From NCBI GenBank assembly GCA_001784285.1, contig MFQC01000011.1, forward strand, positions 67,640 to 131,639: a DNA stretch of 64,000 nt. Direction: 5' to 3'. Numbering within the stretch: the first letter of the stretch is position 1; the number at the start of each line of letters is the position of its first letter. This document shows, piece after piece, positions 1-64,000 of the stretch. The notes under the pieces were generated by a model that was given only the letters and a program-made list of their open reading frames with translations, did no database searches and was not told the DNA's origin. Source of the DNA: Candidatus Magasanikbacteria bacterium RIFCSPHIGHO2_02_FULL_48_18 (lineage in GTDB: Bacteria; Patescibacteriota; Patescibacteriia; Magasanikbacterales; UBA922). A program made the translations under genes and the position numbers.

Positions 1-1
1 A

Positions 2-547
2 CAACAATTGTTTCAACAGCGCTTTGGCATAACGCTATACGGCTATCGGGCGCCATACTTTTCCATAAACGAACAAGCATTGCGTGTTCTCAAAACGGCT
101 CATTTCTTGTATGATTCTTCAGTTGTTCCATCTTTGCGGATTCCTGGCTGGTATGGCGTGCCCCGAGCGCCGCGTGTGCCATACAAAATCGGCAATACGC
201 TCGAGAGCGAAAGCGCGCAAAGTACATTCACGGAATTCCCGCTCAGTGTTCATCCCACATTTCGTCTCCCCGGGTTGGGCGGCTATTACTTTCGAAATTT
301 AGGGTTCTTCTGGACACGCCATTTGCTTAATATATGTATGGAACAATTGGGGTACGCCATATTTTATCTCCATCCCTGGGAACTCTCACTCACAATTCCA
401 AAACTCCGAGGAATGCCATTTTATATGCACCGAAAAACAGGAGCTTGGACTAGAGAAGCACTTGAGTCATTATTAAAAATGATGAAACACTCCTCGAACG
501 GAGAAACAATACCGTTGTCTGCTTATTGCAAGTCTCACGCTCAATAA
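2..547 (+). CDS. polysaccharide deacetylase (NodB-like) family protein, C-terminal part; 5' end lies outside the window
   Basis: ORF 8..547 is open to the window edge; YGYRAPYFSIN resembles the NodB RxPY motif and LHPWEL the LxHD-like motif; ArnD-type deformylases belong to this family. Confidence 0.45.
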   Translation, partial: QQLFQQRFGITLYGYRAPYFSINEQALRVLKTAHFLYDSSVVPSLRIPGWYGVPRAPRVPYKIGNTLESESAQSTFTEFPLSVHPTFRLPGLGGYYFRNLGFFWTRHLLNICMEQLGYAIFYLHPWELSLTIPKLRGMPFYMHRKTGAWTREALESLLKMMKHSSNGETIPLSAYCKSHAQ

Positions 548-1218
548 TATTATACGCTATGCATAGCTCAAACCATCATACACATGTTGCAGAATACTTT
601 AATAGAATTGCAGATGATTTTGATTCGTATTATGAAAAACCAAAAAATGCATTTCAACGGATTACAAATGCATTTCTTCGGAAGCCAGCAATTCAAAAAC
701 GTCTAAACCTTAGTTTTCAAGCACTGAACCATGTTCACATCCATTCCATCCTTGACATTGGATGCGGATCAGGCGTATTGGCGATCCCGCTCGCGATGTC
801 TCATCATCAGGTGATTGGTATTGACTTTTCTCATACCATGATTGAAATCGCGAAAAAAAAAGCAAAAGAGACGGGGGTACAGATTGATTTTCATATTGCG
901 GATTTTATGAAAGACACAATGCCAGAGGTTGACGCGTGTGTTGCGCTTGGCGTACTCGAATACTTTAAAAATCCTTCGGATTTCATCCAAAAAATGCTTT
1001 CTCTTGTTCCAGAAAAAGGAATTATCGTTTTTGATATACCCTCACTATTAAATTACCATACTCCGCTTCGCCTGCCGTATCTTTTGTGGCGTCACACACG
1101 AGCATATTTTTATACTCCGCTGAAACTGCGCCGCATGCTCGCCCCGTTCCAAAAACAGTTGAGCAACTGTTCAATTTTTTCCTATGGCGCTGGCTTTGTG
1201 GTTATGCTCAAAAAATAA
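526..1218 (+). CDS. class I SAM-dependent methyltransferase
   Basis: motif I ILDIGCGSGVLAIPLA and acidic motif II (VIGIDFS); begins with TTG at 526, first ATG at 559; previous gene ends 547. Confidence 0.7.
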   Translation: MQVSRSIILYAMHSSNHHTHVAEYFNRIADDFDSYYEKPKNAFQRITNAFLRKPAIQKRLNLSFQALNHVHIHSILDIGCGSGVLAIPLAMSHHQVIGIDFSHTMIEIAKKKAKETGVQIDFHIADFMKDTMPEVDACVALGVLEYFKNPSDFIQKMLSLVPEKGIIVFDIPSLLNYHTPLRLPYLLWRHTRAYFYTPLKLRRMLAPFQKQLSNCSIFSYGAGFVVMLKK

Positions 1219-1220
1219 TT

Positions 1221-2357
1221 ATGCTAAAAATTCTTCTCATTGCGCCAACGTTTGCTATTTCCAAAAATAATCGTGTTCAGGCCATGATGAGCGCATACAA
1301 AACGGCAACCAATCTTTCTCGGCATGCCCATGTTATTGTTCTTGCCGCCGGGGACCCCCCATTCTATGAACACCCAGAAAAAAACCTTGAAATCTATCGC
1401 CTCAAAAATGTATATCTGAAGGACCCTATCAATTACATGATCCCTTTCTCCATATTCTGGCACACAATCCATATTATACAAAAAGAAAAGCCGGATGTAT
1501 TTTTGGTGAATAAATTCATGTTTTTTAACGCATTTGTGATCCCTTTGCTCAAAATAATGGGGAAGCGTGTCTATACGCAAATTGACGCGTTTCCTTCTAT
1601 CGATTGGAAATCGAGAACGCCATGGATTCGTCCTATCATGTGGGTCTACCTCCGGCTCATTGGCATCCCTCTTCTTTGGATGTCCGACCTCGTCATTCTT
1701 TTCCATGAGGGAATGACACCGATAGCACAGCGCTTTCATCTCAATTTTCAGGTCATCCATAATGGGGTCAATATGGATGAATTAGAATCCGTGTCATGCG
1801 CTTCGGATGTCGAAAAAAAACGACTTGCTGACATCCATATTGGATTCGTCGGTAGACTGGAATCCATGAAAGGATATGACATTCTTCTCCAAGCGTGCCA
1901 AAAAATTCTTCCTTCCTACCCACAGGTCAAACTCTTTATGGTTGGCAACACAAAAGGAAAGGAATACATTGTGACCGAGTATCAAAGTGCCCAAATTCAT
2001 TTTCTTGATGTCCGAAATGATGTGGCATCTATTTTGAAAGGCATTGATATATTTGTTCTCCCCTCTTTTTCAGAAGGACTTTCCAATTCACTTATGGAAG
2101 CAATGGCCGCAGGGTGTGCGTGTATTACGATGGATAAAAAAGGAGGAAATCAAATTCTGATTGAAGACGGCGTGACCGGCCTTTTTGCATCTGTGGGCAA
2201 TCCTGAAGATCTGGAACAAAAACTGTGCTATCTTATTGAACATCCAGACGTACGAAAACGTCTGGGGATAAATGCCAAACAACGTATACAAAAACAATTC
2301 AATTGGAACACGATTGTGCACGAATATCTCCGCTTATTTAAAAAACAATACACATAA
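1221..2357 (+). CDS. glycosyltransferase family 4 (GT-B, retaining)
   Basis: C-terminal GT4 signature FVLPSFSEGLSNSLMEAMAAGCACI...GVTGLF; ATG at 1221 immediately after the stop at 1218. Confidence 0.8.
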   Translation: MLKILLIAPTFAISKNNRVQAMMSAYKTATNLSRHAHVIVLAAGDPPFYEHPEKNLEIYRLKNVYLKDPINYMIPFSIFWHTIHIIQKEKPDVFLVNKFMFFNAFVIPLLKIMGKRVYTQIDAFPSIDWKSRTPWIRPIMWVYLRLIGIPLLWMSDLVILFHEGMTPIAQRFHLNFQVIHNGVNMDELESVSCASDVEKKRLADIHIGFVGRLESMKGYDILLQACQKILPSYPQVKLFMVGNTKGKEYIVTEYQSAQIHFLDVRNDVASILKGIDIFVLPSFSEGLSNSLMEAMAAGCACITMDKKGGNQILIEDGVTGLFASVGNPEDLEQKLCYLIEHPDVRKRLGINAKQRIQKQFNWNTIVHEYLRLFKKQYT

Positions 2358-2362
2358 TTCTT

Positions 2363-4255
2363 ATGTGCGGCATCACCGGTAAAATCGCTTTAACACATAC
2401 CACACCTATAACCAAAGAAGAAATTCACCGCATGAACGAGCGGATTATTCATCGTGGACCTGATGATGAGGGGATATATATTGATCCAAGACACCGCGTG
2501 GGCCTGGGCCATAGGCGTCTCTCGATTGTGGATCTCTCTCCTGCCGGCCACCAGCCGATGTCAAATCCAGAAAAAACCGTATGGATTACGTTCAATGGCG
2601 AAATTTATAATTTTGCATCCTTGCGCGCGGATCTTGAAAAAAAGGGGTATCAATTTCAATCCCGCACAGACACCGAAGTCATTATTTACTTATGGCAAGA
2701 GTATGGCGAACGGTGCGTTTCGTTTTTACGAGGCATGTTTGCCTTTGCCATTTGGGATGAACAAAAACAAATAGTATTTCTCGCGCGAGACCGACTTGGC
2801 AAAAAACCGCTGAAATACTATATCGGCCCGGACACCATGGTCTTTGCGTCGGAACTCAAGGCATTTTTGGGAGAACCCGGCGTCCCTCGTGAGGTTGATT
2901 ATGAAGCCATCTATCATTACCTCACTCTCCAGTACGTTCCCCATCCACTTACAGGATTTGCTCGAATTTACAAATTGCCGGCGGCGCATTATCTGACGGT
3001 TGACCTTGCGCATGACAAACCCATCATTTCCGAACCGATCCAATATTGGAATTTGGACTATTCAAAAAAACTCAACCTTCCGGAAGAAGAATGGAAAGAG
3101 CGCATCATTGATAAATTGGATGAGTGCGTCAAATTACGCATGATTGCCGACGTGCCGCTTGGCGCGTTTCTCTCGGGCGGCGTGGATTCAAGCGGTGTTG
3201 TGGCATTTATGGCCAAAAACAGCCCGCGCCCGGTGAAAACCTTTTCTATTGGATTTACGGAAAAATCGTTCAATGAACTGCCCTACGCAAGAATGATGGC
3301 CACACGATACGGCACGGAGCACCAAGAATTCATCGTGGAACCGGACGCGATGACGGTCTTGCCCCATCTCGTGTATCATTATGAAGAACCGTATGCCGAT
3401 TCATCGGCCATTCCGACATACTACATCTCAAAAATAACTCGGACGCACGCGACCGTTGCTCTAAACGGCGATGGCGGCGATGAAAATTTTGCCGGCTACC
3501 CGTGGTATCGGGTGCTTTTTTATGCATCACTCTACCAAAAAACACCTTGGCTCTTTCGTAAAGTTAATCACCGTCTCACCGCGCTCCTTGCGCGTCTCTT
3601 TTCAACTTCGTCGCTTTTGACCTATGGACTCACCTATGCCAAAGGGAGCCTCTCCGCTTCAATTGCCTATACGCACTCGGAATTGCTCGCCTATATCCAA
3701 GAAGAACAAAAAAATGCCGCCTTTATTCCGCCGCACGGCGCAAGCACGCACACCATCCTTGAACGGTATTATGCGGAAGCGGCGAATTGGGATTTGATTG
3801 ACAAAGCCGTGTATGCCGACATTCACACGTATCTCCAGGATGACTTATTGACAAAAGTGGATATTGCAACAATGAGTGTATCTCTTGAAGGACGTTCGCC
3901 GCTCCTCGATCATGAATTCATGGAAATGACCACCATGATTCCTGCGAATCTCAAAGTAACCAAAAAAGAAAATAAATATATATTCAAAAAAGCCCTTGAA
4001 CCGTTTGTACCGAAAGAACTTATGTACCGTAAAAAACGAGGATTCAGCATTCCAATCAACCATTGGCTCCGAACCTCTCTCTGCGATTATGCGCAGGAAA
4101 TACTCTCCGATGATCACGCGTTTACAAAGGAAATTCTTGGGAGAGACTTGATACCGCACCTTTGGGAAAACCATCTCAGAGGAAAAAAAGAAGGAAAAAA
4201 AATATGGGCGCTCTTGACGCTTGAATTATGGCATCGTCAATTTTTTTCATCCTAA
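2363..4255 (+). CDS. asnB: asparagine synthase (glutamine-hydrolysing) family amidotransferase
   Basis: N-terminal MCGITG nucleophile, SGGVDSS PP-loop, 630 aa; AsnB paralogues in glycan clusters often amidate uronic sugars. Confidence 0.85.
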   Translation: MCGITGKIALTHTTPITKEEIHRMNERIIHRGPDDEGIYIDPRHRVGLGHRRLSIVDLSPAGHQPMSNPEKTVWITFNGEIYNFASLRADLEKKGYQFQSRTDTEVIIYLWQEYGERCVSFLRGMFAFAIWDEQKQIVFLARDRLGKKPLKYYIGPDTMVFASELKAFLGEPGVPREVDYEAIYHYLTLQYVPHPLTGFARIYKLPAAHYLTVDLAHDKPIISEPIQYWNLDYSKKLNLPEEEWKERIIDKLDECVKLRMIADVPLGAFLSGGVDSSGVVAFMAKNSPRPVKTFSIGFTEKSFNELPYARMMATRYGTEHQEFIVEPDAMTVLPHLVYHYEEPYADSSAIPTYYISKITRTHATVALNGDGGDENFAGYPWYRVLFYASLYQKTPWLFRKVNHRLTALLARLFSTSSLLTYGLTYAKGSLSASIAYTHSELLAYIQEEQKNAAFIPPHGASTHTILERYYAEAANWDLIDKAVYADIHTYLQDDLLTKVDIATMSVSLEGRSPLLDHEFMEMTTMIPANLKVTKKENKYIFKKALEPFVPKELMYRKKRGFSIPINHWLRTSLCDYAQEILSDDHAFTKEILGRDLIPHLWENHLRGKKEGKKIWALLTLELWHRQFFSS

Positions 4256-4286
4256 TCATGCGGACAGCGCCATGCAAAAAACATGT

Positions 4287-5228
4287 ATGAGAAAAAAAAT
4301 ACACATTATCACACCAATACGGCCTGGCGGACCTCAAATGTGGGGCCGCCTCCTTGCGAAAGAATTGAATATACGAGATGAATGGTCTGCAACCCATACC
4401 CGCACACTGCCGCGCATGATCATGACGCCATTCTATGAGCCGGCTGACGTGGTCCACACATCTGTACCGATCACCTACCGGCTCTGGAAGAAACCGCTGA
4501 TTCTCACGCTTCGTGGAAATTTTATGATTGAATATTATTATTGGGCAAGAATGTACCCGCGGTCCATACGAATGGCCGACATTGTCACGGTTTCAAGCCA
4601 CTTTCTCAAAGAAACGCTCCGTCTCCCGAACGCGCTTGTCATTCCTCCCTCCGCTGACCTGCCGCAGATGCCTGTCAGACAGAGGACCGACGAACACACA
4701 ATCCGCATACTTATCGTCACAAAATTTTGTTTTCCTCAAAAATCACGAGGGGTACTCACTCTTCTCGACGCACTCTCAAAAACAAAGATCAAAAAACATC
4801 CGATTTCTATTGCCATCCTCGGCGGCGGTGTATATTTGAATGAAATAAAAAGAGAATCGCGACGATGTGGACTCCCTGTAACGTTTTACGGTTTTACCGA
4901 TCCAAAACCATTTTTTGAACAGTCAGACATCTTTTTATACTGGTCCAAACACGACAATACGCCGATTGCGGTCCTTGAAGCCATGTCGTATGGCCTCCCC
5001 GTTGTCGCCAATAACGTAGGCGCCATGACAGAACTCGTCACCCACAAAGAAACCGGTCTCATTGCAAATACTCCCGATGAATTTACCGCGTATGTCAATG
5101 AACTTTTTGACCATCCAGAGTTGCAACGCACCTTGGGCGAAGGCGCACGCCATGCCATTCTCACCACGTTTAGCCACGCGCGAGTGGTGCCCCAATATGA
5201 ATCGCTCTACCGAGGAGTAATATCCTAA
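4287..5228 (+). CDS. glycosyltransferase, GT4-like
   Basis: C-terminal EAMSYGLPVVANNVGAMTELV...TGLI motif; ATG at 4287 after the asnB stop. Confidence 0.65.
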   Translation: MRKKIHIITPIRPGGPQMWGRLLAKELNIRDEWSATHTRTLPRMIMTPFYEPADVVHTSVPITYRLWKKPLILTLRGNFMIEYYYWARMYPRSIRMADIVTVSSHFLKETLRLPNALVIPPSADLPQMPVRQRTDEHTIRILIVTKFCFPQKSRGVLTLLDALSKTKIKKHPISIAILGGGVYLNEIKRESRRCGLPVTFYGFTDPKPFFEQSDIFLYWSKHDNTPIAVLEAMSYGLPVVANNVGAMTELVTHKETGLIANTPDEFTAYVNELFDHPELQRTLGEGARHAILTTFSHARVVPQYESLYRGVIS

Positions 5229-5230
5229 GC

Positions 5231-6739
5231 ATGCGTATGATGATGGACATTGGGCATAAAAAAAAGATGATTATTGTGGAAATACTGATTCTCGCAACGG
5301 CATCTCTTTTGTTTATTATTCCTCAACTGTACAGCCAAATCGCGCAGGACCAGCTCCCCGCGACCGGAGACCTCATACATCGTCGCATTGTCTATTTTCT
5401 CACGAATTTTCCCAACTTTCAGGATGCGCCGCCGTTTACTCTCTCACACTCGACGTTATATCATTACGTCATTTCGTATGTCAATATTATAACCGGTCTC
5501 GTCGGCGATACGGCATTTTATGGGTTCAGTATTCTGAACCTGCTGATGTTGCCGCTTGCCCTCTTGGTGGCTTTTGTCTTTGTGAGACGGCTCGCTCCTC
5601 GATATGGTATTTTCGCGGCACTGCTTATTCTATTAAATCCGCTTCTCCTCTTTCCTTTTTTTGGCCATGCGGATCAACATTTGATTTATATTTTTTTCTC
5701 TCTTTTTCTCTTTGTCATTCTTTTTTTTGAGCCAACGATAAAAACGCAAATGGCCGCCATCCTCCTATTCGGTGTATTGCTGAATAGTAGCTTGGCCATC
5801 TGGCTTCCGCTTGCGTTTATGATGTTGGTCTTAGAATTGGCATTTCCAAAATGGAAAATCCTCTTACTAGGGGCATGCAGTATGGCGCTGTATCTTCCTT
5901 TTTTACGACCGCCGCTGGGGTATCTCTTGTTTGGCGATTATCTGGTGCATCCAGAGACGCTCTTCAAGATACTTATCCTTCTTGGCGTTGGGGTTCTTCT
6001 CTTGCTTCTTTCCTATCGATATATTCAAAAACTCCACACAAAACAGATGGGCGCCTTCCTCATCGCGTCTGTCCTCACACTTTTTTTTCTGACATCCCAC
6101 CAAGGCGGCCCTTATGCAACCAATGTGCGTCCTCTTGCCAAACAAGCCATCCAAACGTCTTTTGAAGAAACGAGCTTTATCAACTATATTTTTTCCAACA
6201 ATCCCAGTAAACACGTTGATGGATTTTCTCTCTATATTGGCGTCATCATGTTCCTCGTGATTCTTTCACTCCAAACACTGAAAGAAAAGAACTGGCGTTT
6301 TACCACAAAAGAAAAGATACTCCACGCCATGATTTTTATCCCATTCGCATTAGCCTTGCTCCGGTATATGCTTCTCCGGGTTAATTTCGATTATTTTTTA
6401 TATACCCCAATCTACAATCTTCATGTTGGCCGGCTTATGTCCATTTCATTATTTTTACTTCCGCTGTCGCTTTCTCTCTATTGGCCCGCAATACAACGCG
6501 TGCTCAAGCCGATGGGAACAAAATTTCTCCTCTCTGTCATGGTTATTGTCATCGTTATGATTTCCCAATTTTATTATGTGAGAGTCTACCCGAATTGGAC
6601 ACAGCATACATACCAACAGGCAATACACCGAGCGCTGAAACAAGGCATTGGTGATGATCTCTCTCCTCCTGAAGCAGAATACGCGCGCCATTTTTTTCAG
6701 CATGACACCCTTTTTGGGACATCAGACATCCGACGATAG
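5231..6739 (+). CDS. polytopic integral membrane protein, candidate GT-C-type (lipid-linked sugar) glycosyltransferase; paralogue of 8623..10218
   Basis: more than 10 predicted TM helices; shares the FGHADQH...EPTIKTQMAAILLFGVLL block with the SMYWGI..GHATHRAF..EPKRLTAIFLLFGIV block of 8623..10218. Confidence 0.6.
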   Translation: MRMMMDIGHKKKMIIVEILILATASLLFIIPQLYSQIAQDQLPATGDLIHRRIVYFLTNFPNFQDAPPFTLSHSTLYHYVISYVNIITGLVGDTAFYGFSILNLLMLPLALLVAFVFVRRLAPRYGIFAALLILLNPLLLFPFFGHADQHLIYIFFSLFLFVILFFEPTIKTQMAAILLFGVLLNSSLAIWLPLAFMMLVLELAFPKWKILLLGACSMALYLPFLRPPLGYLLFGDYLVHPETLFKILILLGVGVLLLLLSYRYIQKLHTKQMGAFLIASVLTLFFLTSHQGGPYATNVRPLAKQAIQTSFEETSFINYIFSNNPSKHVDGFSLYIGVIMFLVILSLQTLKEKNWRFTTKEKILHAMIFIPFALALLRYMLLRVNFDYFLYTPIYNLHVGRLMSISLFLLPLSLSLYWPAIQRVLKPMGTKFLLSVMVIVIVMISQFYYVRVYPNWTQHTYQQAIHRALKQGIGDDLSPPEAEYARHFFQHDTLFGTSDIRR

Positions 6740-6764
6740 CGCGCCTCCCATTGTAAAACCTCCT

Positions 6765-7556
6765 ATGATAAGCATTCTCCTTGGCGTGTATAACGGGGAA
6801 AACGATCTCCCCCAAACACTCGCGAGTATCGCACACCAAACCTACACCGACTGGCATGTAGTTGCGGTTGACGATGGATCATGTGACAGAACCTATGACG
6901 TCCTCGCCCAATTTCAAAAACAATTTCCACAAAAAACGACCCTCCTCAAAAATGATCAAAATATGGGGCTGACCAAATCGCTCATAAAAGCCGCGGCGGT
7001 TGCCACTGGTTCGTACTTGGCGCGTCTTGATGCGGGAGACGAATTTCTTCCCGCCAAACTGGAAAAACAAATTGATTTTTTAGAACATCACCAGGATTAT
7101 GGCATCATAGGTTGCAATTATATCAACACCTTTCTCCCCTCTGGGAAAGAAAAAAAGAGCCGCCTCCCGATTGATAATAACGATATCCAAAAAACACTTA
7201 TCAAAAAAAACCCATTCGCCCACAGTTGTGTGCTTATTCGAAAAAAAATCTATACGAAGGCCGGCGGATATGACGAAACTATTCGATATGGCCAAGATTA
7301 TGAGTTATGGTTTCGAATCCTTCGCCTTTCAAAGGGCGCCAACCTGAGCGACCATCTCTGCGTGAGAACCATTCATACCAATCATATCAGCCTTTCTCTG
7401 GGGTATCGCAAACAAAGACAGCAAATGTGGCAAGGGATGAAAACACAATGGAAATATATGTCCAAAAAAAATGCGAAACATTACTTGTATATGCTCGGAC
7501 TGCTGAGTTTGATTTTGATTCCAGACATGATAAAAAAATATCTAAAAAAAAAATAA
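6765..7556 (+). CDS. glycosyltransferase family 2
   Basis: ISILLGVYNGEN...VAVDDGSCD (DxD-type GT-A N-terminal motifs); alternative ATG at 6702 overlaps the upstream gene. Confidence 0.75.
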   Translation: MISILLGVYNGENDLPQTLASIAHQTYTDWHVVAVDDGSCDRTYDVLAQFQKQFPQKTTLLKNDQNMGLTKSLIKAAAVATGSYLARLDAGDEFLPAKLEKQIDFLEHHQDYGIIGCNYINTFLPSGKEKKSRLPIDNNDIQKTLIKKNPFAHSCVLIRKKIYTKAGGYDETIRYGQDYELWFRILRLSKGANLSDHLCVRTIHTNHISLSLGYRKQRQQMWQGMKTQWKYMSKKNAKHYLYMLGLLSLILIPDMIKKYLKKK

Positions 7557-7610
7557 CTTTTGAAAGAACGCATGAAAAATCTTTCTTTGTAAAATATAAT
7601 ATAATATTTT

Positions 7611-8615
7611 ATGTTACGTGTGTGTTTTCCATTTAAACCAAAAATCTCAATCGGCGGAACGCGTACCTTTGCAGAACAGTTCACACGTGGGCTCCGATCT
7701 CGAGGCATTACTGTCATCTCGGACCCAAACCAACCATATGATGTTTTCTTCACAATCACAGGAAATAATATAACAGACGCCATCCAAGCAAAAAAACAAA
7801 GAATCCCAATCATACAGCGACTCGATGGCGTTTATTATTACAGCCTCCATGGCGTGCCATACTTCCTCCTCAACGCCAAAATGAAAATGATACATAATTG
7901 GCTTGCAGATGTGGTGATTTATCAAAGTAAATACTCGAAATTTTGTTGTGAACGCTTCTTAGGAAAGAGTCGCGCCAAACATTTCTCTGTTATTTATAAC
8001 GGCGTGGATTGCTTACAATTTTCACCGGCTGAAGCTCATGAAGTACCCCAGGAACATAAAAAAATCCTATTCACCGCAAGTGTGTTTAGAAGAAAAGACA
8101 TGATCGAACCAATAATCAAAGCATTGGACATACTGTGGGAACGGCGGAAGGATTTTATTTTTCTCGTGGCTGGAAATTTTCTTAGTGAAGCAAAAAAGTC
8201 CTTTCTTGATCTTCAACGACCATACACAAAATTTATTGGCCCTGTCACCAGATCAGAGCTCCCCAACCATCTCAGATCAAGCCACGTTTTCCTTTTTTCT
8301 TCCATCAATCCACCATGCCCAAATAGTGTATTAGAATCCATGTCATCCGGCGTACCTATTTGTGGAATAGCTATGGGAGCGATGCCAGAGCTTGTAGAAC
8401 ATGGTCGTGATGGCCTCTTAGTTCCTCATCATCATGACAACTTTTGGCATCTCCATCCAATTGATATAAAGACATTTGCATCAAATATTGAGTATATGAT
8501 GAATCATCATAAAAAAATGGGAAATCATGCGCGCAATCACGTAGAACGTGAATTTTCATTCAACCGCATGCTGGATCAATACATCGAAGTCCTTACATCC
8601 GCTGCCCGTGTGTAG
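7611..8615 (+). CDS. glycosyltransferase family 4
   Basis: FLFSSINPPCPNSVLESMSSGVPICGIAMGAMPELVEHGRDGLLV; TATAAT-like hexamers lie 5-16 nt upstream of the ATG. Confidence 0.8.
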   Translation: MLRVCFPFKPKISIGGTRTFAEQFTRGLRSRGITVISDPNQPYDVFFTITGNNITDAIQAKKQRIPIIQRLDGVYYYSLHGVPYFLLNAKMKMIHNWLADVVIYQSKYSKFCCERFLGKSRAKHFSVIYNGVDCLQFSPAEAHEVPQEHKKILFTASVFRRKDMIEPIIKALDILWERRKDFIFLVAGNFLSEAKKSFLDLQRPYTKFIGPVTRSELPNHLRSSHVFLFSSINPPCPNSVLESMSSGVPICGIAMGAMPELVEHGRDGLLVPHHHDNFWHLHPIDIKTFASNIEYMMNHHKKMGNHARNHVEREFSFNRMLDQYIEVLTSAARV

Positions 8616-8622
8616 CCATATT

Positions 8623-10218
8623 ATGATCGACGAATATATAAAAACATTTAAGTCTCTTTTCTACCGCATGCGCCCAACATCACGTGCTCTTATTATTTTT
8701 CTTTTTATAAGTATCTTGCTTTTTATTCGCAGTATTTATTTTGATAAATACCTCTCCTCCGATCAAATGTTTTTCCAACTAGTGTATCTTGGTAAAACAG
8801 AAATAAATTATTCGGACTACCGTGTTCCTGCGTTGGACTCATATATCCCATTTGTGTTCACTAACTATCTTCGTCAATTTTTTCAGGATCCCATCTGGGT
8901 ATATCGTTCGATTTTGCCAGTATTAATTTTTTTGTATCTTACATCTTTCTACGTTATTCTGAAAAAACTCATCCAAAAAGAATGGATTTCCATCATCGTA
9001 CCCTTGGTATCATTACTGCCTCGCAAGGCAATGGCTTCCATGTACTGGGGAATAATTACCATTGGGCATGCGACACACCGAGCATTTCTCCAACCTTTTT
9101 TTATACTCTTCTTTTATCTTTTATATCGCTACCAGCACGAACCGAAACGTCTCACCGCCATATTTCTTCTTTTTGGCATCGTCAGCAGCCTGTATCCAAC
9201 TCAATCTTTTTATCTGGTTGCAATCTCGTTCCTTACACTACTTATCACAAATCATTTCGCATGGAAAACATGGCGCCAATGCGTCTTGTATGGAATCGCT
9301 TTCTTGCTTGGCACGCTGTATTATATTCTTCCAAATCTTACAATAGGGCTAAACATAGACCCACTTGATCCGATGCTTATCCCAGAATTTAACGAAGCAC
9401 TTCGGTACCGTTTTTCCTATACCTTCTATCCCGGTAGCCTCTATACATATACCCGGTCGATACTTCTTGACAGCGCCCTGCTCTTTGCGATCTACATCTT
9501 CATCAACAAAAAAATACACACGCTGTCTTCTGAACACCAAAAACTTTTGCACTTCAGTAACATAAACCTCCTGTCTGTGGGCATCATCACATTTGGAATG
9601 CCACTGATACAAGATATCATAAGCGCACTATTCCACACGAGACTTCTTATATTTGAACAATTTGCCACCTCACGGTTTGCCTATCTTAATTTATATATTG
9701 GATTTGCCCTATTCTTACTATATATCAGACATCATACAAAAATTTCTTTCAAAAAAAGCAGTATATATATTGTCATCAGTATAACACTCCTAACTTTAAC
9801 AAATTTTTTTCTGTTATATGATCTCATTAAAAAAATCTATCCTCTTACTGAATTTTCAGTTACGAATCCAAATTTTCAAGAAACATGCGAATGGATTAAA
9901 ATAAACACAGACCCGTCTCTCCTTCTCATCACAGAAGATTTCAACTTTCGTCTCTGCACTGAAAGAAAAATCTTTGTGTCATGGAAAGATGGCATGGTAT
10001 ACCTCTACCGTTCACCAAAAAATTTTATTGAATGGTACCGCCGTCTCCGCGAGCAACAGGAGGCATACGCACAACATGATATAGTGACTCTTCTCACGAT
10101 TGCAAAAAATCAAAATGGGAGTATACTTATCGATAAACTATCGTGGCCTGAAATTACGACCTTGAAAACCTCTATCCTATTCGAAAACAACAGATATATA
10201 TTTTTGCATCCAAAATAA
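8623..10218 (+). CDS. polytopic integral membrane protein, candidate GT-C-type glycosyltransferase (intact paralogue)
   Basis: ATG at 8623 after the stop at 8615; many TM helices; conserved YWGI.T.GHATHRAFLQPF and LNIDPL..FNEALRYRFSYTFYP blocks recur in the remnant at 12600..13290. Confidence 0.65.
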   Translation: MIDEYIKTFKSLFYRMRPTSRALIIFLFISILLFIRSIYFDKYLSSDQMFFQLVYLGKTEINYSDYRVPALDSYIPFVFTNYLRQFFQDPIWVYRSILPVLIFLYLTSFYVILKKLIQKEWISIIVPLVSLLPRKAMASMYWGIITIGHATHRAFLQPFFILFFYLLYRYQHEPKRLTAIFLLFGIVSSLYPTQSFYLVAISFLTLLITNHFAWKTWRQCVLYGIAFLLGTLYYILPNLTIGLNIDPLDPMLIPEFNEALRYRFSYTFYPGSLYTYTRSILLDSALLFAIYIFINKKIHTLSSEHQKLLHFSNINLLSVGIITFGMPLIQDIISALFHTRLLIFEQFATSRFAYLNLYIGFALFLLYIRHHTKISFKKSSIYIVISITLLTLTNFFLLYDLIKKIYPLTEFSVTNPNFQETCEWIKINTDPSLLLITEDFNFRLCTERKIFVSWKDGMVYLYRSPKNFIEWYRRLREQQEAYAQHDIVTLLTIAKNQNGSILIDKLSWPEITTLKTSILFENNRYIFLHPK

Positions 10219-10249
10219 TCCTTATTCCTAATTTTTACGTACATACCGT

Positions 10250-11158
10250 ATGCATCCAGCATTTAAAGAAAATCCTTGCAATATCTGCCATGGTACGGAC
10301 ACAAAAGTTATTTATCCAGCGACACTTCCCGAGGATCTCTCTCTCGAAATAACAAAAAGATTCGCTCCCGCAGACCATGCAAAGGGAAATGACCAAATTG
10401 TTCAGTGTAACGTATGTGGGCTTGCATATGCCAACCCTCGAATGAAACAAGAATATATCTGGCAAGGATACAGCGAAGCGGTTGATACAAAATATGCAAC
10501 CCAAGCCGAAGAGCGAATCAACACGTTTAAACGTACCCTCCGGCTAATCCAACGATACGTCCCCGCAAAAGGGACGCTTATTGACATTGGATGCGCGGCG
10601 GGATTTTTTCTTAAAGTCGCGAAAGATGCCGACTGGAATGTCAAAGGAATCGAACCAAACAAAGGACTCGCGGAATTCGGTCGCGCTACCTACGGGGTCG
10701 ACATACAATCAAAAAATTTCCTTGACTCCGGCCTTGCGCAAGAATCATTTGACGTTGTTACTTTCTGGGATGTGCTGGAGCACGTGTCTGATCCCAGTGC
10801 ATACATTCGAGAATCATATCGCCTGTTAAAACCTCACGGGTTTATTTTCCTCAATTTTCCTGATTTTGGTTCTCGTCTTGCGAGGTGGAGTGGGCAAAAA
10901 TGGTGGTTTCTTTCACCGGTGCATATTTATTACTTCAATCGTTCCACGATAAAAAAACTTCTGGAGCAACAAGGATTTACAGTAAAAAAAATACAAATGC
11001 ACTGGCAAACGCTTGCACTCGGTTATCTTTTTGAACGATTTGCGGATTACAATAAAACAATATCAAAAATTGGCGTGTTTCTTTGCAACATGTTGCGAAT
11101 AGACAAATTACCTATTCGGTACTATGCCGGCCAAGCGCTTGTTATCGCTCAAAAGTAA
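10250..11158 (+). CDS. zinc-ribbon (CxxC...CxxC) plus class I SAM-dependent methyltransferase
   Basis: CNICHG...CNVCGLAYANP, then LIDIGCAAGFFLKVAKD motif I and DVVTFWDVLEHV; about 75% identical paralogue at 13349..14287. Confidence 0.7.
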   Translation: MHPAFKENPCNICHGTDTKVIYPATLPEDLSLEITKRFAPADHAKGNDQIVQCNVCGLAYANPRMKQEYIWQGYSEAVDTKYATQAEERINTFKRTLRLIQRYVPAKGTLIDIGCAAGFFLKVAKDADWNVKGIEPNKGLAEFGRATYGVDIQSKNFLDSGLAQESFDVVTFWDVLEHVSDPSAYIRESYRLLKPHGFIFLNFPDFGSRLARWSGQKWWFLSPVHIYYFNRSTIKKLLEQQGFTVKKIQMHWQTLALGYLFERFADYNKTISKIGVFLCNMLRIDKLPIRYYAGQALVIAQK

Positions 11159-11163
11159 CACCT

Positions 11164-11913
11164 ATGTATTTTTTCATTCTTTTCAAAAATCTTGCTATCA
11201 CGCTCTGTCGGGGGTTGGCTCTTCCTATAGTGATGAAACGCATCATGAGAGAAGGCCACGAAGCAGTGCTCCCCCGTGCGACCTATGCTCCGTGGCGCAC
11301 AGATGTTTCTTTTCTTTCATGCTACCAAAAAATAAAATCATTCACATTAGTTGATATCTATCGATGTTACGAATTATGGCAGCTCGTTCAGCAGACAAAA
11401 AAACTTGACGGTGCGCTGATAGAGGTTGGCGTATGGCGTGGTGGTACCGGAGCGATTATCGCGCAGAGAACAAAAGAGATGGGCGACAAAAATCCTGTCT
11501 ACTTGTGCGATACGTTTCAGGGTGTTGTAAAAACAAGCGCGCATGATACATATTACAAGGGGGGCGAATGGAAAAATACCTCTGGACAGATCGTCCAACA
11601 ACTTCTCAGCGGTCTTGGTCTTATAGACAGTGTTCGGATTCTCCAAGGTATATTCCCAGAAGAAACAGGCCACGCCATACAGGAACAAAAAATAAAATTT
11701 TGCCACATTGATGTTGATGTCTATACTTCCGCGAAGGATATAACCACGTGGATATGGGATAAATTAGTAGTGGGAGGAATACTTGTATACGACGACTTTG
11801 GCTTCCCTTCTTGTGATGGTGTAAGAAAACTTGTTCATGAGGAATATGAAAAAAATGACCGGATTATCATCCACAATCTGAATGGACATGCAGTTGTTAT
11901 CAAAATACGTTAA
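11164..11913 (+). CDS. TylF/MycF-family (macrocin-O-methyltransferase-like) sugar O-methyltransferase
   Basis: ATYAPW...DGALIEVGVWRGG...VYLCDTFQG...FCHIDVDVYTS...GGILVYDD match the TylF-family signature blocks; alternative ATG at 11233. Confidence 0.6.
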   Translation: MYFFILFKNLAITLCRGLALPIVMKRIMREGHEAVLPRATYAPWRTDVSFLSCYQKIKSFTLVDIYRCYELWQLVQQTKKLDGALIEVGVWRGGTGAIIAQRTKEMGDKNPVYLCDTFQGVVKTSAHDTYYKGGEWKNTSGQIVQQLLSGLGLIDSVRILQGIFPEETGHAIQEQKIKFCHIDVDVYTSAKDITTWIWDKLVVGGILVYDDFGFPSCDGVRKLVHEEYEKNDRIIIHNLNGHAVVIKIR

Positions 11914-11926
11914 GCGAATATTTCGT

Positions 11927-12600
11927 ATGCAATTACTTTCAATCATCATACCGGTATTCAACGAAAAAAAACCATTAAAGAACTTATACGCCGTGTGGAA
12001 GAAGTTGACTTCCCACTAGCAAAAAAAGAAATCATCATCGTGGATGATGGATCAACTGATGGAACACTGGAGCTATTAAAACAAGACATAGCACAGACAC
12101 ACACGGTCATTCCCCATATAAAAAATCAAGGAAAAGGAGCGGCGATTAGAAGTGGACTGCGTGCAGCCCATGGCGATTTCTTTATCATTCAAGATGCTGA
12201 CTTAGAATACAATCCAAAAGATATCGTCCCTTTACTTCAGGTGCTTCTGGATGGACCGCATGAAATCGCCTTCGGCTCTCGTGCATTGGGCATGGTTGAT
12301 ACAAAACAATATGAATCGTCCATCTTTTATCTTGGCGGCAAACTAGTGACATGGTGGACAAATTTTCTTTACAAGACGCATCTCACGGACCAGGCAACAT
12401 GTTATAAAATGTTTACTAAAAAAGTTCTCGAATCTATCCACCTCACATGCGCTGGATTTGAATTTTGCGCTGAATTTACTGGCAAAGCTTTAAACGCTCA
12501 ATACACAATCCATGAAGTGCCTATATCCTACAAACCGCGAGGGAAAAAAGATGGCAAAAAAATTAAACTAAAAGATAGCCATACTTGTCCCCCTTTCTTT
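11927..12600 (+). pseudogene. GT2 polyprenyl-phosphate sugar synthase-like gene inactivated by a -1 frameshift in an A8 homopolymer
   Basis: ATG 11927 gives MQLLSIIIPVFNEKK then runs out of frame at A8 (11964..11971); the -1 frame continues TIKELIRRVEEVDF..., colinear with the intact paralogue 14651..15349. Confidence 0.6.
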
Positions 12601-13290
12601 CTCTATATACCGCATACGGCTCTTGGGTCGCAATATTGGGGCATTGTGGCCCTTGGACACGCAACGCATAGAGCATTCCTTCAACCATTTGCAGTCCTCC
12701 TTTTTTATTTTCTCTTTACTTTCCGAGACCAAACAAAATACCTAGCCATTGCCTTCTTTGATTTTGGATTGGTCAGCGCGCTCTATCCAACCCAAGCGTA
12801 GTATCTCGTTCTTATCAGCCTTGTTTGTTTTGTATGGTTCTACAAATTTCAGGCCCATGCCTGGAAGAAAGCTTTTCTTTTTGGCGTCAGTTTTGTTGTC
12901 GGGGCTCTTCCTTCCGTGGTGCCCAATCTTACTGTCGGACTCAATATTGATCCGCTGTCATCCTCTCTTGTCGCCAAATTCAACGAAGCGTTGCGTTACC
13001 GATTCAGTTATACTTTTTATCCGGAGAGCCTTTTTATCCATGACCGCTCCCCGCAAGACTTTATTTCTTGGTACGATCGGCTTCGCGCCCAGGAAGAGGC
13101 CTACCAGAAAAATGATTTTATGCTTTTGTCCGGTCTTTCCCATGAACGTCATACGGCTATTGTGATAGAACAAAAAAAATGGAGCGCCCCCATACCCCCA
13201 TCGCTCATATGGCATCAAAATCCAGACTATATCGTGGCCAAACCGGCTCTCCGGAAAGACAACGCCGAGCAGGAACCCGAGAGTTGAGAA
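12600..13290 (+). pseudogene. decayed remnant of the GT-C-like membrane protein gene, fused in frame to the GT2 pseudogene, with internal deletion and frameshifts
   Basis: SQYWGIVALGHATHRAFLQPF... follows GT2 residues KIKLKD in one ORF; LNIDPL..FNEALRYRFSYTFYP and WYDRLRAQEEAY blocks appear in two other frames; about 200 codons of the 8623 paralogue are missing. Confidence 0.55.
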
Positions 13291-13348
13291 AAAAACATAA
13301 TTTGGGTATACTGGAACAGTTCTTATCTTAATAATCCCTCCGCCCTGT

Positions 13349-14287
13349 ATGCTTCACCCTGCCTTTGAAGAAATCGCATGCAATATTTGTGGCCAACAGA
13401 AGACAAAAATTATTTATCCAAGCACCCTGCCCCAAGACTTGTCTCTTGCAGTGACCGAACGTTTTGCTCCCGCAGACCATGCAAAAGGCAACGATCAAAT
13501 CGTGCAATGCCTCAACTGCGGTTTGGCGTACGCAAATCCGCGCATGAAAGCCGACTACATTTGGCAAGGGTATAGCGACGCCGTTGATACGAAGTATGTC
13601 ACTCAGGCGGAAGAGCGAATGAGGACCTTCAAACGGACCATACGCATTATTGAACAATACCAACCACAAAAAGGAAAGCTATTGGACATCGGGTGTGCCG
13701 CCGGTTTTTTTTTGAAGGTGGCAAAAGACGCAGGATGGAATGTCCAAGGCGTTGAACCAAACAAAGGACTCGCAACATTCGGCGCCGCGCGATATGACGT
13801 TCCCATTCTTTCAAAGAATTTCCTCTCGTCCGAACTGGAAGCATCCGCATACGATGTCGTCACTTTTTGGGATGTCCTGGAACATGTTCCGGACCCATCC
13901 GCCTATATCCGTGAATCGCACCGAATCCTCAAACCCGGCGGCTTTCTCTTTTTGAATTTTCCTGATTTTGGTTCGCGTCTTGCTCAATGGAGCGGACAAA
14001 AATGGTGGTTTTTGTCTCCCGTGCATATTTATTACTTTAATCGTCAAACCATCAGCGCGTTGCTCCAAAAAGAAAAATTCGCCGTACAAAAAATCAACAT
14101 GCATTGGCAAACCCTTTCGTTGGGATATCTTTTTGGAAAATTTGCCGATTATAACCGGTTCATTTCAAAAACGGGCGTCGCCCTTTCCAAAATGCTCGGC
14201 ATGTATCGGCTTCCTGTTCGATACTACGCAAGCCAGGCTATGGCAATCGCTCAAAAACCGCATACATCGTATGACAAAACTCATTAA
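13349..14287 (+). CDS. zinc-ribbon plus class I SAM-dependent methyltransferase (paralogue of 10250..11158)
   Basis: CNICGQ...CLNCGLAYANP; LLDIGCAAGFFLKVAKD; colinear with 10250..11158. Confidence 0.7.
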   Translation: MLHPAFEEIACNICGQQKTKIIYPSTLPQDLSLAVTERFAPADHAKGNDQIVQCLNCGLAYANPRMKADYIWQGYSDAVDTKYVTQAEERMRTFKRTIRIIEQYQPQKGKLLDIGCAAGFFLKVAKDAGWNVQGVEPNKGLATFGAARYDVPILSKNFLSSELEASAYDVVTFWDVLEHVPDPSAYIRESHRILKPGGFLFLNFPDFGSRLAQWSGQKWWFLSPVHIYYFNRQTISALLQKEKFAVQKINMHWQTLSLGYLFGKFADYNRFISKTGVALSKMLGMYRLPVRYYASQAMAIAQKPHTSYDKTH

Positions 14288-14639
14288 TATCGGCATTATC
14301 CTCGTGAATGTTGCCCTGGCCGTGAGCGGCCAGGTTGCTATTAAAATAGGGATGAAGCAGATCGGCTATATCACCTCAGGAAATACCCTCTCTCTTATTC
14401 TGAAATCATTTTCCAATTGGTATGTTCTTTTTGGACTGGGAGCGTACGCGTTGGCCGCAGTGACATGGATTGTCGTACTCTCCCGGGTGGAGCTGAGTTA
14501 TGCCTATCCTCTGTTGAGTCTGGGATATGTCGCTATTGTGCTTATATCCATACTCTTTCTCAAAGAACCGCTCAGCATTTTTCGTCTTCTCGGCACCGCC
14601 CTCATTATTGCCGGGGTGGTTCTTATTTTCAAAAGCTGA
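14271..14639 (+). CDS. small 4-TM DMT/SMR-like membrane protein (ArnE/ArnF/GtrA-like lipid-linked sugar flippase subunit)
   Basis: 122 aa, four hydrophobic helices (IGIILVNVALAVSGQVAIKIG...LIIAGVVLIF); ATG 14271 overlaps the upstream stop by 17 nt. Confidence 0.6.
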   Translation: MTKLINIGIILVNVALAVSGQVAIKIGMKQIGYITSGNTLSLILKSFSNWYVLFGLGAYALAAVTWIVVLSRVELSYAYPLLSLGYVAIVLISILFLKEPLSIFRLLGTALIIAGVVLIFKS

Positions 14640-14650
14640 GCCATGATGGT

Positions 14651-15349
14651 ATGCCAACACTCTCCATTATTATACCGGTATACAACGAACGGCACACGAT
14701 CCTTCCCCTTCTCAAACGGGTTGAATCGGTTGATTTCAAAGATGTGCGCAAAGAAATTATTATCGTGGATGACGGTTCCACAGACGGCACCACAGAACTC
14801 CTCCAGCAACATATTGTGCCAAGACACATAGTGCTTTTTCATGAAAACAATAAGGGCAAAGGGACGGCAATCCGGACAGGGTTGAAAAAAGCGACCGGGG
14901 ATTTCCTTGTGGTCCAGGATGCGGATCTTGAATATGAGCCGCATGATCTTCTTTTCCTCCTTGCGGCCATGGAAGAAAAACAACACCCCGTCGTTTTTGG
15001 ATCGCGAGCGCTCGGTAAAAACAAAACATATTCGTCGTATATCTTTCATATAGGGGGAAAAATGGTCACGTGGTGGACAAATGTTCTGTTTGGCACATCG
15101 CTGACCGATGAAGCAACATGCTATAAAATGTTTACCAGACCCGTCCTCAATGCCATCACGCTTACTTGCACGGGATTTGAATTTTGTCCGGAATTCACCG
15201 CAAAAGTACTGAATGCCGGATATGCCATCCACGAAGTGCCAATTTCGTATATGCCTCGAGGAAAAAAAGAAGGAAAAAAAATAAAAGTCAAGGATGGACT
15301 CACCGCATTCTGGACGCTTCTTACATTGCGGCTCACGCGCACGATATGA
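14651..15349 (+). CDS. GT2 polyprenyl-phosphate sugar synthase-like glycosyltransferase (DPM1/GtrB-like, soluble form)
   Basis: LSIIIPVYNE...IIVDDGSTDGT...VVQDADLEYEP; intact paralogue of the pseudogene at 11927. Confidence 0.75.
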   Translation: MPTLSIIIPVYNERHTILPLLKRVESVDFKDVRKEIIIVDDGSTDGTTELLQQHIVPRHIVLFHENNKGKGTAIRTGLKKATGDFLVVQDADLEYEPHDLLFLLAAMEEKQHPVVFGSRALGKNKTYSSYIFHIGGKMVTWWTNVLFGTSLTDEATCYKMFTRPVLNAITLTCTGFEFCPEFTAKVLNAGYAIHEVPISYMPRGKKEGKKIKVKDGLTAFWTLLTLRLTRTI

Positions 15350-16791
15350 TCTCACCAACGTTTGACACACCCTCATTTGCAAAGCAAACCGGAAGCGCCG
15401 CTATTTTTGGCGCCGGCCCGACAGGGCTTTCCACGGCATGGCGACTGGCAAAACATGGATGGAAAGTGACGCTCATAGAAAAAGAAAAAGAACTCGGCGG
15501 CCATGGCGGGACGCATACCATTCACGGCTATGACGTGGATAACGGACCCCACAAATTGTACCCCCAAGTTCCTTGCGCCAAACCATTTATTGATCATTTT
15601 GTCGGAAAAGATTTGCTGACCATGTCAAAAAAAAGCAGTGTCTATGTGCGGGAAACGTATATTCCTTTTCCTTTTGGATTGGGCGATTTATTCCATGGAC
15701 TCGGCCTTATGACCGGCCTTCGATGCGGAATAGGATATGGCCTGGGAAAAATAGAACGTGTATTTCGCGGAAGCCCATCCACATATACTGACTTTGTCAT
15801 TGCCCAGTATGGCCGGTACGCGCATGAATTGGTATTTCGGCAAGTGGCAGAAAAACTGTGGGGGGATCCCGACACGCTCCACGTCCAACTTGCAAAAACA
15901 CGCATCATTGCGCCAAACGTGTGGGAACTCATCGGCCAATTGCTTTTTAGGACGCGAAATAAGCCCAAATTGAGCGCTGACGAATTTTATTATCCACGGC
16001 ATGGATTGCGCCAACTATGGGAATCGGTGGGAACAGAAATCGAAACGCATGGAGGAACCATTATTCGAGAAACAAAGCCAACCCATATACTATCCAACAA
16101 AACTGGAGGATTTGAGGTAACATACCAAGGAAACGACACAGAACACACAATACAGTCGGATGTGATTATTTCGACAATTCCACTCAAGGCCGCTCTTCAT
16201 CTTTTGGATCCTGCCCCCCCTTCTCAAATCACGGACGCCATGAACCATCTCGCCTACAGTTCTCTCCTGGTTGTCTACCTCGTGGTTGACACCCCGCGGC
16301 TTCTGCCCGTCAATTGGATTTTTTTTCCAGAAAAAAATCTCCACTTTGCTCGGCTTTCAGAACAAAAAGGATTCAGCGAAACCATGGTGCCAAAAGATAA
16401 AACGGTCCTCATGGTTGAAATTCCGCTCGCCAGGCCCGCCATTGCCTCCATGGACCGCGAATGCCTCATTGCTGAAGCCATCGAGCAATTGCGCCGTGTC
16501 GGCATTCTCAAACCAATTCACCATATTGTGGATATGTTTACAGGATATAATGATTCGATTTATCCGATTTATGATACACAGTCTCTCGGCCGTCTGGAGA
16601 CGATTCTTTCATGGACAGACAACATACCAAATTTCTATCTCAATGGACGGCTGGGGTTGTTCTGCTACAATAATATGGACCATAGCATGGAAATGGGGTT
16701 AGCTCTTGGCGACCATATCGCCTCGCAACAACCCGCTCCTGCCTGGATACAAACGAGAAAAAGCTTCTACGACTATAAAATAGTCGACTAA
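15346..16791 (+). CDS. FAD/NAD(P)-binding oxidoreductase (amine-oxidase / protoporphyrinogen-oxidase-like fold)
   Basis: Rossmann dinucleotide motif AIFGAGPTGLSTAWRLAK...LIEKEKELGG; its ATG overlaps the GT2 TGA (ATGA). Confidence 0.7.
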   Translation: MISPTFDTPSFAKQTGSAAIFGAGPTGLSTAWRLAKHGWKVTLIEKEKELGGHGGTHTIHGYDVDNGPHKLYPQVPCAKPFIDHFVGKDLLTMSKKSSVYVRETYIPFPFGLGDLFHGLGLMTGLRCGIGYGLGKIERVFRGSPSTYTDFVIAQYGRYAHELVFRQVAEKLWGDPDTLHVQLAKTRIIAPNVWELIGQLLFRTRNKPKLSADEFYYPRHGLRQLWESVGTEIETHGGTIIRETKPTHILSNKTGGFEVTYQGNDTEHTIQSDVIISTIPLKAALHLLDPAPPSQITDAMNHLAYSSLLVVYLVVDTPRLLPVNWIFFPEKNLHFARLSEQKGFSETMVPKDKTVLMVEIPLARPAIASMDRECLIAEAIEQLRRVGILKPIHHIVDMFTGYNDSIYPIYDTQSLGRLETILSWTDNIPNFYLNGRLGLFCYNNMDHSMEMGLALGDHIASQQPAPAWIQTRKSFYDYKIVD

Positions 16792-16819
16792 TCTCAAATG
16801 GTGTACGAGTGATCTCCCT

Positions 16820-17944
16820 ATGCGTCCCATTATTTGTTTTACATCCTTTGCCGCCTACCCCCTGTTTCATCCGGAATATGTCGCGCCGCATGGGGGCGCA
16901 GAGGTGGAGCTTTTTTTTCTTGCAAAAAAATTCGCGGAGAAAAAAAATACGGTGCATATGGTTGTCGGCGATCTGGGACAGCCAAAAATAGAAACAGTAG
17001 AAAACGTCCGCCTTTGGCGAGGGATCCCCATACAGCAATCCACTGTACTTTTCGGTATCATGCGAACGCTGTCTCTCTTCCGAACATGGAAAGACATAAA
17101 CGCGGATATATACCTGGTAAAGGGCGCCGGGTGGATAACGTTCCAATTAGCTCTCTTTTGTACGCTCTACAAAAAAAAATATATTATGAAAACATCGCAT
17201 AAAAAAAATATAGACCTCTCGCTGAAGAAAAAGCCGTACCATGCTTTTTATCGCTGGGCGCTCACGCGCGCGGACGCGGTCATCGTTCAAAATAAAGAAG
17301 ACATCGGCATCATACAACAAAATTATCATATCGCCGCAAAAGTCATCAAAAATTATCATCCCATTCCTCCGCCAAGAAAACCGGCGTCTCCGGGGACGCC
17401 CCTCATGCTTGTCTGGGTCGGCAGGATAACCTCCATCAAACGCCCGCATCTTTTTCTCGATTTGGCCAAAAAATTTCCCGAGCATGTGTTCCGTATGATT
17501 GGATTTATTTCCGACACCGCTTTATGGCAAAAAATAAAAAAAGAATCCGAACGCATACCCAATCTTACTATTATAACAAACGAGCCGCATCATAAAATGG
17601 ATCAACACTACCAACAAGCAAGTCTGCTCGTCAGCACATCTTCTCTCGAAGGATTCCCAAATACGTTTATTGAAGCTATGAAATGGGGCGTGCCGATAGC
17701 TTCTTTGTCTGTCAACCCGGACCAATGCATTACCAAACATGCTCTTGGCATTGTCGGAAATGATGACCTTGAATACTTCGCAAATCAGCTCAAAACATTG
17801 ATTGAAAACCCAAAAATGATACATCAATACGGCAAAAACGCATATCACTACGCATCAAAAGAATTTGGAGAAAACATTATTCACCAATGGAATGATCTCT
17901 TTGGCGCGACCACCAAAAATTATCCCACGGTTCATACAATATAA
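16820..17944 (+). CDS. glycosyltransferase family 4
   Basis: GRITSIKRPHLF...SSLEGFPNTFIEAMKWGVPIAS. Confidence 0.75.
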   Translation: MRPIICFTSFAAYPLFHPEYVAPHGGAEVELFFLAKKFAEKKNTVHMVVGDLGQPKIETVENVRLWRGIPIQQSTVLFGIMRTLSLFRTWKDINADIYLVKGAGWITFQLALFCTLYKKKYIMKTSHKKNIDLSLKKKPYHAFYRWALTRADAVIVQNKEDIGIIQQNYHIAAKVIKNYHPIPPPRKPASPGTPLMLVWVGRITSIKRPHLFLDLAKKFPEHVFRMIGFISDTALWQKIKKESERIPNLTIITNEPHHKMDQHYQQASLLVSTSSLEGFPNTFIEAMKWGVPIASLSVNPDQCITKHALGIVGNDDLEYFANQLKTLIENPKMIHQYGKNAYHYASKEFGENIIHQWNDLFGATTKNYPTVHTI

Positions 17945-17969
17945 CTATTCTTATCTTGTGAGCATCTCT

Positions 17970-18698
17970 ATGAGTTGGTATACTGCCCGGCTTCATCCAA
18001 AAATATATGAGCCGTCCTATTTAACTCGAAAACAAATCAAAAATGCGATCCAAAAATTTATCCATACAGAAATTGGATCAAAAAAGGAATATACCATTGT
18101 CGACCTTGGTTGCGGTGACGCCCCGTACAAATCCTTATTTCACAACTATGCAAAATACATTGGCGTGGATATTGAAGCGTATACGGACGTCGACATAGTC
18201 GCAAAAATGTGGGACATTCCTCTTCCGGACAATTCCGTCGATTTTTTGTTAAGCACCGAGGTAATAGAGCATTCGGAAAAACCAAAAGAAACTATCGCGG
18301 AAATATGCAGAATTTTGAAACCAGGCGGCAAAGCGCTTCTGACCATTCCATTTCTCTACCCCCTGCATGGCAGTGACGACCGATGGCGCTTTACCATCCA
18401 TGGACTTTCTCAACTCATGGGGGAAGAAAAAAAACATACATGTTCAATACGGCCCTCAAATGGATTCTTTATAACCTATGGCCAGCTCTTCAATGTGCTC
18501 CTCATGCATATTCCTTTTGGAAGATATTTTTATCCGATTTCTTTTCCCATAAATTGTGTCTCCCTTGCGAGTGACTGGCTTTTCAAACAAAGCGTGTTCA
18601 TCATGAGACCGTTTGTAACCAAAGAACAATTCTCTCAAATACGAAAAAGCCTTCTTGAATCGTTCCCGATTCGTTATATCGTCACCATAACCAAATAA
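17970..18698 (+). CDS. class I SAM-dependent methyltransferase
   Basis: IVDLGCGDAPY motif I, VDFLLSTEVIEH, ILKPGGKALLT. Confidence 0.65.
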   Translation: MSWYTARLHPKIYEPSYLTRKQIKNAIQKFIHTEIGSKKEYTIVDLGCGDAPYKSLFHNYAKYIGVDIEAYTDVDIVAKMWDIPLPDNSVDFLLSTEVIEHSEKPKETIAEICRILKPGGKALLTIPFLYPLHGSDDRWRFTIHGLSQLMGEEKKHTCSIRPSNGFFITYGQLFNVLLMHIPFGRYFYPISFPINCVSLASDWLFKQSVFIMRPFVTKEQFSQIRKSLLESFPIRYIVTITK

Positions 18699-18708
18699 AG
18701 GCAAGCCT

Positions 18709-19467
18709 TCATTTCTTTTTTCCAATAAACAGAAGATACGGAGATGTATATTTGTTTTCCCATCGGTGGCATCGAACCAGAAAAAAATTGCCCAACGATT
18801 GGCATGCCTGGAGTATGGTCAGGAAAATTCGCTTCCATCGTCCGTCTGCCTGGAGCATACCCAGATTGAAAACGCCGTAATACCCGCAGAATACCGGCTC
18901 AATGTCCGGACGGACAAAAAGCCTCGAAAAATGCGGGAGCGACATAATGGAAAGATTGTGTATATCCAAAAGACGGGGCGCAAAAAACTTCAACAGCGGC
19001 GTGTAGATGCCCCGAAGATTCGGGATCATCACAAGAAGAAATCCGTCCTTTTTCAGAAATGCCACATGCGCATCAATAACCGGCTCAAGATCGTTGAAAT
19101 GTTCAATAAAACCAAACGACATAACGACGTCAAATGTGTTGCTAAGCCGTGCTTGGAAACCCTTGTCAAAGACATCGGAAAAAAAGATGTGGTCTTCAGA
19201 GAAGCCTAACGCACGAATAATTTTTTGAGCCGTCGCCACTCCTTGCTGGGTATATTCCACTCCATATGGAATTGCAGAGTAGCGTTCGGCAAAACGAGCC
19301 AATTTTCTTCCGGGGGCGCACCCTATTTCAAAAACACGCCGTTTTGGCGTACCCAAAAAAAATTGATCACAAATCTGTTGAAAAATGGCATCCGCGGCAG
19401 AAGTGCGTTTAAAAAAACCGCGTTCTCTATGCCGTTCCTTATTAATATCCGCCCAATGGGCTTCCAT
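18709..19467 (-). CDS. class I SAM-dependent methyltransferase
   Basis: VFEIGCAPGRKLARF motif I, VVMSFGFIEHF, FLKKDGFLLVMIP; alternative starts at 19500 and 19524. Confidence 0.65.
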   Translation of the reverse strand: MEAHWADINKERHRERGFFKRTSAADAIFQQICDQFFLGTPKRRVFEIGCAPGRKLARFAERYSAIPYGVEYTQQGVATAQKIIRALGFSEDHIFFSDVFDKGFQARLSNTFDVVMSFGFIEHFNDLEPVIDAHVAFLKKDGFLLVMIPNLRGIYTPLLKFFAPRLLDIHNLSIMSLPHFSRLFVRPDIEPVFCGYYGVFNLGMLQADGRWKRIFLTILQACQSLGNFFLVRCHRWENKYTSPYLLFIGKKK

Positions 19468-19477
19468 TGAATCCGTA

Positions 19478-20797
19478 TCAATTGGATTGTGTATCTTCAT
19501 ACCGATAAAGAAAAATATTGACAATTTTGTATACCAAAAAAAGCACGAATGACACCAAGACGGTTGCGATGACAGAGCCGGTCACCCCATACCATGTGGA
19601 AAAAGCATACATGCACGCAACGTTGATTGCCCCGATACAAAATGTTATAGCCGTGGTAAACACGATTCCTTTTTTTCCTTCCGCGGCGACAATCCAAATA
19701 TCAATGAGATAAAACAAATTCAATATTGCGGCGAGACTAAACAAAAGAAGCCAATCCCATCGAAAAAGATACTCTTTCCCGAAAAGATAAAGAAAAAAAT
19801 AACCAAAAGCAACAATGCCGCCAAACAGCGGTACTGCCAAAACTTTGTTGAGTGTATTTATTTTTCGCACAATGTCTCGTTTTTTGGGCATGCGAGAAAC
19901 CATGGGGAAAAAAACATTATTAAATATGGTCAAAAATTGAGAGGCGAAGGTAAATGTCGCGGTATAATACGCCATGTACAACCCAACGGAAGATGCGCCA
20001 ACCGCATACGATACAATAATCCGATTGATATTTAAAAACAAAAAACCGGCAACACCGCCCAATGCCGCAAAAAAAGAATAAAAAATAATTTTTTTCAAAA
20101 TGCGAAAAGAAAAACGGCCAAAGGAAGAAAAAAAGGGAAAAAAAACCAAAAGACAAAATACCGCCAAACCGATGCTCAGACTTATGCTATACACAAAAAA
20201 AGAACGTATGTGAAAGAAAAAAAGGGAAAAAGTAATTACAGAAAATACCACTATGGCCTCACCGACGCGAGCGACAAGTTGTAATGTAAACCGGCGAAAA
20301 CCGCGTGTAAAGCCGTCAAAGACATTTTTCAACGCAAGCGGGATGGCATAGACAAAACCAAAAAAGAGAATTAACGGATCCACCTGAAGAAATACCGAGA
20401 GCGGCCGATAAAAAAAGAAAAAAAGAACACACACAGGCACAAGAGAGGCCAACGTGCTCGTCAATACAACGGTCATGATGCGCCCTTTTTCTTTTTCATC
20501 CCCTTCGTTTGCGATATATCGCACTGCCGCGGTATTAAAGCCGGGCGCCATCAAAAAAAGAAACAGATACCCGTAGCTCACAGCCAATCCTGCCTTGCCA
20601 TATTCGGCAGGACCGAGCATCCTCCCCATAAGAATACTCGTTCCAAACAAAAAAATGCCCGCAAGTCCGTTGCCGAGCGCAGACACAAAAATATCTTTGA
20701 AAAAAACAATTTTTGTCTCCCCTACTCTTTTTTTAAAGATGAAAAAATAGAAAAAATCAAGAAACCCAATCATTTTTTTTTCAAGAGAACGGAGCAT
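19478..20797 (-). CDS. MOP-superfamily polysaccharide flippase (Wzx / MATE-like)
   Basis: 440 aa with about 12-14 TM helices, typical oligosaccharide flippase architecture; alternative starts at 20773 and 20833 (TTG). Confidence 0.7.
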   Translation of the reverse strand: MLRSLEKKMIGFLDFFYFFIFKKRVGETKIVFFKDIFVSALGNGLAGIFLFGTSILMGRMLGPAEYGKAGLAVSYGYLFLFLMAPGFNTAAVRYIANEGDEKEKGRIMTVVLTSTLASLVPVCVLFFFFYRPLSVFLQVDPLILFFGFVYAIPLALKNVFDGFTRGFRRFTLQLVARVGEAIVVFSVITFSLFFFHIRSFFVYSISLSIGLAVFCLLVFFPFFSSFGRFSFRILKKIIFYSFFAALGGVAGFLFLNINRIIVSYAVGASSVGLYMAYYTATFTFASQFLTIFNNVFFPMVSRMPKKRDIVRKINTLNKVLAVPLFGGIVAFGYFFLYLFGKEYLFRWDWLLLFSLAAILNLFYLIDIWIVAAEGKKGIVFTTAITFCIGAINVACMYAFSTWYGVTGSVIATVLVSFVLFLVYKIVNIFLYRYEDTQSN

Positions 20798-20854
20798 ACC
20801 ACAACGCCATTTTGATTGAGAAGAGATGAACAAATACGCTTATCCACACGGTAT

Positions 20855-20970
20855 CCGCATGGAGCCCCACCCCGCTCAGCGGGGTGGTACCAGTTGTCAC
20901 CGCCCGGTGGGGCGGAATCCGCCTACCCACCAACTCCACGGCTAAAGCCGTGGTATCATTTGGCGGATGG
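20855..20970. repeat. copy 1 of a ~115-nt multi-hairpin repeated element (candidate small RNA or cis-regulatory leader)
   Basis: about 85% identical to 34160..34275 in the same orientation; hairpins CCACCCCGC/GCGGGGTGG, CCGCCC/GGGCGG, CCACGG(C)/(G)CCGTGG and outer TCCGCC/GGCGGA; differences between copies fall in loops or are compensatory. Confidence 0.5.
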
Positions 20971-20982
20971 AAAAGCACAAAA

Positions 20983-21792
20983 TTATATTTTTTTTCTTTG
21001 AAAGAGAAACCAATTGTTTGCGAGGCCGCTCGCGGATTTGATATTCACCAATTGAAAATCAGGAAAATGAGACCGCATAAATGTAAAGACTTCTTCGACG
21101 TTTGCATACTCGTATGGATACCCCCCCAACCAGTCGGTGACATCTCTCCGCCAGCTCATCCCGCGCTTTTTTTTGTACGTCATAATTTGTTTGATATAGG
21201 TTCCCAGACGAAAAAAATTCAATAGAAAACACAGGACAATATAGCCCGGTTCAATAACATATTTTCCAAAAAACGGATGCTTGTTGTAAAACTTTTTTAC
21301 ACCAAGCCAAAATCGGGAGCCCAAAACCCCGCCAATATTGTTGTACAAGGCAATGTAAAAAAAACCGCCCTCATTGACGAGATGCGCCGCGTTTTCTATA
21401 GCCTGCCACATATTGCCCGTATGATGAAGCACGCCCCACGAATAGACCAGATCAAACGTCCCAAGCGGGGAAAGAAAGGTCTTGTCCAATACCGACCCAT
21501 GGCACACGGTCCAATTGGACGGATTTCCTGCCTTCTGCTTCATATATTCGCCGCACTTCACTGAAAATGGGTCCACATCAAAACTGACAATCTCCTTTGC
21601 GCGCATCTGAAACATGACATATGAAAAAATACCGGATCCGCACCCAATATCCAATACGCGCTTGTCTTGAAAATGATCTACCCCCATAAAATTTTTTATG
21701 GAAGACGCCGCAATGGATATTTTTTCATCGGTCAATGTCTTGAGAAAGTGTTCCCAATTTTTTCCAAATGAAAATGTAATTTTGTCTGTCAT
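20983..21792 (-). CDS. class I SAM-dependent methyltransferase
   Basis: VLDIGCGSGIFS motif I; LVYSWGVLHH; 269 aa. Confidence 0.7.
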   Translation of the reverse strand: MTDKITFSFGKNWEHFLKTLTDEKISIAASSIKNFMGVDHFQDKRVLDIGCGSGIFSYVMFQMRAKEIVSFDVDPFSVKCGEYMKQKAGNPSNWTVCHGSVLDKTFLSPLGTFDLVYSWGVLHHTGNMWQAIENAAHLVNEGGFFYIALYNNIGGVLGSRFWLGVKKFYNKHPFFGKYVIEPGYIVLCFLLNFFRLGTYIKQIMTYKKKRGMSWRRDVTDWLGGYPYEYANVEEVFTFMRSHFPDFQLVNIKSASGLANNWFLFQRKKI

Positions 21793-21811
21793 ACACGAAT
21801 ATCAAAAAAAA

Positions 21812-22981
21812 TTATAATTCATTCTTCAATACTGCCCCGTGCTCCTCCCACGAAAAAGACTGCACAAAATTGGCAATCTCTGCGCCGGCGAGGGCGTGGC
21901 CGCGCTCATTCCAATGCCCATCAGAAAGCAAGTGCAATTCTTGGCCTGTTTTTTCGAAGGTATCTTTAAAAATAGGAAGAAGATCAAGATACGGAATATT
22001 ATTTTTTTGGGTCAATTCGCTCAGCATGGCGCTTGGTTTTTCAAAATCCCAACATTTTTTTTCCATGGCAGGATATTGTTCTTTCATAGCATGCAACGCT
22101 TCATCCCCATGAATCTGCGCGTAACTTGTCCCATGAACCAATACAAAATCCGCCCCCAGCTGAGCAACCTCATCATGCATCGCGCGAAGCAATTGTGTTG
22201 TGACATCCCATGCGGCGGCCCACTCATCGGAAAGCGCACACTCATAGACAAAATAATCCGTGGGAATATCCCCACGCACCAGATGCGATTGAAATATGGG
22301 AAGCTTTTTTGAATGCAAAATCACAAAGCGGTATAGATGAGAAACACGAAGAAAAAATTGATTGGCTCTGCGCCACAAATTTTCCGGAGGGGTTTCCGGA
22401 GGGACCATCTGCAGGCCGTTGGCATCGGAAATAAAATATGGCTTGTGCCTTTCTCCCTCCAGCGCAAACGCATTATTGCGCACATCATTTGCAGAGGTAA
22501 AGAGCACAATAACCACATCCGGTGAAAACTCCTTTACCACGTTTGACCATAACAGATACTCCTGAGCTGTTCCATACCCGCTCACTCCGAAGGAAAGCAC
22601 GTCATACGTTTGTGTCGGGTCATCTTCCTGGAGCGCCTCTTCGAGCACAGAAGAAAACATGGCCTCAGGAGAAACTTGAAATGCTTCCACATAGGAATCT
22701 CCCAAAACCGCGATCCGCCTAACTCCAGCGGGTTTCTCTCGCGGCGCATCCCACCCTCGAAAACCAAACTGATTTATCCGTATGGGAATAGTATTATTTT
22801 CTGCTCTCCATACCCCTTCTCGAAGAGGAATAAGGCGACTTCCGAGCGTTGGATCGTGCTCATAAAAATGGCCGCTCTGAGGAATACCAATGCGGAAAAT
22901 TACTTCAAGAACAAGCAAAAACAAAAAAAAACTCCCCAGGCTAACCATTGTATTTTGCACAAAAACTCGTCCGCGCATCAT
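21812..22981 (-). CDS. membrane-anchored SGNH/GDSL-family hydrolase (candidate glycan O-acetyl esterase/transferase, AlgJ/X-like)
   Basis: N-terminal signal-anchor helix, VLGDSY block, SDGHWNERGH C-terminal block (SGNH catalytic His region). Confidence 0.5.
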   Translation of the reverse strand: MMRGRVFVQNTMVSLGSFFLFLLVLEVIFRIGIPQSGHFYEHDPTLGSRLIPLREGVWRAENNTIPIRINQFGFRGWDAPREKPAGVRRIAVLGDSYVEAFQVSPEAMFSSVLEEALQEDDPTQTYDVLSFGVSGYGTAQEYLLWSNVVKEFSPDVVIVLFTSANDVRNNAFALEGERHKPYFISDANGLQMVPPETPPENLWRRANQFFLRVSHLYRFVILHSKKLPIFQSHLVRGDIPTDYFVYECALSDEWAAAWDVTTQLLRAMHDEVAQLGADFVLVHGTSYAQIHGDEALHAMKEQYPAMEKKCWDFEKPSAMLSELTQKNNIPYLDLLPIFKDTFEKTGQELHLLSDGHWNERGHALAGAEIANFVQSFSWEEHGAVLKNEL

Positions 22982-23016
22982 ACGATATAAAAGTATACCT
23001 TTTCCAGATCCACGGG

Positions 23017-23961
23017 TCAATCCATCACGACATGTCGAAAGTAGGAGACCGTCTTCTCCAGTCCTTCTCGCAATGGCACCCTCGGCTCCCATCCAAAATA
23101 CTCCTTTGCCAACCCAATATCCGGCTTCCGTCGTTTTGGATCATCCTCAGGAAGCGGCTTGGAGACAATCGTACTCGTACTTTCCGGAATCAAAGACAAA
23201 ATCGTTTGTGCAAGCTGCGTCATAGAAAATTCTTCCGGATTGCCGATATTCACCGGCCCAATAAAATTGTCTGTATTATTCATCATGCGAATCATTCCTT
23301 CAACCAGGTCATCCACATATTGAAAACTCCTGGTTTGCGATCCGTCACCATAAATGGTAATTGGTTCGTTTTTCAACGCCTGCACAATAAAATTGGATAC
23401 GACCCTACCATCGTTTGGGTGCATGTTTGGTCCATAGGTATTAAAAATGCGAACAATACGAATGGGAACGTTATGCTGCCGGTGATAATCGACACACAGT
23501 GATTCGGCGCATCGTTTGCCCTCATCATAACACGAACGAATGCCGACCGGATTCACATTGCCCCAGTAGGTTTCTTTTTGAGGATGTTCCAGCGGGTCGC
23601 CATAGACTTCTGAGGTCGAAGCCTGCAAAAGGCAGGCATTCGTCTTTTTGGCCAACCCCAGCATATTGAGCGTGCCGATGACATTGGTTTTAATGGTTTT
23701 GACCGGGTTATATTGATAATGAATCGGAGACGCCGGACAAGCTAAATGGTATATTTGTTCAACTTCCGCCGAAAAATGAGTTGTGATGTCATGTTCAATA
23801 AGTTCAAAACGGCTATGTGCTTCCAAATCGGCAATATTTTCTCTTTTGCCCGTAAAAAAATTGTCGACACATAATACATGATGGCCGTCAAGAACCAAAC
23901 GATGGCACAGATGAGAACCAATAAATCCGGCCCCGCCCGTAACCAAAATGCGTTTTGACAT
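23017..23961 (-). CDS. UDP-glucuronate decarboxylase (UDP-xylose synthase), NAD-dependent epimerase/dehydratase family
   Basis: [29 protein letters not shown], near-collinear with UXS/ArnA C-terminal domain enzymes. Confidence 0.85.
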
Positions 23962-23973
23962 ACATTGCAATAA

Positions 23974-24960
23974 TCAATACTCTTCTTTTTCTGTTTCAAA
24001 GTTTATTTTTTGCTTTATGACATAGAGCGGCCTATTGGCCACTTCGTGATGAATTTGTCCAATATAGAGGGCAATAAACCCAAGACAGCTCAATACAATG
24101 CCGATTAAAAACATATTGAGGACAGCAAGCTGTGCCGTACCCGTAAAATCAAGCGACCAGCGGTGAAAAAGATACTGGGTCGCAAAAATAAATATGCCCA
24201 AAAGCCCGGAAAATACCGTGATGCCCATGCCAAGATACCCGGCGATTTTTAACGGAAACAAACTGTAGGCGGCAAACGTATCCATTGCCAAACTCCATCG
24301 TTTTTTGCCTGCGTATGTCGCTTTCCCAATTTTTCTCCCCGGATTGATAAACGGAACATACACGGTTGGAAATCCAAGCCAATCAATAAGGCCACGGGTC
24401 ATGCGGTCGTGCTCGGTGAATTTCTTGAATTCAAGAACGACCGCCCGGTCGAGCAGGCGAAAATCCGTGGCATTCGGAACAAACTCGCCGGATCGATCCG
24501 CAATGCGGGCCATCAGCGAATAAAAAATCCACGAACTGAAACGGGTAAAAAATGGCCGCTCATTTTTGTTCTCCCGCACGCCAACCACAATTTTTGCTCC
24601 ACTTCTCCAATGATCCAAAAAAGAAGGAATATATTCCGGCGGATGCTCAAAATCCGCGTCCATGACGAGACACGCGTCGCCTGAGGCGGCGATAATGCCA
24701 GCGGTGGTTGCCATTTCTTTTCCAAAATTTCGGGTAAAGGTTATCACGCGAACATTCGGATCACGGGTTGCCAATCGAGACAGTATTTCGGGCGAACGAT
24801 CGGTGCTTCCGTCATCCACAAAAATAAACTCAGGTGCGATGTGCTCCAATGGCGCTAGCGTAACCGACGCCACGACCTGTATGATCCGATCATACAAATT
24901 TTCAATGGCATGTTCTTCATTGAAAACCGGAATAATGAGAGAAACAACGGGTCTCGGCAT
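23974..24960 (-). CDS. ArnC/GtrB/DPM1-like GT2 polyprenyl-phosphate glycosyltransferase with two C-terminal TM helices
   Basis: VSLIIPVFNEE...FVDDGSTDRS...VMDADFEHPP plus a C-terminal hydrophobic pair (LFPLKIAGYLGMGITVF... / MFLIGIVLSCLGFIALYIG). Confidence 0.8.
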   Translation of the reverse strand: MPRPVVSLIIPVFNEEHAIENLYDRIIQVVASVTLAPLEHIAPEFIFVDDGSTDRSPEILSRLATRDPNVRVITFTRNFGKEMATTAGIIAASGDACLVMDADFEHPPEYIPSFLDHWRSGAKIVVGVRENKNERPFFTRFSSWIFYSLMARIADRSGEFVPNATDFRLLDRAVVLEFKKFTEHDRMTRGLIDWLGFPTVYVPFINPGRKIGKATYAGKKRWSLAMDTFAAYSLFPLKIAGYLGMGITVFSGLLGIFIFATQYLFHRWSLDFTGTAQLAVLNMFLIGIVLSCLGFIALYIGQIHHEVANRPLYVIKQKINFETEKEEY

Positions 24961-25002
24961 ATGGTATGTTGCCAGTGGCAAAACTATGGAGAGCGGCTTT
25001 AC

Positions 25003-25038
25003 TTCTTCCCGGCTACTATTTCTTCCCAGCTACTATTT
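25003..25038. repeat. 16-17-bp imperfect tandem duplication (cttcccRgctactattt x2) spanning the fusA stop codon
   Basis: on the minus strand ...ATAGTAGCTGGGAAGAAA|TAGTAGCCGGGAAGAAG; the second unit supplies the TAG stop of fusA. Confidence 0.5.
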
Positions 25039-27091
25039 CAGCCTCGACATTCTTTGGGACTTCTGCATAATGGCTGAATTCCATGCTGGAGCTGGCGCGT
25101 CCTTGGGTAATGGATCGCAAATTCGTAACATACCCAAACATTTCCGCGAGTGGAACCAGAGCGCGCACCACTTTCACCTGGCCACGATCGGTCATTTCTT
25201 GAATCTGTCCGCGTTTGGAACTAAGGTCCCCGACCACATCTCCCATGTGCTGTTCCGGGGTCGTGACTTCGATTTTCATGATTGGCTCAAGGATAACCGG
25301 CTGGGCTTTTTTTACCGCGGCCTGGAATGCGATGCTTCCGGCCATTTTAAACGCAATTTCCGAGGAGTCAACTTCATGATAACTCCCGTCATAGACCGTG
25401 GCTTTGACGTCAACGATCGGGTATCCGGCCACGACTCCTTTATCAATGGCTTCCTTCACTCCTTTTTGGATGGCAGGGATATATTCCCTCGGAATAATAC
25501 CTCCTTTGATCACATCCACAAATTCAAAGCCTTCGCCGCGCTCGCGCGGCTCAATCTTAATCCAGCAATGCCCGTACTGTCCGCGACCGCCCGATTGTTT
25601 GATATATTTTCCTTCAGCCTCAGCCGTGGTTTTAATGGTTTCTTTGTATGCCACCTGGGGGGCGCCGACATTTGCCCCAACGCCAAACTCTCGTTTCATG
25701 CGGTCAACCAAAATATCAAGGTGCAACTCCCCCATTCCGGAAATAATGGTTTGAAGGGTTTCTTCATCGGTATGAATTTTGAAGGAGGGGTCCTCATCGG
25801 CAAGTTTTTGGAGTGCCATGCCCATTTTTTCTTGGTCTGCTTTTGTCTTGGGTTCAATGGCAACGGAAATAACCGGCTCAGGAAATGTAATTTTTTCCAA
25901 CACAACCGGCCGATCTTCAAAACAAAGCGTGTCACCGGTTTTGACATTTTTCAATCCAATCGCGGCCGCGATATCGCCGGAATGCACTTCGTTGATTTCT
26001 TCGCGTGTATTGGCATGCAAGCGCACCAATCGGCCAATGCGTTCTTTTTCACCGGTCGTGGTATTCAATACGTAACTCCCTGCGTTCAATGTGCCCGCAT
26101 AGACACGAATAAAAATCAGGCGTCCGACGTAAGGGTCGCTTGCCACTTTAAACGCAAATGCAGAAAGCGGCGATGCGTCATCCGGAACAATTTCAATCTT
26201 TTTTTCTTCGTCATCGGGATCGGTGCCAATGACCGGAGGCAAATCAAGCGGAGAAGGCAAATATGCCACCACCCCGTCCAATACGAACTGCACTCCGATG
26301 TTGCCAAGGGCCGATCCGCAAAAGACAGGGTAACAGCCATCTCGAATAACCATGGAGCGAATGCCATGTTTTATTTCAGGGATCGAAAGTTCTTGACCGC
26401 CAAGATATTTGTCCATGAGTTCTTCGCTCGCTTCGGCCACTTTTTCGAGGAGGGTCGCGCGATATGCCGCAACCGATTCTTTCATATCGTCGGGAATAGG
26501 CATCTCGACCACGTTTATGCCGTGGTCGCCTTCAAACCGATACGCTTTCTGTTCAATAAGGTCGATAATCCCGGAAAAAGAAGATTCCGCGCCAATCGGC
26601 AATTGCACCGCAAACGCCTTATTGGACAATCGCTCCTGAATGGACGCGAGGCTCATAAAAAAATCCGCCCCCATTTTGTCCATTTTGTTGACAAAGCAGA
26701 TGCGCGGCACATGGTATTTGTCGGCCTGCCGCCATACGGTCTCGGACTGCGGCTCCACTCCTTGAGAGCCATCAAACACCGCGACCGCGCCGTCGAGAAC
26801 GCGCAACGAGCGCTCAACTTCCACGGTAAAGTCAACGTGCCCGGGCGTATCGATGATATTGATGAGATGGTCTTTCCAAAAACATGTGGTGGCGGCGCTC
26901 GTAATGGTGATGCCTCGCTCTTTTTCCTGCGCCATCCAGTCCATTTCTGCGGCGCCTTCGTGCACTTCTCCAATTTTATGTTTTTTTCCTGTATAAAAAA
27001 GGACGCGTTCGGTGGTAGTGGTTTTCCCCGCGTCAATATGGGCCATAATTCCGATGTTCCGAGTTTTTTCAAGGGTATATTCTCTAGGCAT
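25016..27091 (-). CDS. fusA: translation elongation factor G
   Basis: [13 protein letters not shown]1 motif, DTPGHVDF, 691 aa collinear with EF-G. Confidence 0.95.
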
Positions 27092-27094
27092 ATA

Positions 27095-27589
27095 TCATGA
27101 TTTCTTTTTGGTTGATCGAAAACGAGCAAAGTGAGCGAACGCGCGGTTTGCTTCGGCCATGCGGTTCACGTCCTCTTTCTTTTTCATGGCCGCGCCAACG
27201 CCATCAAGAATGTCTGACAGCTCGGACGCCAGCCGGTCAACCATGGATTTGCCTTTTCGTGTTCGCGCGGCGGCAGTAAGCCAGCGAAACGCGAGTGCGT
27301 TTTGGCGGCCCGGCGGAACAGGCATCGGCACCTGGTAATTTGCGCCCCCAACCCGTCGAGACCGCACCTCGACTGAGGGTTTCAATTTTTCAACCGCTTC
27401 TTCAAACAATTTCAATGGCGGTTCTTTTCTTTTTTCTTCCAAAAGAGAAAGCGCCCCGTACACAATTTTTTGAGCAACGGTTTTCTTGCCTCGTTCCATC
27501 ACAAAATTGATAAATTTTGCGATGATCTCACTGTGATATAACGGATCCGGTTCAATAACCCGTCGTGGTGCGGATTTGCCTCGTGACAT
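27095..27589 (-). CDS. rpsG: 30S ribosomal protein S7
   Basis: MSRGKSAPRR...; S7 family length and sequence; 3 nt upstream of fusA. Confidence 0.9.
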   Translation of the reverse strand: MSRGKSAPRRVIEPDPLYHSEIIAKFINFVMERGKKTVAQKIVYGALSLLEEKRKEPPLKLFEEAVEKLKPSVEVRSRRVGGANYQVPMPVPPGRQNALAFRWLTAAARTRKGKSMVDRLASELSDILDGVGAAMKKKEDVNRMAEANRAFAHFARFRSTKKKS

Positions 27590-27609
27590 ACGCAAAAAAA
27601 ATTAACAAA

Positions 27610-28029
27610 TTATTTCTTTGGCCGCTTGGCCCCGTATTTGCTTCGACCGCGTTTGCGATCCTTCACACCTTGTGTGTCGTACACGCCACGAACAATGTGG
27701 TATCGCACGCCCGGAAGGTCTTTCACACGGCCGCCGCGAATAAGCACAATGGAGTGTTCTTGCAAATTGTGGCCTTCGCCCGGAATATACGCAATCACTT
27801 CCATACCATTCGAAAGGCGCACCTTCGCGACTTTTCGAAGCGCGGAGTTTGGTTTCTTTGGGGTTGCGGTATACACTTTGGTACACACTCCGCGTTTAAA
27901 TGGTGCTCCACGACGCAAGTCTGTTTTTTTGCGGTGCAAGCTGTCGTACGTGAACTGCAAGGCCGGAGATTTCGACTTTTCAACCTTGGATGTTCGTCCT
28001 TTTTTGAGAATTTGGTTCATCGTAGGCAT
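27610..28029 (-). CDS. rpsL: 30S ribosomal protein S12
   Basis: [12 protein letters not shown]...[15 protein letters not shown]...[17 protein letters not shown]; 139 aa. Confidence 0.92.
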
Positions 28030-28177
28030 ACGGATGATGTGGATAAAAAAACTAAATATAAAAAAATCGAACGAATCGTTCGATTGAGTGCTTTCTTGCG
28101 AGAGACAAAATCGAACGGCGCGCAAACGCTCTTCTCCCGCCATACGACGGGATACTCCGTTCTGTACATGATAGTGT

Positions 28178-28212
28178 GGCAATACTATACCGGAAGAGAA
28201 AAAAGATGTCAA
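28178..28212 (-). promoter_or_regulatory. sigma70-type promoter of the rpsL-rpsG-fusA (str) operon
   Basis: minus strand TTGACA (28212..28207), 17-nt spacer, TATAGT (28189..28184), i.e. consensus -35 and near-consensus -10; about 150 nt upstream of the rpsL ATG. Confidence 0.55.
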
Positions 28213-28236
28213 GTGATAGGCGCTGAACAGCGGCCG

Positions 28237-28833
28237 TCAAAATCCCATAAACACCCCATTCAAAAAACTGATAACCGGTCTCAAAATTGGAAAAAAGAAA
28301 AAGATAAAAAGGATGAGCAAGATAAACCCGTATCGCTCAAGCGTTATCTTCAGATTGCGCAGTGAGTCTGGGAAAATCGCAAACAACACTTTTGACCCAT
28401 CAAGCGGTGGAATGGGGACTAAATTGAATACGCCAAGGAGCACGTTCGCCTGGACGATAATGGAGAAAAAAGCAGTTAATGATCCTACGGGATACAAGCG
28501 GACCAGCAAACCAAAAACCGCCGCGAGAACAAAGTTGGACAACGGCCCGGCAATAGCGACCAATGCCGGCCCTTTGGTTTGATCGCGCAAATTGTATGGA
28601 TTGTACGGCACCGGTTTTGCATACGCAAAAAGCATGCCCGTCGGGATAAGAAGAAGCGGCAATAAGACGGATCCAAAAAGATCAATATGCGCCAGCGGAT
28701 TTAAGGTGAGACGGCCTGCATACCGTGCGGTGGGATCGCCCAGCTGGTCTGCAACCCATCCATGCGAATATTCATGGATAATCGCAGAAAAAATGATAAT
28801 AACGATGAAAAAAATCATGGAAAAACCATCCAT
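28237..28833 (-). CDS. site-2 protease / peptidase M50 family membrane metalloprotease
   Basis: HEYSHG (HExxH) in TM1, LNPLAHIDLFGS, multiple TM helices. Confidence 0.7.
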   Translation of the reverse strand: MDGFSMIFFIVIIIFSAIIHEYSHGWVADQLGDPTARYAGRLTLNPLAHIDLFGSVLLPLLLIPTGMLFAYAKPVPYNPYNLRDQTKGPALVAIAGPLSNFVLAAVFGLLVRLYPVGSLTAFFSIIVQANVLLGVFNLVPIPPLDGSKVLFAIFPDSLRNLKITLERYGFILLILFIFFFFPILRPVISFLNGVFMGF

Positions 28834-28838
28834 ATAAT

Positions 28839-28867
28839 TTGACAAAAAAATATTTTTCCTTTATACT
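28839..28867 (+). promoter_or_regulatory. candidate sigma70-type promoter for rpmB
   Basis: TTGACA (28839..28844), 17-nt spacer, TATACT (28862..28867); divergent from the M50 protease gene. Confidence 0.45.
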
Positions 28868-28966
28868 TGTTTCGACGTTGTTTGGTCTTTGGCCGCCTAT
28901 GCCAGTATATCTGCCCCTCAGCAATTGGTCAAAGAAAAACAGACTTTCACTTATTTGTTTTTTACT

Positions 28967-29128
28967 ATGGCACGCATGTGTTCTTCTTGCGGGAAAAAGT
29001 CAACCAAAGGCGCATCCCGAAGTCATTCTAAAATAAAAACTATCAAACGTCAAAACATCAACCTCCAAAAAATTGGCGGAAAGCTCCTGTGTTCGACCTG
29101 TGCCAGGACTATGATGAAAAAGGCGTAA
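28967..29128 (+). CDS. rpmB: 50S ribosomal protein L28
   Basis: MARMCSSCGKKSTKGASRSHSKIKTIKRQ fits the L28 N-terminal pattern (M.R.C..CGK....G...SHS). Confidence 0.7.
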   Translation: MARMCSSCGKKSTKGASRSHSKIKTIKRQNINLQKIGGKLLCSTCARTMMKKA

Positions 29129-29154
29129 GAACACAAAAATGGGGCACTGCTTCT

Positions 29155-30477
29155 TCACGATGAAAGGTACTGCGTAATCGCCCCCGCTAACCGTTCATAC
29201 GTATCTTTCCGTTTCGCGTCGTCGCGCTCGAGTGTGGTCAATCGAAACCCATAATGCGGCGAATAAAATCCGGTTGCCGGAACGACGCAAATACCGGTCG
29301 CTCCCAAAAGATAGTAGGTAAACCGCTGATCCAACGGAAAATCCGAACGATTGACCGCTGACTCGATAAACGTTCGCACCGCGTCGTTTTCAATTGGAAG
29401 CGTTTGCCGATTGTTCAATACGCCTTCTTCAAACAGCGGCATCATATAAAATGCGCCATCCGTGCGATTGACCCGCATGCCCGGCACGCGAGAGAGTGTT
29501 TCCGCGATAAAATTGCCGTTTTTTTCAAGCTCCTGATTGTAGCCTGCAATCCATGCGGAAAATTCGGGATGGTCATACACGGCCCGAACAATAAATTGCG
29601 GCAAACTGGTCGAGCAGACTTCCATAAGAATGCGTTGCCGCAACGCGTCAGCATACGCGCGATATTCAGAATCAAGATCAATATCGTGAAATTCAATCCA
29701 TCCGCACCGTCCGCCGGGCCACGGGAGATCTTTGGACAGTCCCCGCAACACCACAAGAGGCACCCGGCCCGCGGCAATGTCCACAATATGCGTATGATGT
29801 TTGCCGTTGTACACCATCCGAAAATACACCTCGTCAGAAATGATGAATAAATTATATTTTTGCGCAAGAAGGACAATCTGCTCCAGCGTTTCTTTTTCAT
29901 ACACCGCGCCGGTTGGGTTGTTTGGGTTAATCAAAAGAATCGCGCCAACATCCGGATGCGCCACAATTTGCTGTTCGAGGTGTGCCATGTCCGGTTGCCA
30001 TCCATTGCGCGGATCAAGATGATAAGAAATTGGATCTTGTTTTTGAAAAAATGATTCCATGGATGAATGGGTGGGGTAACTTGGCGCCGGCTGTACCACA
30101 CGAAACCCTTGCGGTAGCATTTCATACACAAGCGCAATTGCCGATCCAAGGCCGCTCGTGAACAAGACGTATTCATAATCCAAGTTGGAGGAAGGACACA
30201 TTTTTTTTGCATGATCCACCACCCACTTGCGCACATCCGGCAATCCGCGAGAATGAGAATAGCCAAACACCTTGTCGCCCGGCCGCTGAATTTCTTGCAC
30301 AATGGCCTCTTTAAGAAAGGGAGGAACGGTCCAGCTTTTTGCGATTGGATCTCCGATATTTTCCATGACAAAAAATTTGGCAGGGTCAATCTCTTTCAAT
30401 TTTTGCACGACATCCACAATCTCACGAATTTGATATTTCAAAAAATGAACCTCCGGGTTATTGAGTGGCTGTCTCAT
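29155..30477 (-). CDS. pyridoxal-phosphate-dependent aminotransferase, class I/II (alanine/aspartate aminotransferase-like)
   Basis: 440 aa; NPNNPTGAVY; LSKDLPWPGGRCGW PLP-lysine region. Confidence 0.8.
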   Translation of the reverse strand: MRQPLNNPEVHFLKYQIREIVDVVQKLKEIDPAKFFVMENIGDPIAKSWTVPPFLKEAIVQEIQRPGDKVFGYSHSRGLPDVRKWVVDHAKKMCPSSNLDYEYVLFTSGLGSAIALVYEMLPQGFRVVQPAPSYPTHSSMESFFQKQDPISYHLDPRNGWQPDMAHLEQQIVAHPDVGAILLINPNNPTGAVYEKETLEQIVLLAQKYNLFIISDEVYFRMVYNGKHHTHIVDIAAGRVPLVVLRGLSKDLPWPGGRCGWIEFHDIDLDSEYRAYADALRQRILMEVCSTSLPQFIVRAVYDHPEFSAWIAGYNQELEKNGNFIAETLSRVPGMRVNRTDGAFYMMPLFEEGVLNNRQTLPIENDAVRTFIESAVNRSDFPLDQRFTYYLLGATGICVVPATGFYSPHYGFRLTTLERDDAKRKDTYERLAGAITQYLSS

Positions 30478-32114
30478 ACCGCGTAAAAAACAAAAAATAA
30501 CATGCAGGCCAAGTAACCGTAAAAAAAATAAAATAACAAACGCTCTTCAAATGGTTTTCTCAAGAGCGCCCAATAAAAAAGAACGGCAAAAAGAAAACAA
30601 AATCCTACGCCCCATAGGGTACCAATAAATAACGACGAAAGCAACACGCCAAGCGCGATAAAGATCCCGATGATTCTTTTTCCTCTCTCCAAGCCAAAGA
30701 GGACAGGAATGGTGATAATCCCCGCGCTTTTATCCCCTGCCACGTCTTTGATATCTTTTACATGAACCGCCAGGACAAGGATCCCAAAGAGGAGCCAAAA
30801 AACCGATGCCGGAAAAATGCGAAGGCGTTGCACCGGTGAAACCGCAAAAAATCCGGCAAGCACCGCAACGACGCCATTAAACGCCACAAACACATTATTC
30901 AATAAAAAATATTTTTTTATGCGAAATGGCGGCGAAGAATAGAGATAATAAACCACTTGAAACACCAATGAAAAAATAAAAAACAGATAATTGATAAGAA
31001 GCGACCCCGCGACCAAAAAACCAAATAATCCCCACGTAATCCATTGCTGTTCCATCTTTGTTATCTGGCCCGAAACAAAAGGACGATCCGGGTTCGCAAT
31101 TCTGTCGGTGTCATAATCGGCAATATCATTAATGCCAACCGCAACCCAAAAGTTTATGGCCATAAGAAAGAAAACCATCGCAATCGCCATGATATCAATA
31201 CCATTCCATGAAACACGATGAAACAGAAGAGCGGCAATCACGATACCCGTGCCTGTCCATCCTATATAATAGACAATTCTCTCCAGACGAAGATTGGTCT
31301 TCCACACGGCAAAGAGCCGCGGGCGCACCAAGCGACACACCACCGCCGCCTGTATGAAAAAAACAATCCACCACACACGGGCAAAAAATATATTAAACTG
31401 GTGTTCAAAGAGCAAGACAGCATCGAGAGGAAGCGGAGACGGCGTATGAATGGTGGAGAGCAGACTTGAAGCAAACCACGAGTGAAGAACATCCGATACA
31501 TCGGAAAACACAGAAACATCGCCAAACACAAGCGCGATAATACTGGGAAAAGAAAAATATAAAAAAAAGACGCCATACACCGACAATATCGCGGCCGCCA
31601 CGCGCCACAAACGGTTGGAAAACACCCACGCCAAAAAACCCACGCACAAAAGCACCACGACGACTTCGATGCGGATGCCGAGGGTAATTCCCGGTTCAAA
31701 CCACGGGCCAAAAAAAGTAAAAAAACTTCGAACCAATTCCGGCCCGGTTTGAAACAGGTACGCCTGGCCCCACCCTCTCCCGGCCGTATACAGCAAATCA
31801 ATCCAGGGCGGCAAGAGAATAAGCGGAAAAAGAAAAACCCATGCTTTGAGCAACAGGGGAAGCGCGATCCTGGTATAGGCGTGAACCGCCAAAATCAACG
31901 AAAAAGAAATCGCCAGATAAAAAAGCGGATAATGAAGAAAGGTGGTGAGCCACGACGTATACATGCCGGACGCATGAGGACTGGAATAATTTTCAAAAAA
32001 AACGCGCAAAAATATCACACCGGCGATAGATCCAATATATTGGAGAGGGACCACGCGGACGCGCTCAAGATAACGAACAAAAACAAAAAATCTTTGCCAC
32101 ATATTTTGAAACAT
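30474..32114 (-). CDS. UbiA-family polyprenyl-phosphate transferase fused to a large N-terminal polytopic membrane domain
   Basis: C-terminal half contains NDIADYDTDRIANPDRPFVSG (first Asp-rich UbiA motif) and KDIKDVAGD (second); N-terminal ~270 aa hydrophobic domain; ATGA overlap with the aminotransferase start. Confidence 0.65.
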   Translation of the reverse strand: MFQNMWQRFFVFVRYLERVRVVPLQYIGSIAGVIFLRVFFENYSSPHASGMYTSWLTTFLHYPLFYLAISFSLILAVHAYTRIALPLLLKAWVFLFPLILLPPWIDLLYTAGRGWGQAYLFQTGPELVRSFFTFFGPWFEPGITLGIRIEVVVVLLCVGFLAWVFSNRLWRVAAAILSVYGVFFLYFSFPSIIALVFGDVSVFSDVSDVLHSWFASSLLSTIHTPSPLPLDAVLLFEHQFNIFFARVWWIVFFIQAAVVCRLVRPRLFAVWKTNLRLERIVYYIGWTGTGIVIAALLFHRVSWNGIDIMAIAMVFFLMAINFWVAVGINDIADYDTDRIANPDRPFVSGQITKMEQQWITWGLFGFLVAGSLLINYLFFIFSLVFQVVYYLYSSPPFRIKKYFLLNNVFVAFNGVVAVLAGFFAVSPVQRLRIFPASVFWLLFGILVLAVHVKDIKDVAGDKSAGIITIPVLFGLERGKRIIGIFIALGVLLSSLFIGTLWGVGFCFLFAVLFYWALLRKPFEERLLFYFFYGYLACMLFFVFYAV

Positions 32115-32148
32115 GCTGTTATTCTTTTTTTGGTAAGGTTTTTATATG

Positions 32149-33294
32149 TTATGGATTGCGCGACTCAAAAGAAGGCCGGGCGTGGTACCACCATGCGGCA
32201 AGCATGGTCGTGATCGGAACGGCAAAAATAAGAGTAATACTCCCGACCAAAATCCGGATGACTTCTTCCAAAATGATTTCGCTATTTAATGTAACCCACA
32301 AAGGTCGCTCATAGATGTAAAAAAGGAGCAAGAGAGGAAACGACGCGCCCGTATACGCCAGCGCAAGGGTGTTGACCAAAGAAACAATATGCTCACGGCC
32401 AACCGATAATCCGCGCTGATACAATTCGGTAAATCCAAGCGACGTATTTGCACGATGAATTTCTTCGACCGTTGCCGCCTGAGCGGTGGTCACATCGTCC
32501 AAAACGCCGAGGACGCCAAGCATGATCCCAGCCAGAAGAATGCCTCGAAGGTCAATATGCTCAATGGGAGCAAATTGCAGAAAAAATGCCTCTTCTGTCC
32601 CAAAACCAAACAGATGCGACGCCCGCACAAAGAGAGTTGCAAAAAGAAACGATAAACCAATGGTGATAAGCGTGCTCACAAATGCAATCGAGGTCCGCAT
32701 GCGAAATCCATGAGCGATATATAAAGAAATAGTTGCAATAAGAAGCACGCCCACCATGCTCGCCAAGACCGGACTCGACCCTCCCACAATCTTTTCAACA
32801 ATAACAAAAAAAAGAAGAAAGAAACTGATCGCAAGGCCGAGAAACGCACGAATGCCTTGCCACCGAGCAAAATACACGGTCAGGAGAAAAAACACTCCCA
32901 CAATCCACCACACCGCATTGAGGCGGTACACATCGCTTACATAAAATAATGGCTCCCCATCAATAGGGATTTGTTTTCCAATGACCAAACGACGACCAGG
33001 AAGAAGTTTTCGCGCCTCAATGTTGTTTTCATGCACCTCATACGGCAAAGAAAGACGTTTGCCGATATCCGGCCCGCTTGTTACTTCAACAGAGAGATAT
33101 TGGATAAACAAAGGCGCGCCAAATTCGTCTTGTATTTCTTCTTTTTCAACCGCAATCACTTTTCCTTTATAAAATTCATCCTCAACCAGGCGAGGGGCCT
33201 CCCCATTGTCTTCTTGCGCAAAAAAAACAGCCGGGTAAAAAAACAACCCCATAGAGAAAATAACAAAGAATACGCGAAAGGCAACAAATTTCAT
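32149..33294 (-). CDS. YibE/F-like integral membrane protein
   Basis: signal-like N-terminus, periplasmic domain, then about 7 TM helices with Gly-rich GILLAGIMLGVLGVLDDVTTAQA block typical of YibE/F. Confidence 0.5.
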   Translation of the reverse strand: MKFVAFRVFFVIFSMGLFFYPAVFFAQEDNGEAPRLVEDEFYKGKVIAVEKEEIQDEFGAPLFIQYLSVEVTSGPDIGKRLSLPYEVHENNIEARKLLPGRRLVIGKQIPIDGEPLFYVSDVYRLNAVWWIVGVFFLLTVYFARWQGIRAFLGLAISFFLLFFVIVEKIVGGSSPVLASMVGVLLIATISLYIAHGFRMRTSIAFVSTLITIGLSFLFATLFVRASHLFGFGTEEAFFLQFAPIEHIDLRGILLAGIMLGVLGVLDDVTTAQAATVEEIHRANTSLGFTELYQRGLSVGREHIVSLVNTLALAYTGASFPLLLLFYIYERPLWVTLNSEIILEEVIRILVGSITLIFAVPITTMLAAWWYHARPSFESRNP

Positions 33295-33307
33295 GACAAT
33301 TATTAAG

Positions 33308-33380
33308 TTGGTCGGGGTAACACGACTTGAACGTGCGGCCTCCCCGATTGCGATCGGGGCGCGCTACCAAGTAACAATAG
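33308..33380 (-). pseudogene. tRNA-like fragment: T-arm, acceptor 3' strand and encoded CCA present, 5' acceptor and D-stem absent; contains the perfect palindrome CCCCGATCGCAATCGGGG
   Basis: minus strand ...TTGGTAGCGCGCCCCGATCGCAATCGGGGAGGCCGCACGTTCAAGTCGTGTTACCCCGACCA; T-arm is 27/29 identical to tRNA-Pro(GGG), but no 5' acceptor strand complementary to TACCCCG is present. Confidence 0.35.
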
Positions 33381-33381
33381 G

Positions 33382-33454
33382 TCGGGCTAGGCAGACTCGA
33401 ACTGCCGGCCTCATCGTCCCGAACGATGCGCGCTACCAACTGCGCTATAGCCCG
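33382..33454 (-). tRNA. tRNA-Pro (anticodon CGG)
   Basis: cloverleaf folded by hand: acceptor CGGGCTA/TAGCCCG, D GCGC/GCGC, anticodon stem CATCG/CGATG, loop TTCGGGA, T-arm GGCAG-TTCGAGT-CTGCC; no encoded CCA. Confidence 0.85.
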
Positions 33455-33458
33455 ATTG

Positions 33459-33531
33459 TCGGGGTGACACGGCTTGAACGTGCGACCTCATGACCCCCAG
33501 CCATGCGCTCTACCAACTGAGCTACACCCCG
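33459..33531 (-). tRNA. tRNA-Pro (anticodon GGG)
   Basis: acceptor CGGGGTG/CACCCCG, D GCTC/GAGC, anticodon stem CATGG/TCATG, loop CTGGGGG, T-arm GCACG-TTCAAGC-CGTGT; no encoded CCA. Confidence 0.85.
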
Positions 33532-33546
33532 TTGTACGACAATTGT

Positions 33547-33584
33547 CCGCCAGGATTGTACCAACAATCCGGACAAAAAACAAC
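33547..33584 (-). promoter_or_regulatory. candidate sigma70-type promoter of the tRNA-Pro cluster
   Basis: minus strand TTGTTT, 17-nt spacer, TACAAT, ending about 15 nt upstream of the tRNA-Pro(GGG) 5' end. Confidence 0.45.
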
Positions 33585-33912
33585 CCTTACGGGCTGTATC
33601 TGTCCGGTAAAAACCGAGAAGACCCTTGGGTAGAACAGCGCTATCACCATCCCTGAATATCGAAGTGGGTAACCGCAAGACATATTTCCGGACAAACCAG
33701 CAAATATGCCATAATATGAGTTTCCCTATGATGATAGTTGTAGAATGAGATATTGCTGTTCTCAAGGATCCAATGCCAGTATATACCAATCAAAAATTCG
33801 TTGTCAATCATCCACTCTATACGCAACCCGTGTTTCGCAGAGAGCGGAAGTCCTTTTGCATGCCCCCCGAATCAAGCCTCCTCGCTCGATCATGCAAAAG
33901 TGCTTCCTCCTT

Positions 33913-34089
33913 TTATCGGGAGACAGATCGCCGGACCTTCCGGCTGTCCGTCTCTCCGGATTCTTTTTTTGCCCTCTGTGCGGCGGTTCCCGTCTTTTTG
34001 TCGTGACGGGAAAAACCGCACTCCGGACAAATATCTCCATTCTTTTTTTTGAATGCCCACTCACAGCGCGGGCAAAACTTTTCGCACAT
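33913..34089 (-). CDS. small zinc-ribbon protein (FmdB-like CxxC...CPxCG), 58 aa
   Basis: MCEKFCPRCEWAFKKKNGDICPECGF...; preceded by GGAGGAGGAG 4 nt upstream of the ATG, the only strong Shine-Dalgarno noticed in the window. Confidence 0.5.
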   Translation of the reverse strand: MCEKFCPRCEWAFKKKNGDICPECGFSRHDKKTGTAAQRAKKESGETDSRKVRRSVSR

Positions 34090-34159
34090 AGCTCCTCCTC
34101 CGAGGTCGAAAGAAAAACGAAACCGTTCATTTCCCTTTTTTATCTGAGGAAGTAAAATT

Positions 34160-34275
34160 CTTATGGAGCCCACCCCGCTGAGCGGGGTGGTACCAGTTGC
34201 CACCGCCCCGTGGGGCGGAATCCGCCAACCCACCGACTCCACGGCTGAAACCGTGGTATCATTTGGTGGATGAAA
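34160..34275. repeat. copy 2 of the ~115-nt multi-hairpin repeated element
   Basis: collinear with 20855..20970 and shares the same four helices; lies 70 nt upstream (minus sense) of the zinc-ribbon gene. Confidence 0.5.
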
Positions 34276-34282
34276 CAAAACA

Positions 34283-34315
34283 CCCCGCTGATGTTGGGGT
34301 GTTTACTCTTTTGTT
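34283..34315 (+). terminator. terminator-like hairpin plus T-tract following repeat copy 2 on the plus strand
   Basis: ACACCCC-GCTGATGTT-GGGGTGT followed by TTACTCTTTTGTTGG; the stem sequence echoes hairpin 1 of the repeat (CACCCCGCTGA). Confidence 0.35.
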
Positions 34316-34622
34316 GGATGATGTTGCAGATTATTTTTTGCATTCGCATTCGCATTCTCCGCCACAGGCTCCTCCTCCGCAACAATGATCATCTTCTTCC
34401 TCTTCGGATTCTGACTCTTTTGAGTAAACAACCCCGTTTGGGTGTGTGGTATAGGTAAAAGCATTTGGGCATACCACAACATTCCCCAAAAAAAAGAGGG
34501 GGTTGAGAATGGTTTGAATGTATTGTTTCACCAGCGAGATCATAGAAAAAAGAATGGCTGTATAGTTGAATCTACTCTACGCGACAAAGACAAAACGGTC
34601 AAGGGCCTTATCCACAAGGAAT

Positions 34623-35102
34623 TTATGCCAGTTCGTCTTCCATATACACATGGAGCCACTCTGTTTTGTCGTACTCAAACAGTTCGTTTGGTTCAAAAAA
34701 TCGTGTTACTTCTTGCCGCGCAGTCTCGACAGAATCGGAACAATGAACCACATTGCACATACCCATGGCAAGATCTCCCCGAATGGTTCCCGCGTCTGCC
34801 TTGGCGGCATTTGTCACGCCGGAAATAAGACGAACCGCGGCAACGGCGTCTTTTCCTTCGGCGCATATCACAACGACCGGGCTTGATTGCATAAACACCT
34901 GAAGCCCCGAATAAAATGGTTTTTCCACATGATGTGCATAATGCTCGCGAAGCTTTTCTTCGCTCAAAAGCACCATTTTAAGGCCGACAACTTTCATGCC
35001 TTTCATTTCGAGCCGTTTTATAACTTCTCCAACCAAACCGCGCTGGACGCCGTCCGGTTTGACAATGAGAATAGTTTTTTCGTAGACGCCCTCAAAATTC
35101 AT
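34623..35102 (-). CDS. ndk: nucleoside diphosphate kinase
   Basis: TILIVKPDGVQRGLVGEVIKRLE...NVVHCSDS (active-site His region); 159 aa. Confidence 0.92.
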   Translation of the reverse strand: MNFEGVYEKTILIVKPDGVQRGLVGEVIKRLEMKGMKVVGLKMVLLSEEKLREHYAHHVEKPFYSGLQVFMQSSPVVVICAEGKDAVAAVRLISGVTNAAKADAGTIRGDLAMGMCNVVHCSDSVETARQEVTRFFEPNELFEYDKTEWLHVYMEDELA

Positions 35103-35158
35103 ACGAAAAAGAAGTTAAAAAATAAAATATGATGTCAGTATAGAGGGAAAAAACCCAT

Positions 35159-35443
35159 TTGTCAAGGCATTTTGAGCAACTCTCTATTCTGAATATATTT
35201 GTGATCATGCCGTTGACGTTTTTGGGCGGCGTATTCAATTCTATTTCCATGTTGCCAGAAACCGCCCAAACGTTTGCCCGATTTAATCCTTTCTTCTATT
35301 TTGTCGATGGCCTGCGGTACTCCATGATTGGCATTCAAGAAGCCAACCTCTGGGTAGGAGTCGGCATAATCATCGGACTCATTCTCGTGTTTGGCGCCTG
35401 GGTCTGGTATCTGTTTCACATTGGGTGGCGCTTGCGGGCATGA
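35159..35443 (+). pseudogene. C-terminal fragment (94 aa) of an ABC-2-type transporter permease
   Basis: FNPFFYFVDGLRY and two C-terminal TM helices match the last third of ABC-2 permeases; no N-terminal 160 aa and no ATPase gene nearby. Confidence 0.4.
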
Positions 35444-35539
35444 ATATGGAGCCTATCAAAATCGTGAAAAAGTAAGAAATAATTATATTTTTCACGGTTT
35501 TATTGACAAAATCGTAAAAAAAATATATGCTAAAAACAT

Positions 35540-36412
35540 ATGGCAAAAATACCTGCTATCTATAGAAAAATTAACTCACTACGCGAGCGATATTGGGCGG
35601 TGTCTGTAGGCAAGGAGGCTCTTTTGACGTTGCTCTCTGAAGCCGAAGTGCCAGAGCAGGTGTATAATTCCAATGCGATTGAAAATAGCACTCTGACACT
35701 TGAGGAAACGGAAAAAATATTGCTCCAGATCGATCTCGATCGTTATATTTCAGAGCGGGAAATTTTTGAAGCAAAAAATCTCGCCCGTGTGGTTTTGTAT
35801 ATCAATACAAAAGCAAAAGAACAAGAATTCACGATCGATCGGATACTCTTGCTCCACAAAATGCTCATGGGAAATATTCGAGAAGAAATAGCCGGACGAT
35901 TTCGAAAAGACGGCGAATGGGTGCGTGTTGGTAGTTATATCGCAGTTGATCCCCAAAAAATTACTGAGAGGCTGGAAAACATGTTTGCAAAGTATCAGGC
36001 GACCAGCCCCGCACACATCATCAAACGAATCGCCGAATTACATCTTACGTTTGAATATATTCATCCATTTGTTGATGGCAATGGACGAATTGGTCGGGTA
36101 ATCAATAATTATTTTTTGATTCGCGAAGGATTTGTGCCAATCAATATTAAGTTTATAGATCGCAAACAGTATTATGAAGCATTCAAAGAATTTGACACTA
36201 GTGGAGCAACACGCATTATGGAAGAGATTGTTGGAAAAGCCTTAACCAATAGTTACCACAAGCGATTGGCATATCTTGAAGGAAAGAAAATCGTGAGTCT
36301 GAAAGAATTTGCCACGGTGAAAAAAATGTCACATTCTAACGCAATCAATAAAGCCAATCGACAAACCCTTGAAGCGTTTCTAGAAAAAGATGAGTGGAAG
36401 ATTGGATTGTGA
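35540..36412 (+). CDS. Fic-family protein (AMPylator-type) with an intrinsic N-terminal inhibitory helix
   Basis: canonical HPFVDGNGRIGR Fic motif; SNAIEN matches the (S/T)xxxE(G/N) inhibitory motif. Confidence 0.85.
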   Translation: MAKIPAIYRKINSLRERYWAVSVGKEALLTLLSEAEVPEQVYNSNAIENSTLTLEETEKILLQIDLDRYISEREIFEAKNLARVVLYINTKAKEQEFTIDRILLLHKMLMGNIREEIAGRFRKDGEWVRVGSYIAVDPQKITERLENMFAKYQATSPAHIIKRIAELHLTFEYIHPFVDGNGRIGRVINNYFLIREGFVPINIKFIDRKQYYEAFKEFDTSGATRIMEEIVGKALTNSYHKRLAYLEGKKIVSLKEFATVKKMSHSNAINKANRQTLEAFLEKDEWKIGL

Positions 36413-36437
36413 ATAGTCAAAGTTCCACCACCAAGGT

Positions 36438-37076
36438 ATGCATTCCACATTTGAAGAAAAAAATAAAATATTCTTTGATCGTCACGCGGTTCGATACGAC
36501 AATGCGCTCGGCCGTTTTTTCTATTTCGATCATTTATACAAACGAGCGATGGAAATTATAGAAAAATACGTTCAAGAAAAGTTAAGGCAGAGGATACAAG
36601 TCGCCGATATTCCATGTGGCACCGGAGAGATGATCTTTCGACTCGCAAAAAAACATTCTACCTCGCAATTTGTTGGCGTTGATTTGAGCAAAAAAATGAT
36701 TGAAAAAGCAAAACAAAAATGTGCGGAGTTCACAAACACATCATTTCATATTGCCTCCGTAAATGCACTGCCGATTGAAACCGAGAGGATTGACCTTCTT
36801 CTGTGCATGGAAGCCTTTCATCACTTTGAAGATCCACATATAGCTCTTGAAGAGTTCAGACGAGTGATGAAACCAGATGCAACGCTTCTTCTTGTCGATC
36901 CTGCTTTCAACCGACACATCTGGAAACAATTAGCACGGAAAATAGTACGTCCGCTTGAATTCGCGCATGATTATTATTCAACAGATGAACTGCAGACTCT
37001 TCTCACGCAACACAAATTTTCGATAGAATCAAAAGAGGTATATTGGTTAAATTCGTTTGTGACGGCGAAAAAGTAA
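36438..37076 (+). CDS. class I SAM-dependent methyltransferase (Methyltransf_11-like)
   Basis: VADIPCGTGEM motif I, LLLCMEAFHHF, VMKPDATLLL. Confidence 0.7.
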   Translation: MHSTFEEKNKIFFDRHAVRYDNALGRFFYFDHLYKRAMEIIEKYVQEKLRQRIQVADIPCGTGEMIFRLAKKHSTSQFVGVDLSKKMIEKAKQKCAEFTNTSFHIASVNALPIETERIDLLLCMEAFHHFEDPHIALEEFRRVMKPDATLLLVDPAFNRHIWKQLARKIVRPLEFAHDYYSTDELQTLLTQHKFSIESKEVYWLNSFVTAKK

Positions 37077-37095
37077 AAAATCTGTTTGTATCATT

Positions 37096-39207
37096 TTACA
37101 AATCATTAATCTCTTTCAAAAACCCTTTTCGTGGTTTTGTATCATCACACGGTTCGTAGACAATGTCGTCCACAGCATCGCTCGGATCGGAAAAAACCAG
37201 TCCGTTCGGAACATCGACAAGGCCTTGATGATCTACCAAATCAACATCAATTTCATCCAAAAACACGCTTGGGCCTTGTAAAAAAGATGACCGGCTTCCG
37301 GAAAGCGGATAGGTAAAATACAATAATTTTTTTGCGCGCGTAATGGCAACATAAAACAAACGACGCTCTTCTTCAATTCCTTTTTCTTCACGCGCCGCGC
37401 GTTCATTCGGAAATTGTCCGTTTGACACATTAAGGATAAACACGGTTTCCCATTCCAAGCCTTTTGCTTGATGCACAGTAGACAAAATCAATTTTTCTTC
37501 TTCATGCGCCGTGTGCGCGCCGGCGACCCCGCGATAACTTTCTTGCAGGCTTGCTTCTGCCAAAAATTGATTCAGATTTGTTTCACGTTCGGCAAACACA
37601 GCCAATTGCTCAATATCTTGCAATCGTTCGCGCGCGTCATCATATTCATATTCAAGATATTCCGCATATTTTGATTGCATAAGCGCGTGGATAAGCCCGG
37701 CCGGCGTCCCGTCTGCCGCGCATAGAGCGCCCCAGATACCCAAAAAGTCGATCCAGCCAACCTGCCCGCGCGCGGATAACACCGACCCCAAATGACGGTA
37801 CGCATCCCTCGGACGGGATAGTTCCGGAACGGACCCTCCATTCGGAAAAACGTCCACTTCGGTTTCAAGGCCGGCTGTCGTGTTTTTGCGTGCCGCATGC
37901 ACACGACGAATTTCGGCAATAAGCGTCTCAGCGCTTGCCGGTCCAATACCTACCTGCATCCGGAGCACCCGGCTCCATGCGATTGCGTCATCCGGATTAT
38001 GAACAATTCGCAGATATGCGAGCACGTCTTTCATGTGCGCACGCTCAAAAAAACGAACCCCGCCGCGATACTCATACGGGATATCGCGTTTGGTGAGTTC
38101 CATTTCCAGCGCCTGCGAATGATGCGCCGCGCGAAAAAGAACCGCGATTTCGTTCAACGGCACGCCCTCGTCTCTCAACTCAAGAATGGTCTCGGCAATA
38201 TATTCCCCTTCTTCCAGCTCATCGGCAAAGGCATGAATTTCCGGCTTTACGGACCGACCCAAAGGGCTGTGCAGGATTTTTTGATATTGCGCTCGATTAT
38301 TTTGTATGACGCTGTTGGCCACATCCAAAATGTCTGGCGTTGAGCGATAATTGGTCTCGAGGCGAAAAATTTTTGCGTTTGGGTATGTTTGTTCAAATCG
38401 TAAAATATGTTCGATATTTGCCGCCCGAAACGAATAAATGCTTTGCGCGTCGTCGCCGACGACAAACACATTCTTGTGTTTTGACGAGAGCAATCGGATA
38501 AGCGACGCTTGAATGGTATTGGTATCCTGATATTCATCAACCAAGATATATGCAAATTGATTCGAGAGCGTATCTCGAACCCGATCCGACTTCAAGAGAA
38601 GCACATGAAAAAAAACCAAAAGGTCATCAAAATCCATGGCATTCGCATCGCGTTTTCGTTTGGCATACTCTTCCGCGATGCGCTCAATGATTTCCGCGAG
38701 GTCAATCCAGGACGGATATTTTGCATCAAGGACATCGGCAATGGGCAACTCGGCGTTTCGCGCGTAACTCACGATGGACTGAATCACTGCCGCCGATGGA
38801 AAACGGCGCTGTTTTCGATCAACTCCTTCTTGTTTGAGGCACAGAGCAAATAAATCTCTGCTATCCTCGCTGTCAAGAATGCTGATAGTGTTGGCAAAGC
38901 CAAGAAGCGGCGCGTACCGACGAAGCATACGATACGCAATATGATGAAATGTGCCGGACCACGGAAGATGAACCTCTGAAGAAACCAATGTCTGCAATCG
39001 TTGGCCCATTTCTTTTGCCGCTTTGTTGGTAAATGTCACCAAAAGAATATGGTTCGGATCGATACCCTTTTCCAAAAGATACGCCACGCGATGGATAATG
39101 GTTCGAGTTTTGCCGCTTCCCGCACCCGCCAAAATAAGACACGGGCCGTCGCCATGAAGGACCGCGTCTTGTTGCTGAGTATTGAGAGAAGATACATTAT
39201 GAGACAT
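37096..39207 (-). CDS. uvrD: ATP-dependent DNA helicase, UvrD/PcrA/Rep family
   Basis: ILAGAGSGKTRTI Walker A, LLVTFTNKAAKEM, VDEYQDTN, 703 aa. Confidence 0.9.
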   Translation of the reverse strand: MSHNVSSLNTQQQDAVLHGDGPCLILAGAGSGKTRTIIHRVAYLLEKGIDPNHILLVTFTNKAAKEMGQRLQTLVSSEVHLPWSGTFHHIAYRMLRRYAPLLGFANTISILDSEDSRDLFALCLKQEGVDRKQRRFPSAAVIQSIVSYARNAELPIADVLDAKYPSWIDLAEIIERIAEEYAKRKRDANAMDFDDLLVFFHVLLLKSDRVRDTLSNQFAYILVDEYQDTNTIQASLIRLLSSKHKNVFVVGDDAQSIYSFRAANIEHILRFEQTYPNAKIFRLETNYRSTPDILDVANSVIQNNRAQYQKILHSPLGRSVKPEIHAFADELEEGEYIAETILELRDEGVPLNEIAVLFRAAHHSQALEMELTKRDIPYEYRGGVRFFERAHMKDVLAYLRIVHNPDDAIAWSRVLRMQVGIGPASAETLIAEIRRVHAARKNTTAGLETEVDVFPNGGSVPELSRPRDAYRHLGSVLSARGQVGWIDFLGIWGALCAADGTPAGLIHALMQSKYAEYLEYEYDDARERLQDIEQLAVFAERETNLNQFLAEASLQESYRGVAGAHTAHEEEKLILSTVHQAKGLEWETVFILNVSNGQFPNERAAREEKGIEEERRLFYVAITRAKKLLYFTYPLSGSRSSFLQGPSVFLDEIDVDLVDHQGLVDVPNGLVFSDPSDAVDDIVYEPCDDTKPRKGFLKEINDL

Positions 39208-39292
39208 AATTCCCGTATTCTACCACACCAACAAATCCAAACAAAAACACAACCGCGTCGGTTGTGTCATTATGTATAAAAACGAAGGGAAC

Positions 39293-39425
39293 GCGCGGGT
39301 TTGCGTTACCGACTGGAGCATTTGAACAGCGCAAGCGCTGTCCAACACGGCGTCAGGGAGACCCCTGTCCGATCTCCCGAGGAGGGACACCGGGGCTTCC
39401 ACAGCCAAATGCCGCAAACCCGCGC
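39293..39425. repeat. 13-bp perfect inverted repeat (GCGCGGGTTTGCG / CGCAAACCCGCGC) closing a 107-nt hairpin-rich segment; candidate structured RNA or MITE-like element
   Basis: arms at 39293..39305 and 39413..39425; interior carries hairpins CAGCG-CAAG-CGCTG, CAGGG-AGAC-CCCTG and TCCC-GAGGAG-GGGA; intergenic between the C39-like gene and uvrD. Confidence 0.35.
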
Positions 39426-39490
39426 ACCAAAACCCTATCAGGAAAAATCCGCATTGTCAAGCGGAAAATAGGCATTTGTGCCGACCCTGT

Positions 39491-40318
39491 TTATTCAACC
39501 ACCAAGACCACCGGCTTTCCATGGATAACGTCTCCATTGTTCCAATCGTGAATAGCGCGAAGAAGGATCTCGTGCGGGTACATATAATTTTCACCGAATT
39601 GCGTTCCGGGATCGTTGGTGATAAACGCTTCTTCGGTGTACCCGCGAATGATAAGTGTGTGATACTCCGGACCGCCATTTTTAAAATGAGGATTATGCAG
39701 ATCTTTTCCTCGAGCCACCACAAGAATCGGCTGGCCGTTGGCAATAAATTGTTTGAGACTGCTAATGGTTGGATACGCCACCAGGCGGAGCGTTAATCCG
39801 GAATCCGGCGTGAAACCATAAATCTCTTCCATCATCTGCCGCATTTTTTCAATTTCAATACTCACCCCCCATCCCCGTTCATCTTGCCACTGTACGGCGT
39901 CAAGAATTTTTTCTTTGGCGAGCGGAATCGAAACATCATATTCTTTATAATACGCATCCATCATAATCATGACCGCCTCTTCGCACGCGTCTTGCCATGG
40001 CTGTGTCCAAATTTTTTCCGGCGCTTGGGGGACAAAAGGGACGTCCAAATTGATTTTGGCAGGAAGGGCCGTATCTATTTTTTGCGGCTCCGGAGATGGC
40101 AGGGGTAATTCTAGCGCGTCATTGAATGAAACCGGGGCAAAATCATCCTTCTCAAATAATGGGACGTCTTCTATCACTTTTGCCCTTTTTTGCTCTGTTA
40201 GGCTGTTTCCAATTTTTTTCCAAACAAATCCGCCTGCCACAAAAAACACAACCAGAAAAAAACCAAGTCCAACCGCGTAATATGTTGTTTCTCTCGTTTT
40301 TTTCATAGAATGAGCCAT
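39491..40318 (-). CDS. membrane-anchored C39-like peptidase-domain protein (Peptidase_C39_2-like)
   Basis: N-terminal TM helix; Q..ACEEAVMIMMDAYY (Cys region) and HTLIIRGY (His region) resemble papain-like C39_2 domains common in CPR. Confidence 0.5.
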   Translation of the reverse strand: MAHSMKKTRETTYYAVGLGFFLVVFFVAGGFVWKKIGNSLTEQKRAKVIEDVPLFEKDDFAPVSFNDALELPLPSPEPQKIDTALPAKINLDVPFVPQAPEKIWTQPWQDACEEAVMIMMDAYYKEYDVSIPLAKEKILDAVQWQDERGWGVSIEIEKMRQMMEEIYGFTPDSGLTLRLVAYPTISSLKQFIANGQPILVVARGKDLHNPHFKNGGPEYHTLIIRGYTEEAFITNDPGTQFGENYMYPHEILLRAIHDWNNGDVIHGKPVVLVVE

Positions 40319-40426
40319 AAAACATGAAAAAAGCTCTTTTTAAAGTATAGCAAATGAACATGCCAAAAGTGAATATGTCAGTCGTATTGATCCACACGTC
40401 AACGTATGATACGATGCGCTCTACCT

Positions 40427-41632
40427 ATGTCTTTTTTTACGATCACACACAAAGAAAAACATTCCCGCGCGAGAACAGGAATAATAAAAACCGATCACGG
40501 CGCCATTGAAACACCGTGCTTTATGCCGGTTGGAACCCAAGGAACAGTAAAGGCGCTCGACGTAAACGATCTCCATACGCTTGACGCGCAAATTATTTTA
40601 GGCAACACCTACCATCTCCATCTTCGGCCGGGAGAAGATTTGGTCGCGGAATTTGGCGGGCTTCACTCCTTCATGGGTTGGGATGGGCCGATACTCACCG
40701 ACAGCGGCGGATTTCAAGTCTTTAGTTTGGGACACAAAAAAAATGCGGGTGAGGATACTCCCAAAAATAATCAGTCAAAATTGGTGAGGATTGACGAAGA
40801 TGGCGTAACCTTCAAATCATATATTGACGGATCCACGCATCGCTTTACGCCAGAATCCGCAATTGACATCCAGCATAAACTGGGAGCGGATATTATTATG
40901 GCCTTTGACGAATGCACGCCGGACGATGTTGATATGGAGTATGCAAAGCAGGCAATGGAGCGGACGCACCGATGGGCCAAGCGGTGTATTGCCGAACAAA
41001 GGAAGCAGATGACACAGAGCAAACCCGCGCTGTTTGGCATTATGCAAGGCGCAAAATACAAAAATCTTCGCATTGAATCCGCAAAAGTCATTTCCGCAAT
41101 GGATTTTGATGGCATCGCAATCGGCGGCGAATCCATTGGCTACAATATGGACGCGACAAAAGAAATTTTGTCCTGGGTTATACCAATTATCCCGGAAGAA
41201 AAACCGCACTATACCATGGGCGTCGGCTTTTCGCCGCTTGATCTTTTTGATGTGGTCGAACAAGGTATTGACATGTTTGACTGTGTCGCGCCAACCAGAA
41301 TTGCGCGCAATGGAAGCCTCTATGTATCCCCTGCAATCGCAAAGCAAGAGCATCAAAATTTTGGCACAAAAGACCGGAAACAAAAATACCGAATCAATAT
41401 CTTGAACGCGCGCTATGCAAAAGACGCGTCGCCGATTGACTCATCCTGCGCGTGCTTTACGTGCCTGACGCATTCTCGCGCCTACATTCATCATCTTTTC
41501 CGCGCCGAAGAACTGTTGGCATACCGTCTCACCACCATTCATAATGTTCATTTCTTTTTACAACTCATGAGAGACATGCAGGACGCGATATGCCAAGATC
41601 GATTTTTGGCGTTTAAAAAAGAGTGGCAATAA
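40427..41632 (+). CDS. tgt: queuine tRNA-ribosyltransferase
   Basis: PCFMPVGTQGTVK, LGNTYHL, LTDSGGFQV and C-terminal CxCxxC zinc site (CACFTCLTHSRAYIHHL). Confidence 0.9.
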   Translation: MSFFTITHKEKHSRARTGIIKTDHGAIETPCFMPVGTQGTVKALDVNDLHTLDAQIILGNTYHLHLRPGEDLVAEFGGLHSFMGWDGPILTDSGGFQVFSLGHKKNAGEDTPKNNQSKLVRIDEDGVTFKSYIDGSTHRFTPESAIDIQHKLGADIIMAFDECTPDDVDMEYAKQAMERTHRWAKRCIAEQRKQMTQSKPALFGIMQGAKYKNLRIESAKVISAMDFDGIAIGGESIGYNMDATKEILSWVIPIIPEEKPHYTMGVGFSPLDLFDVVEQGIDMFDCVAPTRIARNGSLYVSPAIAKQEHQNFGTKDRKQKYRINILNARYAKDASPIDSSCACFTCLTHSRAYIHHLFRAEELLAYRLTTIHNVHFFLQLMRDMQDAICQDRFLAFKKEWQ

Positions 41633-41649
41633 AACACCCTTTGCCGACG

Positions 41650-42723
41650 CTATTGAATTATCATCGCATCACCAAAACTAAAAAATCGATACTTCTCCTC
41701 CACTGCTTGTGCGTAGCACGAAAGCATAAATTCCGTGTCCCCGGCAAACGCGGCAACCAGCATAAGGAGCGTTGATTTTGGTAAATGAAAATTGGTAATA
41801 AGCGCGTCAACAAGATGAAATTGAAATCCGGGCGTAATAAACAGATTGATGTCTCCGGAATACGAAAATAATTCCCCATCCGGTTCGGCAGACAGCGCCG
41901 CAACGCCCTCAAGCGTCCGAGCGGTGGTGGTGCCAACCGCGACAATACGCCGTCCCTCCCGCTTTGCTTGATTGATGAGCTCAACCGCTTCATCCGGCAC
42001 CTCCACCCATTCGCTGTGCATGGTGTGGTCTTCAACGCGCTCGGTTTTGACCGGAAGAAATGTTCCAAGACCCACATGCAGGCAGACTTCGGCAAATTGC
42101 ACGCCTTTTTTTTGGATTTTTTCAATAAGTTCTTTGGTAAAATGAAATCCCGCGGTCGGCGCGGCCACCGACCCTTCTCGCTTGGCACTCGCGTACACGG
42201 TTTGGTAACTTTCAAGCTCATGCCGCTCATCTTTAATGTAGGGAGGCAGGGGCACCCTTCCATACCGATTGGCTCTGCTCCGAACCGTGGCTTCATTATA
42301 AGGAAACTGTATCAGAAGGGTGCCATCGGATTCTTTCAAAATTGCTTCGCAAAAAAAATCCGGACCAAATGAAATTCGAGCGCCCGGACGAACATGCTTT
42401 GCCGGTTTCGCGAGGGCTTTCCAGACACCAGGATTTTCCATTGAGCGGACCAAAAAAACTTCAATGTCTTTGGCGTGTTCAAACAAATTGCGTCCGGTTC
42501 CGGAAATAAGCCGGCCAAACAGCCGCGCTTTGAATACTTTGGAATTATTCCAAACCAAAACATCTCCGCTGTGCAGATGTTCCAAAAGCGCATCAAAACG
42601 CTCATGCGCGATTGTTTTTGTCACACGATTGATTACCATCAGCCGCGCATGGTCGCGCGGCTCGATCGGCCGCTGAGCGATGAGCGCTGTCGGAAGCGCG
42701 TAATCAAAATCAGAGGTTTGCAT
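41650..42723 (-). CDS. queA: S-adenosylmethionine:tRNA ribosyltransferase-isomerase
   Basis: MQTSDFDYALP..LIAQRPIEPRDHARLMV; 357 aa collinear with QueA. Confidence 0.9.
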   Translation of the reverse strand: MQTSDFDYALPTALIAQRPIEPRDHARLMVINRVTKTIAHERFDALLEHLHSGDVLVWNNSKVFKARLFGRLISGTGRNLFEHAKDIEVFLVRSMENPGVWKALAKPAKHVRPGARISFGPDFFCEAILKESDGTLLIQFPYNEATVRSRANRYGRVPLPPYIKDERHELESYQTVYASAKREGSVAAPTAGFHFTKELIEKIQKKGVQFAEVCLHVGLGTFLPVKTERVEDHTMHSEWVEVPDEAVELINQAKREGRRIVAVGTTTARTLEGVAALSAEPDGELFSYSGDINLFITPGFQFHLVDALITNFHLPKSTLLMLVAAFAGDTEFMLSCYAQAVEEKYRFFSFGDAMIIQ

Positions 42724-42862
42724 ACTATTCGATAGTTGGATGTTACTTTATTCTACCATATTGAAGACAAAACGATTCAATCATGAAAAAAACAATGCAC
42801 GCCGGCGGCATGGATCATTCCTTCCAGGATTGGTTCGTGCGCCACCTACCATATTCTATATA

Positions 42863-42907
42863 AACCGCTTGAGACGGTTTTTTTATGAGACGCATTACTA
42901 TGCGTCT
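42863..42907 (-). terminator. bidirectional terminator-like hairpins downstream of the malic enzyme gene
   Basis: AACCG-CTTGAGA-CGGTT flanked by A7 and T7, and AGACGCAT-TACT-ATGCGTCT. Confidence 0.35.
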
Positions 42908-42918
42908 TTACTTAATCT

Positions 42919-44055
42919 CTATATACCACACTGTTTCACTGCTTCGGCAACCGCTGTCGCAACCGTCCGATCCAACGGATCCGGCAATATATGATCTTTA
43001 TCCGGATGTGGAACATGATGGGCCAATGCTTCGGCGGCCGCACGTTTCATTTCCTCTGTGACGCGCCGAATGCGCGCGTCCAATAACCCACGAAATATAC
43101 CGGGAAACGCCAGCACGTTATTGACCTGGTTTGGAAAATCACTGCGTCCGGTTGCCACAATGGCGGCACCCGCGCGATCGGCGACGTCGGGCATAATTTC
43201 CGGTGTTGGGTTGGCCATGGCAAAAATAATAGGGTCCGGATTCATGGATCGAACCATTTGTTCGTCCACGAGTCCCGGTTTACTCACGCCGATAAAAACA
43301 TCCGCGCCCTTCATCGCTTCGACAAGACCGCCCTTTCGTTGTTCCTGATTTGTTTTGTCTGCCAATTCATCTTTAAATGGATTCATGCCATTTGTTCTTC
43401 CTTTATATATCATTCCCTGGGAGTCAACGAGAATAACATTTGTTACTCCGGCGCCCAAAAGAAGATTGGTCACCGCGACACCAGCCGCGCCAACGCCATT
43501 CACCACAAGAGAAATTTCATCCATCTTTTTTCCCACAACCTTGAGCGCGTTCATAAGACCGGCAAGGGTTACAATAGCCGTGCCGTGCTGATCGTCGTGA
43601 AACACGGGAATATCGAGGCGTTCAATAAGCCGCTCTTCAATCTCAAAACATCGCGGCGCGGAAATATCTTCCAAATTAATGCCGCCAAACATGGGAGAGA
43701 TAAGTTCCACGGTGCGAACAATCTCGTCCACGTCTTTGGACTTGATGGCGATTGGAAACGCGTCAACGCCGGCGAATGATTTAAACAAAATGCACTTGCC
43801 TTCCATAACCGGCAGGCTTGCCTCAGGCCCAATATCGCCAAGACCCAAGACCGCCGTGCCATCGGTCACGAGCGCGACCATGTTCCATTTGCGCGTATAG
43901 TCGTACACTTTTGCAATATCTTTTTCAATTGCCTTGCACGGCTCGGCAACGCCGGGCGTGTAGGCAATGGATAAATCTTCACGGGAATCAAGCGGCACGC
44001 GAGAAATAATTTCCAATTTTCCTTTCGCGTCTTTATGATATTGGAGTGGATCCAT
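42919..44055 (-). CDS. NAD(P)-dependent malic enzyme (short, MaeB-like catalytic domain)
   Basis: LSIAYTPGVA, ALVTDGTAVLGLGDIG, VNGVGAAGVA Rossmann motif. Confidence 0.85.
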   Translation of the reverse strand: MDPLQYHKDAKGKLEIISRVPLDSREDLSIAYTPGVAEPCKAIEKDIAKVYDYTRKWNMVALVTDGTAVLGLGDIGPEASLPVMEGKCILFKSFAGVDAFPIAIKSKDVDEIVRTVELISPMFGGINLEDISAPRCFEIEERLIERLDIPVFHDDQHGTAIVTLAGLMNALKVVGKKMDEISLVVNGVGAAGVAVTNLLLGAGVTNVILVDSQGMIYKGRTNGMNPFKDELADKTNQEQRKGGLVEAMKGADVFIGVSKPGLVDEQMVRSMNPDPIIFAMANPTPEIMPDVADRAGAAIVATGRSDFPNQVNNVLAFPGIFRGLLDARIRRVTEEMKRAAAEALAHHVPHPDKDHILPDPLDRTVATAVAEAVKQCGI

Positions 44056-44065
44056 AGAAAATCTG

Positions 44066-45145
44066 TTACAAATACTTCGCCCTATTTTTATTGTGCTCCT
44101 CAAGCGTTTCCGCATATTTGACTTCGCCGTCAAGAGTAGTCAAAAAATACCAATAATCATTTTTTGCAGGATAGATGGCCGCCATAATGGATTCCAAACT
44201 TGGTGTGGCAATAGGCCCTGGCGGAAGCCCCGGATATTGATAAGTATTCCATGGATTTAAGGAGTCTCTGTCTTCTTTGGTGGTAAACACATCTCCTTTT
44301 TTCCCGACGGCGTAATGCACGGTGGAATCGGCCTGAAGCGCCATACCAACCATGTATCGCCGCCAAAAAATATCGGCGACCAACGCACGATCCTTTGTGG
44401 AGCGCACTTCACGCTCCACAATGCTCGCCATGGTGAGCATGTCGTGCGGCGTCGCGCGCAATGTTTTTTCCTGATTCGCGTCCGGATATACCCGCGTAAA
44501 AAAATTTTCCATATCCGCGTACATCGTATCCGTGAATTGTTCCACTCGCGCGTCAAACAATTTTTTTAATACATTTTCAATGGAATCATCCTGAAAAACG
44601 CGATACGTATCCGGACGAAAATATCCCTCAAAGCTCACGTTGCGCGGCTTCTCTTTTGTGAGCGGGCCCTCCAATACAAGTATGGGCGTCGTATACCCCA
44701 AAAGATCAAGACGATTATTTGCCGGAGGGCCAGCCACGCGAAAAAATTGTTCTTCGGTTTCCACAAATCCTTGCGCAACAAAATAGGTTGCCATATCCCG
44801 AAAATCCCACCCCGGTATGATAGTCACGACCTTCTCATTAACCCCCGGCTCTAAGAGCGCTTTCACAACCCGCGCCATCGTAATGGGTGTTTCAACGACA
44901 AATGATCCATACTGAATCGTCTTATCCATTCCTTTCCACAACACATAGCGGCGAAAAAGCCATGCATTCCGAATAACGCCCTCCTCTTCAAGACGCCGCG
45001 CCAACGAGGCCGAGCTCTCTCCCTGTTTCACGTCAAACGCAAGACGTTCAACCGGCAACGCTTCGGCAAAATATATTTCCGAAAATACAAACCAGGCGCC
45101 AAAGACCACACACAGAAACGCAATACCCAAAATACTTTTTTTCAT
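44066..45145 (-). CDS. mltG: endolytic murein transglycosylase MltG (YceG-like)
   Basis: N-terminal TM, YceG-like domain with the C-terminal GLPPGPIATPS block. Confidence 0.85.
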   Translation of the reverse strand: MKKSILGIAFLCVVFGAWFVFSEIYFAEALPVERLAFDVKQGESSASLARRLEEEGVIRNAWLFRRYVLWKGMDKTIQYGSFVVETPITMARVVKALLEPGVNEKVVTIIPGWDFRDMATYFVAQGFVETEEQFFRVAGPPANNRLDLLGYTTPILVLEGPLTKEKPRNVSFEGYFRPDTYRVFQDDSIENVLKKLFDARVEQFTDTMYADMENFFTRVYPDANQEKTLRATPHDMLTMASIVEREVRSTKDRALVADIFWRRYMVGMALQADSTVHYAVGKKGDVFTTKEDRDSLNPWNTYQYPGLPPGPIATPSLESIMAAIYPAKNDYWYFLTTLDGEVKYAETLEEHNKNRAKYL

Positions 45146-45151
45146 ACATAC

Positions 45152-45844
45152 TCAAACAAATAAATTCCAGTGTTCTCTCGCCCAAGATAAGCGGTCCGGA
45201 ACGCCCACATCAATCCATATCCCGTCCCACGGGTATACATCGAGATCGGTTAACGCGGGAAACACATCATATTCCACACTAAACGCTTCTTCACGGGGAA
45301 AAAATGATTGTACCTGTTTGGTAAAAAGGTATACTCCGCCATTGACATAGCCGTGGGTGGCGTTTCCTTTTTTTTCTTGAAACGCGCGCAGGCGGCGCTC
45401 ATCGTCATAGTCAAGCGTGCCATAGTGCGACGCGTCGTCCACACGCGCTCCCATAATTATCCCCTGGCTATTGAGGCGAAGCGAACGAATCATCTGAGAA
45501 AAATCACACGAAGAAAGCACGTCGCCATTCAAGACAAATACAGGATCATCAACATGCTCAAGATAACGAAACGCGTGTTTGATAGCCCCGCCGGTTCCTA
45601 ATTTTTTGTCCTCAATCGCATACTGTATCGACAGACCCTGTCGTGTGTCGCCAACCGCATCGCGCAATACATGCGCCAAATGACCAGCGGCCAACACCAC
45701 ATCGGTAACGCCAGCTTTGCCCAATTGATTGATCTGCCAATCCAACACGGTCTTTGGGCCAATTTCAAGCAATACTTTTGGAATGTCTTTCGTCATATCT
45801 CCCAATCGCGTCGAAAGGCCGCCGCAAATAATAATCGCGTTCAT
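45152..45844 (-). CDS. sugar-phosphate nucleotidyltransferase (NDP-sugar pyrophosphorylase)
   Basis: MNAIIICGGLSTRLG...KVLL signature of the NTP-transferase family. Confidence 0.75.
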   Translation of the reverse strand: MNAIIICGGLSTRLGDMTKDIPKVLLEIGPKTVLDWQINQLGKAGVTDVVLAAGHLAHVLRDAVGDTRQGLSIQYAIEDKKLGTGGAIKHAFRYLEHVDDPVFVLNGDVLSSCDFSQMIRSLRLNSQGIIMGARVDDASHYGTLDYDDERRLRAFQEKKGNATHGYVNGGVYLFTKQVQSFFPREEAFSVEYDVFPALTDLDVYPWDGIWIDVGVPDRLSWAREHWNLFV

Positions 45845-46395
45845 ACAAGCCGAAAAAAAGAAAACAAAAACGGGGCGAACCAAAAATAGGAGAGAAAGAA
45901 AAAAAATAATCCACTCAGGATACCACCTAAAAAATCCCGTGGATAATGAAGCCCGACATACACGCGAGCCGCCGCAACGCACAATGCCCATAGTCCTGCG
46001 AGACCCATTCCGTACACGACGTCCGAAAAAAAGAATACACTGACCGCCAAAACGGTCGCAATCATGGCGTGATCGGATGGAAACGATTTAAATTCTTGCA
46101 CCGTGGAACACAAGGTTTTGACGTTCGACAATTCCGCATGAGGACGTTTGTGCCTCCATATCACGGCCACCACCCAATGAATACACAGGGCACTTCCTGC
46201 GGCAACAAGAGGAACGGCAAGCATAAACCAAGAAAGCGAGGACGCATGAAAAAAGACAATGTCAAAGACGGCAATGCCAAAAAGCGCAACAATGCCCCAT
46301 GTGGCAAAAAAAACCATTATCCGGTCCAGCCACGCCCGTCGGCCGAGCGTGCCATTGATTTTTAAAAAAAGTTTTTGACTCCAAGAAAGCGTCAT
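45841..46395 (-). CDS. PAP2-family phosphatase (undecaprenyl-diphosphate phosphatase-like)
   Basis: KRPH, PSDHA, ARVYVGLHYPRD tripartite PAP2 motif; 5-6 TM helices. Confidence 0.75.
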   Translation of the reverse strand: MTLSWSQKLFLKINGTLGRRAWLDRIMVFFATWGIVALFGIAVFDIVFFHASSLSWFMLAVPLVAAGSALCIHWVVAVIWRHKRPHAELSNVKTLCSTVQEFKSFPSDHAMIATVLAVSVFFFSDVVYGMGLAGLWALCVAAARVYVGLHYPRDFLGGILSGLFFFFLSYFWFAPFLFSFFRLV

Positions 46396-46404
46396 AGAAG
46401 AAAA

Positions 46405-47421
46405 TTACATACGAGAGAACGCGCGCGCTTTTTTTGCCAATGCGTATATGCGGTATCGGCGCGGTGAAAAAACCACCTCAAAGGCCGGCGGGTACGACAC
46501 GGCTTCGCCGCCAAATCCGGCCTTGAATCGGGTAATGCCCGTCCATGGATGATTGGCTTGCCACGACACATGATGAAAGGCGGTTTCTGGCGCCGGGTGC
46601 GTTGTATCGCTTGGCGGCGCAATACCCCAAAAATCATAGCATGCATACCCTTCCTGTTTTGCATATTGCATGCCGCGCCACTGCAAAAGATATGGCGCCA
46701 TCCTCTGCCGCTCTGCGTTTGAGGAACACCCATGGAGATACGTAAAACGATTTTGATACCCGACACAGAGCATGGACGCAAGCGGCGTTTCCTCAAAAAA
46801 CGCGACAAATTGATGACACATGTCCATGGCAATCATTGCCTCATAATATGATTTCTCATGACTGCGAAAACGATCTCTTTTGGTGGTTTCTGTGTTGAGA
46901 CGCCAAAAAATATCGGGATTTTTCATTTTTTGAACGACCACCCCTTTTCGTTCCGCGAGCTGAATATTATAGCGTGTTTTCGCATGCATGGAAGAAAGAA
47001 TCGCATCATTATCCGATGTAAGCGACAAGAGAAGCGTATGCCGCGGCTGACGGTTTGAAATGGAAACAACAGAAAAACCCTGCCGGCGCAAAAAATTTTC
47101 AGCCTCTCCATGCGCGGGCTCAATGCGCGCAAACGCATATCCTTTTTGTTGCATCTCACGCATAAGCAACACCCACGATGGGCCATCCAAAGCGCCAATC
47201 CGCGGCAAAGAAACAAAGCGAATGGTCGGCACTATGCGCTCTCCAAATCCTTGCACCCGCTCTCTCGCATGCGGCCCCGCCTCCATGAGAAAACGAAAGA
47301 CTGTTTTTCCGGTCTTTCGTTGAAATTCTCCCCATTCCCAGGATTGAAGAAACTCGCCATCCGTTGTATCGCCTTTTCTGGGTTCCCAAGCGGTTTGGTT
47401 GTCGCATAACGCAAGAGTCAT
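46405..47421 (-). CDS. FemAB-family peptidoglycan bridge aminoacyl-transferase
   Basis: 338 aa, GNAT-like duplicated fold signature of the FemABX family (YNIQLAERKG... / MAPYLLQWRGMQYAKQEGYACYDFWG). Confidence 0.7.
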   Translation of the reverse strand: MTLALCDNQTAWEPRKGDTTDGEFLQSWEWGEFQRKTGKTVFRFLMEAGPHARERVQGFGERIVPTIRFVSLPRIGALDGPSWVLLMREMQQKGYAFARIEPAHGEAENFLRRQGFSVVSISNRQPRHTLLLSLTSDNDAILSSMHAKTRYNIQLAERKGVVVQKMKNPDIFWRLNTETTKRDRFRSHEKSYYEAMIAMDMCHQFVAFFEETPLASMLCVGYQNRFTYLHGCSSNAERQRMAPYLLQWRGMQYAKQEGYACYDFWGIAPPSDTTHPAPETAFHHVSWQANHPWTGITRFKAGFGGEAVSYPPAFEVVFSPRRYRIYALAKKARAFSRM

Positions 47422-47471
47422 GGGAGTATCATACCGAAATTTTCCCTTGACTGCAACGAAGTGTCATGCCC

Positions 47472-47500
47472 TTGATTTCTTTCATTCTCTCGTATATACT
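47472..47500 (+). promoter_or_regulatory. candidate sigma70-type promoter for rpmF-nusB-rnc
   Basis: TTGATT (47472..47477), 17-nt spacer, TATACT (47495..47500); 42 nt upstream of the rpmF ATG. Confidence 0.45.
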
Positions 47501-47542
47501 GCCCACACGTGCGCATAATTCACCTTTTTCTTATATCATTGT

Positions 47543-47761
47543 ATGGGTCTCCCTTCCAAACAGCGAACCCGAACATCAAAACGCCAACGCGCGTCTCATT
47601 TTGCATTATCCAAAAAGGCAATCCAATCCTGCCCATCCTGCGGCGCGCCCGCCCTGCCTCACACCGCCTGCCCAAGTTGCGGTTTGTACCGAGGGAAAAA
47701 AGCCGCCAATGTAGAAAAACGGACCGCTCGACGCGCCAAACGGATCAAAAAGATACACTAA
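47543..47761 (+). CDS. rpmF: 50S ribosomal protein L32
   Basis: MGLPSKQRTRTSKRQRASHFAL...CPSCGAPALPHTACPSCG. Confidence 0.85.
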   Translation: MGLPSKQRTRTSKRQRASHFALSKKAIQSCPSCGAPALPHTACPSCGLYRGKKAANVEKRTARRAKRIKKIH

Positions 47762-47779
47762 CGCTCATTGCCGCTCTTT

Positions 47780-48217
47780 ATGTCCAATCGACACCTTGCG
47801 CGTTCCATCGCCATGCAGTCATTGTACCAATGGGATTTTCGAGGCAAACCAAGCGCGGTTCTCCCCGCGATTATCGAACAAAATTTAAAAGAGTTCGGTG
47901 ACGGCTTGTCATCGGACAAAGACTACGTCCGGCAAACCGTGGACGGCATTCTGGAACATCTCCCGGACATTGACGCGTGCATTGAAACGCATGCCACCAA
48001 CTGGCCGCTTGACCAAATCACCATTGTGGACCGAAATATCTTGCGTCTCGGAATATACGAACTCTTATACAACGACGAAATACCGGCAAAAGTGGCCATC
48101 AATGAAGCCATCGAAATCGCAAAAAATTATGGTGGGCCGTCATCGGGCAAATTTGTGAATGGCATTCTCGGGGCGCTCCTCAAAGAATTGGAAACAAAAG
48201 AAAAAAAACAAGAATAA
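47780..48217 (+). CDS. nusB: transcription antitermination factor NusB
   Basis: [28 protein letters not shown]; ORF begins with TTG at 47768, first ATG at 47780. Confidence 0.85.
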
Positions 48218-48353
48218 TCGCTCTTTCCTTTATTCAACGTACCCATCCGTTCTCATAAAAGCTCAAATGTTTCTCTCCTCGCGCATGGAGTGTGACATTT
48301 GAAATTTGATGAGGGAAATATCGGTGGCAAGAGTACGATCAATTTTTACAAGT

Positions 48354-49115
48354 ATGCCTATTGCCGCGTATACAGAAAAAAAATTCCCAAAACTCGAAGA
48401 AATCATCGGCATCACATTTCACAATCCAAATCTTCTGGTCCAAGCGCTCGTCCACCGCTCATTTCTTAATGAAAACAGAGACTTCCCGCTTGCGCACAAT
48501 GAACGGCTGGAATTTTTGGGTGACGCAGTGTTGGAATTGATTGTTACACAATTTTTGTTTGACCGTTATCTCAATCCCGAAGGAGAACTCACCAACTGGA
48601 GAGCGGCCCTTGTCAACGCAAAGATGTGCGCGGACGTCGCACGTGAAATTGGCTTGGAAGAATTTTTATTCCTGAGCCACGGAGAGCAAAAGGATGAAAA
48701 CACCAAAGCTCGAGATTATATTTTGGCAAACGCGTTTGAGGCGGTGATTGGCGCCATCTTTATTGATCACGGGTGGGATATGGCCAATCAATTTGTCACA
48801 AGATGGATTATCAGTAAATTGCCCGAGGTCTTGGATTTGGGCCTTTGGATGGATCCAAAATCGCGGTTTCAAGAAGCGGCGCAAGAAATTGTCGGCATCA
48901 CGCCCACATACCGCGTCCTCAAAGAGGACGGACCCGACCACGATAAGCAATTTGTGGTTGGCGTGTATCTTGATAAAGAAAAAATCGCGATTGGCGAGGG
49001 TGGCAGTAAACAAGAAGCCCAAGTGGAAGCCGCGGAAAAAGGATTGAAAAAAAAGGCATGGAAAGGACCAAAAATCCAAATTTTGGAACGAAAAGAAAAT
49101 GATCCGATTGGGTAA
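48354..49115 (+). CDS. rnc: ribonuclease III
   Basis: ERLEFLGDAVLE catalytic signature and C-terminal dsRBD. Confidence 0.9.
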   Translation: MPIAAYTEKKFPKLEEIIGITFHNPNLLVQALVHRSFLNENRDFPLAHNERLEFLGDAVLELIVTQFLFDRYLNPEGELTNWRAALVNAKMCADVAREIGLEEFLFLSHGEQKDENTKARDYILANAFEAVIGAIFIDHGWDMANQFVTRWIISKLPEVLDLGLWMDPKSRFQEAAQEIVGITPTYRVLKEDGPDHDKQFVVGVYLDKEKIAIGEGGSKQEAQVEAAEKGLKKKAWKGPKIQILERKENDPIG

Positions 49116-49170
49116 ATATTTGAAATATCTAATTTCTAATTGACCTAAAAAATAAAATAATATACAAAAT

Positions 49171-49545
49171 ATGGAGGGGAAAACTCAACCAAAATGGGAT
49201 TTGTATGAGAGGACAAAAAATTTTGCAAACAAAATAACCGAACGACTTATTCCACAACTGATCGGAGCATCAACAAGCATTGGAGCAAACTATTGTGAAG
49301 CAGACAACGCCGAAAGTAAACGAGATTTTATTCATAAAATAGGCATTTGCAAAAAAGAGTCACGGGAGACGGTTTTCTTTCTGGAAATTATTGCAACTGC
49401 CGTCCCTCATGTAGCGGCTGAAACAACTCCATTACGTCAAGAAGCGATAGAACTCAATCTTATTTTCAACGCGATTCAAAGAAAAATAAAAACAAATCAA
49501 AATGAGATACTAGACCAATTAGATATTATTAGATATTTCAACTAC
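49171..49545 (+). CDS. four-helix-bundle protein (23S rRNA intervening-sequence protein / DGR Avd-like family)
   Basis: IGANYCEADNAESKRDFIHKIGICKKESRETVFFLEII signature; no in-frame stop before tRNA-Lys (the ORF reads through to 49644). Confidence 0.6.
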
Positions 49546-49618
49546 GGGTCGCTAGCTCAGTTGGTAGAGCAGTTGCCTCTTAAGCAAACGGTCCTGGGTT
49601 CGATCCCCAGGCGACCCA
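49546..49618 (+). tRNA. tRNA-Lys (anticodon CTT)
   Basis: acceptor GGGTCGC/GCGACCC, D GCTC/GAGC, anticodon loop CTCTTAA, T-arm CTGGG-TTCGATC-CCCAG. Confidence 0.85.
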
Positions 49619-49682
49619 CGAGAAGTCTTTGCCTCTCTAGTTAAATAGATAGAACGACGGTCTCCTGCCCGCCATGACCCAT

Positions 49683-49754
49683 GCCCTCGTAGTTCAACGG
49701 ATAGAACGTCAGTCTTCGGAACTGAAGATAGGGGTTCGATTCCCTTCGGGGGCA
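49683..49754 (+). tRNA. tRNA-Arg (anticodon TCG)
   Basis: acceptor GCCCTCG/CGGGGGC (one G-U), D GTTC/GAAC, anticodon stem TCAGT/ACTGA, loop CTTCGGA, T-arm AGGGG-TTCGATT-CCCTT. Confidence 0.75.
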
Positions 49755-49794
49755 CAGGCGATGGCAGACGGGGAAAGGTACACGAATTTGAATT

Positions 49795-51654
49795 TTATCG
49801 AGAAGAAAGAAGCTGTTTCACGGTTTGAATAATGGCGATGTTATCAATTTCTTCATAATGCAAGAGCTCTGCCGGCGTTCCACTCCTCGGCATTTTATTG
49901 ACAGCAAGCGATACGACCGGGCGGCCGTTTAATGCTGTGCGCACCGCTTCGCCGAGTCCGCCTTCTGGATAATGATCTTCAACAGTGATAACTCCTCCGG
50001 TGTCTCTTACTGCTTTTTCAAGCGTAGGCTGGTCAATCGGTTTTATACTATAGAGATCAATCACACGGATGGCAATACCTTCTTTTTTTAGCATATCATA
50101 GGCTTTGAGCGCCTCATGAAGAGTAATGCCAGCCGCAACAACGGTTGCAACATCGTTAGTGCTCTCTCGCAACACCTTTGATCCGGCCACCGGAAAGGTT
50201 TCGCTTTCATCATATAAAACCGGCACCGCCTCGCGCGTAGTCCGCAAATACGTAATACCGGCGTGTTTCGCCGCTTCTTCCACGAGCCATGCCGTTGATA
50301 CCGCGTCCGAAGGATAGAAGACGACGCTGTCTCGAAGGGTACGAAACATGGCGATGTCTTCCAAACCCATTTGAGACGATCCATCATGACCGATGGACAC
50401 CCCGCAGTGCGAGCCAACAAACGTGATATTGCCCAAACTGTATTGTGCCATCCGAATTTGGTCAAACGCGCGAGAAAAAAAAGCGGCAAATGTGGAAACG
50501 AACGGCATTTTTCCGCGACGGGCAAGCCCAAGCGCAGTGCCCACCATGTGCTGTTCGGCAATAAACATTTCAAAAAAACGGTCCGGCCACGCATTTTTGA
50601 ATATCTCCGCATAGGTGGAATTGCTGGTTTCCGCGTCAAGCGCGACAACTATCGGATACTTTGCGCCAAGCGCGGCAAGCGCTTGTCCATAGGCCTTTCT
50701 TGTCGCAACCGTGTCCCCTTTTGCATACGAAAATTTCACTGGTTGCGCGGGCGTATGGGACAATGGTTTGGGCAGATCCTCCGGCGGCAATGGCAACATG
50801 CCAACTAATTGTGTATCAAGAGGCTCCAATTCCGGAAGCGCTCGAGCCAGATCTTCTTTTGACAGCGGCTTGCCGTGCCACCCTTCTTTATCTTCTATAA
50901 ACGAAATGCCTTTTCCTTTCAATGTTTTTGCAAGAATGAGAACGGGTTTTCCCTGTGTCTCTCCCGCCTGTTTCAACGCGGCAACACATTCGGCCATATC
51001 ATTGCCGTCAATCGCTATCACGTGCCAACCAAACGCTTCCGCCCGCTGTTGATATATGCCGACCTCGTGCCCTTCCATGGTTTCACCCCGCTGTCCAAGA
51101 CGGTTCACGTCCACAATGGCAACGATATTGTCGAGATTTCTAAATGATGCCCACGCAAGCGCTTCCCACACCGATCCTTCGGCCATTTCGCTGTCTCCCA
51201 AAAGCACATACGTGCGATACGAAAGATGATCAAGAAATTTTGCGTTGACCGCCATGCCAACGCCAACCGATAATCCTTGTCCCAATGACCCGGTCGCGGC
51301 CTCGGTGTACGGAAATCGAAGCGTGGGGTGCCCTTCAAGCCGACTGTCAAATTGACGCAACGTTTGTAATTCTTCTTCTGAAATTTTTCCTGCCGCGGCA
51401 TAGAGCGCATAAAACAATGGCGACGCATGGCCTTTGGAAAAAATGAGACGATCATTATTCGGAGCATCTGGATTATTGAGATCGGCCCGAAAAAAACCGC
51501 CAAAAAATAACGCCGTCATAATATCGGCGGCAGAAAGCGACGAACTCGGATGACCGGATCCTGCCGCGGTCGTGGAAATGAGAATATAATAACGCACCAG
51601 ACGCGCAAGGGCGTCAAGATCGGAAAAATTTTTTTCTGATTGATTATACGTCAT
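49795..51654 (-). CDS. tkt: transketolase
   Basis: GSGHPSSSLS, GHASP, LGDSEMAEGSVWEA TPP-binding motif, 619 aa. Confidence 0.9.
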   Translation of the reverse strand: MTYNQSEKNFSDLDALARLVRYYILISTTAAGSGHPSSSLSAADIMTALFFGGFFRADLNNPDAPNNDRLIFSKGHASPLFYALYAAAGKISEEELQTLRQFDSRLEGHPTLRFPYTEAATGSLGQGLSVGVGMAVNAKFLDHLSYRTYVLLGDSEMAEGSVWEALAWASFRNLDNIVAIVDVNRLGQRGETMEGHEVGIYQQRAEAFGWHVIAIDGNDMAECVAALKQAGETQGKPVLILAKTLKGKGISFIEDKEGWHGKPLSKEDLARALPELEPLDTQLVGMLPLPPEDLPKPLSHTPAQPVKFSYAKGDTVATRKAYGQALAALGAKYPIVVALDAETSNSTYAEIFKNAWPDRFFEMFIAEQHMVGTALGLARRGKMPFVSTFAAFFSRAFDQIRMAQYSLGNITFVGSHCGVSIGHDGSSQMGLEDIAMFRTLRDSVVFYPSDAVSTAWLVEEAAKHAGITYLRTTREAVPVLYDESETFPVAGSKVLRESTNDVATVVAAGITLHEALKAYDMLKKEGIAIRVIDLYSIKPIDQPTLEKAVRDTGGVITVEDHYPEGGLGEAVRTALNGRPVVSLAVNKMPRSGTPAELLHYEEIDNIAIIQTVKQLLSSR

Positions 51655-51678
51655 ATCAATGGAATATCATCCTGTCTC

Positions 51679-53691
51679 CTACAATGCAATCTCATCACCG
51701 AGAAGAAATATCTCCGAGCCTGTGACCGTGTCTTTCGCGCGAAGCTTCACCGGTGAAGAAAGTTTTGTCTGGGTGGGATTTTTTGTTTGCAATGCAACGA
51801 CAAACTCAAGCGCCAGCACATCCACACTGGTCGGCATCTGCTCGATATTCCATGTCAATGTTTTGGTTGATGGATCAAACGACGCATTTCCGGCCGGAGT
51901 AGATAGCGCGCTCTCGTCCCACGCAAGATCTCCATACCACTCCGCACTGAGCTGAATGTTTTCCAACGGATGAAACGTATTGGTCAAGATCCACCGTACA
52001 GGATGCCTCTCCGAGGTTCCTTTCGCCACCGGCCCGCTGTCTTCCACCCGCAGGGCAAGATCGGACTGAATGGTTATCTGAACGGGCGCTAAAGAAAATA
52101 ATTGTTTTGTTTTATTCATGTCATATTGGACATCAATGGATACTGTCCCCTCGTGCGTCAAAAATTGGGCCAAGTCCGCGTCATCGGCGCTTTTGACAGG
52201 GAGAGAAAAATCAATGGAAACTTCTGAACCTGGCGGAAGTGCTGTCAATGCGCCTATCTCCGCTTCGCCCCAGAGAATACTCCCCCGACGTTCGGTTGGA
52301 GAGCGCTGTTCTCCTTCTATGATTCCGTCCTGCGGATCGTCAAGAAGCGCCCAATGAAGAATGCTCTTGTTGTCTGCCGACGGCATATCAAAGACAGCGC
52401 GGACACGAATATGCTCCACAGGTTCTTGTCCATTATTTTTTACCACAAGCGTTATATGCATTTTTTCTCCAGGCTGTACGGTCACATCGCCGGCAGTGCC
52501 ATTCACGACCATGGTGCCGCTTAAATCGGCTTGCGCCACATGGACGGTCACCGTCTCCTCGTCGAAAACAAACGGATCAAGAGAAGGAAGCGCAGAATTC
52601 CACCCGATAACTTTGAAGGTAAGCGGAACATCCGAAGGTCCGGACGCATCTGGAGCAAAAAAACCCTTTATGGTCATGGTCTTTTCTTTTTCAAGAACGG
52701 AAACAGGCCAGCGAAGATCATCAAACGGATCGCTCGGTTCGCTGGTTTCTTTTTTGGTAAACCGCGGGTTCGGTTCGAGCACGATGGCGAGATTCGTTAT
52801 GGGTCCTTCATACGCGTCGGCAAGACGAACCGATGCGGAGAAAGACGCGTCAACACCGGAGAGGATTTCTTTTGGCGCGTCAACCAAAAGGATGACGGGC
52901 GTCTCCGTAACCGTCATGTTCACGGTTGCCACCTTTTGGAACGAAGAGCTAAAATTGCTTGGCGTATAATTTAAAAAAATACGAAACGACTGTTCGGTTT
53001 CCACGTCCGCATACAAGCGGCCGACAATATCAATATACCCGCTTTCGTTACCCGCAAGTTCGCCCAAATCCCAGCGATCGTGCATGTCGTCTGCCGGAGC
53101 GGGATTGGCTTCTTCAAAAACAAAACCTGCAGGATATCGAATTTCGAGTTCTGCCTTCTCAAGCGAAACCGATTGATTATTTCTATACCGGATCCGATAC
53201 TGCGCGCGTTCGCCGATCATGAGTGTTTCTTCGCCGGAAATGGAGAGAACAACATCTTCCTGAGAAAACGACGCGCGCGGCTGAAACACAAAAAATCCAA
53301 CCCAGGCCACAACGCACAAAAGCGCCACGACAGAAAGAAAAGTGAGTGACACACGGAATAATCCGTTTCGTTTTCTCTGAGAGAATGCGCTCATATCCGG
53401 CATGCTTCCATCGCCATTTTCATAAATTTCTACCAGCTGTTTTCCAATGGTCTCCATCTTTTTCGCGTCCTTTTTGGAAAAATTATAATCGGAGGCGTTC
53501 TTTTGTTTGGCGCGTAATTGCGTATGGTTCTTTTTCTTTGTTTCCTTGCGCACGGCTTTTTCTCGAGATTTTTTTTCGTCTAATTCAGAAGGGCCTATTT
53601 CTTTTTCCACAAAATCATGATCCTCTGCCAAAGAAGCATTTGCTGGAGCGTCGGATGAGGAATGATTTGAAGAAAAAGATGGATTGGCCAT
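51679..53691 (-). CDS. bitopic envelope protein: Lys-rich cytoplasmic tail, one TM helix, ~500-aa beta-rich extracytoplasmic domain (hypothetical)
   Basis: TM LFRVSLTFLSVVALLCVVAWVGFFVF around residue 105; no recognisable catalytic motif. Confidence 0.5.
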   Translation of the reverse strand: MANPSFSSNHSSSDAPANASLAEDHDFVEKEIGPSELDEKKSREKAVRKETKKKNHTQLRAKQKNASDYNFSKKDAKKMETIGKQLVEIYENGDGSMPDMSAFSQRKRNGLFRVSLTFLSVVALLCVVAWVGFFVFQPRASFSQEDVVLSISGEETLMIGERAQYRIRYRNNQSVSLEKAELEIRYPAGFVFEEANPAPADDMHDRWDLGELAGNESGYIDIVGRLYADVETEQSFRIFLNYTPSNFSSSFQKVATVNMTVTETPVILLVDAPKEILSGVDASFSASVRLADAYEGPITNLAIVLEPNPRFTKKETSEPSDPFDDLRWPVSVLEKEKTMTIKGFFAPDASGPSDVPLTFKVIGWNSALPSLDPFVFDEETVTVHVAQADLSGTMVVNGTAGDVTVQPGEKMHITLVVKNNGQEPVEHIRVRAVFDMPSADNKSILHWALLDDPQDGIIEGEQRSPTERRGSILWGEAEIGALTALPPGSEVSIDFSLPVKSADDADLAQFLTHEGTVSIDVQYDMNKTKQLFSLAPVQITIQSDLALRVEDSGPVAKGTSERHPVRWILTNTFHPLENIQLSAEWYGDLAWDESALSTPAGNASFDPSTKTLTWNIEQMPTSVDVLALEFVVALQTKNPTQTKLSSPVKLRAKDTVTGSEIFLLGDEIAL

Positions 53692-53769
53692 ACAGTATGA
53701 ATACAAGAGTGCGGTACGATTGTACCAAAAAAAAATTTCCCTGTCGAGAAATGCAGAACAAGAATAGTA

Positions 53770-56373
53770 TTAACTATTGCGCTCCATGACTACGCCAATT
53801 GCATCATCAGTATCGAGCACGGAATCCATCGCAACCCCATGCGGCAAAAGTCTCAGCCGATCATCGGTTTTCCAGACCGGTGTCCAATCCTCGGGATAGC
53901 CGATCTGAAAAGAAAAACCGCTTGCTGTACCCGACTGTTTTTGAATAAGCAGACTGTATCGAGAGATGTCCAGGTCTCTTGGTTTGGAAAAAAAAGATTT
54001 CCATTTTTCCGGAAGCGAGCTGTCCGGCGAATCCTGGCTCTCGGCGAGAAAGGCAGAAGAGAGAGAAAAAGGAAGGCGATATGTAAAACGAACCTCGCTC
54101 GTTTCGCCGGGCGGCGTAATGGCCCAATTGCCAAAAACGGTTTTCCCAAATTCACTGGTAATATGGGTGCCGGTTTCCACATGAATAGATTGCTCGCGTT
54201 CTTGGGCAAGAAGATCGGCATCATCCTCATACCACGGCTCCGGAACCAAGAAAACATCCTCCGGGGGATACGTAAATCCTTTTGCATCAAGAAGCTCTGA
54301 GCCTTCCGGGACATACACCCGTACATAATTGACATTATTCACACCATAAAACTGCTCCCCAGACTCCCCATGATGCTCTCGCCGAACAATGACGGTATCG
54401 ATGACCGAGCCATCCGGCGCGACGGCCGCGTGATGTTCGATATGTTGCGACACTTTCGCATCGGTTTTCGACCCCAAGAGATTCGTGTTGACGACCATGA
54501 GATAATCCTGTTCTGTCCGGGTTTGCCATATGTCGCCGGTCCATCCAAATGTGCGAAGCGTGTCTTCTGTCGCAGGGTCGTTCGCATACAACTGAATTTC
54601 CTTGTGTTCGAGCGCCTCATAAAGCTGAAACAAGAGAGCAATAACCTGATCGGGAGGCACCTCGCGCACTTCAGATAAAAACTGATCCAAAAGAGCCGCA
54701 ATAACTGCCTTCGGCTGATTTTTTTCTCGATCATACCCAACCTGCACTTCTTCTTGAAGCGCAGAGAGCGCGGTATTCACGTCGAGCGATAGCGCATAGT
54801 CGCTATTTTCAATCGGCCCAAGGACGGCAAGAAGCCGCTCCAACACCGATGCGTTGATTGCAATCACCCCATCAACGGTTGAGCCTCGTCCATGTTGATA
54901 AAACCATTCCATTTTTTCCGCAGATGCCGGAAAATCAGGAAACCAATTCGCATCTTGGAATTCCCACCGTTTATTGATGACTTGCAAAGGCAAAGGCGGC
55001 TTCACGTACTCCGAGAGTTGGCCCTGCAAATCGTATGTTCCTCCTCCGGGCACTTCCATGCGCAACACTTTTCCTTTTTGAACATCCACAACCGCAAATG
55101 CCCCCAAAAAACCGCCGGTGGGCCGCAATTCATGATGATTCTGGAACATCACCAAATAGCGGTGAAAATCGTCCGAGCCAATCATGGTCGTGACAACATC
55201 CAGCAAATCGGCCATGTCTTTCATGTCATTGACAAAGACGGCAAACAACAGACGGAATTCTTGCAATGACGACTGATACGCTTCCGGCAAAATGCTGGGC
55301 TCAACACTCGATAAGTCAACCAAGGCCGCCTCATATTCCGGAATGGCGCCACGAATAAAATGCTGTAACGTTTCCAATCGATCGGTCAAGGGCGTCGTTC
55401 CCTGGTCCATCGCGTCGGAGACTCCTTTTACGAGATATGCGTTGCCAAGCGCCACGTGTTGGCCGGCGATAAGAAGACGGTGGCGCGACGTGACATGTTT
55501 TCCAACAAAAGGAAGAAGCCCGCCAAGCGACGCGACTGTCCCATATTCTTCATCAATAATGGTTTGCGCATCGCTAAATCCTTTGAGGGCTCTGTCAAGA
55601 TCAACTTTTGCCTGCGCCAAATTGGCTTGCATCGCGGCGACGGTTGATGATTGGAGTGACCCAAACGCTTCTGTCGCGTGCGCCGCCACTCGGCCGCTAT
55701 CATTTTTTATTTTTTGATAATACGCGACCGCGGGAAACGGAAGAATAAGCGCAACAATAATTGAAACGCTGACATACCGAAAAAAATATGTTGACAAAAC
55801 TGCGCGTCTTGTTTCTTGGAACGGTATGGAATTATGAAGCGCAAAAAAATTCTGCAACCATCGCGCTCTCAAAACATGGCCATACGCAACTGAATCACGA
55901 AGCATAGAAAAAATGCTTTTTCTCTTTCTTTGCTGTGTCTCTGCAGTCGCCATTTTTTTCAAAGCGCCTTGTGTGGAGAGAGACAAATTCGACTGATTCG
56001 CCTCACGCACGAGCGCCGCAAAATCAACTTCTTTGCGTTCAACCCGAGGCGTCTGTTTTTCTTTGAAACTCACAACGGATAAAAGCGGATGATCCTTTGG
56101 TATTCCCTTAAGATCCACCACATGTTTGGAAGGGTTGGCTTTTGAAACCCACTGCACAAAAATTGATCGTGATGAAGATTGCCGACGAGACCGCGAAGGA
56201 GCCTTTACTGGTTCCTTTCCCTCTGTTTTTTTGTCCACATTCTTCTGCTTCACAGAAGGAGAAGAAGTCAAAACAAAAGAATCGTTCGGCTGTTGCGTGC
56301 ACCGACGTCGGTTATGACCGGTTTTTCCACAACCGGTGCAGGTTTGCGCCCTTTTGTATCTTTTCTTGGCCAT
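53770..56373 (-). CDS. large bitopic membrane protein with an N-terminal CCHC zinc-knuckle-like motif and a DUF4012-like extracytoplasmic domain (hypothetical)
   Basis: CTGCGKTGHNRRRC fits C-X2-C-X4-H-X4-C; basic and Ser-rich tail, TM helix near residue 215; ELRPTGGFLGAFAVVD block resembles DUF4012. Confidence 0.5.
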   Translation of the reverse strand: MAKKRYKRAQTCTGCGKTGHNRRRCTQQPNDSFVLTSSPSVKQKNVDKKTEGKEPVKAPSRSRRQSSSRSIFVQWVSKANPSKHVVDLKGIPKDHPLLSVVSFKEKQTPRVERKEVDFAALVREANQSNLSLSTQGALKKMATAETQQRKRKSIFSMLRDSVAYGHVLRARWLQNFFALHNSIPFQETRRAVLSTYFFRYVSVSIIVALILPFPAVAYYQKIKNDSGRVAAHATEAFGSLQSSTVAAMQANLAQAKVDLDRALKGFSDAQTIIDEEYGTVASLGGLLPFVGKHVTSRHRLLIAGQHVALGNAYLVKGVSDAMDQGTTPLTDRLETLQHFIRGAIPEYEAALVDLSSVEPSILPEAYQSSLQEFRLLFAVFVNDMKDMADLLDVVTTMIGSDDFHRYLVMFQNHHELRPTGGFLGAFAVVDVQKGKVLRMEVPGGGTYDLQGQLSEYVKPPLPLQVINKRWEFQDANWFPDFPASAEKMEWFYQHGRGSTVDGVIAINASVLERLLAVLGPIENSDYALSLDVNTALSALQEEVQVGYDREKNQPKAVIAALLDQFLSEVREVPPDQVIALLFQLYEALEHKEIQLYANDPATEDTLRTFGWTGDIWQTRTEQDYLMVVNTNLLGSKTDAKVSQHIEHHAAVAPDGSVIDTVIVRREHHGESGEQFYGVNNVNYVRVYVPEGSELLDAKGFTYPPEDVFLVPEPWYEDDADLLAQEREQSIHVETGTHITSEFGKTVFGNWAITPPGETSEVRFTYRLPFSLSSAFLAESQDSPDSSLPEKWKSFFSKPRDLDISRYSLLIQKQSGTASGFSFQIGYPEDWTPVWKTDDRLRLLPHGVAMDSVLDTDDAIGVVMERNS

Positions 56374-56476
56374 GATGTTTTGAACTATTGCTCTCAGTAT
56401 AGCATAAAAAAAATAAAGAGTGAATAAACTCACTCTCTCTTTTCCATGCTTTCCATTGCCGACGAATTGCCTCTAT

Positions 56477-57631
56477 TTATAGTACCGCACCCAAATGCAA
56501 ATACTGCTGTGCCGTCTGTCGAGCAAGCGTATCCCACGAATATCGCGCGAGCTCATGTTTTGCGTTTTCTCGCAACAGAGAGCGAATATCTTCATTTCGT
56601 AATACCTCATTCATGCGCGCCGCGATGTCTTCAGGGCTTTCCGGATCAACATAGACCGCCGCTTCTCCCAATACCTCCGGAAGAGAGCTTCTCTCAGAAG
56701 CGATAACCGGAACGCCATGAACGAGCGCTTCAAGCGGAGGCAGGCCAAATCCTTCATAGAGGCTCGGAAAAACAAAGAGATTGGCGTGGTGATAGAGCAC
56801 TGCAAGGTCATGGTCGGACACAAGACCCGTAAAAATCGGCTGGCGCGCCAATCCTGATACGAGCGCACTTTGTTTGAGTCTGGTATAAAAATAATTTTCT
56901 TTTCCTGCCAATACCAAATCGTAATGGGTATCATATGTCTCGGTATATATCTTCCACGCCCTCATCAGTGTTTCCAAATTCTTGTGCGGATACGCCGCGC
57001 CGACATACAAGATATACGGCTCATGAATTCCATAGCGATCAAAAAGGATATGCTGATTTTCTTGTTCGTCCGGGCGGCAGATAGTATACGGAGCTTGATA
57101 GGTCACGGTCATTTTTTGTTCTGGCACATGAAGCGTCGCGTGAATATCCTGCTTCGTATATTCACTGGTGACAAAGATATGCGCCGCGCGATGCGCCGCA
57201 CTCTTCATAACCGCGCGATGCGCATGGTCTTTGACCCAATACATAATCGGCCCCCACGTGGTCGCCTCAGGTCTTGGATAGTGGAACATCGTCAAATCAT
57301 GGATAGTCATGACAAACGGCCCGCGACACAAGAGTGGAATATTCCAATGCGGAAAATGCATAAGGTCCACTCGTTCTTTTTTAAGAAGAGGAATAAGCGC
57401 GTATTGTTCTTTCCACCCGTACCATGGAATATCAGCAAACACAATTCGAACATTGGGCGCATTGCGCATCTCTTGTTGCATTCCGCTCTCAACAAGCGCA
57501 TCTGAACGTTGCACAAACAAAACATACGTGTTCGTTGTTTGGAGACGAATAAGATGCAAAATCAATTGTTGCACATAGCGCCCCAGCCCGTACCCGAACC
57601 CAAGCATGCGCGCATCAATGCCAATAATCAT
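56477..57631 (-). CDS. glycosyltransferase family 4
   Basis: FVFPSLYEGFGLPPLEALVHGVPVIASERSSLPEVLG. Confidence 0.8.
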   Translation of the reverse strand: MIIGIDARMLGFGYGLGRYVQQLILHLIRLQTTNTYVLFVQRSDALVESGMQQEMRNAPNVRIVFADIPWYGWKEQYALIPLLKKERVDLMHFPHWNIPLLCRGPFVMTIHDLTMFHYPRPEATTWGPIMYWVKDHAHRAVMKSAAHRAAHIFVTSEYTKQDIHATLHVPEQKMTVTYQAPYTICRPDEQENQHILFDRYGIHEPYILYVGAAYPHKNLETLMRAWKIYTETYDTHYDLVLAGKENYFYTRLKQSALVSGLARQPIFTGLVSDHDLAVLYHHANLFVFPSLYEGFGLPPLEALVHGVPVIASERSSLPEVLGEAAVYVDPESPEDIAARMNEVLRNEDIRSLLRENAKHELARYSWDTLARQTAQQYLHLGAVL

Positions 57632-57666
57632 ATACCGATATTGTACCTCAAAAGGAAACGGGTGTG

Positions 57667-59649
57667 TTATAACGTTACTTTGAGCGTATTCCCGACTACA
57701 GGGTAAGAATCTGAAGCCGTATATGGAAGAAGATTTTCATCACCGCCAATCGGTATATAGCTATATCCAACATTGCCATCCGTCCAATTCTTTTCAAAGG
57801 ATGCGTTACCCGATTGAAAACCAGCATCGCCGTCTATGCGCGAAAAAACATCCACAAATCCTGACGTTTTTCCATTCAGGGCATTGCTCGTATCCGCGAC
57901 AACAATAAACGTACGAGAAGAACCCTGGGCAATTATAAAATTTTCGAATAGATCATTCATATCATTGTTGGTGCCAAAATAAACATCAACCACATTCGCA
58001 AATTGACTTTTACTGCACCACGTCGGCACCCCTGACCCGGCGAGAGGACAATCATCGGTTACTGCAAGAAGCGTCCCAAAACCGCCAACCGAATTTGCTT
58101 CCCATAACTGCCAGTGTTGGATTGTTCCTGAGGGAGACATGCCAATTGATTGCAGTGTAACCGTTAAAAATCGAAGCCTCATCTCCCTGTCGCCATTATT
58201 GGTGATTTTGAATGTGAATAATTTTGCCTGACTTGATATTTCAAGATTGGGGTTCTCATTGATTGTCGTAATAACAGGCGCCGCATTATGAAAAAGATAA
58301 TAGGTTGAGGTGGCAAATGATTCACTGAACGTGTCACCTCCTGCGGTGTCGTCAATTTGTATTGGAGATAACTGAGCACCCGTCTGGTCAAATGACACGA
58401 TATCAAAAGCGCTATCACTTCGTACCACAAATACGTTGATACTTGCAGGATCCATGGTGCCGGAACCATTAATATCCGCTTTTAAGACGAGATATCGGAT
58501 GTCTCCTCCCGGAATCTGCCATGCCATGCCACTGAATTGCACGAAACCATTGCCTATCCCCGGAATATAACTGCCTGTGCCAATCGGCGTATTCATGTCG
58601 AGCGCATCATACAGCATGAGCGTGCCAAAGTTTCCTGCGAATTCATCATTGGCGCCATTTTCATCACGAACTTGAAAGGTGATTGTGTTCATGGTAACCG
58701 ACCCGTTTTGCGTTTGGACTTTCCACTTTCCCACTTGTTGGGACGCGCCGGGCAGGAGAATCTTTGACGCGGTTGACGCATCGTTTGTGGCCTGAATGAC
58801 AAGATTGACGCTCCCTATGGTCATGAATTGTCCCAACACATCACCGTCATTTTGTTGCAATTCCTGAGAAATAGAACCGGAGAAGCCAAAGGCGTCAATG
58901 ACCGTGGTAAAACTCATGGGAGAAACGCTGACTGAAATATCTGCCACGACTTTGGCAACGGCTGATTCTCCTGGAGAAAAACAAGACGACCCAATAAATA
59001 TATTCTGAGAAACCGACACATTGGAGTAGGTTGTTCCAAACGGCTCACCGCCGATAGAAACAGACATATTCTGGAGCGCGAGAAGGATGGTTTCATCTGT
59101 TTCGAAGGAGGTATCAAATGATACTCCAAGCGAGGAAAGACAGACAACTTCTTTGTTTGATGCCGGCGCTTTCAAAAGAAATTGTCCGACCGTTTGCGCC
59201 GCGCTCGCGGGAAGAAGCGTTTTTGATCCAAGAGAGGTATCCTTTACCACAATCAATTCTGCTGTGGATTCCGGCCCCGTTGCATTGATCTGAAATACCG
59301 CTTTATTCCCTTGAAATATGCCCACATAGGTAATAAAAAGTGACGAACCATTCGTGAGAGATGTTGTTGACTCTTTGGTATTGAACGGAAGTTTCAGCCA
59401 CGGGTCGGAAGCGCCACCCAGCATCACAAAAGCGCCCGCACTGGTAAAACTCCGGAGGGTGATGTTGATATTTGTTGATTCATGAAAGAGCGTATTCTTT
59501 TGACAAAGAGCAATACTCCCGCTCTCTGCAATGGCGTTGACACACGCGGGGTCTTTTACCTGAAACGCCCTGCTTGGCCATGGCAGAGCGAGTACCCCAC
59601 CAAAGATAAAAAGGCTAACTACAGCGAAAAACTTTGTTTTTTTCATCAT
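57667..59649 (-). CDS. secreted Ser/Thr/Asn-rich beta-rich surface protein (hypothetical; candidate S-layer or adhesin)
   Basis: signal peptide MMKKTKFFAVVSLFIFGGVLALPWPSRAFQ; 660 aa, low complexity S/T/N/G-rich; C-terminal Cys pair. Confidence 0.5.
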   Translation of the reverse strand: MMKKTKFFAVVSLFIFGGVLALPWPSRAFQVKDPACVNAIAESGSIALCQKNTLFHESTNINITLRSFTSAGAFVMLGGASDPWLKLPFNTKESTTSLTNGSSLFITYVGIFQGNKAVFQINATGPESTAELIVVKDTSLGSKTLLPASAAQTVGQFLLKAPASNKEVVCLSSLGVSFDTSFETDETILLALQNMSVSIGGEPFGTTYSNVSVSQNIFIGSSCFSPGESAVAKVVADISVSVSPMSFTTVIDAFGFSGSISQELQQNDGDVLGQFMTIGSVNLVIQATNDASTASKILLPGASQQVGKWKVQTQNGSVTMNTITFQVRDENGANDEFAGNFGTLMLYDALDMNTPIGTGSYIPGIGNGFVQFSGMAWQIPGGDIRYLVLKADINGSGTMDPASINVFVVRSDSAFDIVSFDQTGAQLSPIQIDDTAGGDTFSESFATSTYYLFHNAAPVITTINENPNLEISSQAKLFTFKITNNGDREMRLRFLTVTLQSIGMSPSGTIQHWQLWEANSVGGFGTLLAVTDDCPLAGSGVPTWCSKSQFANVVDVYFGTNNDMNDLFENFIIAQGSSRTFIVVADTSNALNGKTSGFVDVFSRIDGDAGFQSGNASFEKNWTDGNVGYSYIPIGGDENLLPYTASDSYPVVGNTLKVTL

Positions 59650-59726
59650 AGAAAAAAATAAAAATAAGCGTTGTCCTGACAGGCTTTTTCTAGTATATAT
59701 AAGAGACAAAAAAAAGCAAAAGAATC

Positions 59727-60893
59727 TTACACCCGCTCTTTCAGCCGAGCAATATGCCCCAAAAACTGCTGAGCGGTTTTTTGCCATGTAAACTCCTGCG
59801 CCCGTTGCTTTCCTTTTATGCCTAAAGCGGACGCCCATGCTCTTTCTTGAAACAACCGAGCGAGTCCGCGCGTTATTTCTTCGCTATTCATTGGGTTCAC
59901 AAAGTACGCGGCATCCCCTGCCACCTCCGGCAGTGACGACCGTGCGCTCGTTATAACCGGCGTGCCGCTTGCCATGGCCTCAAGAACCGGAAAACCAAAC
60001 CCTTCGTACAAACTTGGATACACAAAAACGCGCGCCAGCGCGTACAATGCCGCCTTTTCTTGCGAGTCCACATAGCCCAGAAATCGAATATCCGGCGATT
60101 GCCGCATGCGAGAAAGGATGCTCGTATTTTTCCACCCCTTTGCTCCGGCAATGACGCATGCACAATCGTCAAAAAGATTGGGATATTGTTTTTTGGCCTG
60201 CGCAAATCCTTCCAGCAACGCAACAATATTTTTTCTTGGTTCAATCGTTCCCACAAAAAGAATAAAATTTTTCGGCAACTGATATTTTTTTTGGACATCT
60301 TCGGGCGAAGACATGCCGAATGCCTGCATCGACGAAGAAAGGCCCGGGGGCAGGACATGAACCCGGTCTTCTGAAATCTGATAATACTCAACAACATCCC
60401 TCTTTGTATTTTGTGAAGGCGTAAAAATGATGGCCGCTTCATGACATTGTTTTTTTGGTTGGAGCAGGGAATGCCACAGCCGCTGTTTGGGCGTGTAGCA
60501 GTCAGGAAAATATTCAAACGAAAGATCGTGAATAGTCAAAACATGTTTTACTTTGGGAGAAATCGCGGTAAAATTCAAATTCGGAGAAAAAAAGATATCA
60601 ATCGGAATATCTTTTTTTTGTTGGTGCGTGATGAGCCGATCAATTTTTGGCTGCCGAAAGAGAGCCGTGGAAAGATGAAATATTTTGTTTGGGTATCGCG
60701 TATGAATATACTGAACATTCGAAAAAGACCGCGCGGGCAAGACGTCGGCAACCGAACCTCGCGCGTTGGAAAACAAAATATACGTGTTTATGTCATCACG
60801 AGCAAAAAGCGCGGCCAACAGCCCAAAGGTGTATTCCGCAACCCCGGTCCGTTCATGGGAAAGAAGACTGCGGATATCAATGCCGATCTGCAT
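59727..60893 (-). CDS. glycosyltransferase family 4
   Basis: VFVYPSLYEGFGFPVLEAMASGTPVITSARSSLPEVAG; start taken at MQIGIDIRSL (typical GT4 N-terminus), overlapping the upstream gene by 17 nt. Confidence 0.75.
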   Translation of the reverse strand: MQIGIDIRSLLSHERTGVAEYTFGLLAALFARDDINTYILFSNARGSVADVLPARSFSNVQYIHTRYPNKIFHLSTALFRQPKIDRLITHQQKKDIPIDIFFSPNLNFTAISPKVKHVLTIHDLSFEYFPDCYTPKQRLWHSLLQPKKQCHEAAIIFTPSQNTKRDVVEYYQISEDRVHVLPPGLSSSMQAFGMSSPEDVQKKYQLPKNFILFVGTIEPRKNIVALLEGFAQAKKQYPNLFDDCACVIAGAKGWKNTSILSRMRQSPDIRFLGYVDSQEKAALYALARVFVYPSLYEGFGFPVLEAMASGTPVITSARSSLPEVAGDAAYFVNPMNSEEITRGLARLFQERAWASALGIKGKQRAQEFTWQKTAQQFLGHIARLKERV

Positions 60894-62019
60894 ATTGCCA
60901 CACGTCAAGGGCGCACTGGAGAAGGCCGCGCTGTGACTCTTCATAGCGGTCTTCCACGTACTGCCGTATGCGACGTTTAAAATTGGCCGCATCAAACCGC
61001 CCGGCTTGTTTGCGGATATGAGCGCTATCCCATTCCGACGGATGAAAATGAATGACGGCGTCGAGCAGGGATTCCCATGTTTGTTCATGAAAAAAAATAC
61101 CGGTTTCGCCAGGGATGACGGTCTCGGTGACCCCCCCAACACCATACGCAATAACCGGCCGGCCGCTCGCCATGGACTCAATCGGCGTAATGCCCAAATC
61201 TTCAACCTGCGGATGAATAAACGCGCGCGCATGAGACAAGAGATCGGCTTTTTGCTGTTCGTCCACTTTTCCGAGAAAGAGAATATTCGATTTTGCGTAT
61301 TTTTTGAGCCGCTCCATTTCGGGTCCGGTTCCAAAAATCTTGAGCGGAATGTTCAGTCGGTTGAATGCTTTTATCAAAATATCGAATCGTTTATAAGGCA
61401 CGAGCCTCCCGCCGGACACAAAATAATCGCCAATATCCGGAGAAACAAAAAACTGATCGACGCCAACCGGCGGGTAGATGACGTCGCTTTCGCGGCGGTA
61501 ATATTTTTGAATTCTATGCTGTACGGTTCGGGAATTTGCAAGAAAATAATCCACACGGTCAACACTCATCGTGTCCCACAGCCGAAGACGGTGGATAAGG
61601 CGCGGGAGAAATGCTTTGATCCATCGGCCGTATCGAAGATCTTCAATATATTCATGCGTGTCTGTCCATAAATACCGCGTGGGCGTGTGACAGTACGAAA
61701 TATGCAGTGTTTCCGGCCGCGTGAGCACTCCTTTTGCAAACGCGCTGGTCGAAGAAATCACCACATCAAATTGATGAAGGTTGTGCCGTTCGGTCGCAAC
61801 CGGCATCCATGGCAGATACCACCGGTAATGACTCTTATGGAATGGGAGTTTCGCAAGAAAAGATTGGCGGACATCGGCATGATGAAAATCCGCTATTTTT
61901 TTCTTGTCATGAAATAAAACAAACAAAGGCGCTTCCGGCCATATCTCGTGGAATGCCTTGAGGACGCGTTCGGCGCCGCCGTCTTGCGATAGATAGTCAT
62001 GGACAAGAGCAACCTTCAT
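60877..62019 (-). CDS. glycosyltransferase family 4
   Basis: MKVALVHDYL...GRLVPYKRFD...ITPIESMASGRPVIAYGVGGVTETVIPGETGIFF. Confidence 0.8.
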   Translation of the reverse strand: MKVALVHDYLSQDGGAERVLKAFHEIWPEAPLFVLFHDKKKIADFHHADVRQSFLAKLPFHKSHYRWYLPWMPVATERHNLHQFDVVISSTSAFAKGVLTRPETLHISYCHTPTRYLWTDTHEYIEDLRYGRWIKAFLPRLIHRLRLWDTMSVDRVDYFLANSRTVQHRIQKYYRRESDVIYPPVGVDQFFVSPDIGDYFVSGGRLVPYKRFDILIKAFNRLNIPLKIFGTGPEMERLKKYAKSNILFLGKVDEQQKADLLSHARAFIHPQVEDLGITPIESMASGRPVIAYGVGGVTETVIPGETGIFFHEQTWESLLDAVIHFHPSEWDSAHIRKQAGRFDAANFKRRIRQYVEDRYEESQRGLLQCALDVWQYADRH

Positions 62020-62021
62020 AG

Positions 62022-62858
62022 TTAGATAATAATCATGGGAATCGTCTGTCTGAATATGTTGTCGCTGTGTGGCGCCTGAGGCGACAAGAGGGCTTTCCGA
62101 GATGCCCGTATAATTTTCCGGTCCGGGTCAGAAAAGAGGGCGCTCCCATGGCCATCTTTGAGAGAAAATATACTATACAATATATATGATCGAAAAGAAA
62201 ATGGATGTTTTGTATAGCAATCATACGCTTTTTCTATCATAGAAAAGACATACGCGCAATCATCTTGAGATATTTGGCTTTTGGGGGACAGTTTGGAGCA
62301 AAGAATGCGCTGACAGAGAATTTGGTCGTCCGTCCCCATATCCGGCAAGACATGCTCCCGTATTCCCCGAATGGAAAACAGAGGCACCCCGTAAGGAATG
62401 GCTATATGTTTTCCAAACGCCAAACTCCATAATGCCTGAAGCAGGGCTTTTCCCGCGTGATAGACAGATGCTTCTCCGGCTGTCGTGCGAGAGAGAAAAA
62501 ATTCTCGATATGCAACTTTGAGCGCCGTGTTTCGCAACAATCGGGCATCATACGGCGAGCAATACCAAGCCCCTTGTGCATCCCACCCTTCTACAAAATA
62601 CAACTTATGACGAACAAGCGGCATCGCGGAAAGAATAAAGCTTGGTGTGATACCAAGCTCTTGCTTCAAATGACAAATCGTTTCTTTCTCACGAACAAGA
62701 CGAAATAATTCTCTCAGAGAATATGCGACCAAGTGGCAATCAATATCGCTGAAGATGCCCGCCTCGCCAAAGACATGGCTGCCGGCAAAAATAATTTTGC
62801 CGTGAAAATTGATCCGCTCACAGAGCAAACATATATTTTGTTGGAACCGCGCATCCAT
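62022..62858 (-). CDS. nucleotidyltransferase-domain (Pol-beta superfamily) protein, hypothetical
   Basis: IFAGSHVFGEAGIFSDIDCHLV fits the GS-x9-13-DxD NTase motif. Confidence 0.45.
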   Translation of the reverse strand: MDARFQQNICLLCERINFHGKIIFAGSHVFGEAGIFSDIDCHLVAYSLRELFRLVREKETICHLKQELGITPSFILSAMPLVRHKLYFVEGWDAQGAWYCSPYDARLLRNTALKVAYREFFLSRTTAGEASVYHAGKALLQALWSLAFGKHIAIPYGVPLFSIRGIREHVLPDMGTDDQILCQRILCSKLSPKSQISQDDCAYVFSMIEKAYDCYTKHPFSFRSYILYSIFSLKDGHGSALFSDPDRKIIRASRKALLSPQAPHSDNIFRQTIPMIII

Positions 62859-62879
62859 ACAAGAGTAACCGGGCCAGAA

Positions 62880-64000
62880 TTACAGCGCCTTTCTTTTTTT
62901 CAATAAAATAAACGGCGTTTTCAGACAAATGATCATATCCAAGAGCACTGTCCATTTTTCAATATAAAAAATGTCCAATTTCATTTCTTCTTCAAATGAC
63001 AAGTCGCTTCTGCCGGAAATTTGCGCAAGGCCGGTAATGCCCGGCTTTAACGTAAATACTTGCTTGTACGTTCGTTCGTACTGGCGCACTTCCCGGGGCT
63101 GGTGCGGCCGAGGACCCACAACGCTCATTTCGCCTTTCACCACATTCAAAAATTGCGGCAACTCATCCATGCTTGAGCGCCGTAAAAAACGGCCAAAGGG
63201 CGTTACCCGAGGATCGTCCGGTATCTTATAAATCGGCCCAATGCGCGCACTCTTTTTTTTGATGAGCTCTTGCTCTTTTTTTTCCGCTTTTTTGCCGGAC
63301 GCGCCAAACTGCGGCCCTGTGGAATCTTCTTGATACATGGAACGAAATTTGAACGTAAAAAATGGCTTTCCGCGCAAGCCAACCCGTTCGTTCTTATAAA
63401 TAATTGGCCTTCCGGTTTCGAGGGCAATAACACAGGCAATCAAAAAAAAGAGCGGACTCAGAAGAATGAGAGCAATGATGCTGACGACCACATCAAAACC
63501 GCGCTTGACCACTCGTCCCCACCCATCAAGCGGCGTGCGCTGGAGCTCCACAATAGGAATCCCGGCAAGCGGATGAACCGACATGTTGCTCGCGATTGTG
63601 GCAAAAAGATCCGCCGAATATTTAAAAACGTTATGATGCTGGTTGCAAAACTCAATCGCGGCAACGGCCTCATTTTCGTGCGCGCGCGGATTGGTAAAAA
63701 ACAATTCATCAATATTCAGCAAAGCAGATGCCGCTTCTGTTTCTTTTGAAAACGTTTTGAAAACACCCACAACCGCGTATCCCAATTCTTTTCTCGATTC
63801 AAGCGCTTTTGTGATCCGGTCAGCAACAACGTCACTTCCAATGATAACGACACGACGAAGCCCCATTCCTTTCCGATAAAGCAATGCTTTCAATCCGCGC
63901 AGAAGCAGGCGTCCGAAAATTACGTAAACAATGGCAAATCCCCACGCGGCCACCACCAAAAAACGAGAATCAAATAATTGCTGTGTAAACATGACATACA
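62880..64000 (-). CDS. polyprenyl-phosphate sugar-phosphate transferase (WbaP/CpsE/PssY-type initiating phosphoglycosyltransferase); N-terminus probably outside the window
   Basis: KRGFDVVVSIIALILLSPLF...MDELPQFLNVVKGEMSVVGPRP...GITGLAQISGR 'bacterial sugar transferase' signature. Confidence 0.8.
   Translation of the reverse strand, partial: YVMFTQQLFDSRFLVVAAWGFAIVYVIFGRLLLRGLKALLYRKGMGLRRVVIIGSDVVADRITKALESRKELGYAVVGVFKTFSKETEAASALLNIDELFFTNPRAHENEAVAAIEFCNQHHNVFKYSADLFATIASNMSVHPLAGIPIVELQRTPLDGWGRVVKRGFDVVVSIIALILLSPLFFLIACVIALETGRPIIYKNERVGLRGKPFFTFKFRSMYQEDSTGPQFGASGKKAEKKEQELIKKKSARIGPIYKIPDDPRVTPFGRFLRRSSMDELPQFLNVVKGEMSVVGPRPHQPREVRQYERTYKQVFTLKPGITGLAQISGRSDLSFEEEMKLDIFYIEKWTVLLDMIICLKTPFILLKKRKAL

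Follow-up and report, generated by a model that had tools for sequence, protein, structure and literature searches.

Sequence comparison shows two anciently diverged versions of one glycosylation cassette lying head to tail in the genome of this Candidatus Magasanikbacteria bacterium, and together they are predicted to encode one working three-component system, not two. Our best explanation of the whole, to which we assign a probability of about 0.5, is a three-component module present in two old and functional versions that were joined at a recent illegitimate junction, when a xenologous or allelic block recombined into the resident cassette. Homology suggests a module of three components for extracytoplasmic glycosylation: on the cytoplasmic side a GT2 would load a sugar onto polyprenyl phosphate, a small ArnE/F-like protein would flip the lipid-linked sugar across the membrane, and a GT-C of the DUF6798 family would move it to a cell-surface acceptor, with a Zn-ribbon SAM methyltransferase and an FAD oxidoreductase probably modifying the sugar. 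All of these biochemical roles derive from homology, with NCBIfam scores below equivalog cut-offs.

Layout and gene content of the two cassettes

Self-comparison of the window, i.e., the whole 64-kb stretch of DNA that was analysed, gave one collinear diagonal between 9001-12585 and 12589-15304 by tblastx, blastn and repeat search, in agreement with the diverged, collinear tandem cassettes described in an earlier note on this DNA. Translated matches paired 9001-9459 with 12592-13050 (GT-C, 52% amino acid identity), 10009-10146 with 13045-13182 (41%), 10250-11161 with 13352-14263 (methyltransferases, 74%) and 11926-12585 with 14650-15304 (GT2s, 58-71%). Nucleotide identity between the units was 69-71% (blastn), and the repeat search returned offsets of 3102 and 2719, matching the BLAST diagonal.

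Both units, with all features on the forward strand, run in the order GT-C membrane protein, Zn-ribbon methyltransferase, variable middle gene and GT2. Unit A comprises an intact GT-C (GT-C-A, 8668..10218, with alternative starts at 8623 and 8548), the methyltransferase MT-A (10250..11158), a TylF-like O-methyltransferase confined to this unit (11164..11913; Pfam TylF, E = 8e-22) and a disabled GT2 (GT2-A, 11927..12585). Unit B holds a GT-C remnant (GT-C-B, 12589..13287), the intact MT-A paralogue MT-B (13349..14287; Pfam), a 122-aa membrane protein gene confined to this unit (14271..14639) and an intact GT2 of 232 aa (GT2-B, 14651..15349). Only unit A has an intact GT-C, only unit B has an intact GT2 and the flippase-like gene, and both have an intact methyltransferase, so the split gene set reported earlier was recovered; Pfam, NCBIfam and fold searches also agreed with its reported content (GT-C-like, Zn-ribbon methyltransferase, TylF-like, ArnE/F-like and GT2). 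The protein identity of 70-75% given for the paralogues held for the methyltransferases (73.8%) but not for the GT2s (64%) or the GT-C remnant (46%).

MT-A is a class I SAM methyltransferase (Pfam Methyltransf_23 and _11) with an N-terminal four-Cys Zn-ribbon, whose C10, C13, C53 and C56 did not vary across 14 homologues. The 122-aa protein is EamA/SMR-like and a putative ArnE/ArnF-like flippase subunit, with a Pfam EamA match at 29.2 bits (cut-off 28.2) and sub-cut-off matches to NCBIfam ArnF (E = 1.3e-15; 57.9 bits, cut-off 99) and ArnE (E = 2e-9). Both GT2s resemble polyprenyl-phosphate-sugar synthases. For GT2-B, a Pfam assignment was accompanied by PDB sequence matches to DPMS (5mlz, 9e-16), ArnC (1e-14) and GtrB (5e-9), and the best NCBIfam models (AglJ, ArnC, PpgS and Dol-P-hexose transferase) all scored far below equivalog cut-offs. 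The pair is flanked by a GT4-family glycosyltransferase gene on the left (7611..8615; Pfam Glyco_trans_1_4 and Glycos_transf_1) and an FAD/NAD-binding oxidoreductase gene of the amine-oxidase/PRK07208-like type on the right (15346..16791; NCBIfam PRK07208 models).

Five relatives (L001, L004, L016, L017 and L018) carry a single cassette with the layout GT4, GT-C, methyltransferase, (flippase), GT2 and oxidoreductase. The GT4 gene stands upstream of GT-C and the oxidoreductase is the right-hand neighbour in all of them, and the TylF-like gene was missing from each of the five cassettes compared. The slot that it occupies in unit A holds a small flippase-like gene or is empty in unit B and the relatives; orthologues of the 122-aa gene keep their position in L004, L016, L017 and L018, and the L001 cassette lacks the flippase gene.

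Membrane proteins of the locus

GT-C-A (516 aa) carries a C-terminal Pfam DUF6798 match and belongs to a family with 261 representatives (E <= 1e-3) among 1.84 billion searched. Its AlphaFold2 model (pLDDT 92.2, pTM 0.91) had a polytopic fold superimposable on solved GT-C enzymes, with Foldseek matches in the PDB to DPY19 (E = 9e-6), STT3, AftA, PglB and ArnT, each at probability 1.0 and with TMq of 0.40-0.53 (about 0.5 except for PglB and ArnT, 0.40-0.45). An acidic residue, D32 in the motif LSSDQ, follows the first transmembrane helix (TM1, residues 3-25) in a loop predicted to be extracytoplasmic; it is invariant across four close homologues, and DQ is kept in a 66-sequence consensus of the family. 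The high-confidence model and the invariant post-TM1 Asp together mark DUF6798-containing proteins as predicted GT-C-fold glycosyltransferases, and the encoding of GT-C-A alongside a DPMS/ArnC-like GT2 and an ArnE/F-like protein points to a polyprenyl-phosphate-linked sugar as the putative donor of GT-C-A.

A conserved polytopic membrane protein of 502 aa encoded at 5231..6739 had been described as a third, more distant paralogue, which sequence comparison did not bear out. BLASTP against GT-C-A was not significant (E = 0.096), phmmer against 157 GT-C family proteins gave nothing below E = 0.03, and the protein was absent among the best 150 profile matches of the DUF6798 GT-C family; we therefore rejected it as a member on sequence similarity. 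Pfam, where families had been anticipated for the membrane proteins, returned DUF6798 on GT-C-A and none on this protein, which is likewise without an NCBIfam family. The only link was an hhalign match at 88% probability between residues 44-131 and 87 N-terminal columns of the GT-C family, in which the post-TM1 Asp was aligned. Its AlphaFold2 model was of low confidence (pLDDT 60.7), with STT3 (E = 7e-3) and ArnT (probability 0.84-0.89) as the best PDB matches, and the protein may have a GT-C fold. Orthologues occupy the equivalent position in L001, L010 and L016.

Lesions and the junction between the units

The unit B membrane protein gene had been called decayed. GT-C-B aligned to GT-C-A residues about 112-263 and 449-516: about 111 N-terminal residues are missing, including the post-TM1 Asp module, an in-frame deletion of 185 codons (555 bp) lies at about 13042-13050, and a TAG codon stands at 12799-12801. 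Beyond this truncation, deletion and one TAG, the alignment with GT-C-A showed no frameshift and no further decay. The sole population SNP seen in the remnant is at position 12988.

GT2-A was found by three-frame translation to carry the reported frameshift (-1) at an A8 homopolymer (11964..11971); in addition, its final 14 codons are missing and it runs on in frame into GT-C-B. Its Pfam Glycos_transf_2 match begins at profile position 27, and A9 instead of A8 would restore the frame (MQLLSIIIPVFNEKKTIKEL..., collinear with GT2-B). A/T runs of at least 8 are common in the window (64 in 64 kb). The codon TGT at 12586..12588 joins the GT2-A 3' end to the GT-C-B interior, a placement accurate to within one codon from codon-level comparison with the GT2-B 3' end and GT-C-A (tblastx ends 12585/12592). 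The in-frame junction creates a chimeric ORF at 11995-12801 (268 aa); this ORF and that at 12916-13287 are junction debris. Function of the chimera is very unlikely: with A9, ORF 11927-12801 would encode the whole GT2 catalytic domain and two hydrophobic GT-C-derived helices, mimicking membrane-anchored GtrB/ArnC/DPMS, and A8/A9 slippage could toggle a second polyprenyl-phosphate-sugar synthase. If true, surface glycosylation in this CPR bacterium would be phase-variable. The A8 tract was unchanged in contigs L006, L013 and L019-L025.

A metagenome assembly or sequencing artefact, through chimeric assembly of loci from two strains or a miscalled homopolymer, might be suspected in an uncultured organism with a frameshift within a homopolymer, but we judge it extremely improbable. 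The junction is non-homologous, linking a GT2 3' end to a GT-C interior, and junction, A8 frameshift and TAG were identical in at least seven contigs from different samples and assemblers (megahit, ENA ANAN16-labelled scaffolds, Logan and an NCBI MAG, GCA_001783105.1). The exact chimeric ORF was present in 21 contigs from many samples, and two of the contigs with the A8 tract, L006 and L013, had been retrieved via other proteins.

Long divergence and probably recent disablement

Synonymous sites were saturated between the units (pS about 0.8), and codon-position asymmetry was kept even in the GT-C-B remnant (p2 0.275 vs. p3 0.661). Tajima-type tests gave no significant rate difference for the remnant (B-unique to A-unique changes 30:22 with outgroup L001 and 26:22 with L004) or for GT2-A vs. 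GT2-B (18:24 and 24:16 with the same outgroups). The remnant keeps 62 of the 70 family-invariant residues (89%), compared to 86-92% in a leave-one-out comparison of functional members. In neutral simulations, a single stop across its 232 codons was compatible with no more than about 0.05-0.2 neutral substitutions per site, and the probability of one stop or fewer was 0.017 at 0.37 substitutions per site. Since synonymous sites are saturated while the truncated genes are not accelerated and the remnant retains these invariants with one stop and no frameshift, both cassettes would have been functional for nearly all of their divergence and the lesions would be recent. We accordingly rejected the remnant and GT2-A as long-standing pseudogenes. 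The disabling lesions appear to be few and recent, namely the junction, one TAG, the 555-bp deletion that keeps the frame and, in GT2-A, a single slip from A9 to A8, and both versions appear to have been under normal purifying selection for essentially the whole divergence.

These results make the history proposed in the earlier note very unlikely. Spelled out, such a history would place the breakpoints of an old tandem duplication within the GT-C and GT2 genes, with slow decay of the truncated copies and subfunctionalisation of their intact partners. Duplicating about 9001 to about 12585 does give the observed topology in one step, with the full GT-C on the left and the full GT2 on the right. 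Given saturated synonymous sites, however, a remnant disabled at the old duplication would not remain in frame with a single stop, nor would it be expected to keep 89% of invariant residues with no rate excess; GT2-A is not accelerated either. A GT-C fragment without the catalytic loop module would also have no reason to keep GT-C-specific motifs such as FNEALRYRFSYTFYP for so long. The 'decayed' gene thus shows a truncation, a deletion and a stop, but gradual decay and subfunctionalisation are not supported.

Origin of the paired arrangement

Base composition and gene trees bear on where the two versions came from. GC3 was 0.385 in the block 7611-12585, which opens with the GT4 gene (0.379), 0.479 in unit B plus the oxidoreductase gene (0.43-0.49 in the GT-C-B remnant), and 0.474 elsewhere in the window (chi-square, A vs. 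B P = 2e-7; A vs. rest P = 8e-12; B vs. rest P = 0.74). In the relative L018, five of seven genes have a GC3 of 0.34-0.41, close to block A. The GT-C tree grouped GT-C-A with L018 (278/300 bootstraps) and placed GT-C-B outside, which, together with the GC3 difference, speaks against a shared compositional history of the units. The GT2 tree gave no resolved placement of A and B.

Under the recombination account, a lower-GC relative would have donated a diverged xenologous or allelic block of GT4, GT-C-A, MT-A, TylF and GT2-A (7611-12585). On entering the resident locus by recombination, the block would have displaced the GT4 gene already there together with the 5' portion of the resident GT-C. 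Its left join would be homologous or near-homologous and its right join a single illegitimate one at 12586-12588, which left GT2-A, short of its last 14 codons, in frame with a GT-C-B lacking the first ~111 residues. Such a replacement would therefore yield the 'split' intact set, with the newcomer GT-C, methyltransferase and TylF working with the resident GT2, flippase and methyltransferase. The event was most likely in effect a switch of glycan type, not subfunctionalisation.

Three observations run against a recombination origin. MT-A and MT-B were sisters in a neighbor-joining tree (266/300 bootstraps), which conflicts with the GT-C tree and fits duplication within the lineage or a donor very near the host. 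The GC3 contrast weakened over identical-amino-acid codon pairs only (pooled sign test, P = 0.058), and a few other glycan-locus genes are also low in GC3 (0.366-0.381). Searches for a donor-like genome with the GT-C, methyltransferase, TylF and GT2 block and for a sister strain without block A found neither.

A less probable origin, favoured by the sister methyltransferases, is an ancient tandem duplication in situ that gave two complete cassettes. Both would have stayed functional, perhaps because each added a different sugar or methylation pattern, until a recent deletion of ~0.45-0.55 kb took away the spacer with the GT2-A 3' end on one side of it and the GT-C-B 5' end on the other; the secondary lesions would have come later. 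Equal rates and few lesions are compatible with this sequence of events, as are the collinear head-to-tail repeat of a cassette that is single-copy in the five relatives and the middle-gene content that varies among relatives too (L001 without the flippase gene). Adjacent, co-oriented paralogues that reached saturation in one genome should, however, share GC3, and block A does not share that of unit B (0.385 vs. 0.479, with the paired test at P = 0.058 as above). The grouping of GT-C-A with L018 rather than B would also mean that L018 and every other relative each lost one copy, and none of the five relatives has two.

If the recombination account is right, the locus illustrates how a single recent recombination, between homologous cassettes that had long been functional, can look like a 'diverged tandem duplication with complementary decay'; the two readings are told apart by GC3, by tests for equal rates and by how many invariant residues are kept. 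Candidatus Magasanikbacteria appear to decorate their surface via lipid-linked, probably methylated, sugars, and appear to exchange the genes that determine specificity.

Comparison with known systems

Three-component systems that use polyprenyl-phosphate sugars include GtrA/GtrB/Gtr* in O-antigen glucosylation, ArnC/ArnE-ArnF/ArnT in the addition of L-Ara4N to lipid A, and CsbB/GtcA/YfhO in Gram-positive teichoic-acid glycosylation. The cassette likewise has adjacent component genes and a polytopic protein with a predicted GT-C fold; its GT2 resembles DPMS, ArnC and GtrB, and its small four-TM protein is ArnE/F-like, both with NCBIfam scores below equivalog cut-offs. It differs in that its GT-C comes from an uncharacterised family, of which Pfam covers only the 60-aa C-terminal DUF6798, its GT2 has 232 aa and is without C-terminal TM helices, a Zn-ribbon methyltransferase and an FAD oxidoreductase are added, and the host is a CPR bacterium.

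Compared to a classical tandem segmental duplication with intragenic breakpoints, the pair has the same head-to-tail order, in which the left gene is complete in copy 1 only and the right gene in copy 2 only. Unlike such duplicates, its copies show little degradation despite synonymous saturation, they differ in composition, and the two GT-Cs do not pair as closest relatives. Loci for O-antigen, capsule and cell-wall glycans evolve as mosaics through replacement of blocks by diverged alleles, with remnant genes left at the junctions. The pair likewise has one block of atypical GC3, truncated remnants exactly at the junction, neighbouring genes with incongruent trees and a variable middle gene (TylF vs. 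the flippase gene). We read the locus as ordinary glycan-locus mosaicism, with nothing unexpected for loci of this kind. It departs from the usual mosaic in that the replacing block is homologous to the one replaced, which makes the outcome look like a tandem duplication and yields an in-frame GT2::GT-C chimeric ORF.

Tandem cassettes in a glycan locus

The two cassettes lie in a glycan locus of ~25 kb (window 1-24981), whose gene order is largely kept in the related loci L001 and L018 and which also holds at least seven SAM methyltransferases, an asparagine-synthase homologue, a polysaccharide deacetylase, an SGNH-like protein, a Wzx-like flippase (19478-20833, minus strand) and several GT2 and GT4 genes. 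On the plus strand, a 502-aa membrane protein without a Pfam or NCBIfam family (5231-6739) is followed by a GT2 (6765-7556) and a GT4 (7611-8615), and then by unit A, which comprises a 516-aa membrane protein with DUF6798 at its C-terminus (GT-C-A, 8668-10218), a Zn-ribbon methyltransferase (MT-A, 10250-11158), a TylF-like methyltransferase (11164-11913) and a chimeric GT2-like ORF (11995-12801). Unit B consists of a 123-aa ORF (12916-13287), a second methyltransferase (MT-B, 13349-14287), a 122-aa EamA-like protein (14271-14639) and GT2-B (14651-15349), with an FAD oxidoreductase (15346-16791) at its right flank. All are plus-strand ORFs, and Pfam backs these assignments, apart from the 502-aa protein.

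Self-comparison of the window by tblastx gave one collinear diagonal, pairing 9001-9459 with 12592-13050, 10009-10146 with 13045-13182, 10250-11161 with 13352-14263 and 11926-12585 with 14650-15304, and the units share 69-71% nucleotide identity. The tandem arrangement reported in the earlier note is therefore real, while the 70-75% protein identity given there holds for the methyltransferase (73.8%) but not for GT2 (64%) or the membrane-protein remnant of unit B (GT-C-B, 46%).

Lesions and the chimeric junction

GT2-A starts at ATG 11927 (MQLLSIIIPVFNEKK...) and, as had been noticed earlier, is frameshifted: the frame shifts within an A8 run at 11964-11971, and one added A makes the sequence collinear with GT2-B. 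Its homology stops at 12585, 14 codons before the GT2-B stop, and a single codon (TGT, 12586-12588) separates this end from homology to the membrane-protein interior, which starts at residue ~112 with the reading frame unchanged. This in-frame join produces the chimeric ORF, present in exactly this form on 21 contigs. The GT-C-B remnant stays in frame up to 13287, with one TAG (12799-12801), a single in-frame 185-codon deletion at about 13042-13050 and no frameshift detected by translation and alignment. The chimeric junction ORFs are debris. Contigs built by different assemblers from many samples, NCBI GCA_001783105.1 among them, carried an identical junction and identical lesions, which rules out an assembly artefact.

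Comparison of the window with L020/L021 (contigs from NCBI GCA_001783105.1 and ENA's ANAN16-labelled scaffold) revealed only one genuine SNP over 4.5 kb, at 12988 (G>T, Ala>Ser) within the remnant. Apparent strain variation in contigs L007 and L014 was attributed to assembly-end errors because the differences cluster at contig ends, and contig breaks at 7228-7257 were uninformative as a strain branch point, as they coincide with two A8 runs. The 64 kb contain 64 A/T homopolymers of at least 8 nt (seven of at least 9, one of at least 10), many of them intragenic as Lys codons; frameshift-prone sites are thus abundant and the A8 run in GT2-A is unremarkable.

An antisense 292-aa ORF (14504-15382, minus strand) spans all of GT2-B. 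Outside the glycan cassettes, an 812-aa ORF (24662-27100, plus strand), unusually long given a 46% GC genome, lies antisense over the whole EF-G gene (25016-27091, minus strand) and is probably a shadow ORF. A 545-aa protein (30474-32114, minus strand) has a UbiA-type prenyltransferase domain limited to its C-terminal half (residues 280-545), its first 280 aa having no domain assignment. Two tandem tRNA-Pro genes (33380-33531, minus strand) are separated by 3 nt and have the anticodons CGG and GGG.

Distribution among relatives

Homologues of the DUF6798 membrane protein are rare: there were four clusters in a word-index search, and 261 matches at E ≤ 1e-3 when 1.84 billion representatives were searched with a full profile. 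The word-index search is incomplete, as the MT-B query did not return MT-A despite 74% identity. The cassette was present once in all five related loci (L001, L004, L016, L017 and L018), ordered GT4, GT-C, methyltransferase, (EamA-like), GT2 and oxidoreductase; the TylF-like gene was absent from all five and L001 was also without an EamA-like gene. These results indicate that a single copy is ancestral and that unit B and its right flank retain the ancestral gene order.

The genome scan for relatives returned only L016 (CAZCGY010000005.1), a MAG whose record reads 'uncultured Gammaproteobacteria'. The L016 locus shows synteny with L004 and L005, with proteins 92-99% identical, and its cassette is shared with relatives from Candidatus Magasanikbacteria; either the taxonomic label or the binning may be wrong. 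Housekeeping genes within our window are bacterial, and NCBI assigns the proteins that match the window exactly to Candidatus Magasanikbacteria bacterium. A more distant relative (L010, L011 and L012) has retained the 502-aa membrane protein together with the adjacent GT2, lacks the DUF6798 cassette and carries downstream a different 512-520-aa membrane protein on the reverse strand, with no Pfam family, a further sign that specificity genes of the locus get exchanged. In two lineages the locus is flanked by DUF1616, a family found mainly in archaea (L013, 1586-1975; L017, 10724-11143), and outside its own family the Zn-ribbon methyltransferase has its closest homologues in DPANN archaea (Micrarchaeota and Nanoarchaeota, 40-48% identity).

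Age and decay of the pair

Synonymous differences between the two units have reached saturation (pS about 0.8), as they have between this genome and its relatives. Since pS exceeded 0.75 in nearly all comparisons, dN/dS was not computable and we used relative-rate and invariant-retention tests instead. Unique replacements did not differ significantly between copies with L001 or L004 as outgroup, respectively, for GT-C (remnant:A, 30:22 and 26:22), GT2 (A:B, 18:24 and 24:16) or the methyltransferase (A:B, 24:28 and 20:24). The remnant also preserves a coding pattern of substitution (p2 0.275 vs. p3 0.661) and 62 of the 70 residues (89%) invariant in six full-length homologues, compared to 86-92% for functional members left out in turn. 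In neutral simulations, one stop per 232 codons corresponded to ~0.03-0.05 substitutions per site, and a B branch that was neutral along its entire length (about 0.37 substitutions per site) would be unlikely to show at most one stop (P = 0.017).

Equal rates, retained residues and the single stop therefore show that the two cassettes remained functional through almost the whole of their divergence, and that the junction, like the other three lesions, arose recently. It follows that the earlier reading of an old duplication with slow decay and subfunctionalisation is unsupported. The complementary gene set described with it does exist, with GT-C intact only in A, and GT2 and the putative flippase subunit only in B, but the pattern simply reflects where a single junction lies.

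Origin of the second cassette

We consider it about an even chance (roughly 0.5) that a diverged allelic or xenologous block recombined into the resident cassette, in which case the incoming block, 7611-12585, would have displaced that cassette's GT4 along with the 5' end of its GT-C. GC3 was 0.355-0.400 for all five genes of this block (pooled 0.385) compared to 0.479 in unit B and the oxidoreductase and 0.474 in the 39 other genes of the window (chi-square, A vs. B P = 2e-7, A vs. rest P = 8e-12, B vs. rest P = 0.74). GT-C-A grouped with L018 in 278 of 300 bootstraps, leaving the B remnant outside; a 43:14 asymmetry with L018 as 'outgroup' agrees with this grouping, and GC3 in L018 is similarly low. 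The composition and grouping of the block point to import and speak against an ancient full duplication followed by recent deletion, a possible but less likely origin which would nonetheless fit the methyltransferase tree, where MT-A and MT-B were sisters in 266 of 300 bootstraps. Import is further called into question by a GC3 contrast that was no more than suggestive when restricted to codon pairs for identical amino acids (P = 0.058), and by searches of JGI metagenome contigs with the remnant sequence and the family alignment, which returned no match, and hence neither a full-length B-type GT-C nor a donor. Real and neatly resolved as they are, the tandem cassettes are typical glycan-locus mosaicism.

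Predicted functions

The predicted structure of GT-C-A (pLDDT 92.2, pTM 0.91) matched solved GT-C enzymes (DPY19, STT3, AftA, PglB and ArnT) in Foldseek with probability 1.0 and TM scores of 0.40-0.53, and all close family members share an Asp right behind TM1 (D32, 'SSDQ'). The structural model and this Asp place DUF6798 proteins among GT-C-fold glycosyltransferases; our literature search found nothing on DUF6798 or on the MAG accession. The 502-aa protein, earlier proposed as a third membrane paralogue, could not be matched significantly to this family by BLASTP or phmmer, and its sole link was an hhalign match of 87 columns (88% probability) aligning its post-TM1 Asp to D32. Its low-confidence model (pLDDT 61) weakly matched STT3 and ArnT, and its gene keeps the same position in relatives. 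It is at most a second, anciently related GT-C-fold gene and lies outside the duplication.

Three outcomes are the most useful: DUF6798 gains a predicted assignment to GT-C, the chimeric ORFs at the junction are recognised as debris, and the lesions are now dated as recent. Among the remaining components, GT2-B has Dol-P-Man synthase, ArnC and GtrB as its best solved relatives, the 122-aa protein is nearest to ArnF and ArnE, and the methyltransferase has four invariant N-terminal cysteines. Based on these similarities, with NCBIfam scores under equivalog cut-offs, the cassette would encode a three-component module for lipid-linked glycosylation, plus tailoring enzymes, resembling the Gtr, Arn and CsbB-YfhO systems.

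Follow-up and report, generated by a model that had tools for sequence, protein, structure and literature searches.

Does a UDP-xylose synthase (UXS) gene that lies immediately beside a polyprenyl-phosphate glycosyltransferase gene, in an uncultured groundwater bacterium of Candidatus Magasanikbacteria, point to a lipid-linked xylose donor, or do the two genes merely share a location? Serotype conversion, polymyxin resistance and the building of the mycobacterial wall rest on lipid-linked monosaccharide donors, namely Und-P-Glc, Und-P-GlcNAc, Und-P-Ara4N and decaprenyl-P-Araf. If such a xylose donor exists, polyprenyl-phosphate xylose would be a donor undescribed in bacteria and a new sugar on this short list, and the locus would offer a first handle on the decoration of the almost unstudied envelopes of the candidate-phyla-radiation (CPR)/Patescibacteria; if the genes are merely co-located, what remains is a surface-polysaccharide island of the ordinary kind. 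Nothing relevant was found in the literature searched for undecaprenyl-, polyprenyl- or dolichyl-phosphate xylose, and a search for literature on the Patescibacteria envelope and UXS returned nothing. The whole stretch of DNA analyzed here, 64 kb in length, is referred to as the window.

Results

The UXS gene forms a unit with the gene of a GtrB-class glycosyltransferase

With both genes on the minus strand, transcription passes through the GT2 gene (23974..24960) first and the UXS gene (23017..23961) second; their ORF coordinates bear out the initial annotation, which had placed them next to each other in the same orientation and 12 nt apart. No convincing terminator was found in this 12-nt spacer, and the tight spacing without one favors a shared function in making a lipid-linked donor. 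The GT2 gene starts 55 nt past fusA, at the recorded ATG at 24960; a TTG start at 24981 was rejected, its exact-protein look-up having given no match. GT2 and UXS are a co-transcribed unit placed directly downstream of rpsL-rpsG-fusA, bordering a glycan island of approximately 30 kb. The immediate neighborhood of GT2 consists of fusA, UXS and, next downstream of UXS, the gene of a putative membrane-anchored SGNH/AlgX-like hydrolase or acyltransferase (21812..22981, minus strand; PF13472 and PF16822), which has one N-terminal TM helix and whose gene call is present in locus L001.

The 23017..23961 product (314 aa, ATG start) is a canonical UDP-xylose synthase, an extended SDR and no epimerase, in agreement with its earlier naming as a UDP-glucuronate decarboxylase. 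Its full-length match to human UXS1 (4gll/2b69; residues 5-313, E 6e-127, approximately 58% identity) scores 427 bits, compared with 150 bits for the next-best non-UXS SDR, and the protein shares 70-74% identity with many others annotated as UDP-glucuronate decarboxylase; by similarity it thus belongs with canonical UXS and not with the UDP-glucose 4-epimerases. An 18-residue segment and YDEGKR are conserved and align with the motifs of human UXS1, in which we take GxxGxxG to be NAD-binding and (S/T)-E ... YxxxK to be catalytic. No UDP-glucose dehydrogenase (UGD) gene was detected by tblastn in the 64-kb window or among the genes annotated over 7.6 kb left of it.

Judged by its sequence, the 23974..24960 product (328 aa, ATG start) is a polyprenyl-phosphate glycosyltransferase of the GtrB/PgfS type, with a GT-A domain predicted to be cytoplasmic and two C-terminal TM helices (hydrophobic residues 243-261 and 278-296). 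It matches PF00535 at 1e-31; in the PDB comparison, a full-length alignment with GtrB (sll0501), pairing residues 13-324 with GtrB 28-328, reaches 190 bits, and ArnC reaches 99 bits. The best NCBIfam match is PgfS (197.5 bits; NF047588, cut-off 500), followed by ArnC (114.5 bits; PRK10714, cut-off 529), both scores lying under the cut-off. The protein carries a DAD (DxD) motif, and the Asp of NATDFRL and the Arg of GVRENK correspond to D157 and R122 of GtrB. R122 is among the basic residues by which the GtrB class binds Und-P (PMC12698845), and the D157 position is occupied by Met in ArnC (PMC12690121); the window protein and each of its 155 homologs have Asp there. Accordingly, the earlier description of an ArnC-type GT2 with C-terminal TM helices holds for the family and the two helices, and "ArnC-type" gives way to GtrB/PgfS. 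The Mg-ligand Gln98 of GtrB is replaced by Glu in the window protein; this change was rejected as a marker of xylose use because it is unique to the window protein among the 155 homologs. Neither a GtrA-type flippase nor a GtrC-type GT-C adjoins GT2. No sequence rule that would tell the donor sugar of GT2 emerged, a point against assigning xylose to it.

The island holds further candidates for lipid-linked sugar transfer

The island includes at least five GT4s, at least two further GT2s, seven methyltransferases and a Wzx-like MOP flippase (19478..20797, minus strand; PF01943/PF13440). It holds an extracytoplasmic lipid-linked-sugar toolkit with three candidate polyprenyl-phosphate sugar synthases, and the general scheme, in which GT-C enzymes draw on lipid-monophosphate-linked sugars outside the membrane, agrees with it well. 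The second candidate is a soluble DPMS/ArnC/AglJ-like GT2 (14651..15349, plus strand), whose best PDB matches, over the full length, are DPMS 5mlz (61 bits) and ArnC (57 bits) and whose top NCBIfam models are AglJ, ArnC and PpgS. Its gene overlaps by 4 nt that of an FAD protein (15346..16791, plus strand; PRK07208 family) resembling eukaryote-type UDP-galactopyranose mutase, with the mutases 4u8k/3ute/4dsg as best PDB matches (E about 5e-17, residues 19-459). A small 4-TM protein of EamA/SMR type (14271..14639, plus strand; EamA match 2.6e-7) is a candidate lipid-sugar flippase, with ArnF (57.9 bits, cut-off 99) and ArnE (37.6 bits, cut-off 92) as best NCBIfam models, both under the cut-off. 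The window edge cuts the gene of a NodB/DUF3473 polysaccharide deacetylase and leaves its 3' part (2..547, plus strand; PF11959, TIGR03006); complete in locus L176, the gene carries PF01522+PF11959. This deacetylase is of the XrtA type and adjoins a PpgS-like GT2, which lies just left of the window together with a DUF2304 small membrane protein. The 4-TM protein, the soluble GT2 and the deacetylase fragment had all been listed in the initial annotation, and each is present as described.

Three GT-C-like polytopic proteins had also been listed, and one of them (5231..6739, plus strand; 502 aa) has a GT-C fold according to its AF2 model (pLDDT 86.3, pTM 0.88). The top 22 PDB matches in Foldseek are all GT-C, with E values down to 1.8e-5, a probability of 1.00 and TMq (TM-score normalized to query length) of 0.34-0.56; the GT-C matches comprise STT3, AglB, PglB, AftB, DPY19, AftA, ArnT and ALG9, the first three being the best. 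Fold comparison alone succeeded here: the protein matches nothing in Pfam/NCBIfam even at E 10, which leaves it outside ArnT/PMT_2/GT83/GT39, and its family profile matches no PDB sequence. In the proposed HMM check, ArnC was found for GT2, below its cut-off, and ArnT, GT83 and GT39 were not found for this protein. Within its family, G46-D47 shows no variation and H50 and R52 hardly any; these residues lie in the loop right after TM1, which would face outward, with the acidic residue as a candidate for a catalytic role. A second polytopic protein (8623..10218, plus strand) has a C-terminal DUF6798 (PF20604) and only four homologs, so that its alignment is shallow and its model (pLDDT 51) unusable; this low-confidence model gave no significant fold match, and hhalign against the 5231..6739 family gave a probability of 2%. 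No third GT-C-like polytopic protein was found in the window: the 723-aa ORF at 57667..59838 was rejected as a single-pass, secreted, beta-rich sequence, and 12592..13245 proved by tblastn to be a degenerate piece of the DUF6798 gene. The latter belongs to a decayed duplicate (11959..13245, plus strand; tblastn and ORF structure) in which DUF6798-gene fragments are fused to a frameshifted GT2 that is 61% identical to 14651..15349.

Two further genes named earlier are distant, unrelated and of housekeeping type. The UbiA fusion (30474..32114) is present, with best matches to aromatic/GGGP/chlorophyll-type prenyltransferases and none to a phosphoribosyltransferase, and was rejected as a DPPR-synthase analog; the PAP2 protein (45841..46395), taken earlier for an undecaprenyl-PP phosphatase, resembles such phosphatases weakly.

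These genes bear on a true Arn-type route, in which a 4-keto- or 4-amino-pentose would be loaded by an ArnC ortholog and moved by an ArnT ortholog to lipid or glycan. The rank of ArnC as second-best PDB and NCBIfam match of GT2, together with the presence of an ArnE/F-like protein and a NodB-type deacetylase, speaks for such a route, but the scores of the ArnC (about 114 bits versus 529) and ArnF (about 58 versus 99) models, the Asp in GT2 where ArnC has Met (PMC12690121) and the identity of the SDR as a UXS, with no ArnA-type decarboxylase, speak against it, as do the lack of an ArnT/PMT_2 signature in 5231..6739 and the XrtA/DUF3473 type of the deacetylase beside its PpgS-like GT2. The genomic partners of ArnC are also missing, since the scanned ORFs of the window contain no arnA-, arnB-, arnD- or arnT-type domains; 29155..30477 encodes a class I/II aminotransferase, and the absence of a DegT (ArnB-type) aminotransferase and a formyltransferase, reported earlier, was borne out for window ORFs of at least 150 aa. 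We disfavor an Arn-type route and consider it highly improbable.

UXS is a facultative neighbor of the GT2 family

Another genome has a syntenic island (L174) that keeps the GT-C, DUF6798, soluble GT2 and mutase-like genes and all other island glycosyltransferases but, over the 21.6 kb retrieved, shows no GT2-UXS pair. This suggests that the pair stands as a separate unit and is not the sugar-supply gene of the island, which speaks for the donor reading. Because L174 retains 5231..6739 and the soluble GT2 without the pair, the GT-C protein goes with the soluble GT2; the synteny of the GT-C and DUF6798 genes with the soluble GT2, and not with GT2-UXS, weakens the case for a xylose donor.

The frequency of the linkage was assessed in 160 unbiased loci fetched with GT2 alone, in which a UXS was counted if it was at least 50% identical and within 10 kb. 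Ten of these loci had one: it was directly adjacent in three, 370 nt away in one and separated by a single gene in five. L087 and L089 were recovered from the UXS side as well. The remaining 94%, including the closest relatives of GT2 (52-53% identity; L171, L172), have no UXS within 10 kb, which weakens the case for a donor; SDRs near the closest GT2 relatives (L171, L089) were rejected as UXS or ArnA, being generic dehydratase or GalE types. UXS-linked GT2s also form no clade among the clustered homologs, in which they are scattered, and no alignment column sharply discriminates them, the differences tracking the split between CPR and Proteobacteria; this, too, weakens it. UXS is thus a facultative neighbor of the GT2 family.

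A different reading is that the two genes are co-located without coupling: UXS would feed soluble GT4/GT2 enzymes of a Wzx-exported, heavily methylated polysaccharide, and the GtrB-like GT2 would charge undecaprenyl phosphate with a common sugar (Glc, GlcNAc or Gal), in the manner of the GtrB, CsbB and PgfS systems. The glycosyltransferases, flippase and methyltransferases of the island would accommodate such a polysaccharide, and the rarity of UXS near GT2 homologs (6%, none by the closest) is as expected if the two are uncoupled. The occurrence of the GT2 family throughout Patescibacteria at about 50% identity suggests one common donor, and the best characterized relatives take UDP-Glc (GtrB) or UDP-GalNAc (PgfS). 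In addition, UXS linkage is richer where a second GT2 or a radical SAM gene occurs (5/21 versus 5/139; Fisher p 0.004), and a conserved GT4 follows GT2 in other variants. Loci with a linked UXS thus usually have a second cytoplasmic glycosyltransferase, which could just as well be the user of UDP-xylose. However, over the 21.6 kb retrieved, L174 has the same glycosyltransferases but no UXS, UXS repeatedly lies between flippase and GtrB-like gene and not at cluster edges, and L149 and L116 have UGD-UXS-GT2-flippase sets without an intervening glycosyltransferase. Overall, we regard co-location as a real possibility that falls short of being probable.

A recurrent cassette of which the GT2-UXS pair would be a reduced form

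Related loci in CPR bacteria and some Proteobacteria share a widely distributed cassette consisting of a MOP flippase, a GtrB-like GT2 and a second glycosyltransferase (GT2b or GT4), sometimes joined by an HpnJ-like B12 radical SAM gene, UXS or UGD. Over 163 loci, the flippase was found in 54, GT2b in 22 and the radical SAM gene in 17; the flippase-GT2-GT4 variant gave tblastn matches in 24 loci beyond the two query loci, and other variants have a conserved GT4 after GT2. UXS sits inside the cassette, as flippase-UXS-GT2 in L098 and GT2-flippase-UXS in L116, L139 and L155, and both gene orders occur, GT2 preceding UXS in the window, L087, L136 and L148 and following it in L098 and L149. L096, L116 and L149 contain UGD as well, so that UGD, UXS, GT2 and flippase form a self-contained set there. 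This recurrent linkage, in both orders and within the cassette, supports the reading of a xylose donor.

The window itself has no cassette flippase, GT2b, GT4 or radical SAM gene, and the island flippase at 19478..20797 is of a distinct type, with no BLAST similarity to those of the cassettes. Conversely, homologs of the window's polytopic proteins, ArnE/F-like protein, mutase-like protein and UbiA fusion were found in none of 164 related loci. In our preferred reading, the GT2-UXS pair is a reduced version of this recurrent, uncharacterized cassette; the lack of a UGD, a cassette-type flippase and a second cassette glycosyltransferase weakens the view that the window makes a xylose donor.

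MOP flippases normally transport oligosaccharide-lipids, and their recurrence in the cassette raises an archaeal-like alternative, in which the GtrB-like enzyme would start a glycan on a lipid monophosphate, GT2b or GT4 would extend it with xylose or a different sugar, the radical SAM enzyme would modify it, the flippase would export it and a GT-C enzyme would transfer it, with the window pair as a remnant or minimal form. The recurrence of the flippase-GT2-GT2b-radical SAM and flippase-GT2-GT4 arrangements, the GT-C_AftD gene that closes the cluster in L171 and L172 and the STT3, AglB and PglB matches of 5231..6739 agree with such an assembly, as does the resemblance of GT2b to AglG, a glucosyl-dolichyl-phosphate glucuronosyltransferase, which is weak (33.7 bits, cut-off 440). 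On the other hand, the window lacks the cassette genes concerned, and no bacterial biochemical precedent was retrieved from the literature searched. We consider this assembly unlikely for the window. A wider form of the same idea, that the CPR/Proteobacteria cassette builds a xylose-containing glycan on polyprenyl monophosphate, as archaea do on dolichyl phosphate, for an STT3-like GT-C, and that the GT2-UXS pair is the minimal form making polyprenyl-phosphate xylose, is likewise a long shot. The four genes for flippase, GT2, second glycosyltransferase and radical SAM enzyme constitute a concrete, testable target.

Discussion

The UXS-GT2 neighborhood hints at a lipid-linked xylose donor for cell-surface decoration. 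In such a pathway, UXS would convert UDP-glucuronate to UDP-xylose, GT2 would move xylose onto undecaprenyl phosphate at the cytoplasmic face, the ArnE/F-like 4-TM protein or a MOP flippase would flip the resulting polyprenyl-P-xylose, and a GT-C-fold enzyme such as 5231..6739 would use it outside the membrane, decorating a surface glycan or protein. The presence of GT-C-fold and ArnE/F-like proteins in the same island supports this reading. Loading of xylose by GT2 is the leading but unproven interpretation, and we hold it tentatively. Of the UXS-GT2-GT-C pentose route put forward in the initial annotation, the general idea of lipid-linked sugars fits the locus, but the specific chain is weakened by the GtrB type of GT2, the facultative nature of UXS, the usual presence of a second glycosyltransferase and the synteny in L174.

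The donor reading is also supported by precedents for a nucleotide-sugar enzyme that sets the sugar of an adjacent polyprenyl-phosphate glycosyltransferase, namely PgfE/PgfS (PMC12041528), ArnA/ArnC (PMC12690121) and mycobacterial Rv0539 with its MTX lipid donor (PMC12088412). Mycobacterial GT2s (PpgS/Rv3632/Rv3779 for GalNAc; Rv0539, MtxS) make polyprenyl-P-monosaccharides for GT-C enzymes (PMC3485146, PMC12088412), and the MTX (methylthio-xylofuranose) lipid donor made by Rv0539 demonstrates that a xylo-configured pentose can be lipid-linked (PMC12088412). The mycobacterial systems resemble the present island in the PpgS-like GT2 and DUF2304 protein just left of the window, but the window GT2 is of GtrB type with TM helices of its own and belongs to another phylum and envelope. 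To our knowledge, MTX is not derived from UDP-xylose.

The Arn system (PmrF/ArnC-ArnT) is similar in logic, combining a UDP-GlcA-derived pentose, a polyprenyl-phosphate GT2, small 4-TM flippase subunits and a GT-C transferase, and ArnC and ArnF are detectable relatives of window proteins. The analogy is loose, however: an ArnA-type oxidative decarboxylase is missing from the window, as are ArnB and a formyltransferase, none of the Arn models reaches its cut-off and the catalytic residue pattern of GT2 is GtrB-like (PMC12690121). The Pgf operon of Streptococcus mutans (PgfS, the epimerase PgfE and the GT-C proteins PgfM1/PgfM2) likewise sets a polyprenyl-phosphate glycosyltransferase beside an SDR nucleotide-sugar enzyme that would determine the sugar (PMC12041528). 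Here, the SDR is a decarboxylase whereas PgfE is a 4-epimerase, no YfhO-type GT-C is adjacent and GT2, at 197.5 bits, remains far under the PgfS cut-off of 500. With the three-component Gtr systems (GtrB of Synechocystis sll0501 and of Shigella phages; streptococcal GtrB/PgtC2), the window GT2 shares the GT-A domain and two TM helices, the DxD motif and the D157 equivalent, and the island likewise contains a candidate flippase, small and with 4 TM helices, as well as a protein of GT-C fold. Unlike in Gtr systems, these partners do not adjoin GT2 but are encoded on the opposite strand at a distance of 9-18 kb, Glu replaces the Mg-ligand Gln98, and the immediate neighbor of GT2 is UXS, an arrangement unseen in Gtr systems.

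The GT2-UXS gene pair

The arrangement of the gene pair and the enzyme classes at the locus are established. The UDP-glucuronate decarboxylase gene (UXS, 23017..23961) and the GT2 gene (23974..24960) lie at the positions that the initial annotation gave, and since both are on the minus strand, GT2 is the first to be transcribed. The 314-aa UXS product matches human UDP-glucuronate decarboxylase over its whole length (E 6e-127) with conserved nucleotide-binding and catalytic motifs; the best non-UXS member of the SDR family reached only 150 bits, and the nearest database relatives (70-74% identity) are proteins named UDP-glucuronate decarboxylase from Bacteroides and the candidate phyla radiation (CPR, Patescibacteria). 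The GT2 stop codon is 12 nt from the UXS ATG, fusA ends 55 nt upstream of GT2, and the gene after UXS starts 35 nt further on; because a pattern scan found no convincing terminator, GT2 and UXS are likely co-transcribed with the str operon. The identical GT2 protein sequence occurs on 21 groundwater metagenome contigs, including one from GCA_001783045.1 (MFQL01000005.1), annotated as Candidatus Magasanikbacteria of the CPR.

The 328-aa GT2 was previously described as an ArnC-type protein with C-terminal transmembrane (TM) helices; two hydrophobic helices are indeed found at its C-terminal end, but it is not ArnC-type. Its alignment to Synechocystis GtrB covers the full length and scores 190 bits, far ahead of ArnC (99 bits) and DPMS (66 bits); among NCBIfam models, PgfS (197 bits against a cut-off of 500) and ArnC (114 bits against 529) rank highest. 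In structural studies, the discriminating residue is Asp157 in GtrB, Met in ArnC and Gly in DPMS (PMC12690121), and Asp occupies this position in the window GT2 and in all 155 aligned homologues. These scores and this residue place the protein, judged by sequence, in the GtrB class of polyprenyl-phosphate glycosyltransferases and not among ArnC orthologues. Its DxD motif reads DADFEH (residues 101-106; 24643..24660, minus strand): GtrB binds Mg through a Gln (PMC12698845) that ArnC and DPMS share as a Mg ligand (DADLQx); the residue is Glu here and stays Gln in all 154 other homologues examined.

Linkage of UXS across relatives

GtrB-like GT2 genes recur in a cassette. Of 163 loci, 54 have its MOP-family flippase-like gene, 22 its second GT2 and 17 its HpnJ-like B12 radical SAM gene; a variant carries a conserved GT4 instead, with tblastn matches in 24 further loci beyond the two that supplied the query. 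No description of this cassette was found in the literature searched. Loci carrying it include L007, L087, L089, L091, L093, L096, L098, L130, L133, L139, L142, L144, L157, L160, L171 and L172, among others, the last two with an additional ferredoxin and second radical SAM gene. The CPR cassette often comes after tsf (L087, L098); the window GT2 comes after fusA.

Among 80 genome and 80 metagenome loci, fetched by alignment of the GT2 family alone, UXS (tblastn, at least 50% identity) lay within 10 kb of a GtrB-like homologue in 10 of the 160, 94% being without it. The two genes adjoin directly in L098, L136 and L149, lie 370 nt apart in L148, are separated by a single gene in L025, L096, L116, L139 and L155, and show a gap of 3.7 kb in L130; two more linkages (L087, L089) were found starting from the UXS side. 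Both gene orders were seen, UXS often sits between cassette members, and UDP-glucose dehydrogenase (UGD) accompanies it in L096, L116 and L149. In L096, the adjoining UDP-glucose 6-dehydrogenase (5070..7760; ORF of 896 aa) carries an intein, with N- and C-terminal splicing-region models above cut-off. This linkage, recurrent but facultative, is well above chance expectation for a single-copy gene, which argues that UXS is part of the cassette where present.

That the window GT2 itself uses UDP-xylose is the reading we favour, albeit tentatively. It is also possible, if somewhat doubtful, that the two genes are simply co-located and UXS feeds a cytoplasmic glycosyltransferase. Several findings limit the tie between UXS and this GT2: there is no UXS within 10 kb of the GT2s most similar to the window's (52-53% identity; L171, L172), although these loci carry the complete cassette plus a GT-C_AftD gene, the UXS-linked GT2s share neither a clade nor a common marker residue, and the window holds no other cassette gene and no UGD. 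Because UXS linkage is commoner where a second GT2 or radical SAM gene is present (5/21 vs 5/139, p 0.004), the second glycosyltransferase could be the UDP-xylose user. We consider it unlikely that the cassette builds a lipid-monophosphate-linked oligosaccharide.

The surrounding glycan island

The pair belongs to a glycan island at window positions 1-25000. Its plus-strand part comprises a deacetylase, methyltransferases, GT4s, an AsnB-type amidotransferase, two polytopic membrane proteins, GT2s, a TylF methyltransferase and an FAD protein; its minus-strand part reads, in transcription order, rpsL, rpsG, fusA, GT2, UXS, SGNH/AlgX-like, methyltransferase, Wzx-like flippase and methyltransferase. 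Seven SAM-dependent methyltransferase genes (526..21792), one of them TylF-type, suggest a heavily O-methylated glycan.

Three ArnT/GT-C-like polytopic proteins had been proposed. For the product of 5231..6739 (plus strand), searches of Pfam, NCBIfam and PDB sequences gave no match, and 1.8 billion representatives yielded only 11 relatives; the AlphaFold model built on these is nevertheless confident (pLDDT 86.3, pTM 0.88), its 22 best PDB fold matches are all GT-C enzymes (STT3, AglB, PglB, AftB, DPY19, AftA, ArnT, ALG9), and matches beyond them are unrelated transporters of low probability. An invariant Gly-Asp pair directly follows the first helix. The predicted structure thus shows a GT-C fold for this protein, but the DUF6798 protein (8623..10218, plus strand; four homologues) gave a model of pLDDT 51 with no matches, and no third candidate was found in the window. 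In a decayed segmental duplicate (11882..13348), a frameshifted GT2 sharing 61% identity with 14651..15349 is joined to two DUF6798-type fragments, which share 52% and 29% identity with 8623..10218 and from which an internal stretch is deleted; on either side lies one of two paralogous methyltransferases (10250..11158 and 13349..14287; 74% identity).

Two candidate lipid-sugar branches are present in the island besides GT2-UXS. The tight three-gene run 14271..16791 looks like a lipid-linked furanose donor branch: an ArnE/F-like 4-TM gene (14271..14639; best matches ArnF/ArnE, below cut-off), a soluble GT2 (14651..15349; best structural relatives DPMS and ArnC) and, overlapping it by 4 nt, an FAD protein (15346..16791) most similar, among PDB entries, to eukaryote-type UDP-galactopyranose mutases, whose catalytic residues appear conserved in the alignment. 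The other lies just left of window position 1 (L176 5386..8185) and would be the third such branch of the island: an SDR (309 aa), a PpgS-like GT2 (218 aa, 116.7 bits) and a small membrane protein of the DUF2304 family, then a NodB/DUF3473 deacetylase that runs on into window 2..547. This set resembles the PpgS/Rv3632/Rv3779 polyprenyl-P-GalNAc route of M. tuberculosis (PMC3485146).

A syntenic island of a different genome (L174, GCA_040960375.1) keeps the order AsnB, GT4s, GT-C, DUF6798, soluble GT2, mutase-like gene, Wzx-like flippase and SGNH, followed by a carbamoyltransferase, with no GT2-UXS pair and no ArnE/F-like gene within the 21.6 kb retrieved. The GT-C gene thus goes together with the soluble GT2, which suggests that the GT2-UXS pair forms an independent unit.

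The UbiA fusion and the PAP2 gene, once counted in the same toolkit, are both unrelated to the GT2-UXS finding. The UbiA-family prenyltransferase (30474..32114), followed by a class I/II aminotransferase, has an extra N-terminal domain of ~290 aa with roughly 7 TM helices, and is called as two genes on a related contig (L005). A second surface-glycan cluster at 53.7-64 kb (53770..63992) contains a DUF4012 protein, three GT4s, a Bac_transf initiating phosphoglycosyl transferase and a 723-aa single-pass secreted protein without family match.

Comparison with known systems

The components of the locus are of known kinds. Its likeness to the Arn pathway, put forward initially, survives in logic only (a pentose from UDP-GlcA, a lipid carrier, a small flippase, a GT-C enzyme); every test of Arn-specific membership failed, and we regard a true Arn-type pathway as highly improbable. 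A polyprenyl-phosphate xylose donor, of which no report was found in the literature searched, would, if true, extend the three-component glycosylation theme by a new variant; the closest case is a methylthio-xylofuranose lipid donor that Rv0539 makes in mycobacteria (PMC12088412).
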